The position numbers and the translations under genes were made by a program. Of a stretch of DNA of 35,576 nt, positions 1 to 35,576 are shown piece by piece (within the stretch, counting starts at the first letter, position 1; each line of letters opens with the position of its first letter). The notes beneath the pieces are model-generated. The model was given only the letters and a program-made list of their open reading frames with translations. It ran no database searches and was not told the origin of the DNA. Source of the DNA: a virus; the IMG/VR virus record IMGVR_UViG_3300029310_000030, positions 1-35,576 of that record. One strand, written 5' to 3'.

Positions 1-99
1 CCCCATCCGCCACTGTAAATGCGGCCATCGGAGCACACCTTGCACATAAATTTACAGCCGGGTACTTTCATCTGTCCTTCACCTCACATAAAACCGTAT
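1..99. repeat. Terminal direct repeat, left copy (identical to 35478-35576)
   Basis: Base-by-base identity of 1-99 with 35478-35576 (offset 35,477). Confidence 0.95.
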
Positions 100-2096
100 A
101 GTTCTCGTGGCATACAGAGGGAGTCATTTTGTGTCCACCCGTCAGAGCCGGGGCTTTCCAGGTCGATGCTGAAATTCGTCGGCACTACTGCCGGGGTGTA
201 GTTGTTGCCCGTGACATAGTTCGATGTGCGCTCACGACCGGGTCCGAAAGTGATGCCCCCTGAGTTGACCCGCACCGTCCGCATGTGAGTGGTGTTCCAC
301 GGGTAAGTCATGGCGTATTCCACGCCATTGACCGGGATGACCATGGTCACACATCCGGCAGTGCCGCCGCTGGCCCACCATGTGGAACCTTTCTTGCTGG
401 TATAGGTCAGATACACAGCAGAAAAATCGGCCAGGTCCAGCGGGATTGTCTGCGCTCCAAAAGAGCTGTTGTCCCCAAAGTCCCAGATACGGGCGTTTCG
501 GATGCCGTAGAAGGTGATCTTTCCGGAGTCGATGGTACAGCTGCCGTTGCCGTCAGTAATGGAAATGCTATCCGACTTGATGTTGACCATGCTGGAGCCG
601 GAAAGCACTTTTATGCCGTCGTTGGTGATCTGCACCTTTTTGTTTGGCAGCTGGTCATGCCGGACGATAAGGCCGTTTTCCGGGGTAAACTCCAAAAAGT
701 TGGTAGCCGTTTTGGCTGCTTCACCAGCTTTTTTGTCCACCTCGTCCACTCTTTTGTCGTTAGACTTCTGGTATTTAAAAAGCTGGTTAAGGGTGCTCTG
801 CTGATATTTTTCAGCGGATGCCGTATCCTCATCCAGCAGGTTGGTGCGGCCCAGGTTGGCCACCTGCCGGTCGGTCAAAGTCTGCCGGGTCATGCCGAAG
901 GTATACTCCTTTTTGTCCGGCTGATCCAGCGGTTCCACCAGCTTTGTGCACAGCATGATGACATCGATACTGTGGGGCTTGCTGATAATGTGGGCATAGC
1001 TGGCAAAAGTCAGCCTGTCCTTGTCATAGCCCGCATCTCGCAGATCCACAGCCTTGACTGTGTAGCTCGTCACCATCAAGCTGTTTTTCTGAAGATCCTG
1101 CACGCCTGCAGCGAAGGTATCGTTGTCGCTGTCGGTGTCATACTCGCCCAGGGCTGACACGATGCCAAATTTTTGGGCCGCTGCATCATTCTGGATCCAT
1201 CCGCAGTCGCCGTCACTGCTGTCCAGCCGGTAAGAGTACCCTTTGGGCAGATATTTGTTGATGGTGGCCGCGTCCGTTCCAGAGATTCCGTAGCGCTCTT
1301 CATGGCTTTCTGTGTACTTTTCACCCCACCACAAAAATTTCCATTTCCACTTAGTCTCCTCGACCGTGTGCTTGCTTCCCATGGGATACACACGGGTAAA
1401 AAGGCTATTGGTGTCAGTCTTTTCCGTGAAATCCAGTAGGTTCACGCCGTATTCGATGGTCTGGTTCACCAGCCGGTCAGCCTCATACGCCTGGTCGCAG
1501 TAGTTGAGCACGTTGTTTCCGGTAGCCGCATCGAAGGTGCAGTAAGCATAACCGCCGTACGTTTTGAGTACCATCTTGTCGATGATATCCCAGGTGCTGC
1601 CATAATCCTCACCCACGCCGTAGCTGTCCCGGTCTCCGTAGTGCACAACAAGATCGCCCAGTGCTGCGGTGACAGTGCCTAGCTCGAAGCGTTTCATTTT
1701 CATGCTGCCGCACTGCTGGTTGTGGGCATCGATGAGGTGCTGCAAAAACTGCGCCAGCTTTCCCTCGTAGTTAAAAGGGGTGATTGCGCTGTCATTGAAG
1801 TAAGACAAAGCGCCCTCGCAGTAGATGACGCGCCGGTTGTACCAATCCGCCTCATGGCTCAAGACACGCCCGCGCCAGATCTCTTTATCGTCCTGTTCAA
1901 CGGTGATGCAGGTGGACATCTTTTGCAGGCTCTCATACTGCTCATGGTCGCGCGTCATGGTAAAAGAAAGGCTGCCGCCCTTGCTGACCTCTCGGGTCAG
2001 CTTGGGAGACAGCACAAGGGCATTGCGGTTATTGGGAGCGTAGATCAGGCGCTTGTCGCTGGGGTTGCCAAAGGGATATGCAAAAATTTTGTACAA
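84..2096 (-). CDS. Tail-associated (Tal-like) minor structural protein, 670 aa
   Basis: Starts 4 nt after the tape-measure stop. The N-terminus (MYKIFAYPFGNPS...LSPKLTREVSKGGSLSFTM...) resembles the N-terminal region of prophage-tail/minor-structural proteins. Confidence 0.6.
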   Translation of the reverse strand: MYKIFAYPFGNPSDKRLIYAPNNRNALVLSPKLTREVSKGGSLSFTMTRDHEQYESLQKMSTCITVEQDDKEIWRGRVLSHEADWYNRRVIYCEGALSYFNDSAITPFNYEGKLAQFLQHLIDAHNQQCGSMKMKRFELGTVTAALGDLVVHYGDRDSYGVGEDYGSTWDIIDKMVLKTYGGYAYCTFDAATGNNVLNYCDQAYEADRLVNQTIEYGVNLLDFTEKTDTNSLFTRVYPMGSKHTVEETKWKWKFLWWGEKYTESHEERYGISGTDAATINKYLPKGYSYRLDSSDGDCGWIQNDAAAQKFGIVSALGEYDTDSDNDTFAAGVQDLQKNSLMVTSYTVKAVDLRDAGYDKDRLTFASYAHIISKPHSIDVIMLCTKLVEPLDQPDKKEYTFGMTRQTLTDRQVANLGRTNLLDEDTASAEKYQQSTLNQLFKYQKSNDKRVDEVDKKAGEAAKTATNFLEFTPENGLIVRHDQLPNKKVQITNDGIKVLSGSSMVNIKSDSISITDGNGSCTIDSGKITFYGIRNARIWDFGDNSSFGAQTIPLDLADFSAVYLTYTSKKGSTWWASGGTAGCVTMVIPVNGVEYAMTYPWNTTHMRTVRVNSGGITFGPGRERTSNYVTGNNYTPAVVPTNFSIDLESPGSDGWTQNDSLCMPRELYGFM

Positions 2097-2099
2097 ATT

Positions 2100-4463
2100 T
2101 TAATTCCCCCTTTCTGCCAGCGTGGCCAGATGGCCCAGCTGTGCATCAATAGAAGGTGCCAGTGCGCCCACCAGCGTTCCATCATCCAGCTTGATGACCG
2201 CATTGCCTGCCTGAGGGAGATACTGCTGGACGACGTTATACAGTGCATCCAGAGAAGTCTGCATTTTCTGCTGATAGGCCGTCAGGCGGCTGTTGGCCGG
2301 GCTTTCTCCGAAGGCATAGCCATCGGTGCGGAAATCGTACCCCGCCATGGAGCGCATATTTCCGTACCAGTAAGCGTCCTGGATGTCCTTATAGGAAAGC
2401 GTCGAGCTCTTGCTGTCAGTGCTTTCCTTTTCGCCGTTCTTACTGCCCAGCCATGCGGCCAGGCCGATACCGCCCGCCACAGCAGCCACGCCCAGGATGG
2501 CAGCCAGCACAGGGTTGGATGCCACAAGCGAGACGATATTGCCCAGACTGCCCATGATAGAGGTGGCCATGCTGGACACCCCGCTGGCAACGTTGGCCAA
2601 CTGGGCACCGGCCCCGCCGGATGCGCTCAAGCTGGACAGGATGGAGCCAAAGCTTTGCACTGCTGTCCCTGCTTCTGTCGCACTGGCGGCAATGCCGTCC
2701 GTAAAGAGGGACTGGATGGTAGCGAAGGCTGCTTTTACGCCGCCCCCGCTGTACGCGTCATTGATGACACCCAGCGCATCCGCCGCCCACTTGGAGATGA
2801 GTTCCCGCTGATCCTGCGAGACCTCACCCCAGATGAGCTTTACAAAATCCATGGCCAGGCTGTCCCAGCTGCCATTTTTGAGGTCAGTCAGAACGCTCTG
2901 GAACGTGCCCAAAATACCATTTGACCACTCGCTTTTGGCAGTGCTCAAATTTTTATCGATTTTGGACTGAATGGCGCTCACGCTCTGGTCGATCTCCTCG
3001 ACGGTCTTTTCGACCTTTGTCTGCACGCCATCCACATACTTGGTAATGGTCTTGTAATTCTTGGCCACACCGTCCACGATTTTAGTGCCGGATTCCGTCA
3101 CTGTCTTGGTGATATGTTCGGTGCCGTCATCGTACTTTTCGCGGACAGTCTGGATGGCCGTGGTGATGCCATCGGCCACACTTTCGCTTTTCTCAGTCAA
3201 AGCATCGATGACCTGGGCAGTTTTCTTAGCAGTGGTAGAGCTTTTCCCGGATCTTTTTGTGGATCCACCGGAAGAGCTGACAATGCTGCTCCCGCCGTTT
3301 CCGGCAGATTCCGCGGCTTCTTTCTGGCGTTCAGTCCAGCTTTTATTGCTTATGCCTTTTCCTGCAAGCGCTTCCTGTCTTCTGCGATTTCGATTGCTTT
3401 GATGGACTTGATCCGCATGGTACTCTTCATAGGTGTCGTACCCTGCATAAGCATCTTTCCCCAGTGCTTTGTTAAGCTTGTAGCTCCACTGATCTAAGAT
3501 ACTTATGGCATTTTTGGCCACCCTTTCAATGGCATTTCCTGCAATTCCCATTTCGGTCACAAGGCTTTTCGTAATGGGGTTTAAGTCTGCGATTGCTTTT
3601 CCAAGCCCGACCCATCCATCCGTTTTATACGCTTCCATGGCTGCAACGGTCATGTCATTCAGGTTGGAAATCACCTGACCAATGCCCTCGCTCAAATTCT
3701 CAGTCATAAGACCGGCCAGCTGATTTACATTGTCTTTGAGAGTAGAGATACGGCCATCCATGGTCTGGCTCTGCGTCTCCATGGCGTTATAGTAGCGCCC
3801 GCCCTCCTCACTGGCAGCGATAAGAGCTTCAGACAGCAGGTCATAGCTGACAGTCATGCTCTGGACTTCCTGCACCGTTTTGCCGGTGTAGTCAGCCAGA
3901 ACCTGATAAATGTTGATGCCGGCATTGGCGAATTGCTTGATATCGACAGCAGTAGCTTTTCCCACGTTGGCAATCTGCTGCAGATTGCCAGCCATACGAG
4001 ACAGCTCCACATTGCCGCCACCTGTAGCAGATACAGCGTCACCCAGTGCCATGATCACTTTGCGCGAGTATTCCGCATTTTCACCTGCACCTATCAAAAG
4101 CTGATTTGCCTGCGTCAAAGAAGAGACATTGAATGGGGTTTTGGCAGCATCCTCTTGGATAGCTGCCATTACCTTCTGTGCTTTTTCGGCGCTCCCAAGC
4201 ATATTCTCAAAGCCCGTGGAGTACCTTTCGATTTCGGCGTTGTATGCAATGCCCGTTTTTACAGCATTTGTTGCAAAATCCAGCATTTTGGAGGTAACTT
4301 TGGAAATCATGTTTCCCATGATTTGCCCTTTTGCTATGGCTCCAGCAAAAGAGTCCTGCACATCCTTGGCCTTATCATCTGTCTTGCTCAGACTTGCTTC
4401 AGCCTGACTGCTGTCAATGAAAATCGAGCCAAAAAGCCGGAAAATCTCAGTCCCGCTTGCCAC
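2100..4463 (-). CDS. Tail tape measure protein, 787 aa
   Basis: Long ORF downstream of the G/GT chaperones. It has a TP901-type TMP core-like segment (...TPFNVSSLTQANQLLIGAG...GNLQQIANVGKATAVDIKQFANAGINIY...) and Gly/Ala/Ser-rich and TM-like stretches. Confidence 0.9.
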   Translation of the reverse strand: MASGTEIFRLFGSIFIDSSQAEASLSKTDDKAKDVQDSFAGAIAKGQIMGNMISKVTSKMLDFATNAVKTGIAYNAEIERYSTGFENMLGSAEKAQKVMAAIQEDAAKTPFNVSSLTQANQLLIGAGENAEYSRKVIMALGDAVSATGGGNVELSRMAGNLQQIANVGKATAVDIKQFANAGINIYQVLADYTGKTVQEVQSMTVSYDLLSEALIAASEEGGRYYNAMETQSQTMDGRISTLKDNVNQLAGLMTENLSEGIGQVISNLNDMTVAAMEAYKTDGWVGLGKAIADLNPITKSLVTEMGIAGNAIERVAKNAISILDQWSYKLNKALGKDAYAGYDTYEEYHADQVHQSNRNRRRQEALAGKGISNKSWTERQKEAAESAGNGGSSIVSSSGGSTKRSGKSSTTAKKTAQVIDALTEKSESVADGITTAIQTVREKYDDGTEHITKTVTESGTKIVDGVAKNYKTITKYVDGVQTKVEKTVEEIDQSVSAIQSKIDKNLSTAKSEWSNGILGTFQSVLTDLKNGSWDSLAMDFVKLIWGEVSQDQRELISKWAADALGVINDAYSGGGVKAAFATIQSLFTDGIAASATEAGTAVQSFGSILSSLSASGGAGAQLANVASGVSSMATSIMGSLGNIVSLVASNPVLAAILGVAAVAGGIGLAAWLGSKNGEKESTDSKSSTLSYKDIQDAYWYGNMRSMAGYDFRTDGYAFGESPANSRLTAYQQKMQTSLDALYNVVQQYLPQAGNAVIKLDDGTLVGALAPSIDAQLGHLATLAERGN

Positions 4464-5084
4464 TTGCTTCCCTCCAGTCCATCTGCATCAACTCCGCCAC
4501 ATCCGCCTCGATTGCCGCCCGGCTCTTTGCCGGGGCCTGGGCCGATTCCTGCAAAGCTTTTTTGAAGCCTGCAAAAGTCGGGTAGGCCGCCTCATAGCTG
4601 ATAAACCAGCGCAGCAGCAGCATATCGTCGTTGGAATATTCCAGCATTTTGGGGATAAAGCTCACGGCCTCCTCCCACGTCCAGTCCTTCAAAAAAGAGA
4701 CGTTGCCGCCGTACCGGTGCAAAAAAGCGTCTATGATCTGGGCCGGATCATACGCTTTACACGCTCGAAAAAAAGTTTGAGGTCATTTTCTGCAGCCAGC
4801 TTTTCCAGGCACTCGCCCAGTTCATCCAGATCCATAGCACGGACACCAGCGGCGTTCTCTTTTTCAAAAGGCCCCGCCAGAAAGGTAAAGAGCAGATCTT
4901 CGGTCTTTTCGTCCGTGACGTTTTTGATGAGCGCTTCAAAAAGGGCCGTGTTGGCAGCCTTTTTTTCATCCTCGGTCTTGGCAACTTCAGCCCTCTCAGT
5001 GAAGGCCGCCACCGTTTCCTTCAGGTCAACCGCGCGCAGAACGCGCAGGGCCACAAAAACATCTCCGCCGTTGAGCTTACGCAT
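4447..5084 (-). CDS. Tail assembly chaperone frameshift product (gpGT-like), made by a -1 shift at 4767-4773
   Basis: The -1 frame is open from the slippery site (T_TTT_TTC on the minus strand) straight into ORF 4447..4722 (...FFRACKAYDPAQIIDAFLHRYGGNVSFLKDW...). Confidence 0.6.
4731..5084 (-). CDS. Tail assembly chaperone (gpG-like), 117 aa
   Basis: Lies between the major tail and tape-measure genes. Acidic small protein with a slippery heptamer near its 3' end. Confidence 0.7.
   Translation of the reverse strand: MRKLNGGDVFVALRVLRAVDLKETVAAFTERAEVAKTEDEKKAANTALFEALIKNVTDEKTEDLLFTFLAGPFEKENAAGVRAMDLDELGECLEKLAAENDLKLFFERVKRMIRPRS
4767..4773 (-). promoter_or_regulatory. Programmed -1 ribosomal frameshift slippery heptamer (U UUU UUC)
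   Basis: Minus-strand codons CTT TTT TTC (L F F) contain the X_XXY_YYZ motif about 12 codons before the gpG-like stop. Confidence 0.6.
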
Positions 5085-5098
5085 ATCTGATCCCTCCT

Positions 5099-5698
5099 TT
5101 ACCCTTCACTCAGGGTGGGATAATAGATTTTGAAAGGCGGGTTTTCGGGGTCGTCCGGGGTATAGTGACCGGCCAGAGTGACCTGAATGGAGCTTTCCTG
5201 CCCGTCCTGGGGGTTTAGGCTCAGGTCGGCGTTGTTGAACGCATTAAAGACGGTGATGACCACGGGGTCATTGCTGCCGCTCAGGCGGCCGATAAAGGAA
5301 ACGCTGTCGATGTAGTCCTCATCCTCCATACCGTTTTTGGGGATGATGGTGGTATAGCCGGTGGTCGTGGTGGTGTCCAGCTTTGCGGCAGCCAGGCCCA
5401 TCTTGATGTTGTCCACGGTGGTCTCCTGCAAGGTGATCTGCAAGGTGGTCGCCCAGGAATCCAGGATATAGTTGCCCTTGGTGTTCTCGGGCACGCCGTC
5501 GATCTGGAGATAGTGACCATTTTTAGTGGCCGTAAAGGTGCCGCCGCCTGTGGTGGCACCGATGAGCTTTTTGCTGGTTTTCAAGCTGTCCAGCGTATCC
5601 TTGCCCGGCTCATAACCCACTGCAAAGACACCCGCGCCCAGCAGCAGGTGCTCTTTGGTCTCAGAGGTCTGGCCGGTGATCCTTTTCTGATTGAACAT
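5099..5698 (-). CDS. Major tail protein, 199 aa
   Basis: Position immediately upstream of the chaperones. Sequence is Thr/Gly-rich and beta-type, typical of siphovirus tail tube proteins. Confidence 0.7.
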   Translation of the reverse strand: MFNQKRITGQTSETKEHLLLGAGVFAVGYEPGKDTLDSLKTSKKLIGATTGGGTFTATKNGHYLQIDGVPENTKGNYILDSWATTLQITLQETTVDNIKMGLAAAKLDTTTTTGYTTIIPKNGMEDEDYIDSVSFIGRLSGSNDPVVITVFNAFNNADLSLNPQDGQESSIQVTLAGHYTPDDPENPPFKIYYPTLSEG

Positions 5699-5701
5699 TT
5701 T

Positions 5702-6085
5702 TTATCCTCCCATAGCGTAAAATTCGAGAGTGACAAGCCGCTGGCGAACTGTTTTGTCCGCCTCTTCCAGTGGAGAGACGCGGCCAGAGTGCAGATAGTA
5801 CATCAAGTCATCCGCACAAAAAGAAAAGCCCTCCAGCTCACGCAAGAGGGTGTTGGCGATTCTGTCCACTTCAGTGGACGATTCTTTGTTGTCGGCCACT
5901 GTGCAGGACAGCGTCCCTTTCAGGGCGCTGTCCGATGTCCACACGGTGGCAATGTACCGGACGCGGGGATACCCCGCCATCCGGCTGTGCTCGTAGAAAA
6001 CCTCATTGATGCCAGACACTTCTTTGAGTTTCTGGCAGATCGCTTTTTTGAAGCGCTCTATCAGAAGGTCATCGCTCGCTGTCAT
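5702..6085 (-). CDS. Tail completion / head-tail joining protein, about 127 aa (start trimmed to MTASDD...)
   Basis: GAGGAGGAG RBS lies upstream of the ATG at 6085. Position is between the gp10-like gene and the major tail gene. Confidence 0.5.
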   Translation of the reverse strand: MTASDDLLIERFKKAICQKLKEVSGINEVFYEHSRMAGYPRVRYIATVWTSDSALKGTLSCTVADNKESSTEVDRIANTLLRELEGFSFCADDLMYYLHSGRVSPLEEADKTVRQRLVTLEFYAMGG

Positions 6086-6536
6086 CTGGCACCATCTCCT
6101 CCTCATCGATAAGGCCAAGCGCTCGGTTTTCATCCTCTATGGCAGAGAGATAGTGGCCCTCAATGCGCCTGATCTCGTCGATGTTTTTTTGTACTGCATT
6201 GGTCAGAATGCTTTTCTGAGGCTGATTTTTTTCACCCAGCTCCTGCAAAGCACCATACCAGGTATCATGCTTGATGCCCACCAAAAGGTCAGTCTCACGC
6301 TTGCGTACCCAGTAGGAAAACGCTCCCCCTTTGCCGTAAAAGCGATATCGGACAGTTTTTCTGCCCATATGCGGTCGGGCCAGAGAAGCTACGCGGGTCT
6401 GACGGACGATGTACTTGCCCACATCACGAAGAGCGGCACGGCTCAGCTCCCGGATGGTGTACTTGACACGGTCCACGTTGGACTTGTAGACCACGCCGTT
6501 TTTGGTGATTTTCATGCCGCTCGGGGGGTTAGCCAT
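6069..6536 (-). CDS. HK97 gp10-like tail/neck component, about 155 aa (start trimmed to MANPPSG...)
   Basis: Sequence ...VDRVKYTIRELSRAALRDVGKYIVRQTR... resembles the HK97-gp10 family. The start overlaps the upstream stop. Confidence 0.55.
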   Translation of the reverse strand: MANPPSGMKITKNGVVYKSNVDRVKYTIRELSRAALRDVGKYIVRQTRVASLARPHMGRKTVRYRFYGKGGAFSYWVRKRETDLLVGIKHDTWYGALQELGEKNQPQKSILTNAVQKNIDEIRRIEGHYLSAIEDENRALGLIDEEEMVPDDSER

Positions 6537-6837
6537 CCTCGTCCGCTCCCTTCTGTTGGCAATGCAGCTCGATAAAGTCGCCGGTAAGGTATGTGCGGAT
6601 GACGGTATACTGCACGTCATCCACACGCAGGCGCTTCTGGCCGTGGTACTCCTGTGCATAGACCTTTACCACGATGTCCGCATGATACCCGGCATTGGCT
6701 GCCTGATAAAATTCAGCGGTCGTGGCGCTGGTCAGCGTTCCGATGATAGTTTCCTCGGCCAGCGTTGCCACCTGGTCGCCGTTATCATCCCGCCCCAGGG
6801 TCTCCCCGATCAGCGTTACCTCAGCGTATCGTTTCAT
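6529..6837 (-). CDS. Head closure / head-tail adaptor protein, 102 aa
   Basis: Size, position and sequence pattern fit: an N-terminal ...VTL... segment and a C-terminal ...YTVIRTY... segment. Confidence 0.55.
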   Translation of the reverse strand: MKRYAEVTLIGETLGRDDNGDQVATLAEETIIGTLTSATTAEFYQAANAGYHADIVVKVYAQEYHGQKRLRVDDVQYTVIRTYLTGDFIELHCQQKGADEDG

Positions 6838-7111
6838 CGATGCTCTCCTTATCCGTGTAGCCGTAGGCGGTCATAAGCTGGGCCTTTTGCTCATCATACG
6901 CCGCCTTCAGCCGGTCATACTGGTCAGGCTCTCCGAAATGCACTTTGCAGTAGGTAACGACCGCCCGCCGGATCAGGGGTTTGTCCTGATTTTCACGCGC
7001 GGCCACCCCGGCAATGCCCAGGTCATCCAGCGCCGCCTCGATAAGGCCGGTAAGCTCATCGTCAAAGACGCTGGTGGAGATACGCAGCGCCTGCTTTACC
7101 TTTTCCAGCAT
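6821..7111 (-). CDS. gp6-like head-tail connector protein, 96 aa
   Basis: The motif MLEKVKQALRISTSVFDDELTGLIEAALDDLG... is typical of gp6-like connector (DNA-packaging) proteins. It lies directly downstream of the capsid gene. Confidence 0.65.
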   Translation of the reverse strand: MLEKVKQALRISTSVFDDELTGLIEAALDDLGIAGVAARENQDKPLIRRAVVTYCKVHFGEPDQYDRLKAAYDEQKAQLMTAYGYTDKESIDETIR

Positions 7112-7126
7112 CCTTTACTCCTCCGA

Positions 7127-8314
7127 TCAGCCTGCCGAAGCGGGCAGCTGTACGGCCACAAAGCCGTTCTTGACCACGACATCCGCGCCCAGCTCCACGT
7201 CGCCACGGATGGTATCCAGCAGCTTGTCAAAGCGGAAGTCCTCAGAAACTGCGATCTCGTAGGCGCTGAAAAGGTCGAGCTCAATGCAGGTGGGCACGCC
7301 GTAGAACATCGTTTTCTGTGCGGCAGTGGTCTGGGCCGTGCCGTTCAGCGCGGTCAGATTTTTGTTCAGGCAGTAGCGCACGGTCAGGCCGCCATCCTTG
7401 ATGGTGCCGGTGTTGGGGTTGGCAGTATCCGGGGTGATCTCATACACAGGCTTTTTCTCGTTGGCACCGCGCACGTCGCCAAAAGCGATCAGGTCGGTTT
7501 TGTTGAGGAAAAGCACAGCACCGCCAGCAACGCCCTCATCGCCGCCGTATGCCAGAGCGATCTTGCGCAGGGTGCCTGCATTGATAGCGCCCTTCTTGCT
7601 CACCACATCACCGTCCACAGTGGAGTTGAGGGCGCTTTCCTGGAGCTTCTTGGTCACAACGGAGGCAGCCTTTTTGCGCAGACTCAGCATGGCCTGCTCA
7701 CGCACCTTGGCCTCATACATCAGCGGGGTCTGCTTTTTGGCCTGCTTGCTGATATAGGACAGGGTGGCCACGGATTCCGGGGTGATGGTGATGGTGGCGA
7801 AGGCAGGCTCCTTTTCGGTGGCAGCACTGCCCTCGGTCTGATTGTCAGCCTCGTCAGCGTCCGCGCTCAGATAGGCGATCTTGTTGCTGCCCATGCCCTC
7901 GCAGTTGACGACCTTCACCATGTCGATGATGCTCGACACGCGCACATCTGCGCTGTCATTGATGCCGGAAACGCCGGTGGGGGTCAGCAGGGTGCCACCG
8001 CTCACCAGCACAGCACGGGTCTCGACGGTGCCGATGGTTTCGCGCCGGGTCTCCTTAAAGGCCTGAGCGCGCTCCTCATTTTCGTTGTGGGCAGCAGGGT
8101 TCTCCATCCGGGAACCTGCGCCATTTGCGACCATCTCACGGATAGCCTGCCGCTTTTCGGCAGCGGCCAGCTGCTTCTTGCGTTCGCAGATGCGGGTAGC
8201 CTCAGCTTCCAGCTCCTTCAGAGCATCGCCCTCAGCGGTCTCACATTCTTTGACGATTTCAGCCTGCCGGGTCTCCAGCTCCTGAGCGGTCATTTCTTCG
8301 ATTTTCTTAGACAT
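7127..8314 (-). CDS. Major capsid protein, HK97 family, 395 aa
   Basis: N-terminal coiled-coil delta-like domain (MSKKIEEMTAQELETRQAEIV...) followed by an HK97-fold-type body. It follows the prohead protease. Confidence 0.9.
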   Translation of the reverse strand: MSKKIEEMTAQELETRQAEIVKECETAEGDALKELEAEATRICERKKQLAAAEKRQAIREMVANGAGSRMENPAAHNENEERAQAFKETRRETIGTVETRAVLVSGGTLLTPTGVSGINDSADVRVSSIIDMVKVVNCEGMGSNKIAYLSADADEADNQTEGSAATEKEPAFATITITPESVATLSYISKQAKKQTPLMYEAKVREQAMLSLRKKAASVVTKKLQESALNSTVDGDVVSKKGAINAGTLRKIALAYGGDEGVAGGAVLFLNKTDLIAFGDVRGANEKKPVYEITPDTANPNTGTIKDGGLTVRYCLNKNLTALNGTAQTTAAQKTMFYGVPTCIELDLFSAYEIAVSEDFRFDKLLDTIRGDVELGADVVVKNGFVAVQLPASAG

Positions 8315-8316
8315 AG

Positions 8317-8961
8317 TTACACTCCCATAAGCTTAATTTTGATTCGTGTGACGGTATCTGCCCGGGCCAGTCGCTCCGCTTCCATTTTCTCGATCACTCC
8401 GTCGGAAAATTTCCGGGCACTGATAGATGTGGCATCGTTGGCCGGGAGGCTCACGGCACTCACATCAAACAGCTTCTTGAATTTTGTGATGGTACGATAG
8501 ACGGTCAATGTTCCGGTTTCGTGGTCTTCCACGGATTCCCGTTTATCTTCTCCGACGATAAAGCCAAAGCTCATCTTGTCGGTGTACCCGCCTTTGATTT
8601 CACCATACAGCTGGCGACCGATTTCGGTTCCGCCCAGATCAGCGGTTACTTTCAGTCCGGTGGCATCCGTTGCCAGGGTCAGGGTGCCGTTTTTTGTTCT
8701 GGCAAAGACACGCCCGTTGTGATCATACTGGAAGATGACATCTGTCATGTCACAGTTGTCAAAAGCATGCGGGTCTACCTGCTCATAGATTTTGTACCGC
8801 TGGCCGTCGTAGAGCAGATACTGCTGGTTAAAGGTCGTGGCGTAGCCCTCGACGATCATTTTGCTATCGCCGTCATCCTGGTCATCCGCCCGGACTTCCA
8901 GCTGCATGGCACGGTACTCGCGCCCGCCGTCCAGCTTTTTCAAAAGCTTCTCATTTTCCAT
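8317..8961 (-). CDS. Prohead (HK97-family) maturation protease, 214 aa
   Basis: The segment ...MIVEGYATTFNQQY...HNGRVFART... resembles S78/U35 prohead proteases. It lies between the portal and capsid genes. Confidence 0.85.
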   Translation of the reverse strand: MENEKLLKKLDGGREYRAMQLEVRADDQDDGDSKMIVEGYATTFNQQYLLYDGQRYKIYEQVDPHAFDNCDMTDVIFQYDHNGRVFARTKNGTLTLATDATGLKVTADLGGTEIGRQLYGEIKGGYTDKMSFGFIVGEDKRESVEDHETGTLTVYRTITKFKKLFDVSAVSLPANDATSISARKFSDGVIEKMEAERLARADTVTRIKIKLMGV

Positions 8962-10162
8962 TTGTTGGCTCTTCCCCTCCTTTTTTCACCTGTCCATCCT
9001 GGCCGATGAGGTAGTACTCACCACGGATGGTATATGCTTGACCCATGCCGTCAGGCAGCGGGTCAAGATTCCAGATTTCACGGATCTCGTCGCGGTTCAT
9101 TATGCCGCGGTCTGCCATGCCCTGAGAGACGTTAAGTTTTTCCGTGTTGCTCATGTACTGCAAGCGGTTGGCCGTGGCCATGATTTTTGCTCCCCGGGCC
9201 AGCTCGTTTTCAGAGAAAAGCATCCTGCTGACAGCGTCGCTGAATTGGATCGAAAACGGCTTGATGCGGCCTTCATAGAAAGCGTTCCATGCATCACCGT
9301 ATGCCTTGTTTTGGATGACCTCTTCATTGACACCGAAGTAGTCAAAAACGCTGGTACGGATGCGCTCCATCTCCTCAGTGCTGGCCACGAAAGGCGTGCT
9401 CTTGAGCTGCTGGACGTTATCATAGGTCTTGGGAAAGAGCAGGATACCGCCGCCCTCGCCCTGTAAATTTTCCTTACTGAAGTTGTCCCGCTCTTTTTTC
9501 AAGTCCTCAGACTTGGCGAAGTTAGAAAGCCGGGCCATAAAGCGGAAAGAGGCAGAGTTTTTGACTGCTTCTTTGATGCCCTGATTCTGGATGTTCACTA
9601 AGTCCATGGTCGGGTTCAGCGCCCGATTATCTTCGCCGAAAAGGTCGTTTTTATACTGAAATTTGGTCAGTATCGCACACTTTTTCATCTCGACGGATGC
9701 CGTCTTTCCGTTTTGGAATGTATAAACTAAAAAAGGCTGCCCGGCATACTGTTTTACCTCGCAGTTGCTGGGCAGCACCGGAAAGATGCCAACGACCTTG
9801 TCTTTTCCGTCTGCATCCACACCCTCCAGCACCGGCACCACAAAAGCGGTGTTCTGCATATCCAGGATGGTGGACAGACGATACAAAAACTGGCCCCATG
9901 TCTGCCAGGAGTTGGGGCCCTGCCTGAGCCGGGTTTGGAGCTCAGGTTTTGCGCTGCCGATGATCTTCACATCCAGCTTGCTGGCGTGGTTGGCAGTGGC
10001 GTGCACCGCCGCGCGGACAATTTCACTTTCGTACAGCTCACCGCCCCAGCTGGTAAAGCTCGGGGTGTAGCCGTCCAGCAGCTCCCAGAATTTTTGTCCA
10101 GCGCTCTGCACCTTGGGTTTTCCGAAAATCGCTTCAAAAAGTCCCACACTCTCACTCCTCAT
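8951..10162 (-). CDS. Portal protein (HK97-type), 403 aa
   Basis: Size and position immediately after TerL. The sequence has portal-like character. Confidence 0.85.
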   Translation of the reverse strand: MRSESVGLFEAIFGKPKVQSAGQKFWELLDGYTPSFTSWGGELYESEIVRAAVHATANHASKLDVKIIGSAKPELQTRLRQGPNSWQTWGQFLYRLSTILDMQNTAFVVPVLEGVDADGKDKVVGIFPVLPSNCEVKQYAGQPFLVYTFQNGKTASVEMKKCAILTKFQYKNDLFGEDNRALNPTMDLVNIQNQGIKEAVKNSASFRFMARLSNFAKSEDLKKERDNFSKENLQGEGGGILLFPKTYDNVQQLKSTPFVASTEEMERIRTSVFDYFGVNEEVIQNKAYGDAWNAFYEGRIKPFSIQFSDAVSRMLFSENELARGAKIMATANRLQYMSNTEKLNVSQGMADRGIMNRDEIREIWNLDPLPDGMGQAYTIRGEYYLIGQDGQVKKGGEEPTNGK

Positions 10163-11801
10163 TTTTCAGCTGTTCACCGATTTCATCGGCCCATTTTTGG
10201 CGCACAGTCATAGCATCCAGCAGAGCAGCACCGCCATCAATATGCTCGTTGACGCTGATCTTGATGGGACGCATACGCCCGCTTTCGATATCCATTTTCA
10301 TGCCCATAGACAGCAGGTGCGCTTTCAGCAGGTCGTTATCACCAATGTCAAAAGCTCCATCTTTCATAAGCCCTTCGGTTTCCCGGATGACCGGGGTCAG
10401 GTTGAAGCCCTGAAAGACATCGTCCATCTGAAATCCGTAGGCATCCATGTCCTGTACAAGATACTGCGCCGTGTACCGGTCATAGCCGACTTTGAGCGGC
10501 AAAATCTCGTATTTTTCCACAAGCTCTGCAAACCATGCGAAGCAGTCGTGATAGTCCACGAAGTTACCGCCAGACAGCGTAAGAAGTCCACGCTGGACAT
10601 ATATGGGGTACGGCAAGCCATCCCGCGCAGTTGCCTCCTCCAGCTTTTCGCTTGGCATAAAAAAGTGAGCAAAAACATGAAGCCGTTTTTGCTTTTCGAT
10701 GACCACACAGCAGGCGGTCAAGTCTGTGGTACGGGAAAGGTCGATACCGCCTACACAGTAAGTAGAGCGGAAATCTTCCAGCTGCAGTGCATCTCCGCTG
10801 CATTTCTCCACGGCTTGCGTAGGTAGCCATGCCTGGGAGCTATTTTGTTTGATGTTGCAGTACTTTGTGATAAACTCAGCCTTTTTTGAGAGACTTCCCT
10901 CGGCCACGGCAATTTCTTCCAGCAGATAATCCACCGAAACTGAAACGCCAAGATTGGGGTTTGATTTGCGCAGCTCGTTGATGTCATTCCACTTGGCAAC
11001 ATCGTCGATCATGTACAGGAAAGGTGCTAGCCTTGCCTCTTTGGAATCGCCCAGCAAGAAACGAGTGCTTCGCTTGACCAACTCGTCATAGATGCCCTCG
11101 TTGATATATCCTGCCGTGCTGATACTCAGGATGATAGGCTGCCGTCTGGCACCCAAAGCGGATTTCATCACCTCATACTGTTTCAGGCCCTGATCTCCGG
11201 GCCAGGATGCGATCTCATCGCAGATGGTCAGCGAAGGGTTAAAGCCATCACTTTTCTTGGCGTTAAAGGCGATTTTTTTGATACTGGAGTTGGTGGCCTC
11301 CACATACAGGTCGGACTTGCGCGGCTTGATGCGGCAAGCCAGCTCAGGCTCATTGCTGGCGCTTTGCCAGAAAGCCTGGTAAACCAGGTCAGCCTGATCC
11401 AGCTTGGGAGCCACGCAGTACGTCTTTGCGCCATACTCTCCATCCATAAAAGTGCAGTAGGAGATGATGGCGCTGGCAAAGAGCGTTTTGCCGTTTTTGC
11501 GCGCCACCACTAGAATCACTTCTCGGAACTGCCGGTTTCCGGCACCGTCGAGAATCCCGAAGACCACCGACACAAAGGCCTTTTGCCACAGCTCCAGCTT
11601 GATGGTGTCAGATCGTCCTTCGCTGTGGTGGCAAAAGGTTTCAATGTATCGAATGGCTTTGGATGCCTTTTTCTGGTCAAAGAAAAAGGACTGCTTTTGC
11701 AGTCCATCAATGATGTACTTGTAAAAAAGACGGATCCACCGCCCTACGACGATGGTCCCGTCCTCGATTGCCTGATAGTAAGCCAGCAGGTAATTATCCA
11801 T
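10152..11801 (-). CDS. terL: Terminase large subunit, 549 aa
   Basis: Terminase_1-like N-terminus (MDNYLLAYYQAIEDGTIVVGRW...), a Walker-like VVARKNGKT motif and a nuclease C-terminal half. Confidence 0.9.
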   Translation of the reverse strand: MDNYLLAYYQAIEDGTIVVGRWIRLFYKYIIDGLQKQSFFFDQKKASKAIRYIETFCHHSEGRSDTIKLELWQKAFVSVVFGILDGAGNRQFREVILVVARKNGKTLFASAIISYCTFMDGEYGAKTYCVAPKLDQADLVYQAFWQSASNEPELACRIKPRKSDLYVEATNSSIKKIAFNAKKSDGFNPSLTICDEIASWPGDQGLKQYEVMKSALGARRQPIILSISTAGYINEGIYDELVKRSTRFLLGDSKEARLAPFLYMIDDVAKWNDINELRKSNPNLGVSVSVDYLLEEIAVAEGSLSKKAEFITKYCNIKQNSSQAWLPTQAVEKCSGDALQLEDFRSTYCVGGIDLSRTTDLTACCVVIEKQKRLHVFAHFFMPSEKLEEATARDGLPYPIYVQRGLLTLSGGNFVDYHDCFAWFAELVEKYEILPLKVGYDRYTAQYLVQDMDAYGFQMDDVFQGFNLTPVIRETEGLMKDGAFDIGDNDLLKAHLLSMGMKMDIESGRMRPIKISVNEHIDGGAALLDAMTVRQKWADEIGEQLKNEE

Positions 11802-12138
11802 CTTCCTGCATCTCCGTCAATCTGTCTTTCGGGGTGGGCGGCTTCCCCAGCTCCTTGATGATGGTGAGCATGGTTTGCAGAGTGCGGTTGGCTGCGTCTG
11901 CATGTTTCGGCAGCTCTTTCACGAGCGGATTTGCATAGATATTGACCCGGCCCTTGACATACTCTTTCGAGGTAGTCAAATCTCCATCCTCTTCATCCAG
12001 AGCTTTTTTAATGTTCTGGATCACCCGCGCCTGCACGTCGTACTGCTCAATGGCCTGCAAAAACAGTGCATTCTTATCTACACCGTAATCCTGCGCCATC
12101 TTGAGCAGCTTCGTGTAAGTCGTGCTTTTTCTGGCCAA
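11794..12138 (-). CDS. terS: Terminase small subunit (P27-family-like), about 114 aa. Start assigned to the TTG at 12138; the ATG at 12099 is an alternative.
   Basis: AAGGAG lies 10 nt upstream of the TTG. The C-terminal ...NPLVKELPKHADAANRTLQTMLTIIKELGKPP... resembles the P27 family. The long N-terminal extension in the ORF track looks non-coding. Confidence 0.6.
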   Translation of the reverse strand: MARKSTTYTKLLKMAQDYGVDKNALFLQAIEQYDVQARVIQNIKKALDEEDGDLTTSKEYVKGRVNIYANPLVKELPKHADAANRTLQTMLTIIKELGKPPTPKDRLTEMQEDG

Positions 12139-12253
12139 CTTCTTGCATCTCCTTTCCAAAAAAATACCTACGCACCAAAGAGAGGAAAAATGAACTCTTG
12201 CCCATCGGTCTCCAGGGGAGGTGCATTTTTTCCGACCAGGGGGGTACCTCTGG

Positions 12254-12574
12254 TCATTCGGCAGTGATTTTCCCATCTTCTCCGACAGAAAAACGCCGCT
12301 TTGTCCGGTCAGCTGGCTTGTGGATTTCTCCATCATGGACTTTGTGATGGCATTCACGGCATAAAAGCTCCAAATTGCCCCAGTCCAGCAGCACTTGCGG
12401 GTCGTTGATGGTATCCGGTGTCACACGGATTTTGTGGTGGACGATTTCGCCCGCCGTCACAATACCATCACGCAGGCACCGCTCACACAAGCCGCCCACA
12501 CTGGCCACATAGGCAGCGCGGCAGCGTTGCCATGCCTTGCTCTTGTAAAAGCCTTGTGCAAACTCTTTTGCCAT
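12254..12574 (-). CDS. HNH endonuclease (packaging-associated), about 106 aa (start trimmed to MAKEF...)
   Basis: CxxC...HHK...CxxCH motifs (LCERC...EIVHHKIRV...LCRECHHKVH). GAGGAA RBS 6 nt upstream of the ATG at 12574. Adjacent to the terminase genes. Confidence 0.85.
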   Translation of the reverse strand: MAKEFAQGFYKSKAWQRCRAAYVASVGGLCERCLRDGIVTAGEIVHHKIRVTPDTINDPQVLLDWGNLELLCRECHHKVHDGEIHKPADRTKRRFSVGEDGKITAE

Positions 12575-12588
12575 ATCATATTCCTCGA

Positions 12589-12662
12589 TGCGCCCGGTGA
12601 GATTTGAACTCGCGGCCCATAGATTAAAAATCCATTGCTCTTCCATTCTGAGCTACAAGCGC
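12589..12662 (-). tRNA. tRNA-Lys(UUU), hand-folded, 74 nt, no encoded CCA
   Basis: Minus strand: GCGCTTG TA GCTC AGAATGGAA GAGC A ATGGA TTTTTAA TCTAT GGGCC GCGAG TTCAAAT CTCAC CGGGCGC A. Cloverleaf with two G-U pairs in the acceptor stem and one C-A mismatch in the T stem. Confidence 0.7.
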
Positions 12663-12758
12663 ATAAAATAAGCGGCCCGTTTGCGGTCGGGCCGCTGCAT
12701 CTGGAACTTTCGCGGCCAGATGCCCCGCTATCGTGCGCTCCCTGCAAAGGTTGCACGG

Positions 12759-12900
12759 TGGAGCTGCCAGCCGGATTTGAACCAGCACCCACACGTTCAT
12801 GTGCTCATTGGTTAGGAATCAAGCACATCCTGTTCCGTGTGGTGTCACCAGCGATAGCCAGCCTTAAACGGGCTGTGCTCTACCATTGAGCTATGACAGC
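12759..12900 (-). tRNA. tRNA-like gene (142 nt) with a ~72-nt structured insertion between the anticodon arm and the T arm; encoded CCA
   Basis: Minus strand: GCTGTCA TA GCTC AATGGTA GAGC A CAGCC CGTTTAA GGCTG [72 nt] GCTGG TTCAAAT CCGGC TGGCAGC T CCA. The acceptor stem pairs over 7 bp. The anticodon loop has an atypical G at position 33. Confidence 0.5.
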
Positions 12901-13104
12901 ATATCAAAAAGTGTCCACAGTGGACACCCGCAGTGGAAAAGATTTTACTGTGTGCGCCGCTGGATTTTGAAGCGGACGGCGCTTGTGTCCATTGAGCGTG
13001 CTTTTTCCCAATACACGCTATGCTTCCCGCCGGGATGGAATCCTCAATGAAGCGGCTCAGGTGCCTTAGCCTGTAACCGCACTATGATGATATCACATCA
13101 AAAT

Positions 13105-13175
13105 CGGACATTCAGGACAAAATGACCATTTTCGGACAATCCGGACAAATCGGACAAAATGACCATTTCCGGACA
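13105..13175. repeat. Array of six (C)GGACA motifs including two 17-bp direct repeats (GGACAAAATGACCATTT)
   Basis: CGGACA/GGACA at 13105, 13115, 13133, 13142, 13151 and 13170. The 17-mers lie at 13115-13131 and 13152-13168. The array is in non-coding DNA upstream (minus sense) of the tRNAs and packaging genes. Confidence 0.8.
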
Positions 13176-13176
13176 T

Positions 13177-13437
13177 TTATCCTTTTGCTTCATAATCTTT
13201 GCAGACGCGCCCGGAGACGTTTAGGAAGTGCCCACACTCACATACCACCGTATAATAATTTTCTGTGGTTTTTTCTTTTTTGTGGATGCATGTAGCGCAT
13301 GAAGGCTTTCGGCTATACAGGATATCTGCAATCACTTCTATAGAACACTTTCTACTATCCAGATGCCACAGCGCACAGCTGCTTGTCTGGCAATCCCTCG
13401 AGCCAGCTCTGCTGTATGAAAATGGGCACTCTTTCAT
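13177..13437 (-). CDS. Small Cys-rich hypothetical protein, 86 aa
   Basis: ORF with about 10 Cys (CxxC-like pairs). The segment is A/T-richer than its surroundings. Confidence 0.45.
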   Translation of the reverse strand: MKECPFSYSRAGSRDCQTSSCALWHLDSRKCSIEVIADILYSRKPSCATCIHKKEKTTENYYTVVCECGHFLNVSGRVCKDYEAKG

Positions 13438-13443
13438 TTTTAT

Positions 13444-13887
13444 TTACCTCACATTCTGATCTATCCACCGGTCAACTCTGCGCCGAATTGCTTCTGCATC
13501 GATGTCATAGCCCTGTTCTGTCAGAGCCACGGCCACCTCTTGCGGCTTTTTCCCTTCAATGCACACATCGGACAGCATTCCGCGAAGCACCACGTCATCA
13601 CAGGTCTCCACGATGTGCAGACCTTCCATGTATGTAGCATCCTTTTCGGCATTGAGCTTTTTCAGTCTCCGGATTTCATCTTCACGCCGGGAAAAGGCAA
13701 TATCCGTGCCGGACACAGTAGCGTGACCCATGATGCAGGCGTTGCCCTCTCCCCGGGAAGATTTTACCACGTCCGATGCCGGTTGTGGCCCATCGACCTG
13801 CATCGCTTCCAGCCGCTTGATACGCCGCTTGCGGGCTTCGATATCATACGGGATAGCGTGCAGCTGTCTGAACTCTCGCGGTTTCAT
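13444..13887 (-). CDS. Putative late transcriptional regulator (sigma-70 region-4 / RinA-ArpU/DUF1492-like), 147 aa
   Basis: The C-terminal ...VETCDDVVLRGMLSDVCIEGKKPQEVAVALTEQGYDIDAEAIRRRVDRWI... has an r4-like HTH pattern. It lies upstream of the packaging module. Confidence 0.45.
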   Translation of the reverse strand: MKPREFRQLHAIPYDIEARKRRIKRLEAMQVDGPQPASDVVKSSRGEGNACIMGHATVSGTDIAFSRREDEIRRLKKLNAEKDATYMEGLHIVETCDDVVLRGMLSDVCIEGKKPQEVAVALTEQGYDIDAEAIRRRVDRWIDQNVR

Positions 13888-13910
13888 CCATGGGCCTCCT
13901 TACCTCATCG

Positions 13911-14639
13911 TTATTGGTTAATATCAATTCCAGTGATTTTCTTAAAAGTTTCCGCATTGAAATTCGGCAGACTTAAGATTTCATTACGATCAGCAGCATT
14001 CAGACCGGCCCACCACTTGCGGGCATTGTCTGCCGTGGTACGTTCCTTCAGATAGCCGCCAGTGGTCTTTGCTTCCGGGTGCTCGGCTTTTTCTTCATTG
14101 GTCATGTCGTCAAGCCAGACGTATTCAAGCGTGCAATCGTCAATCTGGTTCAGCAGATACCGGGCACGGGAATCAAACCAGCTCTGAAGCGTCCAATTGG
14201 AAGGCTTGTTGAACATATAGATTTTGGGCTGTTCAGTGTTAAAGCAGCCACCGGAAAAAGAAGTAGCGTTCCAGTCGCCGGAGTTCCAGTCGCCGGAGTT
14301 GCGGTTGCCGGAGTTGCAGTTGCCGGAGTTGCGGTTGCCGGAGTTGCAGTTGCCGGAGTTGCGGTTGCCGGTGCAGCCCTTCCCCGCGTTCACAATCTCA
14401 AGCACTTCAGTCCAAGGGATTTCACGCACGATTTCCAGCTTGTTCGTTGCACACTTATCCTCGCCCTCTGCAACCGTACCGTGGGCGATTACTTCAGCAA
14501 CGTGATTGTTTGGGTTAAAATCGTAATAACGGAAACAATCAGCGGCATTCTTGCAGAAGTGCATGCCCACATTGCAGACAGACGGGTTTACATCCTCTTC
14601 AAACGTGCCAGGGCAGGAATACTGCTTGCCCTTACACAT
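13911..14639 (-). CDS. Pentapeptide-repeat (xNSGx) protein, 242 aa
   Basis: Central GNRNSGNCNSGNRNSGNCNSGNRNSGDWNSGDWN run flanked by non-repetitive N- and C-terminal domains. Confidence 0.7.
   Translation of the reverse strand: MCKGKQYSCPGTFEEDVNPSVCNVGMHFCKNAADCFRYYDFNPNNHVAEVIAHGTVAEGEDKCATNKLEIVREIPWTEVLEIVNAGKGCTGNRNSGNCNSGNRNSGNCNSGNRNSGDWNSGDWNATSFSGGCFNTEQPKIYMFNKPSNWTLQSWFDSRARYLLNQIDDCTLEYVWLDDMTNEEKAEHPEAKTTGGYLKERTTADNARKWWAGLNAADRNEILSLPNFNAETFKKITGIDINQ
14268..14372. repeat. Seven tandem 15-bp repeats (GTTSCRGTYGCCGGA) inside the pentapeptide-repeat CDS
   Basis: Read directly from the sequence. A higher-order 30-bp unit, gttgcggttgccggagttgcagttgccgga, is repeated. Confidence 0.9.
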
Positions 14640-14693
14640 CCAATCCGGATTAAAAACTTTATGCCCTTTTACGCTTATCTTTTTATTCTCCTG

Positions 14694-16031
14694 TCACTTC
14701 AAATCAAGATATCTTATCAGGCTTTCCACTGCATCCGTGTAATTTTCCCAGCCGGTAGTAAAGAAATCACCTGACTTGTAGATGATGGCATAACGTACAT
14801 GCTCGCCCGGGGCAAAGCCCACAGCATCACGCTGGGTATCATCCAGCCGCCATAGATACGCCCCGCCGGGGAGTTCTTTCTTGTAAAAATCCAGCTTGAA
14901 CTTCCAAAGGTCACGGTCAAAAATCCAGCCGCCTTTTTCGTTCAATGTCTTTTCTGCCAGAGCCAGCAGAGTGGCCCGCCCACGGGGTTCAGGAGCTGAG
15001 TTTTTGCAAACATCCGAAACATTCTTTCCGGGTTCACTTTTTGCTTTTTGGGGCGCAATGCCTTTTTCAATGCAGAACCTCACAAACTTTGCCCAGGTAA
15101 ATACGTATTCACCTTTTCCCATTCCCCAAAAGCGTATCTTGTCTCGGTAAAAATCAACAAATCCTTTTTTCAAGCTTCGGCCACACATATCGCCCTTGCC
15201 TTTTGCAAGTGCTTCGCCCGTGAATTCAGGAGCAGACTTAACAAAATCCATCGAGCAGACCTCTTTTGCCGATTCCAGCACCCACTCAGGATACTCCGGT
15301 GCAGCTTTCGGTAACGTTTCCAGTGGTTTTTGCTCCGGTGCGGAGGAATCCGCGAATCCCGGCATGGATTCTGGGCTTTCCGCAGGCTCCTTAGGTGGAT
15401 TCTTAGCCGCAATGACATCTTGTGCCCGACGGTACGCTTCCATCAGTGTGATTTCTCCGGTTCGCAAAGACCGTTTCGTGTCATCTCCGCAGTTTTCCGC
15501 TATGGCATTCAGCCGGGCCGCCGCGCCGGTGCTCAGACCCAGGATGCGGCAAAGCTCATCCCTGACCTTTCCTTGCAGCTGGCCAAAGTGCTTTTTTCGG
15601 GTCAGCACTTCTTTCAAGGCCTCATACTGGGCCAGCCGTTCGCCATCGGTCAGGTCTCGGGCCGTGGCGTTGGCCGTGATCAGAGCTATTTTATCATCGT
15701 CCGCGTCCTTGCTTTCCCGGATGACGCACGGCAGCATATCAAAACCTTCCACGCCCTCCTTTGCAAGCTCCTCGCAGGCTGTCAAACGCCTCTCGCCGCC
15801 GATGAGCTTGTAACCGCCAAAGGGAAGTTCCACGACTTCCAGCGGTTGCCGGATCCCGTTTGCCCTGATATCTTCTTTCAGCCTGGATACATCCCCGATG
15901 ATGTAGATCCGATTATCCGGGTTCCTATGCAGTTGCCCGCGGTCAATCATAACCACCTGCATCTTCTGCCCCGCCGGGATGGCTGTTTTGCTCTGGGTGT
16001 TCAAAAGGCAATCCAATAATCCAGTGCTCAT
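14694..16031 (-). CDS. ParB/Srx N-terminal-domain protein with an unknown C-terminal extension, 445 aa
   Basis: ...HRNPDNRIY...GIRQPLEVVELPFGGYKLIGGERRLTACEEL... is a ParB-N motif, followed by an HTH-like segment, a Pro/Glu linker and a ~170-aa unknown domain. Confidence 0.7.
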   Translation of the reverse strand: MSTGLLDCLLNTQSKTAIPAGQKMQVVMIDRGQLHRNPDNRIYIIGDVSRLKEDIRANGIRQPLEVVELPFGGYKLIGGERRLTACEELAKEGVEGFDMLPCVIRESKDADDDKIALITANATARDLTDGERLAQYEALKEVLTRKKHFGQLQGKVRDELCRILGLSTGAAARLNAIAENCGDDTKRSLRTGEITLMEAYRRAQDVIAAKNPPKEPAESPESMPGFADSSAPEQKPLETLPKAAPEYPEWVLESAKEVCSMDFVKSAPEFTGEALAKGKGDMCGRSLKKGFVDFYRDKIRFWGMGKGEYVFTWAKFVRFCIEKGIAPQKAKSEPGKNVSDVCKNSAPEPRGRATLLALAEKTLNEKGGWIFDRDLWKFKLDFYKKELPGGAYLWRLDDTQRDAVGFAPGEHVRYAIIYKSGDFFTTGWENYTDAVESLIRYLDLK

Positions 16032-16309
16032 CGTACTTTCCTCCCGAGTTTTTCAGCAGCGTCAACGAGTATCATAACAGCCTCAGCAGTGAGCCATCCC
16101 TCCACGCCGCAATGACACAGTAGGTTTATCCCCATGGCTTCAAGATATCCAGCCTTTCCGCCATAGGAGTACGGCGTACACACCGCATCCCAGTACCATT
16201 TTTGAGCATCCGGAACGATGATCTGAACGCCGCCCTGAAATGCCCGGTCGTATATATGGGCAATGCCTTTTTCTGTAAGCATGGCATCCAGCTTATCCAT
16301 CTCAGTCAT
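16028..16309 (-). CDS. Hypothetical protein, 93 aa (between the parA and parB-like genes)
   Basis: ORF with overlapping start and stop on both sides (translationally coupled). Confidence 0.5.
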   Translation of the reverse strand: MTEMDKLDAMLTEKGIAHIYDRAFQGGVQIIVPDAQKWYWDAVCTPYSYGGKAGYLEAMGINLLCHCGVEGWLTAEAVMILVDAAEKLGRKVR

Positions 16310-17106
16310 CGTTTTTTACCCTCCACTGTTTTCTCCACGATATCTGCCAGCTGGCGATACTCGGTACTGGCCGGTACGCGGTAGCAGTAGATCGGCAGAT
16401 GTTCGGTCTTCGCTTCCTTGACCTTCACGCTGTAATCGATGCGCAGCACGCCGCCATCTTCAGCACGGAACACGGGATAATGCATCTTGTCCAGCTGATC
16501 CAGCTGGATGAGGACTTTTTCGGAGTAGGTACCCCGGGTGTACTTGGTGGCCAGGATACCCATGACCTTGATACCGGGATTGTAGTTTTCCCGGACAGCA
16601 TCCACCTGCTCCATGATCTCGAAGAGACCGTCAAAGGCCCACTCATCACAATCCACCGGCACGATGACCCAGTCAGCCGCCACAAGGGCGTTGATGGTGG
16701 CCATGTCGATATCAGGCGGGCAGTCCAGGATGCAGTAGTCGTATTTATCGGCAATGTCGTTCAGGGCTTTGCGCAGTCGGTTGTGCTGTGGCCGGGTTAC
16801 GTCCAGCATGACCTCACGGTTTGCCTTGATCATGCTCATGCTGCTGGGTGCGACATCCACATACTCAAAATCCGTTTTCTGGATGATATCGCTCAGGGTG
16901 ATGCTTTCCATCATCACCTCGGCCACGGTAGATATGCCCGGGTCAAACGTTTTGAAAAACTTGGAGGTGTTGGCCTGCTTGTCCAGATCCATTACCAGGA
17001 CGTGCCGGTGGTGCATCTGGGCAAGAATGCAGGCCAGGTTGCAGGCGGTAACGGATTTCCCGACCCCGCCTTTGAGGTTGATGATCGCGATTTTTTGCAT
17101 TTTCAT
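16306..17106 (-). CDS. parA: ParA/Soj-family partition ATPase, 266 aa
   Basis: Deviant Walker A motif IAIINLKGGVGKS and the ...VLVMDLDKQANTS... segment. Confidence 0.85.
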   Translation of the reverse strand: MKMQKIAIINLKGGVGKSVTACNLACILAQMHHRHVLVMDLDKQANTSKFFKTFDPGISTVAEVMMESITLSDIIQKTDFEYVDVAPSSMSMIKANREVMLDVTRPQHNRLRKALNDIADKYDYCILDCPPDIDMATINALVAADWVIVPVDCDEWAFDGLFEIMEQVDAVRENYNPGIKVMGILATKYTRGTYSEKVLIQLDQLDKMHYPVFRAEDGGVLRIDYSVKVKEAKTEHLPIYCYRVPASTEYRQLADIVEKTVEGKKR

Positions 17107-17124
17107 TGAGGATTCCTTTCTTTT

Positions 17125-18036
17125 TCAGGCCTTGCTCTTGATGAGCGAGTGCCTTTTTGTACCACTGGGCCATTTCGCACCGCTGCCCGCCGGGTTTGCT
17201 ATGATGGTATTTCCTTTGGCCTGGTAGTAATGCTCCATGGTGGTGGGTGCGTTGAGGATGGTCGTGCGCAGATACGCCTGGATGTTTTTGACCGGCTGAG
17301 TGGTATTTGACAGGCTGTCCATGATGTACTCGATGTGCTGGCTTGTCAGCTTGTCCAGCTGCCGCCGGATGGCTGCCGTGTTCTGGAGCTGCCCGCCGAT
17401 CATCATGCACTGGTTGGGGCAGGTGTACATGGCCGTGATATTTTCCAGCAGCTCCCTCAGCATCTCTGGGTCATACCGCCGCTCCAGAGTGTCGATTTCG
17501 AGCCTTTCCCTGAAGTCCGTTTCCACATCCTCCCGCCGGGGTGTGTTATCCATCAATCCGCCCTGCGCAGCAGATAGATAGATTTTATTACTAGATTTAT
17601 TACTAGATTTATTACTGGGGGAAAATTTTTCCCTACCCTGAGGGAAATTTTTTCCCGGGTCTGAGGGAAAATTTTTCACCGGGGAAATTTTTTCCCTAGG
17701 GAAATTTTTTCCCGGGTCTGAGGTCTCCACAAGGACAAGATTTTCGATGTCCGGCACTGTCCGGTATGCGTTGTGCGGGACGTTGCCGACCATCTCTTTT
17801 TTCATCTCCAAAATTCCACGTTTTACAAAATCTGCCAGATAGTTTTTAGCAGATTTCTGGGAGATGTGGAGCCGTGCGGCGATGTATGCAGACCCGCCAC
17901 AGAACCAGCTTTCGCCGTCCTGTGAAAAGCCGTAGATGATGGCCAGTGCGTTTGCCTCGGCACAGTTAAAGCCGAAATTGTCATACATCCAGTCCATGAC
18001 AACGATGTACTGACTTCGTTTCTTTTTCTCCGTCAT
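17125..18036 (-). CDS. Replication initiator / replisome-organiser-like wHTH protein, 303 aa
   Basis: N-terminal ...ALAIIYGFSQDGESWFCGGSAYIAARLHISQKSAKNYLADFVKRGIL... wHTH pattern. Internal iterons encode the DPGKNFP repeats. Confidence 0.6.
   Translation of the reverse strand: MTEKKKRSQYIVVMDWMYDNFGFNCAEANALAIIYGFSQDGESWFCGGSAYIAARLHISQKSAKNYLADFVKRGILEMKKEMVGNVPHNAYRTVPDIENLVLVETSDPGKNFPREKISPVKNFPSDPGKNFPQGREKFSPSNKSSNKSSNKIYLSAAQGGLMDNTPRREDVETDFRERLEIDTLERRYDPEMLRELLENITAMYTCPNQCMMIGGQLQNTAAIRRQLDKLTSQHIEYIMDSLSNTTQPVKNIQAYLRTTILNAPTTMEHYYQAKGNTIIANPAGSGAKWPSGTKRHSLIKSKA
17581..17722. repeat. Putative origin of replication: 3x 12-bp direct repeats plus 5x ~15-bp palindromic iterons (GGGAAAWTTTTTCCC)
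   Basis: (A)GATTTATTACT x3 at 17581-17616. Palindromes at 17617-17633, 17642-17656, 17665-17679, 17681-17696 and 17699-17713. CCCGGGTCTGAG occurs twice. Confidence 0.65.
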
Positions 18037-18051
18037 TCCTCACCAGCCCCC

Positions 18052-18498
18052 TTAAAACGGCAGGTCGTCATTGTCGTTGATGACCGCAAAGTCATCAGCA
18101 GATCCCTGAGAGTAGGCCGGAGCAGGCTCACGGTAATCCTTAGGAGGTGCTTCACCGCCGTCATCCACCTGCTGGGCCTTTTTCGGCCCGGCAAAATTGA
18201 TCTGGTCGGCCAGCACCTCCACCGCTGTGCGGCTGTTACCGTTCTTGTCTTTGTAGTTCCGGGACTGCAAAGAGCCGGTAACGGCCACCATGCTGCCCTT
18301 CTGAAAGTACTTGGAAACAAATTCAGCCTGCCCGCGCCATGCGATGATATCGATAAAGTCAGCCTGCCGCTCCTGCCCCTGCTGAACATAATTCCGGTCG
18401 CAGGCAATGCGGAAGCTGCACACATTGTTGCCGCTCGGGGTGGTACGAAGCTCAGGATCGGCCACAAGCCGTCCCATGATTGCTACTACATTGAGCAT
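18052..18498 (-). CDS. ssb: Single-stranded DNA-binding protein, about 148 aa (start trimmed to MLNVVAIMGRL...)
   Basis: OB-fold SSB N-terminus (NVVAIMGRLVADPELRTTPSG...), a Gly/Pro-rich linker and an acidic tail ending DDLPF. Confidence 0.9.
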   Translation of the reverse strand: MLNVVAIMGRLVADPELRTTPSGNNVCSFRIACDRNYVQQGQERQADFIDIIAWRGQAEFVSKYFQKGSMVAVTGSLQSRNYKDKNGNSRTAVEVLADQINFAGPKKAQQVDDGGEAPPKDYREPAPAYSQGSADDFAVINDNDDLPF

Positions 18499-18794
18499 TT
18501 CAGATAGTCCTTTCCAACCACCTGCATCCATGTGCGGTGGTCATACACGCTCTCAAAATCCCGCTGCGCCTGTTTTTTGAGGTACAGGCGTAAGTGGTGG
18601 TCAAAGTGGGCACTGTATCCCGGCTCGTTGTGGTGCCGGTGGCACAGCCAGACCTTCAGGCCGTATTGCTCTGCCACAGGACGCAGCGGGCCATTCAGGA
18701 CGTGGTGCTCTTCCAGCCCGGCCACCGTGACCACGTTGTACTTCATCCGGCAGACGTAACACTCCCGCCGGGTCTGCATGATGGATTTAGCCAT
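18486..18794 (-). CDS. Zinc-binding HNH-like small protein, about 102 aa (start trimmed to MAKSIMQ...)
   Basis: CYVC...EEHHV...LCHRHH motif pattern. Confidence 0.45.
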   Translation of the reverse strand: MAKSIMQTRRECYVCRMKYNVVTVAGLEEHHVLNGPLRPVAEQYGLKVWLCHRHHNEPGYSAHFDHHLRLYLKKQAQRDFESVYDHRTWMQVVGKDYLKCSM

Positions 18795-19197
18795 GATTTT
18801 GTACCTGTGGCGGACGAGGCTGTGGCATCCAGTGCGTGACCTCGGTGTTGAAAAGCCCGCCGCTCCAGTCATCCCACCCGGAAAAAAGGTCGGACTTCAC
18901 ATACCGGGCACCGGAAACGGTTCTCCCATTTGCGGTATAGAGCAGCAGTGGGTCGCTGACTTCATACTCAAGCGTGCCCTCTTCGTCATCGTCGTCCGTC
19001 ACATGATGCAGCGGAGGAATCTCACTGGCCGTGTGCCACATCATCCACCCCATTTGACTAGCAGTTTTCAAAAAGTTCTCTGCCTTAGTCAAGTCTTTTT
19101 CGTCCTTGCAGTGAATCGTGAGGTCATAGGTGTCATCATACTCTTCAAACATCCCCGTCTCGTGATTCCACATAAGTGTCAATGCTTGCTCATCCAT
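18787..19197 (-). CDS. Hypothetical protein with a DUF551-like C-terminus, about 136 aa (start trimmed to MDEQALT...)
   Basis: GGAGGTG RBS upstream of the ATG at 19197. The C-terminal ...VTHWMPQPRPP resembles DUF551 endings. Confidence 0.45.
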   Translation of the reverse strand: MDEQALTLMWNHETGMFEEYDDTYDLTIHCKDEKDLTKAENFLKTASQMGWMMWHTASEIPPLHHVTDDDDEEGTLEYEVSDPLLLYTANGRTVSGARYVKSDLFSGWDDWSGGLFNTEVTHWMPQPRPPQVQNHG

Positions 19198-19750
19198 GCT
19201 TTGGCACCTCCTGCCACTGCTGCCAGTAGGCCGTGACGTTGGGGTCATTGACCCCCATCTCGGCCAGCCGGTCAAAAATTCCATCGATAAAAGCCGCCAT
19301 CTGAGCGGTGGTAAAGCTGCTGGAGCCCATAGATGCCTTTGCTGTGCACCGGTCATCATCCAGCAGCTCCACGACATGCACCAGCCGGTACGCATTGCGT
19401 AGGATGGGCAGCGCTGCCACAGGCAGCTCCAGAAAGTCGTATTCGAGGCCGTACTCTTCCAGCATGGAAAAGTAGCAGTCCTCTGGGCTCACGCCACCGG
19501 CACGGCCCGCGTTGTAGGCATCCGCCATGATGGTGAGCAAAGCCCACATCATCCGGTTTTGATTGAGCGTGCGGCCTTTCCGTTCCTGCTCAAAAATGAC
19601 CACAAGACGCAGCGGCTTTTCGTGAGCCAGATCATCCAGCTTTTGAAAAATCTGCTTTTCAACAAATTCCGCTGAATTTTCCACTGTAAAGCGCCGCCGG
19701 GCCGGGTCATACGTCACCGGCAGCCGTCCGATCACACTTTGTCTGGCCAT
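19190..19750 (-). CDS. NinB/Orf-family recombination mediator-like protein, 186 aa
   Basis: ...ERKGRTLNQNRMMWALL... parallels lambda NinB ...ERNRSLDQNRKLWACL... Confidence 0.5.
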   Translation of the reverse strand: MARQSVIGRLPVTYDPARRRFTVENSAEFVEKQIFQKLDDLAHEKPLRLVVIFEQERKGRTLNQNRMMWALLTIMADAYNAGRAGGVSPEDCYFSMLEEYGLEYDFLELPVAALPILRNAYRLVHVVELLDDDRCTAKASMGSSSFTTAQMAAFIDGIFDRLAEMGVNDPNVTAYWQQWQEVPKHG

Positions 19751-20343
19751 AAGATTTTCTTCCCATCCGGCAGAGCAAACTGCACCATCGTGATAGCACC
19801 CCGCTCATCCCGGGCAAACCGGTCAACGGTCAATCTGCCTGCTGGCCGATATTTTCCATCCGTCCCCTGCACGAGCTGTACCTGTGCGGCCTTGAGGGTG
19901 ATGGGCTTGAGATCCATCACATCCTCACCGGCCCCCACCATGGCAGCAGCTCTCAAAAAACTGGTGCTCTCCTGCATCTGGGCAGGAGACGGCGAAGGAA
20001 TGGCAAGCGGCCCGGCATCCTTGTGGACGTACTCACCGGTAGCCGGGGAGTATACGCCCACCTGACACCTCAGCTGGCCGCCCGCATAGTAGTAGCGGTC
20101 GCTCCAGCCCGGGGAGCCGAAAGTTTCATTTAAAATGCGCCGGACAGCCGCTTCCATCGGCAGCACACGGATACGCACTGCATCCGCCGAAACATCCAGA
20201 TAGCGCACAGTGCACTCCTCCGGGGCTGTGTGCCGGGGTTTTGGCCCTTCAATAGGAAAAGTAACAGCCGGGGTACAAGTGCCCTCTGCGGGCTTCCTGG
20301 GCGTGCGTGACGTGCGCCCGCTGGGGCTCTTCTGGTTTGCCAT
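19732..20343 (-). CDS. Possible Rad52/Sak-type single-strand annealing protein, 203 aa
   Basis: ...LNETFGSPGWSDRYYY...CQVGVY... and ...SFLRAAAMVGAG... loosely match Rad52-family motifs. It lies next to NinB-like and SSB genes. Confidence 0.4.
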   Translation of the reverse strand: MANQKSPSGRTSRTPRKPAEGTCTPAVTFPIEGPKPRHTAPEECTVRYLDVSADAVRIRVLPMEAAVRRILNETFGSPGWSDRYYYAGGQLRCQVGVYSPATGEYVHKDAGPLAIPSPSPAQMQESTSFLRAAAMVGAGEDVMDLKPITLKAAQVQLVQGTDGKYRPAGRLTVDRFARDERGAITMVQFALPDGKKILWPDKV

Positions 20344-20424
20344 GGTATCATCCTCTCTGTGTAAAAATACGCTTTCGCGCTGGCAGCGGCTTTTGTTTAT
20401 CCACCTGCCGCCATTGGTGGAAAT

Positions 20425-20634
20425 TCACTCGGCCCTGGAAATGTGCCGTTTCAAATCTTTATAAAATTTTTCATTTTGCTCTGCATCGTTGGCACGCGCA
20501 AGCTCCAGCAAATCCAGCAGGTCGTTGCAGATTTCGCTGTATGCCTTCTTTTTCTTGGTGGAAGTGCAGGAATCGGCCAAAAACTGGTATTTCCCGCTCA
20601 AATAGGCGATTCTGCTGATCGTATCACATTTCAT
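20425..20634 (-). CDS. Hypothetical protein, 69 aa
   Basis: ORF in the early operon with protein-like composition. Confidence 0.4.
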   Translation of the reverse strand: MKCDTISRIAYLSGKYQFLADSCTSTKKKKAYSEICNDLLDLLELARANDAEQNEKFYKDLKRHISRAE

Positions 20635-20649
20635 CTTGCACGTCCTCCT

Positions 20650-20886
20650 TCAGTACGTCCCAAACTCCTGGTCAAGAAGAGCATCCAGCCGGATAGTGTT
20701 CCCCCGGCCCTTGCCCTCTTCCCCGGCCATGTTGGCCCAGCCGTCCGGGTAGCGCTTGCGCACATACCGGGCAGGAACACCCATGCAGACAGAAACCTGC
20801 TCCAGCGTCAGCCGGATGCAGCCGACACGCTCAAAAATGGCCTTGTAACTTTCGTGCCATGCTTCATTTCTTGTCGATTTCGCCAC
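20650..20886 (-). CDS. Hypothetical small DNA-binding-like protein, 78 aa (possible HTH: LTLEQVSVCMGVPARYVRKRY)
   Basis: ORF in the early operon with an HTH-like segment. Confidence 0.4.
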   Translation of the reverse strand: MAKSTRNEAWHESYKAIFERVGCIRLTLEQVSVCMGVPARYVRKRYPDGWANMAGEEGKGRGNTIRLDALLDQEFGTY

Positions 20887-21199
20887 GATCTTTCAGCTCC
20901 TTCTGTCTTCGTTCAAACTCCACCTGCTGGCCATAGGTGCGGCCAGCCGCAATGGCCCGGGCACATACCGCGCCAATGCTATCGTTTGCAGCCAGCACCT
21001 TTTTGGGCCCTTCCCGCCGGGCATACGCTTCACGGTGTAATGGTGCGGTGGCCAGCGCCTTTTTTTGGTCACGCTGGTGCTGGTTTTGCTTTACGCACGC
21101 TGGGCAGAGCTTTTTATTGGGTGCAACATTCTGCATCACAGCGCCGCACATCTCGCAGGTTCTGATATAGTGCAGCCGGTCACTTTCATGTCCGCCCAT
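20864..21199 (-). CDS. Zn-ribbon protein, about 111 aa (start trimmed to MGGHESD...)
   Basis: CEMC...CPAC motif. The ATG overlaps the upstream TGA (GTGATGG). Confidence 0.45.
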   Translation of the reverse strand: MGGHESDRLHYIRTCEMCGAVMQNVAPNKKLCPACVKQNQHQRDQKKALATAPLHREAYARREGPKKVLAANDSIGAVCARAIAAGRTYGQQVEFERRQKELKDRGEIDKK

Positions 21200-21417
21200 C
21201 ACCGCACCGTCCTTTCCATCCGCCGCCGCTGGGCCGCACGCCGCCGGGCATTGTCTTCCCTCTTGTACCTGTCCCACTGGGCCAGCAGAAGAGGTGCACC
21301 CGCCACGATGGGGGCCGTGACGAAAATCACGAAGAAAAGCTCCGTCACCTGGGCGTGGTAAGCATCCCGGCCCAAAGCAGTCATCAAGTCCGCCAGAATA
21401 AATGCAGCTCCACTCAT
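21199..21417 (-). CDS. Small membrane protein, about 72 aa (MSGAAFILADLM...)
   Basis: One clear hydrophobic helix (LFFVIFVTAPIVAGAPLLL). ATGA overlap with the upstream small ORF. Confidence 0.45.
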   Translation of the reverse strand: MSGAAFILADLMTALGRDAYHAQVTELFFVIFVTAPIVAGAPLLLAQWDRYKREDNARRRAAQRRRMERTVR

Positions 21418-21593
21418 AAGAGAAGCGCACCTCCAATGCTGTAGGCCAGTGCAAAGCACACGGCCAGATAGATGATCCAACCCATGAGCACATTTCTGTT
21501 GGGTCTGAACGAACAGATCACGACCAGCGTGCTCAGGCATCCGCCCGCCACAAAGCAGACGATGCACACAAAAATAAACGGCCCTGTTTTCAT
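21414..21593 (-). CDS. Small two-TM membrane protein, 59 aa (below the ORF-track cut-off)
   Basis: Hand translation: MKTGPFIFVCIVCFVAGGCLSTLVVICSFRPNRNVLMGWIIYLAVCFALAYSIGGALLL. GAGGTAA RBS upstream. Stop overlaps the next ATG. Confidence 0.45.
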   Translation of the reverse strand: MKTGPFIFVCIVCFVAGGCLSTLVVICSFRPNRNVLMGWIIYLAVCFALAYSIGGALLL

Positions 21594-21597
21594 TTGG

Positions 21598-21789
21598 TTA
21601 CCTCATCCCCAAAGCCTTCTCGATCGGTACCCGTGGGTTATCGTTGGGGTACTTTCCCGAGACGTACTTCTGTACCTGCCCTACGCCCAGACCAGCCGCC
21701 CGGGCCAGCTGGGTGTAATTCCAGTTTCGGAGTGATTTTTGCTTGACCACCTCGGCCTTCCATTCAGGGCTCCAGGTTGTAGCGGCCAT
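21598..21789 (-). CDS. Cro-like HTH regulator, about 63 aa (start trimmed to MAATTW...)
   Basis: HTH segment NYTQLARAAGLGVGQVQKYVSG. GAGGTG RBS. Divergent from the CI-like gene. Confidence 0.6.
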   Translation of the reverse strand: MAATTWSPEWKAEVVKQKSLRNWNYTQLARAAGLGVGQVQKYVSGKYPNDNPRVPIEKALGMR

Positions 21790-22124
21790 TTTTAACACCT
21801 CGCTTGCAACATCTTTCAAAATTTGGGGTTAAAAACATTGCCAAGCAGATGAAAACGTTGTAAAATAAGCTTGCACGAATACTTTACAGATGGCTTTCAC
21901 TTGGCAATGATGCGCGCCCCACGGTCAAAATGGGGCGCTTTCACAAAACGAACATTCCACCGCTTGTTTTGTGAAGAAGAATTCCTGACCCATGGCGGCC
22001 AGTATGCGCAGTAGATTTCTGAGAGCTGTTAAGCAAAGCCTTTTTGGAGGTTCACTCAAAAATCTGTACCAATAGTACTCTGAGCGTCGGACAAGGTTCT
22101 CTGGAGTACGCCTATATTATAACT

Positions 22125-22165
22125 TAGAATTTCTTAGATTTCAATATATTTCTAAGCGATTCTAA
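22125..22165. promoter_or_regulatory. Putative operator: 15-bp inverted repeat arms TTAGAATTTCTTAGA / TCTAAGCGATTCTAA
   Basis: Arms at 22125-22139 and 22151-22165 match at 13 of 15 positions. The site lies 37 bp upstream of the CI-like start, next to a TTGACG at 22170-22175. Confidence 0.5.
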
Positions 22166-22201
22166 CATTTTGACGTTTTGCACAAAAGGTGGTGAATAAG
22201 T

Positions 22202-22525
22202 TTGTTTTGGGAAAATTTTTTGGTAGAGTGTGCCAAAAAGGCAAAGTCTCCGGCTGTTGTAGCTGAAGAACTCGGATTTTCCAACTCCGCTACAACATGC
22301 TGGAAAAATGGATCTTTACCTCGGATGTCCAGCCGAAAGAAAATAGCAGATTACTTTGGCATTAGTATCGAAGAGTTGATGGGCACAAAAAAAGAGCCTG
22401 CCGGTGAAGGCAAGCTCGGTTTAGATTGGCCGGATGTGGAAAAGGCGTATCAAGACGCAACACCAGAAGCACGCGCCGCCGCGCAGGCGGCAGCGCTGGC
22501 TGTATTGAACAGTGCCAAAAAGTAA
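22202..22525 (+). CDS. XRE-family HTH regulator (CI-like repressor candidate), 107 aa, TTG start
   Basis: HTH segment SPAVVAEELGFSNSATTCWKNG. AAAGGTGGTGA RBS. Divergent from the cro-like gene. Confidence 0.6.
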   Translation: MFWENFLVECAKKAKSPAVVAEELGFSNSATTCWKNGSLPRMSSRKKIADYFGISIEELMGTKKEPAGEGKLGLDWPDVEKAYQDATPEARAAAQAAALAVLNSAKK

Positions 22526-22712
22526 AGATGTCAGGCCGCGCCCTGCTCTGCATCCTGTAAGGTGCGCAGAACGAGCTCCCAGAGTTCCGGGTGCTCACGC
22601 AGTAAGACTAAAAACTCTTTATCCGACATCTTTAACACACCTTTCAGTTGTATCTCTCGCCTGTATATTACAACCATTAAGAGAAAAAATCAATAGAATT
22701 GAGGAAAACAGC

Positions 22713-23384
22713 ATGAAGCTTGTTAAGTGTGGCAAAATTGCAATTGCTTCTTTGTGCATCTTGTCAATGACTGCTGGTGCAGCAATGCCTGCTCTGGCAG
22801 TCAGCCCCGCCGGGCAGTCCTCTTTGACGCAGCTGGAGGAGTGTAACGCCGCGGATGAACAGGCGGCCGCAATCAGGGCCGCTGCCGAAAAGGTCAAGGT
22901 CAACTTTGATGAGGTAGAGCGCAGCTGGGATTTTGACAGCCCGCTCCGGGAAAAGGCTGACAAAAAGGTGATTTGCAGCACTCTCCCGTGGATGTTCATT
23001 TTTGATGGTACAAATGACGTATTTTTTGAGCTGGATTTTTCCTACTACGGCAGCCAGAGCATAGACTTGGACACCGTCATCGTGCGGGCCGGTGATGCCC
23101 GCTACTCTTTCGAGTGTGACCCCGACTTTACCAGCTCTGGCTATGACAAAGAGAAAAAGGCATGGGGTGCGCTTTCCAACTTCGAGCTGGACGATGAGGA
23201 AATCGGGTGGCTGAGAGAGATGCTGAGTCAAGAAAAAGTGATCGTCCGCTTCTCTGGTAACGGCGGCTCCTACGACTACACATGGACGGCAGAAGACCGG
23301 CAGGCCGTGACTGATATGATAAACCTTTACGACCTGCTGAAAGCAGCCACCCCCGAAGTCCGTGCACAAGCCCTGAACAGATGA
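22713..23384 (+). CDS. Secreted protein with N-terminal signal peptide, about 223 aa (start trimmed to MKLVKCGK...)
   Basis: Signal-peptide-like MKLVKCGKIAIASLCILSMTAGAAMPALAVS. GAGGAAAACAGC RBS. Confidence 0.55.
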   Translation: MKLVKCGKIAIASLCILSMTAGAAMPALAVSPAGQSSLTQLEECNAADEQAAAIRAAAEKVKVNFDEVERSWDFDSPLREKADKKVICSTLPWMFIFDGTNDVFFELDFSYYGSQSIDLDTVIVRAGDARYSFECDPDFTSSGYDKEKKAWGALSNFELDDEEIGWLREMLSQEKVIVRFSGNGGSYDYTWTAEDRQAVTDMINLYDLLKAATPEVRAQALNR

Positions 23385-23394
23385 GGAGGATACC

Positions 23395-24189
23395 ATGTGG
23401 ATTTTGGCCATTGCCGCCGTCATTGTCTTTGTCATCGTTATGGCAAAGAAATCGAAGCCTGCAAAAGAGAGCTCTGCGCCCGTAAAGGCCGCTGATCCAG
23501 TGCCCGCTGCACCCAAAGAGCCGGAAAAAGAGACCGACCCGCGGTGGACGGAGACGCTGGATGTGCCCACCGATGGCAGGTATCCTAACGACTACCTTGC
23601 AGAGCTCAAGACCCAACAGGAAGAGCGGCAGGCCGCTGGCGCACACTACAAGTATGTTGTGCTGGACTTTGAGACCACCGGCCTGGTCAGCACTGAGGAC
23701 GACATTTTGCAGGTCGCCATCATCGACGACAAAGGAAACGTCCTTATCAATCAAAAGTGCAGGCCGGGAACGGTGACGGACTGGCAGGAAGCTGCCGAGA
23801 TCAATGACATCTGGCCAAAAGACGTGGCGTTCTGCCCAACCTTCGAGCAGATAGCAGTGTATGTGCAGGATATCCTTTCCCGGGCCACAAAAATTGTGGC
23901 ATATAATCGGGAGTTTGAGCAGGACTTTTTAGAGGGCTATGATATCGACCCCAAGCAGTACAAGTGGGCGCAGGATCCCATGAAGCTGGCCGCACAGTAC
24001 TACAACGTGCAGAAGGGCTCCACCCGCCGGGCAGTCAAGCTCTCCGTTATTTCAAAAATGCTGGGGTATAAGTACCACGCTCACGATGCGCTGGAAGATG
24101 TCAAAGCCACACGCTATGTATATGACACCCTGACCGAATGGGTCAAACGTCAGCGTGCAGAGGCCAAGGTGTCCAGAGTGGACACCTGA
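23395..24189 (+). CDS. Membrane-anchored DEDDh (DnaQ-like) 3'-5' exonuclease, 264 aa
   Basis: N-terminal TM helix MWILAIAAVIVFVIVMAKK. Exo motifs VVLDFETTG, AYNREFEQDFL and HDALEDV. Confidence 0.75.
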   Translation: MWILAIAAVIVFVIVMAKKSKPAKESSAPVKAADPVPAAPKEPEKETDPRWTETLDVPTDGRYPNDYLAELKTQQEERQAAGAHYKYVVLDFETTGLVSTEDDILQVAIIDDKGNVLINQKCRPGTVTDWQEAAEINDIWPKDVAFCPTFEQIAVYVQDILSRATKIVAYNREFEQDFLEGYDIDPKQYKWAQDPMKLAAQYYNVQKGSTRRAVKLSVISKMLGYKYHAHDALEDVKATRYVYDTLTEWVKRQRAEAKVSRVDT

Positions 24190-24401
24190 CCCGCCGGGTC
24201 AGTCTTTTCCCGGATAGCGCCGTTGACGCACTCCAGCCAGTCAGCCGGATCAAGTCCGGCAGCCAGATCATGGCGGGCTCTGAGCAGGATGCGCAGAGGC
24301 TCATCATAAGCTTTGCAAGCTACTCCATTTTTCGAGAGATGATAAACAAGCTTGAGCGCGGTGTCCCGGGCATAGCTTTCAAGCATCACATCATTTGCCA
24401 T
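24150..24401 (-). CDS. Hypothetical protein, 83 aa
   Basis: Protein-like ORF, with a GGGAGGA RBS inside the upstream small ORF. Convergent 40-nt overlap with the exonuclease 3' end. Confidence 0.4.
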   Translation of the reverse strand: MANDVMLESYARDTALKLVYHLSKNGVACKAYDEPLRILLRARHDLAAGLDPADWLECVNGAIREKTDPAGQVSTLDTLASAR

Positions 24402-24404
24402 AGC

Positions 24405-24524
24405 TCAATCCTCCCACGGAGCCCGGACTTGTGCCGGGCTTTTTGGTTTTGATGCGGGCATCCCGTCGATGATCTCCATATCGTCCGGAATAAATGGGAA
24501 AGAAAATCGTTTTACGTTCATCAT
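24405..24524 (-). CDS. Possible small ORF, 39 aa (MMNVKRFSFPFIPDDMEIIDGMPASKPKSPAQVRAPWED)
   Basis: GGAGGTAAAA RBS directly upstream. Below the ORF-track cut-off. It contains a plus-strand terminator-like hairpin, so coding status is uncertain. Confidence 0.3.
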   Translation of the reverse strand: MMNVKRFSFPFIPDDMEIIDGMPASKPKSPAQVRAPWED

Positions 24525-24635
24525 TTTTACCTCCTGCAACGATTTTATAACGTTGTTATATCATAGAGGAATGTAAAAAATCCATAACAGCTTTTGGCTC
24601 AAAATGGTAAAACATGGGAAAGTGAGGGTCGAATT

Positions 24636-25238
24636 ATGAATGAATATGAAAAAAGAGTGGCAAAGGTTTTAGAGATGGCACGATTCAAAGCCGGTATCAG
24701 TCAGGAAAGACTTGCCAAGCGGATGGGCGTAAGTCGTCCCACCATTGCGGGCAAAGAGCAAGGAACATCCCCCGCCTCACTGGCAGATATCATCAGCTGG
24801 TGCGTGTCGTGCGGGGTTCCGGCCAAACGCTATACCGATGCCTGTGTCCATCCTGGTCTGCTGGAGTACCTGGAAGACGGCATCGGCACAGAAGAAAAGC
24901 GGCAGATCTTACACGGGCTGGTTGACGATATGTCCAGCTATGAGGTCGATGGATGGCTGTATCTCTACTATGGCGACCACGGCTCAGATCCACTGGGCGT
25001 GCTGACAGAGGTGCTGGCCAACTTGCACACTCCGCTGCGCGACCGTGTGACGATCGTAAACGCTATAATCGGGCATTATAAGATGGCGCAATCGACAGAC
25101 ACAGACCCGGACCCAAACGGGACGCAGCCGGTCATGCCGATTGTGCAGCAAGCCAGTCAGTGCGGTACTGAAGCTGCCCGCCGCGGTAGTGACGTTTACT
25201 CAGCACAGTTGGAGGTAGATAAAGATGGCAAGGGCTAA
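24636..25238 (+). CDS. XRE-family HTH protein with a C-terminal domain, about 200 aa (start trimmed to MNEYEK...)
   Basis: HTH segment ISQERLAKRMGVSRPTIAGKEQG. Its 3' end overlaps the integrase start. Confidence 0.6.
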   Translation: MNEYEKRVAKVLEMARFKAGISQERLAKRMGVSRPTIAGKEQGTSPASLADIISWCVSCGVPAKRYTDACVHPGLLEYLEDGIGTEEKRQILHGLVDDMSSYEVDGWLYLYYGDHGSDPLGVLTEVLANLHTPLRDRVTIVNAIIGHYKMAQSTDTDPDPNGTQPVMPIVQQASQCGTEAARRGSDVYSAQLEVDKDGKG

Positions 25239-26403
25239 AAAGGGAATCCGGCCAGACGGTCTGTATCAGTGCCGCCGGGTCATGCCGGATGGAAAAAAGA
25301 AGTCCTTTTACGGTCACAGCAAAACGGAAGCCGAGGGAAAGTATAAAGAAGCTCTGAAAAAGTGGGAAGAGGAACACCCACAAAAAGGTAAAAGCAACAC
25401 GGTAACTTACAGGCAGGCGGTTGCGGCCTACCATGACTACATCACCGGGCCTGCAAAGCCGGTGCGCCGCGGTACAATCACCTCATATCAAAAGCACCTG
25501 GGCCCCACCAGCGAGTACTTCGGGGATGCCTTGATGGAGGACATCGACGCTCAAAAGGTAAAGGAGTATCTGGACATCCTTGCCGCAGAGGGTAAAGCAA
25601 AAAAGACAGCCATCAACGCGCGATCAGTTATCAGCTGCGTTTTTGAGTATTGGTGCAACTACCTGCACGGCACTGGGAATCCGGTGCGGAATGCTCATAT
25701 CCCCAAAAAGATGCCGGTAACGGAGCGGCAGGAGCCCACAAAAGAGCAGCGGCAGCTGATTGAAGCTCACCCAGAGGGATGCGGTTTCTGGGCGGCACTC
25801 TTCGAGTATACTGGTATGCGCATGGGCGAGGCCAACGGCCTGCGCTGGAAAAACGTTGACTTTGCCGCCGGAAAGATCACGCCAGAGCAAGCTATGCCCT
25901 GGGATAAAAATCACCCCTACAAAGAAGAGCTGAAAACGCTCAAGGCCTACCGGTCAATCCCCATCCTCAACAAATTTCGGCCCATGCTGGAAGAGGCTGC
26001 AAAAGGCCACGATCCAGATGACTATGTCCTGTCGGGAGAGAAAGAACCCCTCAGCCAGTCCCAGTACGAGTGGCGCTGGGCGATTTACTGCCGGGGCCTG
26101 GGTCTGGCCGTCAAGCAGGAGAAGCACTCCAAAATCAAGGGCCAGCCAGGAAAAATCCGAACATACTACAAATGGAAAGCACTTGTCACGGCGCACCAGT
26201 TCCGGCACCTTTATGCGTCGAACCTCTTTTATGCTCAAGTGCCGGACAAGGTGGCGCAAAAGCTTTTGGGCCACGCAGACATCTCTACCACCCGCCGCAT
26301 TTATCAGCATCTGCGTGAGGATGAGGACATGAAATACACCGACATGCTCAACGCATATATCGACGGGCAGGATAAAATCCCAAGTGATAATGTTGGTAAA
26401 TGA
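25225..26403 (+). CDS. int: Tyrosine integrase, 392 aa
   Basis: Catalytic-type motifs TGMRMGEANGLRW, HQFRH and LLGHADISTTRRIY. Lies next to attP. Confidence 0.9.
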   Translation: MARAKKGIRPDGLYQCRRVMPDGKKKSFYGHSKTEAEGKYKEALKKWEEEHPQKGKSNTVTYRQAVAAYHDYITGPAKPVRRGTITSYQKHLGPTSEYFGDALMEDIDAQKVKEYLDILAAEGKAKKTAINARSVISCVFEYWCNYLHGTGNPVRNAHIPKKMPVTERQEPTKEQRQLIEAHPEGCGFWAALFEYTGMRMGEANGLRWKNVDFAAGKITPEQAMPWDKNHPYKEELKTLKAYRSIPILNKFRPMLEEAAKGHDPDDYVLSGEKEPLSQSQYEWRWAIYCRGLGLAVKQEKHSKIKGQPGKIRTYYKWKALVTAHQFRHLYASNLFYAQVPDKVAQKLLGHADISTTRRIYQHLREDEDMKYTDMLNAYIDGQDKIPSDNVGK

Positions 26404-26445
26404 TTGGTAATTTTAGAAATAGTATCGATTTTATGAGAATTAAAT

Positions 26446-26472
26446 GGGGTTCGAGTCCCCTCCCTCGCACCA
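26446..26472 (+). other. attP core candidate: 3' fragment of a Leu-type tRNA (T arm plus acceptor 3' strand plus CCA)
   Basis: GGGGTTCGAGTCCCCTCCCTCGCACCA resembles the 3' end of bacterial tRNA-Leu (...GGGGGTTCAAGTCCCCCCCCTCGCACCA in E. coli). No 5' half of the tRNA is present. It lies 43 bp after the int stop. Confidence 0.65.
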
Positions 26473-26477
26473 CATGA

Positions 26478-26527
26478 AAAATAGCGTAGAATCTTGTTTT
26501 TGAAGATTCTACGCTATTTTCTTTTAC
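26478..26527. terminator. Bidirectional rho-independent terminator
   Basis: 15-bp perfect stem ATAGCGTAGAATCTT / AAGATTCTACGCTAT, flanked by a T-run on the plus strand and an A-run (T-run on the minus strand). Confidence 0.7.
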
Positions 26528-26539
26528 TTTTTCACTCGC

Positions 26540-26605
26540 GGATACTAACAGATACTCACGGATACTAACGCATTTTAACGGTTCAAAGTTGGTAAAAAGT
26601 TGGTA
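26540..26605. repeat. Putative integrase arm-type sites: GGATACTAAC x2 plus GATACTCAC, and AGTTGGTA x2 (TTGGTAA also at 26393 and 26404)
   Basis: Direct repeats read at 26540-26549, 26551-26559, 26560-26569, 26587-26594 and 26598-26605. TTGGTAA copies lie on the other side of the core. Confidence 0.5.
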
Positions 26606-26611
26606 GTGCCA

Positions 26612-27115
26612 TTATTTATCTGCCGGGATGGTCTCCCAGTAGGCAACAAGCTTGTCATCTACTGCATCATCGTCGTGGAGGAAAGCTGCTGCCATATCGG
26701 CATAAAAAGGCGGTGTATCCACGCCATGCTCTCTTGCTACGTCGCAGTAATCGCTGTACATCATGCACAGGGCAGCCCAAAAGTCGATAGAGTTGCAGCT
26801 GATTTTCCGCTGTGTCATAAGCTGGAAAGCCCCCTCATAGGCCCAGTGCGGGCCGGTGGTACCGTCTGCATTTTTCATGGAAGCCGTCCACTTTTTGGCC
26901 TGATCCATAGTCAGGTGCCCCGTACTGGTGGTGGACATAGCTTTTTCTTTACTGACGTGAGCCGTGCCCTCGGCAGGTGTAAGAGCGTCCAGACCGCAGA
27001 TGCTTTCTATCAGCTTGTGGGAGTTTTCGAGGTCACACACGCAAAAGGTATCTTTTGCGGCGATATCATCCAGCTCTTTCCACATCCGCTCACGCAGCTT
27101 GACCAGATGGCTCAT
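26612..27115 (-). CDS. Cassette gene E: hypothetical protein, 167 aa
   Basis: Protein-like ORF (…NADGTTGPHWAYEGAF…MMYSDYCDVAREHGV…). Preceded by a G8 tract acting as an SD-like element. Confidence 0.6.
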   Translation of the reverse strand: MSHLVKLRERMWKELDDIAAKDTFCVCDLENSHKLIESICGLDALTPAEGTAHVSKEKAMSTTSTGHLTMDQAKKWTASMKNADGTTGPHWAYEGAFQLMTQRKISCNSIDFWAALCMMYSDYCDVAREHGVDTPPFYADMAAAFLHDDDAVDDKLVAYWETIPADK

Positions 27116-27130
27116 AAGAGCACCCCCCCC

Positions 27131-27532
27131 TTACAGCTTCTCCACGGCCACGGCCATATTGTTTACCACGGCAGCAGTGCCGGTCAGCAGGAAGCTCAAG
27201 ATAGAGCTTTCACAGCCGCACGGATTGCGCACCAGGAAAGTCAGCGCCAGATTGGTCGGTGCGGCTGCAGCGGCCACAGTCTGAGAAGCGGTAGCACCGA
27301 TGACAGCCACGCCGTCCTTCTGGCCGGTCAGGGTCACGGTACCCGCTGCCGTGGGGGCCAGTGTAGCAGACACGGTCACATGGTAGTAGCCCTGGCCCAG
27401 CAGGGTGATGGTGTTGCCGTCCTGCCGAATGTTGCAGCCAAACCGCCGGGAAGTGGTGCCGATAGGGATAATATCGTTTACCGCCACGGTCTGGGCCGAG
27501 GTGTTGGCGGTATAAATTGCGGATTTAGACAT
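27131..27532 (-). CDS. Cassette gene D: BclA-C / DUF3992 (BxpB/Ena)-like beta-sandwich protein, 133 aa
   Basis: Alternating beta-strand pattern (...GNTITLLGQGYYHVTVSATLAPTAAGTVTLTGQKDGVAVIGA...LTFLVRN...VVNNMAVAVEKL) recalls TNF/C1q-like exosporium domains. AAGGAGA RBS. Confidence 0.45.
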   Translation of the reverse strand: MSKSAIYTANTSAQTVAVNDIIPIGTTSRRFGCNIRQDGNTITLLGQGYYHVTVSATLAPTAAGTVTLTGQKDGVAVIGATASQTVAAAAAPTNLALTFLVRNPCGCESSILSFLLTGTAAVVNNMAVAVEKL

Positions 27533-27608
27533 AAAAAATCTCCTTTCTTATATAAAAGGCGGAGCAGCCTTTGCCGCCCCGCCAAACCTCGCCAAAAGGG
27601 CGTATGTG

Positions 27609-28250
27609 TTAGATGTTGCCGCAGCCATTATTGCAGCCGCAGAAGGGGCTCGGGCCCGCATTGTAGGAGTAGCCGTTGGGGTACTTCACAACGCCGTACA
27701 TCTGGGAAGCCAGCTCCAGCTGGCTGATCCTCTGATTCTGGGCCGCAATGGTCTGCTCATACTGCTGCTTCTGGAGCTCGGCAAACTTCGCGTCGATGTT
27801 GGAGTTGATCGCGCAGGTCTGCTTGTCCATCTGGGCTGCCAGGTTGGCAGTCGCCAGCCGGTTGTCGCAGCAGCACTGTGCGAGCTGTGCCTGGATGCCG
27901 TTGCCGGTCTGCAGGATGGTGGTGTTGGTGCCTGCCTGAGCCAGAGCAACTTCTTTGCCCAGCTGGCCGATGCTTCCCTGCATCTCATAGCCGAGATTAC
28001 AGATACCGTTGCCGACGTTGGTCAGCCGGTCATTCAGCTGGCCGAACTGCTGGCCATAGAGGATCTCCTGCTGGCTTGCTGCAGTGGCATACTGGCCGTA
28101 CTCGCCGGTGCGGTTGCCCCACATGCCGTTACCGCCCATAAAGACGAACAGGAAGAGGATGATGATCCACCACGCGCCGCCCTGGCCCCAGCCGTCGTTA
28201 TCGTTGCCACGGGTCACGGCAGCGATATCGCTCAAAGACATGTTATCCAT
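27609..28250 (-). CDS. Cassette gene C: N-terminal TM helix, Q-rich coiled coil, Cys-rich C-terminus, 213 aa
   Basis: TM helix AWWIIILFLFVFMGG. Heptad-like Q/L-rich middle. Eight Cys, including CCC and a terminal CGCNNGCGNI. Confidence 0.6.
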   Translation of the reverse strand: MDNMSLSDIAAVTRGNDNDGWGQGGAWWIIILFLFVFMGGNGMWGNRTGEYGQYATAASQQEILYGQQFGQLNDRLTNVGNGICNLGYEMQGSIGQLGKEVALAQAGTNTTILQTGNGIQAQLAQCCCDNRLATANLAAQMDKQTCAINSNIDAKFAELQKQQYEQTIAAQNQRISQLELASQMYGVVKYPNGYSYNAGPSPFCGCNNGCGNI

Positions 28251-28310
28251 AGTTGATTTCCTTTCTTGCGAATAGTGAAATTATTTCAAATCGTGGCCAC
28301 GATTTTTCGA

Positions 28311-28538
28311 TTACTTGATGAAAGGCATGATCTGCTTTGCCATCGCTTCCAGCTGGTGGTACTGCTCATCTGACATCTTACCGGACTTGCGCAGCTCTTC
28401 CACCTGCTTTTGGGGATCTCCCTGGAAAGCGGAGCGGAACTGCTGAAACTGCCGGAGAAGCTGCATCATGTTGCCCAGAGGGCCGGGAAAGCCGGACGGC
28501 GCACTGCCACCCAGAAACTGCATCAAAGGATTTGCCAT
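28311..28538 (-). CDS. Cassette gene B: small Q-rich helical protein, 75 aa
   Basis: AAGGAGGG RBS inside the end of gene A. Sequence MANPLMQFLGG...LLRQFQQFRSAFQGDPQKQVEELRKSGKMSDEQY... Confidence 0.55.
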   Translation of the reverse strand: MANPLMQFLGGSAPSGFPGPLGNMMQLLRQFQQFRSAFQGDPQKQVEELRKSGKMSDEQYHQLEAMAKQIMPFIK

Positions 28539-28541
28539 ACC

Positions 28542-28991
28542 TTAACCCTCCTTTGCCCGTGCGGGCCTTGCAGGAGCCGCCGGGGCCGTCTGATACTGCG
28601 CCATCACGCGCTCCACCTCGGCCTTTACGGCAGCCTGTATCTTCTGATCTGCCTGCGCAGAGGTCAGATACTGCGTCTCTGCCGGTGTCTGCATCGCTGC
28701 CGGATCGATCTTTGTCAGGCGGTAGTATTCGCCGGACGCATAGCCCATCGTGTCTGCCTTTTTGACAGCCATGACAGGCTCGTTTTGCACCATGATCCAG
28801 CGCGTTTCGCCGGGCTGCACCATGACTTTGTCCACATCCGCGATTGTCGGCACCATCGTGAAGGGGCTTTGTCCCCCGCTCTGTGGAGCGGCCTGCTGGG
28901 CCATTTGCTGTTGATACTGGCCTTGCCCAAAGCCCATCGGTGGCATCCCACTGTAAGGGCTCGATTGCCAGCCGCCAAAAGGATATGCCAT
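28542..28991 (-). CDS. Cassette gene A: protein with a G/Q/P/M-rich N-terminus and a globular C-terminal part, about 149 aa (start trimmed to MAYPFGGW...)
   Basis: AAAGGACGGGGAAG RBS upstream of the ATG at 28991. The upstream 56 codons of the ORF-track call look non-coding. Confidence 0.55.
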   Translation of the reverse strand: MAYPFGGWQSSPYSGMPPMGFGQGQYQQQMAQQAAPQSGGQSPFTMVPTIADVDKVMVQPGETRWIMVQNEPVMAVKKADTMGYASGEYYRLTKIDPAAMQTPAETQYLTSAQADQKIQAAVKAEVERVMAQYQTAPAAPARPARAKEG

Positions 28992-29096
28992 AAAGCTTCC
29001 CCGTCCTTTCTTGATCTTGTAGCACCAGTATACCTCTCCCGTATATCCTGAGTGCGCAAGGGGAGTGCAAAGAGTGCGCAAATTTTCAAAAAAGTC

Positions 29097-29125
29097 TTGA
29101 CGTTTACACGCAGTGCGTGTATAAT
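29097..29125 (+). promoter_or_regulatory. Near-consensus sigma-70-type promoter (TTGACG - 17 nt - TATAAT)
   Basis: -35 box at 29097-29102 and -10 box at 29120-29125, about 50 nt upstream of the acidic-protein ATG. Confidence 0.65.
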
Positions 29126-29173
29126 AAGGACAGTGAAAGACACAAGCACGCAGCAACATGGAGGCACAAAATT

Positions 29174-29386
29174 ATGAGAAACGCTATTGAAATCGCCGCT
29201 GACATCCGCAAGTCCGATGTCTGGGATTACGAGCTGTGCACCGAGCTGTGCAAGGCAGCTGACATGGAAGAAGAGTGGGAAGCTGCATCCGCTGGCGATT
29301 ACGACTGGAACGACCCGAATCACGGCCCCTCGTTTGAAGAAGTCGTTGAAGCCGCCGCCGAAAAACTGGGCGTTGAGATCTACTAA
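29174..29386 (+). CDS. Highly acidic small protein, 70 aa (start trimmed to MRNAIEI...)
   Basis: GGAGG RBS. 19 Asp+Glu versus 5 Arg+Lys, counted by hand. Confidence 0.6.
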   Translation: MRNAIEIAADIRKSDVWDYELCTELCKAADMEEEWEAASAGDYDWNDPNHGPSFEEVVEAAAEKLGVEIY

Positions 29387-29390
29387 ATAA

Positions 29391-29436
29391 AAAATCCCCC
29401 GCCCGATGCTTGTTACACCGAACGGGGGATTTTGTG
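29391..29436 (+). terminator. Rho-independent terminator after the acidic-protein gene
   Basis: Stem AAAATCCCCCG / CGGGGGATTTT followed by a T-run. Confidence 0.6.
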
Positions 29437-29496
29437 AAAGACACCTCACACGGAGGTGTGCAACTATCCTATCACACGAAAGAAAGGAAGTCAATC

Positions 29497-29814
29497 ATGT
29501 ATACCAAAGCAGAGCTTTTTTCAATGGCCGCAGAGCAGCCGAAGGAAATCTTTGTCAACAACATTACTCTGAGCGTACCGGATGACACTTCTGACTGCGT
29601 TGATCTGGACGCTGAGAAGGATAGGCTGTCCTCTATCTGGGAGCTGGCGCACTTGTCCATGCGGGAACTGGTCTCACGCACCGGAATGTCGCAGACAGCT
29701 TTTGCAAAGCAGGCGGGCATCCCGCTGCGATCCGTGCAGGACTGGTGCTGTGAAAAGCGTGCGTGTCCGGCATACGTCCGGTTTTTGCTAGCTGAGCATT
29801 ATAATCTGCTATAA
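29497..29814 (+). CDS. HTH DNA-binding protein, about 105 aa (start trimmed to MYTKAELF...)
   Basis: GAAAGGAAG RBS. C-terminal HTH ...MSQTAFAKQAGIPLRSVQDWCCEKRACPAYV... Confidence 0.55.
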   Translation: MYTKAELFSMAAEQPKEIFVNNITLSVPDDTSDCVDLDAEKDRLSSIWELAHLSMRELVSRTGMSQTAFAKQAGIPLRSVQDWCCEKRACPAYVRFLLAEHYNLL

Positions 29815-29972
29815 CCTTAACTACGATTGTAGTGTGGGCTGCGGTTTCCGTCATGGAAGCTTTTGCATGATGACCCGGCCCGCACTGGCAGCCACCAGCA
29901 GAAGCGGCCGCACATGCGACGTGGACACTGGCACCACTCCTGGTGACGCATAAAGTGAAGGAAGTGTAAGAG

Positions 29973-30584
29973 ATGCCGCCGAAGAAAAATCACATCGGTG
30001 AAAAACACGGGACGCTTGAAGTCATCGCAGAGGCCCCATCAAGAAAAAGTAAGTCTGGAAACTTGCTAACCTGCTGGAAAGTGCGATGTTCTCATTGCGG
30101 ATGCGAAAAAATCATGCTTTGGGGAAGCATCCGGAACGCAAAATCATGCGGGTGCATCAAAGTGACAGATGTGCCAAAGGAATGCACCTGTAAAAGATGC
30201 GGAAAATCTTTTACAGGAAATATGTTTACCGTTTACTGCCCAGAATGCAAAGAAGTCATAAAAGAGTTGCACGGCGTAAAAGGGAATTCGTGTTTTTCTT
30301 TTGAAACAGTCTGTATTGACTGCGGCGCGCATTTTGTTGCAGGCTCAAAAAAAGCTCTCCGATGCCCTGAGTGTAGAAAAAAAGCCAAAAGAGAAAGCAA
30401 TCGTCTTTGTGCTCAGAGACGAAAAAACGGGACAGCAAGAAGGCTTGGAGAAGCATACTCGTGTGCTGACTGTGGGAAGCCTTTTATCTTAAAAAATGGA
30501 TTTCAAAAGTACTGTCCAGACTGTGAGCCGAAGCACAGCATACAATCGTGGAAAGAGTATAAGGAAAAATACGCAAAAAAGTAA
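29973..30584 (+). CDS. Multi-zinc-ribbon protein, 203 aa
   Basis: Four CxxC...CxxC pairs (CSHCGC..SCGC; CKRCG..CPEC; CIDCG..CPEC; CADCG..CPDC). Basic composition. The DNA segment is A/T-richer than its surroundings. Confidence 0.6.
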   Translation: MPPKKNHIGEKHGTLEVIAEAPSRKSKSGNLLTCWKVRCSHCGCEKIMLWGSIRNAKSCGCIKVTDVPKECTCKRCGKSFTGNMFTVYCPECKEVIKELHGVKGNSCFSFETVCIDCGAHFVAGSKKALRCPECRKKAKRESNRLCAQRRKNGTARRLGEAYSCADCGKPFILKNGFQKYCPDCEPKHSIQSWKEYKEKYAKK

Positions 30585-30631
30585 AAATCCCCGGTGCTCC
30601 GCATGGATGGAGTACCGGGGATTTATTTTTA
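30584..30631. terminator. Bidirectional rho-independent terminator between convergent genes
   Basis: Stem AAAATCCCCGGT / ACCGGGGATTT followed by ATTTTTAT. Confidence 0.65.
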
Positions 30632-31025
30632 TGTGTTTGATTCAAGTGCTGAAAGTACCACTTTCAGCCGGTAGCATACCGCCCTACGGCTGTAATGCGT
30701 CTGTGCTGCAATGTCCGGCAACGGAAGCCGCTCAACGTACCGCAAAAGAGCTATCTTACGGTCAACCCTCCCAAGCGGTGCGTTTTTGATGGCGGCGGTC
30801 ATCTGCTGTCGGTCAAGCCCTTGCAGCACAGCGGGCAGCACTACACGAGCCGCCGCCACAGGCAGCACCGAGCCAAAAAGGCTGCGGCAGCTGTCCGGAG
30901 TTGCGCTTTTCCGCGCGTCTCGTTGCGCGATTCGCGCTTTTCAAGCGTTTTGCGCCATGCCGATCGAGAAAAATCGGATAAGCTCGCTGATCGTAAAAGT
31001 ATCGGTCGTATGTAGTGCTTGCCAT
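30629..31025 (-). pseudogene. Sigma-70 region-4 / ArpU-like regulator split across two overlapping frames (30813..31025 and 30629..30868)
   Basis: The C-terminal frame encodes ...DRKIALLRYVERLPLPDIAAQTHYSRRAVCYRLK... (r4-like HTH) but has no RBS or ATG of its own. The N-terminal frame starts at an ATG and overlaps it in the adjacent frame. Confidence 0.45.
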
Positions 31026-31035
31026 GATATCCTCC

Positions 31036-31374
31036 TTACTGCCTTTCCAGTGCCGCTTTCATGCGGTCAAAGAAAAACTGAATCACGGTGCCAATGGTCT
31101 CATCGGTGATGGCCCACGAGATGAATTTGCCCCACTTGCTGGCGCTGAGGGCCGTGCGGAGCATCTGCGCCACCCACGCCTTGCGCTCTGCGCCTCTCTT
31201 GGTGCCCTGAATCTCGTGCTCTGCCTGCTCGATCAGGTCAAGGACAGTGCCCTTGACAGCGGCACCATAGCCCAGCCGGATGCAGCCCAGTGCGTAGAAC
31301 GCAAAGCCGCCCAGCATGAGCACAAGGGCCAGAGGGGCAGGAAGTGCGGTCAAAAGGTTACGAATCGCTTCCAT
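31036..31374 (-). CDS. LL-H-type holin-like membrane protein, 112 aa
   Basis: N-terminal TM helix (LALVLMLGGFAFYALG) followed by a helical ...KAWVAQMLRTAL... segment. Lies in the lysis module. Confidence 0.5.
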   Translation of the reverse strand: MEAIRNLLTALPAPLALVLMLGGFAFYALGCIRLGYGAAVKGTVLDLIEQAEHEIQGTKRGAERKAWVAQMLRTALSASKWGKFISWAITDETIGTVIQFFFDRMKAALERQ

Positions 31375-31392
31375 GATGATTGGTTACTCCTT

Positions 31393-31710
31393 TCAGTCGC
31401 AGATGGGCAGCGCTTTGGCCCGGTTATACAGCTCCGTGCCGGTTCCGTTGCCGCCCAGTGCGTGATAGCTTTTGTAAAGATATTCGAGGTTTTTCAGGCC
31501 ACCGGTGTCAATGCTGCCCTGCTTGATGTAGAAGGTGCAGGACTGGTATAGGCGGTCGTGCATGATGGCCAGCAGGCCTTCTTTCACGGCCTTGCGCTCC
31601 TCTTCCTGTGCCTTGATACGCTTTGACAGACCACGATAGGTAGCGGCCAGAACGCCGGTGATGCCGGTAAAAATGAGTTCTCCGATGTGCTTCAGGATAA
31701 ACTCCCACAT
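31393..31710 (-). CDS. Putative holin / lysis membrane protein, 105 aa
   Basis: N-terminal TM helix (IGELIFTGITGVLAATY). Immediately downstream of the endolysin. Confidence 0.45.
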   Translation of the reverse strand: MWEFILKHIGELIFTGITGVLAATYRGLSKRIKAQEEERKAVKEGLLAIMHDRLYQSCTFYIKQGSIDTGGLKNLEYLYKSYHALGGNGTGTELYNRAKALPICD

Positions 31711-31714
31711 GGGC

Positions 31715-32497
31715 TTATACCTCCCGGAGCCGGGTCAGCCCCTTTGTCTTGATGATTTTCGGGTAGTTGAGGGTGGTCACGTTGAGGTCTACGTTGCCAG
31801 AAATGCCCGGCACGCTGCCTTTGCTGGTGTGCTGGTGGGCGTTGTACTTGAAATCCACCTTGGGGGTCTTACCCGTGTAGTCAGCCAACCATACATCCCA
31901 TCGCCCGGCAAGCCTTGCCATGTCCAGATGGACGTTGGCGTAGCTCGTGTAGGTGTACAGCTGGGCGTAAAAACCCATTTTCTCCACCTGTTCCAGCGCG
32001 TAGGCGGTGAGGTTGGTGAGGTCGAGGGTGCTCATGGGTTTGAGCTTGTTTTCCTCCACGTCCACCGCGAGGGGCATGCTAAGCTCCTTGCCGTAGACCG
32101 CCTGCCGCACAAGAGCAAGCTCTGCATCGGCCATCGCTTCGCTGGTGGCGTAGGTGTAGTAGTACACGCCCACGTCCAGACCGGCAGCCCGGGCGTTGCG
32201 GTAGTTTGCTTCAAAGGCCGGGTCGATGTACAGGCCGTCTGCCCGCTTGGAGAACTTTTTGTTGGTGGACACCGTCTTGAGCATGGCTCCCTTGTAACCC
32301 GCCACCGCCACCTGTGCCCAGTCAATTTCGCCCTGATACCGGCTTACGTCAATGTACCGGTAGGGCGGCTCACCCGTCCACCCGGTCACGGTGTCCACAG
32401 TGGGCACGTCCGGTGCAGGGGCAGGTTTTTCCTTGTCGGCGCTGTCACCGGCAGCGTGGGAGAGAGCAGAGAAGATATCCCGCAGGAAGTCAAGCAT
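31715..32497 (-). CDS. GH25 muramidase endolysin, about 260 aa (start at MLDFL...)
   Basis: ...YIDVSRYQGEIDWAQV...GVYYYTYA...AVDVEE... are GH25 signatures. GAGGTGG RBS. Confidence 0.85.
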   Translation of the reverse strand: MLDFLRDIFSALSHAAGDSADKEKPAPAPDVPTVDTVTGWTGEPPYRYIDVSRYQGEIDWAQVAVAGYKGAMLKTVSTNKKFSKRADGLYIDPAFEANYRNARAAGLDVGVYYYTYATSEAMADAELALVRQAVYGKELSMPLAVDVEENKLKPMSTLDLTNLTAYALEQVEKMGFYAQLYTYTSYANVHLDMARLAGRWDVWLADYTGKTPKVDFKYNAHQHTSKGSVPGISGNVDLNVTTLNYPKIIKTKGLTRLREV

Positions 32498-32633
32498 CAC
32501 TTTCCACCTCATAAAATCCCTCCTCCGTCAGCTTTTTCATCACGGCATCCTTGTACCGGTCAGGCACGTTATCGATGGTAAAAGCGCCGTCAAAGCGGTG
32601 CAGTTTGATTTGTGTCACATAAAACAAAACCAT
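32490..32633 (-). CDS. XkdX/CD1375-like small protein, 47 aa (internal start of ORF 32490..32861)
   Basis: MVLFYVTQIKLHRFDGAFTIDNVPDRYKDAVMKKL... matches the small-protein pattern seen upstream of Firmicute phage lysis genes. GGAGGA RBS. Confidence 0.5.
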   Translation of the reverse strand: MVLFYVTQIKLHRFDGAFTIDNVPDRYKDAVMKKLTEEGFYEVESDA

Positions 32634-32643
32634 AACATCCTCC

Positions 32644-33015
32644 TTATTGTGCGGCCAACAGGTCGAGCATAGCCGCTTCCAGAGCAGCAAGGCGCTCTTC
32701 TGCGGTGGGCAGCTGTGCTTTTTCCTCTGCTTCCTTGCGGGCCTTTTCCTGTGCAGCCCGCTCTTCGGCGGTGTACAGCACATACCGCTGCACCTCCACC
32801 TCTTCGTCGTAGGCTTCCTGTGCTTCCACACCGGGCACATCCACCACCTTCCAGCGGTCACGGCCCCCGTTGGGGTAGGTCTTGTACTCGTAGTGACTGA
32901 CCTCTTCCACGCCCTCTACGGCATCGTGGTGGATGGTCTGGGTCTCGGGCTTGAGGCAGCCTTTCGTCAGGTCGGGGGTTTCGATGGGGTTGCCGTTGAT
33001 GTCAATGATTTTCAT
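32644..33015 (-). CDS. Hypothetical tail-fibre-associated protein, 123 aa
   Basis: ORF between the fibre genes and the XkdX-like gene. It has a C-terminal coiled-coil region ending ...ERLAALEAAMLDLLAAQ. Confidence 0.5.
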   Translation of the reverse strand: MKIIDINGNPIETPDLTKGCLKPETQTIHHDAVEGVEEVSHYEYKTYPNGGRDRWKVVDVPGVEAQEAYDEEVEVQRYVLYTAEERAAQEKARKEAEEKAQLPTAEERLAALEAAMLDLLAAQ

Positions 33016-33030
33016 TTGTACTCCTTTCTT

Positions 33031-33483
33031 TTATGCCACTCTGCGCCAGATGTACATGCAGTATGCCGGGGGTTGGACGGTAGTGCTATTGCCATAGATG
33101 GAGTTGTTAGTGGAGCGGACATTGTTAACATATATCGGGACATTGCCGCTACTAGACCCGTTTGTCAAAGTCCACCCATTAGCAAGACTTACGGAAAAAA
33201 GGCCTTTTACGGTTGGTTTGTCGCTTGAAAAAAGCATGCCGTTTAGCTGTCCATATATGCTCGGCAAACCTGCTTCTACCGTTGTACCAGCCGGATGCGT
33301 ATCGCTTGCACCCCAGATAGTGCAATCCTCAATGCGTTCCCATGTGCCGCCGTACAGCTCGGCAGGGCTGGTGGCGTTTTCGCTTGCGTAAGGTGTTCCC
33401 ACCGGGTGTGTCAGCAGGAACAGAGTGGAGATGAATTTTTTCGTAAAACCTGCGTTTCCAATGCTCATAGTACCATAAGCCAT
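33031..33483 (-). CDS. Receptor-binding/tail-fibre-tip-type protein, paralog 1, 150 aa
   Basis: ...HPVGTPYAS...LYGGTWERIED...VEAGLPSIYG...TVQPPAYCMYIWRRVA. Clear paralog of the next gene. Confidence 0.55.
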   Translation of the reverse strand: MAYGTMSIGNAGFTKKFISTLFLLTHPVGTPYASENATSPAELYGGTWERIEDCTIWGASDTHPAGTTVEAGLPSIYGQLNGMLFSSDKPTVKGLFSVSLANGWTLTNGSSSGNVPIYVNNVRSTNNSIYGNSTTVQPPAYCMYIWRRVA

Positions 33484-33497
33484 TGTAAGTCTCCTTT

Positions 33498-33922
33498 TCA
33501 GGAAACTCGTCTCCAGAAGTAGAAGTAGTAGCCAGAGGGTTGGACGGTATCGGATGCGCCGTAGATGGGGTTGGAACGGGAAGCATCAAAGCTAATTTTT
33601 CTCAAATAATGCTCCGTATACGTTCCGTCTTTATATCTGCCACCGGTTTCGGAGTTGATTGCGCTAAGTGCTTTTTTCCCCGCTGAAGAAACAAAAACCG
33701 AGTTGTCAAGAACACCGGTTATATTCGGCAGTCCTGCTTCTACCGTCTCCCCGCCTTCGTGCCCATCTCCGGCACCCATCGGCACTCTGTTCTGTGCGAC
33801 GAGTTCCCACACTGTGTTTTTATAGCGTGCAGCCGGGGATGTTTTTACGGTGGTGAAGACGATATCGCCAATACGGGGGATTGTACCCCCCCCCCCCCAA
33901 CAATAAATGAACCGTATGCCAT
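33498..33922 (-). pseudogene. Receptor-binding-type paralog 2, interrupted by a frameshift in a G13 tract (intact with G14 or G11)
   Basis: ATG at 33922 with an AAGGAGG RBS gives MAYGSFIV plus poly-Gly, then a stop after 25 codons. The frame with one extra G reads ...TIPRIGDIVFTTVKTSPAARYKNTVWELVAQNR... into ORF 33498..33812. Confidence 0.6.
33886..33898. repeat. Homopolymer: 13 C on the plus strand (G13 in the coding sense)
   Basis: Counted directly: 5 C at 33886-33890 plus 8 C at 33891-33898. Confidence 0.95.
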
Positions 33923-33933
33923 GTTGAGCCTCC

Positions 33934-34812
33934 TTATCTCACGATGTACCATGTAGCGTTGATGACCGCCGTAGGCACATCCTTTGCCCGCAGACGCAGG
34001 ATGCCTTGCAGGGTCTCGGTGTTGGCGAAGCAGGCATCTGCTGCCGGTGTGGTGTCGTCCGGAGCAACCACCACGTTCACGATGTCCTGCGCGGTCAGCT
34101 CTGCGATGGAGATGTCCAGCTTGTGCGGGAAGTCCGCCACAGAGGTGTCATCCACCCAGCCGGTCGTGGGGATGGTGAAGGTGTGCGGGGCGACAACTGC
34201 GGCTTTGCCTGCCAGTGCGTCACCGGTGGCCTTTGCATCGGCAGGGGCGTTCTCGGTGGTGAAGGTTTTGTCGGTGTTCGCTCGGGTGCCAGCCAGCGCT
34301 GCACTTGCAGCGGCTTCCTTAGCGCTCTTCTGGGCAGCGGATTCGCTGGCAGAGGAATTGGTTTCGGAGGTGGATGCAGCAGAAGCGCTGTCGGCAGCGG
34401 CAGTGGCAGAGGTGGCAGCAGCTTCTTTGCTTGCGTTGGCATCCGATGCAGAACCGGCCGCAGCGGATGCGGCAGCTGTTGCCGTGGCGGTGGAATTTGC
34501 CACCTCCTGCAAAGCGCCGACTTTAGCGTTGCCGATGTCAGTCAGTGCAGCATCTTTTGTCTGGGTAATGGCCGTGGTGGCCGTAGCTTGAGCTTGCTGG
34601 ACAGCGGCCACAGAGTCCGCTTTCTGCTGGTCGATGTTTGCCACAGCATCGGATGCTTTTTTCTCGCTGGCTGCCGCCGCATCTGCCTTCTGGGTGGCCG
34701 TGGCAGCGAACTGCTCCACATACTCGCCCATCTGGGCGATGTCTTCCCGGACTTCCACACCTTTTTTTGCGGTACGGATGCCCGAGATGACTTCCGGAAA
34801 AGTCTTTGTCAT
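33934..34812 (-). CDS. Tail fibre / baseplate upper protein (BppU-N-like) with an Ala/Ser-rich coiled-coil shaft, 292 aa
   Basis: N-terminal ...ISGIRTAKKGVEVREDIAQMGEYV... resembles BppU-type N-domains. Long A/S/T/E-rich repeat region. Confidence 0.55.
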   Translation of the reverse strand: MTKTFPEVISGIRTAKKGVEVREDIAQMGEYVEQFAATATQKADAAAASEKKASDAVANIDQQKADSVAAVQQAQATATTAITQTKDAALTDIGNAKVGALQEVANSTATATAAASAAAGSASDANASKEAAATSATAAADSASAASTSETNSSASESAAQKSAKEAAASAALAGTRANTDKTFTTENAPADAKATGDALAGKAAVVAPHTFTIPTTGWVDDTSVADFPHKLDISIAELTAQDIVNVVVAPDDTTPAADACFANTETLQGILRLRAKDVPTAVINATWYIVR

Positions 34813-35306
34813 AAACTGATCACTCCCGTAGGTACATCATAGATGGTGTCGGTTTCAAAATCAAAGGTATCCCAGAGCCAATCCGCACCCGCATCCGCGG
34901 TGACATTTCTTTTGTACGGATTGCAAGTGCCCTCTATGGTAAAGGCCATATCATGTCGGTTTTTCTCACTGGGGTCTACCCGCCAAAGGCCCTGCCAGTA
35001 CCAGGCACTGTCCTCATCAAAAACGCACCGAAGCCACTTGCCCTGTAAGGCATTTTCAAGGGCGCTTTGGATGGTCGTCCATTGCTTTTTCGGAGACTTA
35101 CAGATAAGCTCCAGCTTGATGGTGCGCTGCTTGTAGTGCACTTCCCCATCCAAAGCCCTGGACAGGTCTAGGATAAAGTCAGAGCCCGGGACATTGACAA
35201 GCATCGTCTCTGGCTCTGCACCGGATATCATAGGGCTGCCCACCTTCAGATAAAGGCCAAGGTCTTTGAGGGTATGGACATTTCCGATCTGTGCACCCAT
35301 CAGCAT
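34809..35306 (-). CDS. Distal tail protein (Dit-like) N-domain protein, 165 aa
   Basis: ...HTLKDLGLYLKVGSPMISGAEPETMLVNVPGSDFILDLS...YKQRTIKLELIC...WYWQGLWRV...CNPYKR matches the siphovirus tail-component (Dit) pattern. Confidence 0.55.
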   Translation of the reverse strand: MLMGAQIGNVHTLKDLGLYLKVGSPMISGAEPETMLVNVPGSDFILDLSRALDGEVHYKQRTIKLELICKSPKKQWTTIQSALENALQGKWLRCVFDEDSAWYWQGLWRVDPSEKNRHDMAFTIEGTCNPYKRNVTADAGADWLWDTFDFETDTIYDVPTGVISL

Positions 35307-35548
35307 TTGAGCTCACCTCCGCTCTGGATCACGGCCAACTGCTCCGGGGTCAGAGGGCTGTATACCAGCTTTTCTCCGTCCCACACATAGTGCGAGCCGC
35401 CATCCTCCCAGTCCTCCGGGAACTCATCGAAGACCATGCAGTTGTCTGGGAGAGGGTTCGGGATTACTTCTTCAACGCCCCATCCGCCACTGTAAATGCG
35501 GCCATCGGAGCACACCTTGCACATAAATTTACAGCCGGGTACTTTCAT
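35300..35548 (-). CDS. Hypothetical protein, 82 aa (between the Tal-like and Dit-like genes; its start lies inside the terminal repeat)
   Basis: GAGGTGAAGGA RBS. The start at 35548 corresponds to position 71, i.e. 12 nt after the Tal-like stop at 84. Confidence 0.5.
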   Translation of the reverse strand: MKVPGCKFMCKVCSDGRIYSGGWGVEEVIPNPLPDNCMVFDEFPEDWEDGGSHYVWDGEKLVYSPLTPEQLAVIQSGGELKC

Positions 35549-35576
35549 CTGTCCTTCACCTCACATAAAACCGTAT
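35478..35576. repeat. Terminal direct repeat, right copy (identical to 1-99)
   Basis: Exact identity with 1-99. Confidence 0.95.

Follow-up and report, generated by a model that had tools for sequence, protein, structure and literature searches.

Does a phage gene that has every arm of a tRNA, a G in place of the universal U33 and 72 extra nucleotides between its anticodon and T arms encode a working tRNA, the remains of one, or an RNA with another task? The gene lies on the minus strand of a 35,576-nt virus record (IMG/VR IMGVR_UViG_3300029310_000030), which was analysed at its full length and is called the window below. A preliminary description of this DNA had left three options: the gene could be a tRNA that is interrupted or in decay, one that has taken up a new kind of intervening element, or a decoy or regulatory RNA of tRNA-like shape.

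Structure of the tRNA-like gene

The acceptor, D, anticodon and T arms and the encoded CCA were all found on the minus strand where the preliminary description had placed them (Table 1). The Rfam tRNA model (RF00005) matched positions 12762-12900 with 46.1 bits (threshold 29, E = 6.5e-07) and assigned the extra bases to the variable region. Relatives of the gene score 44-50 bits with the same model, and the window gene reaches 112 bits with our own covariance model, R1. All nucleotides of the tertiary core are present (U8, A14, R15:Y48, G18G19 and the T54-Psi55-C56 positions). The Rfam scan, taken to E <= 10, returned no meaningful match besides tRNA (group I intron, ribozymes, riboswitches, tmRNA, Y RNA, C4 and pRNA) and gave no grounds for reassigning the region to another family. 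ARAGORN, one of the programs by which the gene was to be checked, made no call for it; its tmRNA search found no tmRNA in the window, and Rfam gave no tmRNA match either.

The minimum-free-energy fold of the gene is a cloverleaf plus a long hairpin (CCACACG...AUGUGCU...AGCACAU...CGUGUGG), and thus reproduces the irregular hairpin described for the 72-nt insert. Thermodynamics alone lends modest support, with z-scores of -2.40 (whole element) and -1.36 (insert), so that the case for more structure than expected by chance rests on comparative data. The description of a tRNA-like gene with a structured element in its variable region was borne out: the element is far longer than any class II arm and, with tRNA as the only Rfam match, is no group I intron.

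Table 1. Features of the tRNA-like gene and of the surrounding noncoding array, in window positions
Feature	Position	Strand	Remarks
Whole tRNA-like gene, allele W	12759-12900	-	139 nt from G1 to discriminator U (12900-12762), plus encoded CCA (12761-12759)
Acceptor stem	12900-12894 with 12769-12763	-	GCUGUCA with UGGCAGC; 7 bp, one U.G pair
D arm	12891-12877	-	GCUC-AAUGGUA-GAGC; has A14, A15, G18, G19 and A21
Anticodon arm	12875-12859	-	CAGCC-CGUUUAA-GGCUG; tRNA-Lys(UUU)-type loop, G33 at 12869 replacing universal U33
Insert	12858-12787	-	72 nt; separates anticodon arm from T arm
Linker	12858-12843	-	GCUAUCGC-UGGU-GACA, 16 nt; UGGU (12850-12847) is the putative pseudoknot 5' strand
Long irregular hairpin, variable-region domain	12842-12789	-	minimum-free-energy fold and comparative support
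Basal helix of hairpin	12842-12836 with 12795-12789	-	CCACACG with CGUGUGG
Middle helix of hairpin	12828-12822 with 12805-12799	-	AUGUGCU with AGCACAU
Apical loop region of hairpin	12816-12807	-	
ACCA of apical loop	12812-12809	-	putative pseudoknot 3' strand, 4 bp with linker UGGU (12850-12847)
Junction GU	12788-12787	-	U at 12787 is position 48
T arm	12786-12770	-	GCUGG-UUCAAAU-CCGGC; canonical T loop (UUCRAAU)
Discriminator U	12762	-	
CCA	12761-12759	-	
Structured leader, conserved	12906-13082	-	RNAalifold on six relatives: compensatory pairs
Terminator closing the leader	12929-12909	-	hairpin and U-run; terminator scan; ~8 nt upstream of the tRNA-like gene
Spacer hairpin	12723-12697	-	GCAUCUGG-CCGCGAAAGUU-CCAGAUGC; conserved
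Intrinsic terminator after spacer hairpin	12696-12671	-	terminator scan
Canonical tRNA-Lys(UUU)	12587-12663	-	ARAGORN; Rfam 57.3 bits; immediately downstream, same noncoding array, before the HNH and terminase genes

A family of gut phage genes

Human-gut phage and metagenome sequences yielded homologs of the gene in at least 250 contigs. These include more than 119 contigs of IMG/VR, and among the metagenome matches listed 118 of 120 loci were real copies. The family is widespread and fast-swapping, and apparently undescribed. Covariation among relatives, on which the preliminary description had made its reading depend, was found in the arms and in the insert alike. In two alignments, 95.2% and 96.3% of helix cells were paired, compared with 23-50% when the partners were slid. 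Pairs changed on both sides numbered 18, against 7.9 +/- 1.6 in shuffled data, and 18 was reached in none of 500 shuffles; since most of these double substitutions split only a few lineages, many pairs represent few independent events.

Across the family the acceptor stem was paired in 97.6-99.8% of cells, its pair 3:70 alternating between C-G and U-A, the D stem in 99-100% and the T stem in 100%, with compensatory changes in two or three T-stem pairs (C-G, U-A, A-U; U-A, C-G, U.G). The anticodon stem showed compensatory changes from A-U to C-G. The Levitt pair 15:48 (A15 at 12886 and U48 at 12787 in the window) was paired in 100% of sequences and covaried, being A-U in alleles W, A, B and X and G-C in T153 and T156. 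Conservation is highest in the acceptor, T and D arms and lowest in the anticodon arm, which changes fastest across alleles. The pair counts reveal strong structural selection, and the tRNA shape is clearly maintained by it. Compared with canonical phage tRNAs, the core of the family is 58-79% identical to all of them; phage tRNA-Lys is marginally the closest to the type A core, and an origin from tRNA-Lys is weakly indicated.

A conserved domain in the variable region

The insert of the window is 72 nt long, compared with 53-87 nt in relatives. Its conserved domain consists of a linker with UGGY, a long hairpin with a bend, and an apical loop with RCCA; the overall architecture is common to all allele types. 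The linker motif AACNUUGGYGAYAC is kept in all long-insert allele types, and the ends of the insert and the apical loop are conserved between allele types that are otherwise little alike in sequence. An independent alignment showed compensatory changes in six of the eight pairs of the basal helix. Because no close relative of the window allele turned up in any collection searched, its specific helices draw their support solely from the homology of this architecture. The preliminary description had also noted that the insert begins with TGACACC, a near-copy of the acceptor 3' strand. UGACACC agrees with UGGCAGC in only 5 of 7 bases, and it is found from base 12 of the insert onwards, not at its beginning. 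As it is part of a linker that is conserved while the acceptor sequence varies, the resemblance looks coincidental, and a duplication of the acceptor strand was rejected.

Over 211 loci, the linker and apical loop combined as UGGU:ACCA in 183, as UGGC:GCCA in 13 and as wobble intermediates in 11; the exceptions were one clear mismatch (UGGU:ACAA) and one odd combination, which probably reflects faulty parsing, and UGGC:ACCA was absent among these loci. Three independent compensatory events were identified, in the T153/T156 lineage, in locus L265 within type A and in allele X of locus L293 (UGAU:AUCA). These substitutions support a pairing of the linker UGGY with the apical RCCA, which would fold the hairpin back as a pseudoknot; the same pairing could equally be an intermolecular contact.

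Two other readings of the linker were discarded. A fold lacking the T arm, in which UGGUGAC-ACCA would serve as a second acceptor 3' strand, is weakened by a C-to-U variant and by the covariation of UGGY with the apical loop. A DNA palindrome, TGGTG-A-CACCA, as a protein-binding site is not conserved, other alleles having TGGTGATACCA or TTGGCGATACAC. As a separate observation, T153 and T156 have a competing helix, CAUUGGC:GUUAAUG, that is homologous to a 12-bp hairpin of T155; it is sterically incompatible with the basal helix and competes with the pseudoknot.

Allele types and their exchange

At least seven allele types were distinguished, including W (the window allele), A, B, X, T153, T155 and T156. 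W, A, B and X are Lys-type alleles with a 5-bp anticodon stem and a 7-nt loop, and U33 is missing in every copy of them examined. The loop was CAUUUAA in 116 of the 117 IMG/VR copies among the matches listed and CGUUUAA in the window only; the CRUUUAA loop is near-invariant in more than 200 type A and B copies. The G33 pointed out in the preliminary description is present, and it is peculiar to the window: relatives of types A, B and X, of which more than 200 loci were examined, carry A33, bar one variant loop, AAGUUAA. Relatives of the G33 allele itself were sought with a loose pattern in IMG/VR, where all 22 matches were false positives, and in a metagenome scan, which gave 0 matches.

The remaining alleles depart further from a tRNA. 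In T156, T153 and T155 the "anticodon" stem is 8 bp long or the loop has collapsed: T153 and T155 are without a 7-nt anticodon loop, T155 lacks the apical loop altogether, and the loops of T156 read GAU or GGU. These three types occupy the genomic slot of the window gene and were the only ones found there in other phages. The discriminator base varies between A, U, G and C, with A73 in about half of the type A copies.

Exchange involves whole alleles, between phages that are nearly identical elsewhere. In a near-twin phage (95-97% identical overall) the same slot holds another allele, with 58 differences over the 139-nt gene (42%) and 5 differences over 518 nt of flanking sequence (1%). Alleles also occur in tandem within one phage, at loci L053 and L293.

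Genomic context

The gene is located between intrinsic terminators in the leader of a late operon (HNH, terminase, portal, capsid), in two phage groups; the genes downstream encode an HNH endonuclease, TerS, TerL, the portal and the major capsid protein. RNAalifold on six relatives gave an alternative pairing of the conserved leader with the 5' arm of the terminator. The spacer hairpin recurs in another phage group, between tRNA-Trp and a type A gene. The canonical tRNA-Lys(UUU) lies about 100 nt from the window gene, and several relatives also have a canonical copy. Canonical neighbours in relatives are tRNA Trp, Met and Thr, with tRNA-Trp adjoining the tRNA-like gene in all 25 relatives checked. 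Further degenerate tRNA-like sequences were seen in the same leaders.

An integrase and an HTH repressor-like gene mark the phage as temperate. One of the homologous contigs belongs to a Faecalibacterium MAG and the closest named phages infect Butyrivibrio, so that the carriers appear to be temperate gut phages of Clostridia, the host being only loosely assigned. A remnant of an attP or integration site was rejected, the gene being 12 kb from the integrase and a complete tRNA, not a 3' fragment. Reading the loop shifted by one, as an ochre suppressor with anticodon UUA, was rejected as well: with the standard code, coding sequence fills the window densely, and the loops of sister alleles are unrelated.

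Proposed explanation

Decoding is unlikely, given the absence of U33 from every Lys-type copy examined and the 8-bp stems or collapsed loops of sister alleles. The variable discriminator, and an odd loop that was never found together with a normal variable region under the pattern tested, also count against it. The gene retains all the features required for an L-shaped tRNA fold and for recognition by tRNA-processing enzymes (7-bp acceptor, U8, A14, Levitt pair, G18G19, canonical T loop and, in the window, an encoded CCA). Among the three options of the preliminary description, a decoy or regulatory RNA seems the best reading. Our tentative preference is for a stable, tRNA-shaped noncoding RNA, a late tRNA mimic that would not decode and would decoy a host factor acting on tRNA, for instance an anticodon nuclease; we hold this to be quite possible.

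Such an RNA would be transcribed with the late genes through terminator read-through and excised by RNase P and 3' processing. Its tRNA body and look-alike anticodon stem-loop could then be shown to a host factor that acts on tRNA, the most plausible target being an anticodon nuclease of an abortive-infection defence (PrrC-, RloC- or PARIS-like). Enzymes of this kind target tRNA-Lys(UUU), and PrrC cleaves 5' of the wobble base. A purine 33 beside the bond cut by PrrC, together with the bulky domain, would leave the RNA a weak substrate and exclude it from translation, and an arms race with such factors would account for the turnover of alleles. Phage tRNAs are known to counteract anticodon nucleases (PMC10264068); AriB of PARIS cuts tRNA-Lys, recognising its anticodon stem-loop, and phage T5 evades PARIS with a variant tRNA-Lys (PMC11464382). 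In the literature searched, we found no description of a phage tRNA decoy that does not decode. To our knowledge, the phage anti-nuclease tRNAs documented so far are all working replacement tRNAs.

A more general proposal, which we regard as doubtful, is that non-decoding decoys form a new class of counter-defence, offering an uncleavable Lys-UUU look-alike to a host anticodon nuclease or another tRNA-directed effector; the pseudoknot domain would trap the enzyme or block translation, and the alleles, some of them in tandem, would track host effectors. The collapsed loops of T153 and T155 cannot mimic a specific anticodon, so that a function common to all alleles, if there is one, would be independent of the loop. 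Conservation of the linker, the apical loop and the tRNA core suggests that the extra domain may itself carry the activity, which the decoy idea leaves unexplained.

Alternative explanations

Several other roles would leave the tRNA shape in place. The gene might act in cis on processing or punctuation: as a module shaped like a tRNA it would recruit RNase P and RNase Z to cleave the long transcript made by read-through, and so define and stabilise the 5' end of the HNH/terminase mRNA while its interior drifts freely. This is supported by its place in two phage groups, always within the leader, flanked by terminators and directly ahead of the packaging genes, and also by the better conservation of the acceptor, T and D arms than of the anticodon arm and by the other degenerate tRNA-like sequences of these leaders. 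Free drift is contradicted by the covarying pseudoknot and basal helix and by the near-invariant CRUUUAA loop; alleles are replaced wholesale, with no gradual decay, and the canonical tRNAs of the array would already supply processing sites, so that we consider such an element unlikely. We also think it quite unlikely that the product is a "rescue tRNA", a working, aminoacylated and nuclease-resistant tRNA-Lys(UUU) variant that replaces depleted host tRNA-Lys in late translation. The mechanism is documented elsewhere (PMC10264068, PMC11464382) and would suit the intact core, the canonical 5-bp stem and 7-nt loop of W, A, B and X, the UUU anticodon followed by A37 and A38, the proximity of the type A core to phage tRNA-Lys and the presence of A73, preferred by LysRS, in about half of the type A copies. 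It would have to work with no U33 in any Lys-type copy examined, a discriminator that is not conserved and a pseudoknotted domain of 53-87 nt, compared with at most ~20 nt in functional tRNAs (PMC7609411). A canonical tRNA-Lys(UUU) is moreover already available 100 nt away and in several relatives, and clearly non-decoding alleles fill the same slot in sister phages. The reading as a dying tRNA gene without a function of its own, whether a pseudogene or a tRNA split by a small mobile or intron-like element, would explain the ARAGORN rejection, the non-U33 loop, the collapsed anticodon loops of some alleles and the lack of close relatives of the window allele. It is largely refuted by covariation and in our judgement highly improbable: what the preliminary description took for a possible interruption or sign of decay is conserved as a covarying domain and evolves jointly with the tRNA body across 250 or more contigs; helix cells are 95-96% paired, and many compensatory changes are seen, some of them within the insert and between linker and loop. 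The insert ends and apical loop are conserved across divergent allele types, an insert-free version was not found with the pattern tested, and group I intron and ribozyme models gave no match.

Three further explanations give the RNA a partner other than a nuclease. P1/P7 C4 and P4 CI are precedents of tRNA-like, RNase P-processed phage regulatory RNAs, and a trans-acting RNA of this kind, whose loops pair with transcripts of the phage or of a competitor and set immunity or late-gene specificity, would explain the allele diversity. The tRNA-like shape suits RNase P processing, loops and helices differ allele-wise between near-identical phages, and the phage is temperate; complementarity to other parts of the 35.6-kb window does not exceed chance (two 11-mers against 2.2 expected, with seeds of at least 10 nt), on which ground an antisense guide was discarded, and the 518-nt flanks, the site of C4-type targets, are virtually identical despite different alleles. 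Rfam includes a C4 family, and neither it nor any other antisense family matched; a regulator of this kind thus appears improbable. The RNA could alternatively mimic an uncharged tRNA, switching on the T-box leaders of aminoacyl-tRNA synthetase genes or ribosomal RelA and boosting the capacity for late translation. T-box control is common in Clostridia, to which the hosts appear to belong, the elbow and the NCCA end are intact, the GAU and GGU loops of T156 fit AUC and ACC, the specifier codons usual for Ile and Thr, and the internal UGGY:RCCA formally resembles the T-box UGGN:NCCA contact. Mimicry of this sort is very improbable in view of the 8-bp anticodon stem, which alters the anticodon-to-elbow distance gauged by T-box stem I, of collapsed-loop alleles unable to pair with a specifier and of a linker UGGY that is mismatched to the RNA's own discriminator. 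Finally, an intermolecular UGGY:RCCA contact could join the RNAs hand in hand into multimers with a structural role, for example in packaging, as in phi29 prohead RNA, whose ring forms via a 4-bp AACC/GGUU contact. A covarying 4-bp contact fits pairing in trans as well as in cis, and the gene adjoins the HNH, TerS, TerL and portal genes. We find this extremely improbable: the standard TerS/TerL/HNH packaging set needs no RNA, no Rfam pRNA match was obtained, T155 is without the apical loop, and the helix lengths (7 bp basal and ~10 bp distal, with a large internal loop) suit an intramolecular fold-back.

Significance

Phage tRNA genes have recently been reread as weapons against bacterial defences that cut tRNA. 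The family described here is common in human-gut phages, has given up the hallmarks of decoding, has gained a conserved domain that folds back, and is traded between sister phages in the manner of an immunity cassette. If it were indeed a mimic or decoy, RNA-based inhibition would join the conflict between phage and host over tRNA, and the family would offer a way into the tRNA-directed defences of Clostridia that are hard to cultivate. As ARAGORN misses the family and Rfam labels it "tRNA", its members are lost or miscounted as Lys tRNA in annotation. Whatever its function, it shows that in nature a tRNA scaffold can accommodate a large RNA domain in its variable region.

Comparison with known systems

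With canonical tRNAs (RF00005) the gene shares the 7/4/5/5-bp cloverleaf, U8, A14, R15:Y48, G18G19, UUCRAAU and NCCA, and it scores above the gathering threshold; at loop positions 34-38 (UUUAA) it agrees fully with tRNA-Lys(UUU). It differs in having a purine 33 instead of the universal U, a variable region of 53-87 nt with a putative pseudoknot instead of 4-5 nt, a discriminator that is not conserved and sister alleles with 8-bp stems or collapsed loops. In functional tRNAs the variable region is 4-5 nt or somewhat more than 10 nt long and the anticodon stem has 5-6 bp (PMC7609411). Class II tRNAs (Ser, Leu, Tyr, Sec) and allo-tRNAs also have an extra helix between the anticodon and T arms, and their partner enzyme may recognise this arm and not the anticodon (PMC5389517). 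Their arm is a simple hairpin of ~10 to 20-odd nt directly after position 44/45, whereas here a conserved single-stranded linker of 16 nt is followed by a multi-helix hairpin of 40-70 nt whose loop would pair back; the 8/4 or 9/3 acceptor/T geometry and a conserved G73, the identity base of Ser and Sec, are missing.

Among non-decoding RNAs, tmRNA and YrlA resemble the family in combining a tRNA-like module seen by tRNA enzymes with large extra domains that contain pseudoknots. Unlike the full cloverleaf found here, tmRNA is without a D stem and anticodon arm and has a tag reading frame, and YrlA has both its ends in a Ro-binding stem, whereas the extra domain of the present family is in the variable region. 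Group I introns of tRNAs are at least 200 nt long, self-splicing and located in the anticodon loop, as opposed to 72 nt in the variable region. From phi29 pRNA, only the 4-bp contact is reminiscent: phi29 is protein-primed and without a terminase, and the window has TerL, TerS and HNH genes. C4 and CI RNAs are likewise small tRNA-like phage RNAs from a longer leader transcript, with allele differences between close relatives that set specificity; they pair with nearby targets in the same operon, whereas no such complementarity was found for the present gene and its flanks do not covary with the allele.

Phage rescue tRNAs (PMC11464382, PMC10264068, PMC11555353, PMC13096335) are similarly phage-encoded, lie in tRNA arrays and have changes in the anticodon stem-loop; examples are the tRNA-Lys of T5 against PARIS (PMC11464382), anticodon-loop variants (PMC10264068) and tRNA-Tyr against retron/PtuAB and Septu (PMC11555353, PMC13096335). 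They share with the present family a diversification that looks like an arms race, and Lys(UUU) is a recurrent target of defence nucleases. Rescue tRNAs are functional decoders with subtle substitutions, whereas here a universal decoding nucleotide is lost and a large domain added, so that any part of this RNA in that conflict would be the part of a decoy and not of a replacement.

A tRNA-like gene with a structured variable region

The tRNA-like gene of the window was read directly from the sequence as a complete cloverleaf, and the arms, the insert between anticodon and T arms and the encoded CCA were as the preliminary description had drawn them. The Rfam tRNA model scored it at 46.1 bits (threshold 29) and placed the 72 extra nucleotides as a variable-region insertion, the minimum-free-energy fold consisted of a cloverleaf plus a long irregular hairpin, and a permissive Rfam scan returned no family other than tRNA in the region, so that no reassignment arose. 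ARAGORN called only the neighbouring tRNA-Lys(UUU), not the tRNA-like gene itself. Folding z-scores were modest, at -2.4 for the complete element and -1.4 when the insert was folded by itself, and thermodynamics is by itself insufficient to make the case for a structured RNA.

Features of the window
Feature	Position	Strand	Details
Cloverleaf, complete	12900-12762	-	Read directly from sequence
Acceptor stem		-	GCUGUCA / UGGCAGC, one U.G pair
Acceptor/D junction		-	U8-A9
D arm		-	GCUC-AAUGGUA-GAGC
D/anticodon junction		-	A26
Anticodon arm		-	CAGCC-CGUUUAA-GGCUG
Insert		-	72 nt between anticodon and T arms
T arm		-	GCUGG-UUCAAAU-CCGGC
Discriminator and CCA	12761-12759 (CCA)	-	U, then encoded CCA
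Leader, 1st: direct repeats and promoter-like site	~13095-13180 (repeats)	-	At least six TGTCCG(A/G)WWT, ~11 nt spacing, just upstream of TTGATG...TATCAT
Leader, 2nd: conserved structured leader (177 nt)	12906-13082	-	Ends in terminator 12929-12909
Leader, 3rd: tRNA-like gene	12759-12900	-	
Leader, 4th: conserved hairpin and second terminator	12723-12671	-	Spacer hairpin 12697-12723
Leader, 5th: tRNA-Lys(UUU)	12587-12663	-	
Segment absent from L153	13157-13445		~290 nt
ORF, 86 aa	13177-13437	-	Cysteine-rich, zinc-finger-like
Major capsid protein	7127-8314		
Portal	8951-10162		
TerL	10152-11801		
HNH endonuclease	12254-12646		
ParA/ParB-like partition pair	14694-17106		
Tyrosine integrase	25225-26403		
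SSB			
RNase T-like exonuclease			

Family members and allele types

The element is a member of a family and not an accident. A fecal phage contig in GenBank (MT839005) matched it at 75% identity over exactly the element and nothing else; its architecture is the same, and three of its stems show compensatory changes. A motif scan of IMG/VR yielded at least 119 contigs, and a second scan, run on metagenome assemblies with a different anchor, matched at least 120 loci, 118 of the 120 listed being real. Further alleles came from scans anchored on the acceptor, the T loop or the downstream flank, and from a terminase-based search, which retrieved alleles at the same locus in sister phages. Using a covariance model built from 30 representatives, we found one long copy per locus, except at L053 and L293, which each carry two different alleles in tandem.

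Allele types of the family
Type	Length (nt)	Anticodon arm	Remarks
W	139	CAGCC-CGUUUAA-GGCUG	Window only
A	136	CCGCC-CAUUUAA-GGCGG	Commonest by far
B	150-155	Identical to A	Longer; insert interior differs
S	121	Identical to A	One deletion variant
X	136	CAUUUAA loop	Locus L293; another distinct insert interior
T156	143	8-bp stem CUUUGCAU/AUGCAAGG, loop CUGAUAC or CUGGUAC	
T153	137	CUUUG-G-CAU-AAG-AUG-CAAAG	
T155	106	CUUGCAC-A-GUGCAAG	Insert cut down to a 12-bp hairpin

Lys-type alleles (W, A, B and X) have A33 in all copies examined (>200 loci) but two, the window (G33) and one copy with the loop AAGUUAA. Under the pattern tested, no copy combined an odd loop with a variable region of normal length. 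The discriminator varies across the family (A, U, G or C), and CCA is mostly not encoded.

Structural selection and a putative pseudoknot

In a MAFFT alignment of 30 sequences, 95.2% of helix cells were standard pairs versus 23-50% with slid 3' partners, with compensatory changes in the acceptor, anticodon and T stems. The arms of the preliminary description also covary in an independent metagenome set aligned to the covariance model, whose structure held only four insert pairs: 96.3% of cells were paired (32-44% when slid), and 18 pairs had changed on both sides versus 7.9 +/- 1.6 in shuffles, none of 500 shuffles reaching 18, although many of these double changes split a handful of lineages and so represent few independent events for most pairs. 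Six of the eight pairs of the insert's basal helix were compensatory. The Levitt pair covaries perfectly (A15:U48 in W, A, B and X; G15:C48 in T153 and T156), and G18G19 and the nucleotides of the T loop are canonical; folding into the tRNA L-shape is therefore almost certain.

Allele types share almost no insert sequence apart from a 5' linker (AACNUUGGYGAYAC), an apical loop (YARCCA) and a closing motif (GYGGGY). We tallied linker:loop combinations over 211 loci and found UGGU:ACCA at 183, UGGC:GCCA at 13, the U.G wobbles UGGU:GCCA and UGGU:ACCG at 7 and 3, and one locus each with the G.U wobble UGGU:ACUA, the mismatch UGGU:ACAA and an odd combination that is probably a parsing error; UGGC:ACCA occurred at none of the 211. 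At least two origins of the C-G state can be told apart, one in the T153/T156 lineage and one at L265, within a sequence that is otherwise type A. Allele X, found by the model with the linker unconstrained, has UGAU:AUCA, compensatory at another position of the same helix; the automated count scores this row as unpaired since its loop is shifted by one column, whereas on direct reading all four pairs form. Linker UGGY thus probably pairs with apical-loop RCCA to form a pseudoknot, the partners in the window being U12850-G-G-U12847 and A12812-C-C-A12809. The insert helices (7 bp basal, ~10 bp distal, with a large internal loop between) would allow the hairpin to bend back on itself. The four pairs would fit a contact between two molecules just as well; assembly into multimers with a structural role seems very improbable.

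Allele replacement at a fixed locus

The phage of locus L153 (IMG/VR UViG_3300045988_092402), 95-97% identical to the window, carries T153 in exactly the same slot. Of the 220 differences in their 6.6-kb alignment, 58 fall inside the 139-nt gene (42% divergence) and 5 in the 518 nt of immediate flanks (1%). Two further sister phages have T155 and T156 in this slot. From these comparisons we take the allele change to be a swap of cassettes between the conserved hairpins on either side and not the result of drift, which together with the tandem arrays suggests that alleles differ in specificity. Apart from the allele, the sole large difference between L153 and the window in this region is the ~290-nt segment encoding the 86-aa protein, which matched nothing in Pfam or PHROG.

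Genomic setting

The window is a temperate tailed phage and, having both a partition pair and an integrase, may persist as an integrated or plasmid-like prophage. No tRNA-handling enzyme was found among its genes. The HNH, TerS and TerL genes are preceded by a ~1-kb noncoding leader in which the element sits; from the layout and terminators of this leader we infer expression with the late genes via read-through.

Within the 177-nt leader, which had no Rfam match, we observed compensatory changes (GCGUG..CACGC versus GCACG..CGUGC), and RNAalifold predicts an alternative pairing of UCAUUGWGGAU and CCCGGCGGG with the 5' arm of the terminator; the leader looks like an antiterminator/terminator switch governing late-operon read-through. 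The TGTCCG repeats are kept in sister phages L153 and L155 and may be sites for a late activator, a ParB-like protein or the small terminase, or a pac/cos-proximal array. The spacer hairpin (GCAUCYRG-CCGCGAAAGUU-CYRGAUGC; also at ~10640-10670 of type A phage locus L005) has an invariant 11-nt loop and compensatory stem changes, lies between tRNA genes in two phage groups (3' of the tRNA-like gene in the window, in the tRNA-Trp/tRNA-like gap in type A phages) and could be a processing or protein-binding site.

By TerL, the nearest named phages are Butyrivibrio phages (57% identity). A Faecalibacterium MAG holds one allele, on a contig of 125 kb; the 24-kb contig that carries another was binned as Oxalobacter and may be a phage contig placed in the wrong bin. 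TerL kinship and the MAG contig therefore point to gut Clostridia as hosts, loosely assigned at species level.

Possible functions

Decoding is unlikely, because U33, universal in tRNAs, is absent, the discriminator is not conserved, alleles unable to present an anticodon interchange with that of the window, and the extra domain exceeds the largest variable arm known in functional tRNAs by a factor of three to four (PMC7609411). The preliminary description had allowed for a decaying tRNA, which covariation in the family rules out. The gene might serve as punctuation only, a tRNA-shaped RNase P cleavage site; this would leave both the selection on the insert and the near-invariant CRUUUAA loop unexplained, and we regard it as unlikely. 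An antisense role appears more doubtful still: no target emerged among the two 11-mer matches in 35.6 kb, against 2.2 expected, and the flanks stay the same whichever allele is present.

As these readings fit poorly, we favour mimicry, in which the RNA would resemble a tRNA to any tRNA-binding factor. Lys-type alleles would display a tRNA-Lys(UUU) loop changed at position 33, the nucleotide adjoining the PrrC cleavage site. Defence nucleases repeatedly target tRNA-Lys(UUU), among them PrrC (PMC10264068) and AriB of PARIS, a nuclease that recognises the anticodon stem-loop (PMC11464382). The element, which would be expressed late, could then serve as a decoy for a host factor acting on tRNA or inhibit it competitively, and conflict with that factor would drive allele turnover; as a whole, this statement is tentative, and we rate it somewhat below an even chance. 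We hold with high confidence that the element is a tRNA-shaped RNA that is conserved, non-canonical and probably non-decoding, with a pseudoknot in its variable-region domain.

Relation to other phage tRNAs and tRNA-like RNAs

Canonical phage tRNA-Lys, Trp, Met and Thr genes adjoin the family's elements, and the scans brought up other non-canonical sequences. Directly upstream of tRNA-Trp in L005 (~10451-10520) lies a second non-canonical tRNA-like sequence that starts GGCCGCCUGAGCGCAGUUUGGAGCGC, has a 9-nt 'anticodon' loop (UGAGAUAUU) and a T stem of 3 bp, and lacks a variable loop; ARAGORN does not call it, it stays below Rfam's gathering threshold and it scores weakly with the family covariance model (16-26 bits). 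Equivalent 69-nt matches (GC 0.67) recur at many loci of types A and B (e.g. L007 8211-8279). In another type A phage (L030 5780-5856), ARAGORN reports upstream of tRNA-Trp, in the same array as the tRNA-like element, a 'tRNA-???' with a 4-base anticodon (attg), hence an 8-nt anticodon loop. A 146-kb phage (L249, IMGVR_UViG_3300045988_146757; ~1449-1592 of the locus, minus strand) encodes a tRNA whose acceptor stem and T arm are perfect (GCUGUCA...UGGCAGC-UCCA) and whose anticodon loop contains a ~70-nt insertion; the insertion, too short for a group I intron, starts CUUGGUGAAG, reminiscent of the UUGGUGA linker motif. Two unrelated metagenome contigs (L327 and L376), false positives of the linker pattern, have GGUUGGUGACACCC ~10 nt upstream of an ordinary tRNA-Arg(CCG); its identity to a 10-mer of the family linker is probably a coincidence.

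We found no description of a tRNA or tRNA-like RNA of this architecture in the full-text literature searched, and no dedicated family in Rfam 15. Candidates described as tRNA-like figure in a 2023 catalogue drawn from IMG/VR (PMC10690425), and the family could be among its 10,006 unnamed candidate structures. The element belongs among phage tRNA and tRNA-mimic RNAs as a variant and is not categorically new.

Follow-up and report, generated by a model that had tools for sequence, protein, structure and literature searches.

Five tightly packed minus-strand genes, A to E, at positions 26612-28991 of a 35,576-nt viral DNA (IMGVR_UViG_3300029310_000030, its whole length being referred to here as the window) form, with a probability that we put near 85%, one copy of a widespread, uncharacterised and phage-specific operon, the elements of which are an HTH/sigma-region-4-like gene, A, B, a palindrome, C, a hairpin, D and an exchangeable helical protein. 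A first-pass annotation had described a five-gene accessory cassette at this site; all five ORFs are present as called, together with the features ascribed to their products (the G/Q/P/M-rich N-terminus of A, the Gly/Trp-flanked segment, eight Cys, CCC and CGCNNGCGNI of C, and the PCGC of D). Shared function is supported by synteny: the order A-(B)-C-D is kept in about 100 fetched loci, with 73 from IMG/VR and 18 from genomes, down to 25% identity in C. The earlier remark that no phage system of this kind had been described holds for the literature searched, in which no account of the module was found, and no copy was found outside a phage context.

Genomic setting of the cassette

The window is the complete circular genome of a 35.5-kb temperate siphovirus, as indicated by a 99-nt terminal overlap, and thus not an integrated prophage. 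Placement of the cassette at a "prophage end" is therefore a reading drawn from attP; an attP-like core does adjoin the cassette, but within a circle. The remaining layout agrees with that first outlined. The integrase gene (25225-26403, plus strand; phrog_1) is followed by a tRNA-3'-end-like attP core (26446-26472) and a bidirectional terminator-like hairpin (26478-26520; 18 pairs, flanked by an A-run and a T-run) that closes both the cassette and the converging integrase gene. Next come the cassette itself, with gaps of 3, 60, 76 and 15 nt at the A-B, B-C, C-D and D-E junctions, an insert of small plus-strand genes (29117-30584) and the lysis module, with the endolysin gene (31715-32512, minus strand) and two genes at 31036-31374 and 31393-31710 that look holin-like by sequence and have PHROG matches to which no function is attached. 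Convergent plus-strand genes and terminators set the cassette apart from the late operon as a separate transcription unit, an arrangement that would fit expression from a prophage equally well.

Gene C, the core of the module

Gene C (27609-28250, minus strand; 213 aa; phrog_16490, E 4.1e-16) is the core of the module. Searches gave 3894 homologues, and 874 representatives when clustered at 50% identity; wherever it occurs, the C homologue is a protein on its own, ~190-270 aa long. The product begins with an acidic segment, continues through a Gly/Trp-flanked hydrophobic core of 13-15 residues and a ~150-aa N/Q-rich helical region, and ends in a PFCGCNNGCGNI tail; an invariant CCC lies in the helical region and CGCNNGCGNI at the C-terminus, and the sequence shows a periodicity of 3.6 residues. 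The N-terminus is acidic in 10 diverse homologues, which also share a conserved Arg beyond the hydrophobic core, but the shortness of that core and the modest charge bias leave the topology uncertain. The Cys motifs are constant in both C and D across homologues, and two archaeal-virus homologues of C lack a D gene and the Cys tail alike.

With its single hydrophobic span and a gene close to those for lysis, C invites comparison with holins and spanins, yet searches of Pfam, PHROGs and NCBIfam matched it to no family of either kind. Since the window's phage already carries two holin-like genes, C would not be needed as a holin, nor would a spanin be needed in hosts that are mostly monoderm. 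No lipobox was seen on reading A, B, D and E, and the only match among anti-phage defence profiles (PADLOC) was of C to ZorA, at E 0.048 and on the coiled-coil region.

Gene D encodes a predicted BclA/ExsF-type jelly roll

Gene D (27131-27532, minus strand; 133 aa), always directly 3' of C in the conserved loci, is modelled as a TNF/C1q-like jelly roll of the BclA-CTD/ExsFA(BxpB) type, all-beta with 11 strands (AF2 pLDDT 92, pTM 0.84). The Pfam family BclA_C (PF18573) is matched at E 7.3e-5 over positions 2-120 of 128, at 23.1 bits and hence below its gathering score of 38; some close homologues carry a precomputed PF18573 match (P0055 and P0074, with others listed as "weak"). Against PDB sequences (phmmer, residues 13-115), D recovers 3twi (E 2.6e-6), 2z5w (1e-5) and 1wck (1.3e-4), with 24% identity to BclA. 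Foldseek TM scores for the exosporium-type relatives range from 0.78 to 0.83 (1wck, 0.79; 8d02 BxpB, 0.83; 7r5i ExsFA, 0.80; 9h38 F-BclA, 0.80) and reach 0.75 for C1q, with the 1wck, 8d02, 7r5i and C1q matches all at a probability of 1.00. Also among the fold matches are 9h3d, an ExsF-peptide anchoring complex, and the TNF-like heads on fibres of cyanophages A-1(L) and A4.

The resemblance to BclA-C and BxpB claimed at the outset is thus upheld in both sequence and fold, but not that to DUF3992 and Ena proteins: neither DUF3992 (Ena) nor DUF4183 (F-Ena) was matched in Pfam at E <=1 by A-E or by the D-position proteins of other phages, and Ena proteins are absent from the top 50 fold matches of D. 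The protein starts directly with its beta domain, with no signal peptide, collagen/GXX repeats or exosporium-targeting N-terminus; a match to NCBIfam GXX_rpt_CTERM covers only the C-terminal-domain part and falls far under the cutoff. A CGC motif is conserved, as PCGC in the window. Whereas the D of the window has no N-terminal Cys, some distant homologues bear Cys-rich N-terminal extensions (MACNC...).

These relationships bear on the original proposal, i.e., that the genes supply parts of an extracellular or spore-surface appendage, exosporium- or Ena-like, by lysogenic conversion. Every one of the best structural relatives of D is an exosporium or appendage protein from Bacillus (BclA, F-BclA, ExsFA and BxpB), the Cys-rich extensions of distant homologues are suggestive, and Cys-rich connectors couple Ena fibres with BclA-like tips (PMC12357932). 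Host range largely refutes the idea, however, and the missing collagen repeat, exosporium-targeting N-terminus and DUF3992 or DUF4183 match, as well as the restriction of the cassette to phage contexts, count against it too. Close homologues are present in F. prausnitzii and the cassette itself in a phage of B. fibrisolvens, while C and DUF7841 occur in phages of Bacteroidales, and C in viruses of Methanomassiliicoccales; none of these hosts is known to form spores. A spore-surface kit, for this reason, is extremely unlikely.

Genes A and B

Gene A (28542-28991, minus strand; 149 aa) is the first conserved structural gene of the module. Its ORF can be extended to 29159; gene callers give an identical 149-aa product on 100 contigs (P0245). 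A disordered Q/G/P/M-rich N-terminus precedes a small beta-rich core (residues ~43-100; AF2 pLDDT 84-91) and a C-terminal helix (111-134). A profile search returned 1928 homologues, with no Pfam domain among the 120 listed; A itself has no Pfam or PDB sequence match and no PDB fold match (best E 0.1), its matches in BFVD are almost all unnamed proteins from uncultured phages, and no family could be assigned. Gene B (28311-28538, minus strand; 75 aa; phrog_22984, E 9.1e-15) encodes a small Q/M-rich and presumably helical protein with no PDB match, homologues of which sit between A and C in 76 loci; the window's B aligns with the versions of C. perfringens phage XP41-N3, Ceridwen and Dulem virus 35.

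Gene E and the exchangeable fifth position

The last gene, E (26612-27115, minus strand; 167 aa), had been left as unknown. After a variable N-terminal stretch of ~60 aa, its product contains the DUF7841 domain (PF25223; residues 63-160; E 5e-23, score 82 bits, gathering cutoff 25.2), and E is one of three interchangeable fifth genes of the module: across 89 loci, D is followed by DUF7841 in 13, by a ~100-aa rubrerythrin-like gene in 57 and by a ~188-aa ferritin-like gene in 16. In crAss-like phage cr4_1 and Bacteroides phage C3_41T2LP, too, DUF7841 is a neighbour of C-like genes.

The rubrerythrin-like and ferritin-like genes, one or other of which directly follows D in 73/89 loci, raise the thought of a redox or metal module of strict-anaerobe phages, in which the Cys clusters of C and D would bind metal or sense oxidation, the exchangeable partner would handle iron or peroxide, and exposure to oxygen would feed into a phage decision. 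Such a role would suit the invariant CCC and CGC..GCG motifs, the setting of which is probably the reducing cytoplasm, and the hosts observed, which span three phyla and two domains, are without exception anaerobes of the gut. However, the match behind the ferritin-like label stays below threshold (Rubrerythrin, E 2e-4), with no obvious ExxH motif on reading the 188-aa form, while the window itself carries DUF7841 instead, and the restriction to gut anaerobes may only mirror the available sequence data and gene exchange; we regard this explanation as very unlikely.

Conserved candidate regulatory signals

Graded expression by way of internal signals had been suggested for the cassette, and both signals concerned are kept across lineages, in a manner that fits regulated or graded expression. 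Just past the B stop codon and ~35 nt before the C start lies a perfect 18-bp palindrome, AAATCGTGGCCACGATTT, at 28288-28305, 3 nt away from the 28291-28308 originally assigned to it, which we consider a candidate operator or internal regulatory site. An equivalent palindrome of other sequence follows B in 17 distinct lineages, and its covariation is extensive: seven of nine pairs are changed on both sides, including the two central ones, and palindrome cells are paired in 89% of cases compared to <=43% in slid controls.

The hairpin and T-run reported between C and D (27545-27585) are likewise real. On the minus strand, the terminator-like element GGCGGGGCGGC-AAAG-GCTGCTCCGCC with its T-run spans 27549-27583; the stem (27558-27583) has 11 pairs, nine of them G-C, and is followed by TTTTATATAA, and the element as a whole directly precedes the ribosome-binding site of D. 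Hairpins with T-runs occur in 47/53 distinct C-D spacers of at least 30 nt, in 28 different sequences (shuffles, 1.7%), and no Rfam family was matched at threshold. The window's hairpin is probably an attenuator or an mRNA 3'-end stabiliser.

Upstream of A, two copies of the direct repeat TTGCGCACTC with TTGCACTCC between them (29050-29081, minus strand; 60-90 nt from A) are candidate regulator-binding sites, and a promoter scan of minus-strand positions 28992-29116 found no consensus sigma-70 promoter. A small HTH gene stands directly 5' of A in 41 loci. Its possible counterpart in the window is a 79-aa ORF of sigma-70 region-4-like/HTH type with which the late (lysis) operon ends (30629-30868, minus strand), separated from A by the plus-strand insert at 29117-30584. 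The assignment is weak: Pfam Sigma70_r4_2 is matched at a sub-threshold E of 1.2e-3 and phrog_36 at 2e-4, and an hhalign comparison with the HTH genes found 5' of A elsewhere, taken as a family, yields P 4.9e-4 and a probability of 32%.

Distribution and position of the module

Close relatives of the window's C are annotated in Faecalibacterium prausnitzii. The cassette is found on siphovirus (the window) and myovirus (L074-76) backbones and in the cultured Butyrivibrio fibrisolvens phage Ceridwen, known from the lytic cycle only. Homologues of C occur in Ceridwen, C. perfringens phages, crAss-like phages, a Bacteroides phage and viruses of Methanomassiliicoccales (gut methanogens), where depositors labelled them phrog_16490; between phages of different phyla, C identity is 30-35%. 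Beyond Bacillota, sharing can be demonstrated for C and DUF7841 only, and the beta-proteins beside C in crAss-like, Bacteroides and XP41-N3 phages have no detectable similarity to D.

The module usually comes directly after holin/endolysin genes, often preceded by a small HTH gene. This position is indicated by precomputed Pfam matches in L074-76, L102, L107, L108, L109 and L110, by ORF sequences in L090 and L091, and in Ceridwen; C-like genes also adjoin lysis genes in crAss-like phages cr4_1, cr52_1 and cr273_1. Some loci have no integrase in the DNA fetched, the module there continuing straight from tail and lysis genes, while an integrase-adjacent layout like that of the window is seen in L074, L076, L108, L109 and L110.

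The latter layout suggests a device for lysogenic conversion or superinfection exclusion, whereby the cassette would be expressed from its own promoter in the lysogen and C would anchor a stalk-and-head structure (with D as the head) at the envelope, blocking other phages or altering the surface. Such proteins are typically membrane-anchored. In the window, the cassette is a terminator-insulated unit beside attP, and in relatives the adjoining opposite-strand block includes an AcrVA2-like gene, which marks this as an accessory-gene region. Nevertheless, lysogenic conversion as a general logic is not supported, given the presence of the module in lytic-only Ceridwen, crAss-like phages, integrase-free fetched loci and head-gene blocks. 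Five to six conserved genes with 30-35% C identity across phyla would be unusual for fast-evolving, host-specific exclusion genes, and D, A and B have no signal peptides, such that surface display would require some other export route. We consider either role unlikely.

In L088 and Dulem virus 35, the cassette is located within the head-gene block, between minor-capsid and scaffold/major-capsid genes, which raises the prospect of a virion-associated component or a lysis-released particle. The products would be made late and assembled in the cytoplasm, ending up in the virion (e.g., for ejection or decoration) or released as a complex of receptor-binding D and membrane-inserting C that strikes other cells; without signal peptides on A, B, D and E, lysis is their only evident way out. 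TNF-like heads on cyanophage fibres offer a precedent, and two further points serve as leads only: C, with its hydrophobic Gly-rich N-terminus, extended helical region and Cys cluster, has a look of viral fusion proteins, and depositors call crAss homologues of C "spike protein/glycoprotein". In most genomes, however, the module lies outside the structural block, no homologue is reported as a virion protein in the papers searched, and the 133-aa D has no attachment domain for capsid or tail, making a virion or particle role quite improbable. Elsewhere, the module is found in the early region of C. perfringens phage XP41-N3 and near recombination genes in Bacteroides phage C3_41T2LP; these two sites and the head-gene blocks are counterpoints to a reading in terms of lysis.

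A tentative model

We favour, with low confidence and at somewhat under even odds, a self-regulated, membrane-anchored complex that would act late in infection, in egress or lysis control. The complex is proposed from synteny, and its late membrane role from position, as the module usually lies right after holin/endolysin genes in Bacillota phages and crAss-like phages; unrelated accessory genes also gather at the end of late operons, making position alone weak evidence for a role in lysis. In the model, C would enter the cytoplasmic membrane of the infected cell via its short Gly/Trp-flanked hydrophobic segment, with the acidic N-terminus outward and the long helical Cys-rich part in the cytoplasm, where A, B, D and E, lacking signal peptides, would meet it. 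In Bacillus, fibre proteins attach by their terminal peptides to ExsF trimers; D could similarly form a BclA/ExsF-type trimer that docks on C, and coupling, covalent or metal-mediated, would run through CCC and CGC..GCG in C and CGC in D. A and B may assist C as soluble partners or chaperones. The amount of C would be set by the palindrome that precedes its gene and the attenuator that follows, with D and E made at lower levels, and the complex would control or assist egress by acting on the membrane as the lytic cycle ends. In the temperate phage of the window, the module would have become a separate transcription unit beside attP.

A bolder version, which we hold to be improbable though worth stating, is that C (phrog_16490) is the effector of an unrecognised viral membrane apparatus that would remodel or rupture the host membrane at egress. 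Tailed viruses with hosts among gut Bacillota, Bacteroidota and methanogenic archaea would have this apparatus in common; a BclA/ExsF-like D trimer, together with A and B, would cap and control it in Bacillota phages, where a regulator, operator and attenuator belonging to the module would tune it.

Significance and relationship to known systems

The function of most gut-phage genes is not known; here, five such genes resolve into a single deeply conserved, internally regulated operon found in many human-gut phage genomes, the C family alone amounting to 874 clusters at 50% identity. The module crosses virus morphotypes, and its core component crosses host phyla and even domains. Lysis in Faecalibacterium, Lachnospiraceae, Bacteroidales and methanogens is poorly understood, and the egress or membrane role, if true, would add a component to the lysis toolkit of their phages. 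Ceridwen on Butyrivibrio fibrisolvens DSM 3071 provides a tractable test system.

By score, C, B and E are members of phrog_16490, phrog_22984 and DUF7841, respectively; these entries are without an assigned function and do not show that the families share an operon, to which a BclA-like protein and conserved regulatory elements also belong. Prophage morons and superinfection-exclusion genes (such as Ltp and Sie2009) resemble the cassette in their position between lysis genes and att, their own terminator and a membrane-anchored product, and the window's cassette is placed as a moron would be. The module differs in being multi-gene and deeply conserved, with its own regulator, and in occurring in non-temperate phages as well: rather than being patchy and confined to temperate phages, it extends to Ceridwen, crAss-like phages and integrase-free fetched loci.

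T4 holin T, the antiholins RI and RIII, and i-spanins such as lambda Rz are like C in having a short N-terminus, one span, a ~150-170-aa helical domain, important cysteines, soluble partners and a gene beside those for holin and endolysin. Relative to these proteins, C has neither a family match nor a lipoprotein partner, and it occurs in a phage already equipped with holin-like genes.

In Ena appendages, small beta-sandwich subunits and Cys-rich connector peptides form covalently coupled assemblies (PMC12357932). The idea of combining beta subunits with Cys is shared with the S- and L-Ena (DUF3992) and F-Ena (DUF4183) appendages and their BclA-like tip fibrils, and some distant homologues of D have Cys-rich extensions. 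In contrast to Ena, the cassette has no DUF3992 or DUF4183 match and resides in phages of hosts that do not form spores.

The closest likeness is that of D to the BclA CTD and ExsFA/BxpB of the B. cereus-group exosporium (1wck, 8d02, 7r5i and 9h3d), with the same jelly roll, similar sequence and the size of an isolated domain. Unlike these proteins, D is a bare domain with a conserved CGC, without collagen-like stalk or exosporium-targeting N-terminus; it is encoded by phages of non-sporulating hosts, and its putative partner is a membrane protein. Should the module have the egress or membrane role, it would also show that phages employ a spore-surface fold of the BclA/ExsF type outside the spore setting. 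ExsF-type trimers, as docking platforms for the terminal peptides of fibre proteins, would offer by analogy a plausible model for the association of D with C.

The five proteins

The five minus-strand open reading frames A-E (26612-28991; 149, 75, 213, 133 and 167 aa) lie where the first-pass annotation had placed them, flanked by an attP-like gap on one side and by plus-strand genes on the other, with intergenic gaps (A-B, B-C, C-D and D-E) of 3, 60, 76 and 15 nt. D matches the Pfam BclA_C model over nearly its whole length (E 7.3e-5, below the curated cutoff) and, in a PDB sequence search, solved BclA C-terminal domains (CTDs; E 2.6e-6). In a fold search, its AlphaFold model (pLDDT 92) superposes best on the BclA CTD, F-BclA CTD, ExsFA and BxpB (TM 0.78-0.83), with C1q and TNF ligands next. 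Sequence and fold thus bear out the BclA-C/BxpB-like all-beta pattern first proposed for D; no relationship to Ena/DUF3992 proteins, suggested at the same time, emerged from these searches.

C begins with an acidic N-terminus, followed by a hydrophobic core of 13-15 residues between Gly/Trp flanks, a conserved Arg directly past that core, and an N/Q-rich helical region of 3.6-residue periodicity; its CCC motif and C-terminal tail (PFCGC..C.N.I) are invariant. A double-glycine leader at the C N-terminus was considered and set aside, its spacing on reading being a misfit. In PHROGs, C is phrog_16490 and B phrog_22984, neither family having an assigned function; a chaperone of the Met/Gln-rich STI1/SGTA kind is one conceivable reading of B. 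A, B and C drew no match in scans of Pfam, NCBIfam and PADLOC, and A could be placed in no family. The model of A has a confidently predicted small core, rich in beta structure, and a helix at its C-terminus; a fold search with it gave no PDB match, and nearly all of its structural matches in BFVD are proteins without a name, from gut phages that are uncultured. E, initially listed as unknown, is a DUF7841 protein (Pfam, 82 bits). None of A-E matches a defence-system model (PADLOC), and profile searches of the PDB, run for the families of A, B and E, gave hits at chance level only.

Conservation of the module

A search with D recovered 73 viral contigs, and one with an alignment of C 18 genome contigs. 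A, C and D are adjacent and in the same order in every locus with flanking DNA retained, and 76 loci have B in the A-C interval; this order persists even where identity of C falls to 25%. The same cassette is also present on a myovirus backbone that encodes sheath and baseplate proteins. On gene order, A-E is best described as a copy of a conserved module and not an isolated moron. The gene after D is exchangeable: an approximately 100-aa rubrerythrin-like gene in 57 of 89 loci, an approximately 188-aa ferritin-like gene in 16, and a DUF7841 gene in 13, the window included, with no similarity by hhalign among the three kinds. The first two kinds bring to mind a rival reading, in which the module would handle metal or redox chemistry in connection with anaerobic life; the window has a DUF7841 gene in that place. 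In one myovirus relative (L076), a 593-aa collagen-repeat protein (PF01391; 4681-6462) is encoded between holin-like genes and the cassette.

In 41 loci, the gene directly before A is small and HTH/sigma-region-4-like. In the window, a 79-aa sigma-like ORF (30629-30868) ends the late operon, with the plus-strand insert between it and A; weak similarity to the upstream HTH family (hhalign, P 4.9e-4) is only suggestive of kinship. HMMER against 1.84 billion cluster representatives returned 874 clusters of the C family, all stand-alone proteins, and PLSDB held no C homologue on plasmids. No copy of the cassette was found outside a phage context, a point that the first-pass annotation had proposed to check.

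Regulatory elements

The hairpin and T-run noticed earlier between C and D are real (27558-27583); the spacer runs from a G+C-rich hairpin through the T-run to the D ribosome-binding site. Of 53 distinct C-D spacers, 47 have this arrangement, and their hairpins are of 28 different sequences; among shuffled spacers the share is 1.7%. Structure, not sequence, is therefore under selection. Rfam assigned the hairpin to no family at threshold ("DUF2815 RNA" being sub-threshold, 24.5 vs 41.2 bits). The 18-bp palindrome after B is likewise real, at 28288-28305, 3 nt from its first placement. It is present in 17 lineages with differing sequences, 7 of 9 pairs change on both sides, and 89% of its cells are paired, compared with at most 43% with the partner slid. 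Since covariation extends to the two innermost pairs, which an RNA hairpin could not form, we read it as a putative DNA palindrome, a candidate protein-binding site, rather than an RNA stem. On reading, a -10-like A/T-rich element follows the palindrome in both sequence groups, and direct repeats TTGCGCACTC upstream of A (29050..29081, minus strand) are further candidate regulator-binding sites. Conservation of hairpin and palindrome lends support to the graded, regulated expression proposed at the outset.

Genome layout around the cassette

Nucleotides 1-99 exactly repeat 35478-35576; the window is therefore a complete phage genome of approximately 35.5 kb, from a circularly closed assembly, and not an integrated prophage. 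Its minus strand encodes the large terminase (10152-11801), portal (8951-10162), major head protein (7127-8314), tape measure protein (2100-4463) and a tail protein (84-2096); beyond the circular junction follow tail-fibre genes and the endolysin (31715-32512), after which come two small minus-strand ORFs (31393-31710 and 31036-31374), holin-like on reading of the sequence. The genes for an XRE-type repressor (24594-25238) and for a tyrosine integrase (25225-26403) are oriented toward the gap at the far side of the cassette. There, a tRNA-3'-end-like sequence, GGGGTTCGAGTCCCCTCCCTCGCACCA (26446-26472), adjoins the integrase gene as the likely attP core, near direct repeats of GGATACTAAC and AAGTTGGTA, two copies of each (26540-26569; 26586-26605), which are possibly arm-type integrase sites. 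The tRNA-like sequence and short repeats fit an attP; ARAGORN found no tRNA at this site.

The plus-strand block on the other flank, toward the lysis genes (29117-30584), differs among relatives (L109, 3003-4637; L110, 2509-4143) and looks like an anti-defence or accessory-gene hotspot. In these close relatives, an AcrVA2-like gene sits beside a 203-aa gene, the size of the window's Zn-ribbon-rich ORF (29973-30584). The plus-strand genes of the window are bounded by a pair of strong terminator-like hairpins, both bidirectional (29391-29433 and 30585-30624); the former overlaps the listed TTG start (29410) of a 134-aa ORF, whose true start is thus probably further downstream. Elsewhere, the window encodes ParB-like and ParA-like proteins (14694-16031 and 16306-17106, minus strand), which together with the integrase may allow plasmid-like prophage maintenance; a DnaQ-like exonuclease domain (23395-24189, plus strand; phrog_192), with the unusual arrangement of a hydrophobic segment at the N-terminus and a linker rich in Pro, Ala and Lys ahead of it; and tRNA-Lys (anticodon TTT; 12587-12663, minus strand).

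Hosts and other viruses

On a 1.8-Mb contig of Faecalibacterium prausnitzii, the C protein WP_156075420.1 shares a 90%-identity cluster with P0151, a retrieved homologue 96% identical to the window's C. Clostridium perfringens phage XP41-N3 carries A, B and C with a ferritin-like gene. Many crAss-like phages also have C-like genes, as does Bacteroides phage C3_41T2LP; in each, a DUF7841 gene is adjacent or close by. Pairwise hhalign found no similarity of D to the D-position beta proteins of XP41-N3, cr4_1 and C3_41T2LP, nor of A to cr4 gp18 or C3_34; therefore, only C and DUF7841 are claimed as shared with Bacteroidales phages. D-position proteins often start with Cys-rich peptides (MTCNRRCNCCNRR, MACNCNC, MACGNTRNNKTCRNKSC), as in XP41-N3 (L097, 4475-4852), L088 (6513-7058) and the D genes of L080, L085 and L086. 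Stop-codon recoding occurs in some crAss-like phages, and the in-frame stops under table 11 in annotated genes of crAss-like cr4_1 (L098; 3599-4576 and 5032-5598), because of which its C-like gene shows as two ORFs, are consistent with it.

Two viruses assigned to Methanomassiliicoccales, Caudoviricetes sp. vir215 (L103, 4641-5522) and vir335 (L104, 4632-5555), also encode C-like phrog_16490 proteins, making this a phage membrane-protein family common to two domains. These have a duplicated CCC motif and a long acidic N-terminus, without the C-terminal Cys tail, and no A- or D-like neighbour was found. Both vir215 (2915-3949) and crAss-like cr52_1 (L111, 244-1269) encode a reverse transcriptase a few genes ahead of the C-like gene, which may be coincidence.

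Faecalibacterium, Butyrivibrio, Bacteroidales and methanogens are not known to sporulate; the spore-surface structure first envisaged therefore fails on host range. In Butyrivibrio virus Ceridwen, A, B, C and D directly follow the endolysin; its authors detected no integrase and observed lytic growth alone (PMC7372960). A rival reading gives the module a part in exclusion or conversion in lysogens. Since non-temperate phages keep the module, the lysogenic conversion originally proposed cannot be its general logic.

A possible role at the membrane

The module appears to be a self-regulated operon with the Cys-rich, predicted single-span protein C at its core. C's partners lack signal peptides and must therefore meet it in the cytoplasm. 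Cys motifs are retained in both C and D, and the archaeal C homologues have neither D gene nor Cys tail. We infer a C-D complex that would be coupled through these motifs, anchored at the inner membrane face and made late. The cassette's commonest position is directly 3' of holin and endolysin genes, whether or not an integrase follows. That phages of two bacterial phyla repeatedly have it by their lysis genes suggests a membrane role in egress or its timing, a tentative reading to which we give a probability of roughly 40%. The cassette lies between minor-capsid and scaffold/major-capsid genes in L088 and in Dulem virus 35, and in an early region of XP41-N3. A virion-borne or lysis-released complex is a rival reading, and depositors have labelled C-like genes "spike protein" or "viral fiber"; the lysis-gene placement that suggests a role in egress is the more common one.

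Comparison with known systems

D belongs, distantly, to the BclA_C/TNF-C1q superfamily without being a BclA-type glycoprotein; in Bacillus, its fold serves as a tip or a trimeric docking platform. Nor is it an Ena subunit. The Cys-rich starts of other D-position proteins resemble the connectors with Cys at the N-terminus of Ena fibres; the window's D has no such extension. C resembles T4 holin T and i-spanins in plan only, with no match to a holin or spanin family; as an i-spanin it was rejected, most of the hosts being monoderm and a lipoprotein partner absent. PHROGs and DUF7841 list the individual families without function. Literature searches on DUF7841, prophage BclA and crAss annotations turned up neither an account of the module nor a paper treating these families as a system, in agreement with the initial impression that no such phage system had been described. 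We regard the module as lying outside known kinds of phage systems, although it may yet prove a form of exclusion or of lysis control.

Follow-up and report, generated by a model that had tools for sequence, protein, structure and literature searches.

Does a run of 13 identical bases near the start of a small tail gene act as a switch of host recognition in a human-gut phage, or is it an error, a leftover, or a stretch of glycine codons of no regulatory consequence? The question is raised by IMG/VR virus record IMGVR_UViG_3300029310_000030, positions 1 to 35,576, a stretch of 35,576 nt that was analyzed as a whole and is called the window here. On its minus strand, a G13 tract interrupts one of two neighboring paralogous genes, and the original prediction, made from the letters of the DNA, took the tract for a candidate ON/OFF phase switch of a receptor-binding protein. 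The window begins and ends with the same 99 bases, and the assembly can therefore be taken as circular, with a phage genome of 35,477 bp.

Results

A G13 tract separates the start codon from the body of a small tail gene

The ribosome-binding site AAGGAGG (33929..33935, minus strand), which is kept in all relatives of the group described below as clade A, lies 6 nt upstream of an ATG at 33922-33920. The letters that follow this ATG are GCA TAC GGT TCA TTT ATT GTT (encoding MAYGSFIV), then 13 G (33898-33886), and then TACAATCCCCCG. The tract (33886..33898, minus strand; 13 C on the plus strand) occupies codons 9-13 and is the proposed site of slippage. Its position at codon 9, behind a good ribosome-binding site and the ATG at 33922, was read directly and by script, and agrees with what had been predicted.

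At 13 G, the length found in the window, the gene is OFF: the frame ends after 25 codons at a TAA (33847-33845), as had also been claimed, which leaves a truncated ORF at 33845..33922 on the minus strand with the product MAYGSFIVGGGGVQSPVLAISSSPP. Removing two G or adding one restores a full gene (33498..33922, minus strand) for a putative tail-fibre-tip protein of 140 or 141 amino acids. When the tract length was changed in silico, 11 G gave 140 amino acids, 14 G gave 141, and 17 G gave 142, each time absorbing the ORF at 33498-33812, and the restored protein ends in YYFYFWRRVS; the remaining lengths within 9-16 G gave products of only 24-34 amino acids. The full frame predicted for 14 or 11 G is thereby borne out, with a correction to the length of about 142 amino acids that had been given for it, which is 141 for 14 G.

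The tract is the longest homopolymer of the window. Its runner-up among G and C runs is a C8 at 27123-27130, all other runs of G or C are of 6 or fewer, and dinucleotide-preserving shuffles lead to an expectation of 0.01 G runs of at least 11 per window. A slip-prone mononucleotide repeat (of about 7 or more) within an ORF or promoter is one property by which contingency loci are recognized, and is present here as G13 in the window and G7-G15 in its relatives. A second property, that length toggles between the full frame and an early stop, is found in the window and in every relative.

The interrupted gene and its paralog belong to a Gp10_C-like family

The restored protein, here called the polyG protein, is collinear with the adjacent 150-aa paralog (33031..33483, minus strand), which carries no tract. 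As originally described, both start with MAYG, share VEAGLP(N/S)I.G, and end in TVQP..Y...WRRV(S/A), and the two are 38% identical. The paralog matches the Pfam family PF21939 (Gp10_C) with 35.9 bits against a cutoff of 27 and bears the NCBI name "baseplate protein." Against the same family, the score of the restored polyG protein (16.2 bits, E = 0.02) stays under the gathering cutoff of 27, and precomputed PF21939 matches are present for its homologs in a second group, clade B.

A profile of the family aligns at E = 8e-5 with residues 684-778 of LtfA (8hqz_d), a lateral tail-fibre protein from phage DT57C, and reaches E = 0.08-0.45 against the C-terminal domain of T4 gp10. The motifs IG..Y, W.L, EAGLPNITG, and IYG.S.TVQP are common to all of these. 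In gp10 and LtfA the matching parts are domains within large baseplate or fibre proteins; the proteins studied here are stand-alone and 140-150 amino acids long. As the matching part of LtfA is unresolved in 8hqz (PMC10713586), its structure transfers no structural or functional detail to the family.

Alignments divide the family into a conserved N-terminal block of about 69 amino acids, a hypervariable center, and a conserved C-terminal block of about 30 amino acids. In the full gene product, the hypervariable center covers about residues 70-110, and the C-terminal conserved block ends in ...IYGASDTVQPSGYYFYFWRRVS. AlphaFold predicts residues 1-11, including the poly-Gly segment, to be disordered (pLDDT <50). 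With the AlphaFold model as query, Foldseek found no PDB match at E <= 0.001, and immunoglobulin-like noise ranked highest; the model (pLDDT 68.7, pTM 0.40), which treats as a monomer a fibre domain that is probably trimeric, is too poor for a fold search. A receptor-binding role of the polyG protein is suggested by its homology to Gp10_C and lateral tail-fibre proteins, its hypervariable center, the position of its gene after a fibre gene, and PHROG matches to tail fibres. Variability held between conserved ends is as expected for a tip that contacts a receptor.

The tail-tip genes travel as a cassette

The late operon lies on the minus strand and starts with terminase, portal, protease, and capsid genes. 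It includes a tape measure protein (2100-4463) and a Prophage_tail protein (84-2096) and runs on past the circular junction through an 82-aa protein, a Dit-like protein, a fibre-like protein of 292 amino acids, the polyG gene, and the paralog. The Dit-like distal tail protein (34809..35306; 165 amino acids) matches phrog_33, "distal tail protein Dit" (E = 2.4e-7), and places the locus in a tail-tip context, while the 292-aa fibre or adapter protein (33934..34812) has an Ala/Ser-rich shaft and PHROG tail-fibre matches. The paralog is followed by a 123-aa protein (32644..33015), a 47-aa protein, a GH25 endolysin (31715..32512; Pfam Glyco_hydro_25, E = 1.2e-26), where the tail-tip module has its downstream limit, and small, probable holin ORFs. 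The 123-aa protein, which had no match in Pfam or PHROG, is the last member of the cassette on the structural side before the lysis genes.

Two of these neighbors link the polyG gene to a larger unit. The C-terminal 105-119 or so residues of the 292-aa protein (about 33937-34293, minus strand), a presumed docking platform, go along with the cassette; they keep 90-97% identity in relatives that otherwise differ in the upstream protein (220 or 150 amino acids), and the 123-aa protein is 92-96% identical in relatives. The tails of relatives that carry the cassette are of siphovirus type, or of myovirus type with Sheath_initiator, Baseplate_J, and Mu gp48. Conservation of the C-terminal domain and of the 123-aa protein across tail types argues that the mobile unit consists of the adapter C-domain, the polyG gene, the paralog, and the 123-aa protein.

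The phage is temperate and encodes an integrase (25225-26403) whose homolog in another assembly (L002) carries the Pfam Phage_integrase domain. Its host is probably a gut member of the Clostridia, since the closest cultured relatives by TerL are Butyrivibrio phages (57%). Among GTDB genomes, a search for prophage copies found distant homologs only (43% or less), in assorted MAGs, and no close relative. Comparison of the module DNA with GenBank phages (INPHARED) likewise gave no close relative, with weak matches to Faecalibacterium phage FP_Lugh and fecal contigs.

Tract length differs between otherwise near-identical genomes

Exact-sequence look-up followed by contig retrieval yielded nine additional assemblies of the same phage. 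Together with the window, these make ten independent assemblies from at least eight samples: three have G11 and are ON, with a protein of 140 amino acids (L001, L002, L263), six have G12 and are OFF (L258-L262, L264), and the window has G13 and is OFF. The 140-aa G11 allele, from identical genomes, is represented by the protein P0001. Flanks are at least 99.9% identical among the ten, with 0-2 substitutions per ~4 kb relative to the window, and the 2-nt gap in the tract is the sole difference between the window and both L001 (13.4 kb) and L002 (10.6 kb). Variation almost confined to the tract makes it the one hot spot of an otherwise clonal genome. Three consecutive BioSamples (SAMN03418253, -254, and -255) have tracts of 11, 12, and 12. 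Those three correspond to ERZ28618722, ERZ28624925, and ERZ28628306, and ERZ1745275, ERZ1745232, ERZ27296273, ERZ27296274, and JGI 3300045988 are also among the sources of the ten assemblies. The lengths are consensus-assembly calls, some from contigs with low coverage (2-5x), and single calls may be off, since long G runs invite errors both during Illumina library PCR and in assembly at low coverage.

A census with an HMM covered 243 sequences (1.36 Mb) with 368 homolog matches and extends the observation to the family. In clade A, the closest group, recognized by the pattern MAYG[SA]FIV-Gn-[TA]IPRIGD, the codon position of the tract is taken up in every sampled member by pure G, over 7-15 nt. 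Every sampled member of clade B (MAVGNFNSA-Gn, MAFGSFIL-Gn), the next group, has a pure G run as well, of 7-13 nt. About 345 matches to more distant Gp10_C homologs contained no run of 6 or more. G or C runs of at least 7 number 42 in the 1.36 Mb, roughly half of them at the tract site, and further G/C tracts are present in paralogs and neighboring tail genes of related phages.

Within clade A, DNA-verified ON alleles have G7, G9, G11, G12 (then ACA), G13 (then CA), or G15, and OFF alleles have G10, G11, G12, G13, or G14, the state being set by the type of flanking codon. A sample assembled independently of reading frame, made up of the window and eight loci from tblastn-based scans, contains 4/9 ON and 5/9 OFF alleles. 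Closely related loci differ here too: L164 (G9, ON) and L166 (G11, OFF) are 99.8% identical downstream, four samples of the P0086 lineage have G10, G11, G11, and G11, and L243 has G13 where L244 has G11. Ten protein lineages contain Gly3, Gly4, or Gly5 and/or truncated alleles, and the gene is kept in at least 53 protein clusters at 90% identity. The ON:OFF ratio of 41:12 among cluster representatives was not used as an estimate of frequency, as representatives are biased to the longest (ON) member, which is seen in the window's own cluster. Database proteins that start with MGAGDGH..., with M(TTG)GGGG..., or upstream with MVHREIRRLN are responses of gene callers to OFF or ambiguous tracts. 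As regards TAG recoding in clade-B loci, the matter was settled by direct reading of the DNA of P0046.

The comparison of tract lengths across relatives, which had been proposed as a check on the original prediction, finds them neither fixed at 13 G nor fixed at an intact length. A further property of contingency loci, the coexistence of ON and OFF lengths among near-identical genomes, is evident in the ten assemblies and in the same-lineage sets.

Length variation could also mean that protein is made from the out-of-frame alleles as well, by RNA-polymerase slippage or ribosomal -1/+1 frameshifting, and that tract length tunes its dosage and not its presence. Transcriptional slippage on long homopolymers is established, G GGG GGG is formally a slippery heptamer, a -1 slip on the 13-G allele restores the frame, and the dominance of OFF alleles in many samples would be easier to tolerate if they were leaky. 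We nevertheless regard such a rheostat as an unlikely account of the locus. The 86 nt downstream of the tract fold no better than shuffles (z = 0.16) and offer no stimulatory RNA structure. The G12 and G13 OFF alleles lie in both wrong frames, hence no single programmed shift fits, and ON alleles occur in identical genomes, hence the out-of-frame arrangement is not the conserved state. On these three observations we reject a programmed ribosomal frameshift, while leaky expression by slippage may well add to a switch at the DNA level.

It is similarly improbable that sequencing or assembly produced the variation, such that one intact length is true, the 12- and 13-G calls are homopolymer errors, and there is no switch. 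Short-read chemistry has difficulty with runs of 11 or more G, coverage is low in several contigs (4.4x in L260 and 2.4x in L253, for example), and 11, 12, and 13 are adjacent values, all as errors would have it. Yet an OFF length recurs over independent samples and different assemblers (G12 in six assemblies of the window's phage, G11 in three contigs of the P0086 lineage), in-frame differences of 3 nt (Gly3, Gly4, Gly5) are common among close lineages, and the tract is the sole homopolymer that differs between assemblies. Errors would, moreover, leave unexplained that the run is conserved in pure form against the codon bias of the phage, across divergences with dS up to 0.5.

Selection maintains both the pure run and the protein

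The phage rarely writes glycine as the tract does. GGG makes up 11.5% of Gly codons in its late genes, the chance of four GGG codons in a row is 1.8e-4, and the four other Gly-Gly-Gly peptides of the phage are encoded by mixes of GGC and GGT, as in GGCGGCGGC. Synonymous sites beside the tract differ between lineages (GGT/GGC/GGA, TCA/GCA/TCG, CGT/CGC), and the run itself stays pure; flanking codons (GTG, GGG-ACA, GGG-GCA) lengthen it. A pure run despite this codon bias argues that an unstable tract has been retained in spite of its cost.

The encoded protein has likewise been maintained. In the conserved blocks of 12 lineages, the median dN/dS is 0.20, with the same value for pairs in which both alleles are OFF, and dS reaches 0.53. 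Each OFF allele needs a change of only 1-2 nt to regain a full ORF of 140-152 amino acids, and a second lesion is absent. The dN/dS values and OFF alleles that lie so close to a full ORF argue that the gene is functional over evolutionary time and that its OFF states are transient. A repeat kept by selection beyond codon usage, in a functional gene, is also characteristic of contingency loci. The original reading of the tract as an ON/OFF phase switch thus finds support in length polymorphism, in conservation of the tract against codon bias, and in purifying selection.

The same data bear on whether selection might act on a flexible poly-Gly linker in the protein, with the homopolymer and its instability incidental. 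The Gly run does lie in the segment of the N terminus predicted to be disordered and is conserved as 3-5 Gly. The preferred codons GGC and GGT would serve a linker equally, as they do elsewhere in the phage, but every lineage has nothing except G in the run, which flanking codons extend, and the frequent OFF alleles are a cost that a synonymous interruption would remove. One interrupted Gly run (P0007, "VCGGGG") and one contracted run (G7 in L256) were found. We consider the linker very improbable, and codon usage and dN/dS lead us to rule it out along with a decaying pseudogene. The latter, in which the paralog makes this copy dispensable and the frameshift is the first step of its loss, would suit an out-of-frame copy next to a tract-less paralog and is scarcely credible given the intact copy in identical genomes, the dN/dS of 0.20 even for OFF/OFF pairs, OFF alleles that carry no second lesion and regain the ORF by 1-2 nt, and retention of the gene across all those protein clusters.

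Discussion

A probable slippage-driven switch of a tail-fibre-tip protein

When the polymorphism, the codon usage, and the selection on the protein are placed together, the tract is likely to be a heritable and reversible ON/OFF switch of a tail-fibre-tip protein that is driven by slippage. This assignment comes from comparison of genomes, and within it we infer slippage as the cause, its reversibility, the docking partner, the receptor-binding role, and the benefit at the population level. The G run would be a contingency locus, a simple-sequence repeat of high mutability at which slipped-strand mispairing adds or removes G while the prophage or the lytic genome is replicated. For alleles of the window's type, the ATG at 33922 is in frame with the 130-codon body only at 3n+2 G (8, 11, 14), and translation through a tract of the wrong length ends after 24-34 codons. 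Placement of the poly-Gly in an N-terminal stretch predicted to be disordered could explain why 3, 4, or 5 Gly are all tolerated.

When ON, the polyG protein would probably dock onto the 292-aa fibre protein encoded upstream, at its conserved C-terminal domain. It would do so next to the tract-less paralog, which would be expressed regardless of the switch, or would compete with it. Phage populations would then consist of virions with and without the tip protein, a form of bet-hedging on host recognition. The fraction of ON alleles, about 30-45% (3/10 in the window's lineage and 4/9 in the frame-independent sample), is near the 33% that random lengths would give. Such a fraction fits drift of the tract in unselected prophages, but it fits noise equally, and this is the main weakness of the phase-switch reading.

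Relation to known phase-variable systems

The original statement that such tracts are rarely described in phage tail genes is fair, although there is direct precedent in Campylobacter phages of the genus Fletchervirus, for which hypermutable polyG tracts in receptor-binding-protein genes have been described (Sorensen et al. 2021, Cell Rep 35:109214, as related in PMC10579305 and PMC12823448). In those accounts (PMC10579305, PMC12823448), as is proposed here, a G homopolymer lies inside a host-recognition gene; its length changes lead to phase-variable expression of one of several receptor-binding proteins and to mixed populations. Fletchervirus phages are virulent, of myovirus type, and infect a Gram-negative host with polyG phase variation of its own, whereas the phages studied here are temperate human-gut phages with an integrase. 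The tract here also differs in lying at codon 9 of a 140-aa Gp10_C-like protein, within a cassette exchanged between tails of siphovirus and myovirus type, and switching is read here from assemblies. The authors of the Fletchervirus study are said to have found polyG tracts by bioinformatics in many other phage genera too.

Simple-sequence repeats have also been studied in coliphages, where T2 (agt) and T4 (rIIA) contain contingency loci (Gomez, Barrick and Waters, bioRxiv 10.1101/2025.10.21.683753). That work resembles ours in describing reversible frameshifts by polymerase slippage at such repeats, read as bet-hedging. Coliphages commonly have repeats of at least 6 bases, though infection and tail-fibre genes contain fewer of them than expected (0.77x; bioRxiv 10.1101/2025.10.21.683753). 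They are short (at least 6 bases, 9 in T2 agt), in contrast to the 11-13 G found here, or 7-15 across the family, in a gene for a predicted tail-fibre-tip protein.

The arrangement is close to that of bacterial contingency loci, such as surface genes of Campylobacter, Neisseria, Haemophilus, and Bordetella, in which a homopolymer likewise lies near the 5' end of the ORF, one length class modulo 3 is ON, and length is polymorphic between near-identical genomes (PMC9311878, PMC1891110). Those loci act on the cell surface, whereas the present one is phage-borne and would affect the composition of the virion. Inversion of the G segment of Mu and the C segment of P1 and the diversity-generating retroelements of Bordetella phage BPP-1, as outlined in PMC10579305 and PMC12823448, have a like apparent purpose, to let one phage population present alternative proteins for host recognition. 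They depend on a site-specific invertase or on reverse-transcriptase mutagenesis, while the mechanism proposed here would need no dedicated enzyme. Neither for temperate phages of the gut nor for tip proteins of Gp10_C type did a literature search return a report of polyG tracts. The mechanism is therefore already known, and what is new is its instance in human-gut temperate phages, the support from natural populations, and the conservation across a family.

Implications for gut phage populations

A broader reading, to which we would give an even chance, concerns a whole family of uncultured temperate phages of the human gut. These would share a tail-tip cassette (adapter C-domain, polyG-gated tip protein, ungated paralog, and 123-aa protein), conserved and mobile, in both siphovirus- and myovirus-type tails, and its 5' poly-G tract would have persisted over long evolutionary times (dS up to 0.5) in the role of a phase switch dedicated to host recognition. 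In the same reading, TAG-recoded relatives with two to four tracts would have combinatorial tail-tip states. If this holds, it would be the first evidence from natural populations that tail proteins commonly undergo phage-encoded phase variation in the gut virome, and it would place phase variation in phages of probably Gram-positive hosts that are not known for polyG switching.

Public assemblies already hold the signal, with the same phage ON in some samples and OFF in others, which makes a systematic survey feasible. Tract length in reads could serve as a simple and testable marker of phage sub-populations over time within a person. The inference of host range from genomes is affected as well, because gene callers turn such loci into truncated genes, genes with spurious TTG or ATG starts, or "hypothetical" genes. 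If the switch is real, gut phage populations would be built-in mixtures of virions with different tail tips, which would bear on models of phage-host dynamics in the gut and on the behavior of phages that are used or engineered.

Variation and boundaries of the tail-tip cassette

Across lineages, residues ~70 to 110 of the restored polyG protein (approximately 33588-33712 of the window) are hypervariable and essentially unalignable, and both ends of the protein, which flank this centre, are >90% conserved. The combination suggests that the loops presumed to contact the receptor are exchanged in the manner of cassettes. At a larger scale, comparison of the window with the contigs L245, L248, L254, and L256 places the recombination boundary of the cassette containing the polyG gene inside the upstream 292-aa fibre/adapter gene. 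The C-terminal third of the 292-aa protein (window 33937-34293; ~105 to 119 aa) has 90 to 97% identity in these four contigs, and phages that share this C terminus differ in its N-terminal parts and in their entire tail modules, including modules of myovirus type (Sheath_initiator, Baseplate_J, and Mu gp48).

An exact direct repeat of 99 bp is found at both termini of the window (1-99 and 35478-35576), which is therefore the circularly assembled genome of a phage of 35,477 bp. The circular junction is crossed by the tail operon, which passes from the Prophage_tail gene (84-2096) to the genes for an 82-aa and a Dit-like protein (35548-34809).

Annotation of the polyG gene and the second G run

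Because of the tract, the polyG gene is annotated inconsistently in public records. An alternative in-frame ATG upstream (minus strand, 33923-33952; MVHREIRRLN-MAYG...), which lacks an RBS, falls within the 292-aa gene at its 3' end, and it is from this ATG that JGI's gene caller called the G11 allele, giving the 150-aa database protein P0123. For OFF alleles, other callers pick TTG or the internal Met of MGAGDGH as the start. The second-longest G/C run of the window (27123-27130; C8 on the plus strand, G8 on the minus strand) is intergenic, with the order being the stop TAA of a 133-aa ORF, G8, TGCTCTT, and the ATG of a 167-aa DUF7841 gene, and is probably a G-rich Shine-Dalgarno or spacer element. 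In contrast to the G13 tract, this run has the same length in L002, an assembly of the same phage, and is thus not polymorphic between the two.

Tracts and recoding in related and unrelated phages

The clade-B relatives (L257, L007 to L011, L167, L168, L239, L243, and L244) are TAG-recoded phages. To arrive at the protein P0046 (L257 740-1159; logan SRR13336868_123541), TAG must be decoded as a sense codon at three in-frame positions (aa 14, 97, and 135); in-frame TAGs are also present in the neighbouring genes, and TAG terminates none of these genes. The source translation reads TAG as Gln, whereas at two of the three positions in P0046 the homologs have Trp, one of them near-invariant (YMWRRAS, VAKW...).

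A second, hypermutable-looking tract occurs in clade B downstream of the polyG gene, where a 184-aa gene at a distance of ~1.3 kb carries a poly-C run near codon 23. Its length varies among these phages, being C11 in L243 and L244 (both 4327-4337), L007 (3918-3928), and L009 (3899-3909), and C13 in L257 (1645-1657), in which the gene appears broken. Paralogs upstream of the polyG gene also carry G8 to G12 tracts at the same 5' position (L007, L008, L011, L070, and L257).

Similar tracts are present in L056 (IMGVR_UViG_2834101283_000005), an unrelated viral contig of 71 kb. Its tandem Gp10_C-type fibre genes contain four G10 to G11 tracts at internal positions (940-949, 1622-1632, 2476-2485, and 3138-3148), three of them in frame, with the tract at 1622-1632 dividing its gene between two frames. 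It seems that polyG gating of the Gp10_C-type family arose more than once, at differing positions.
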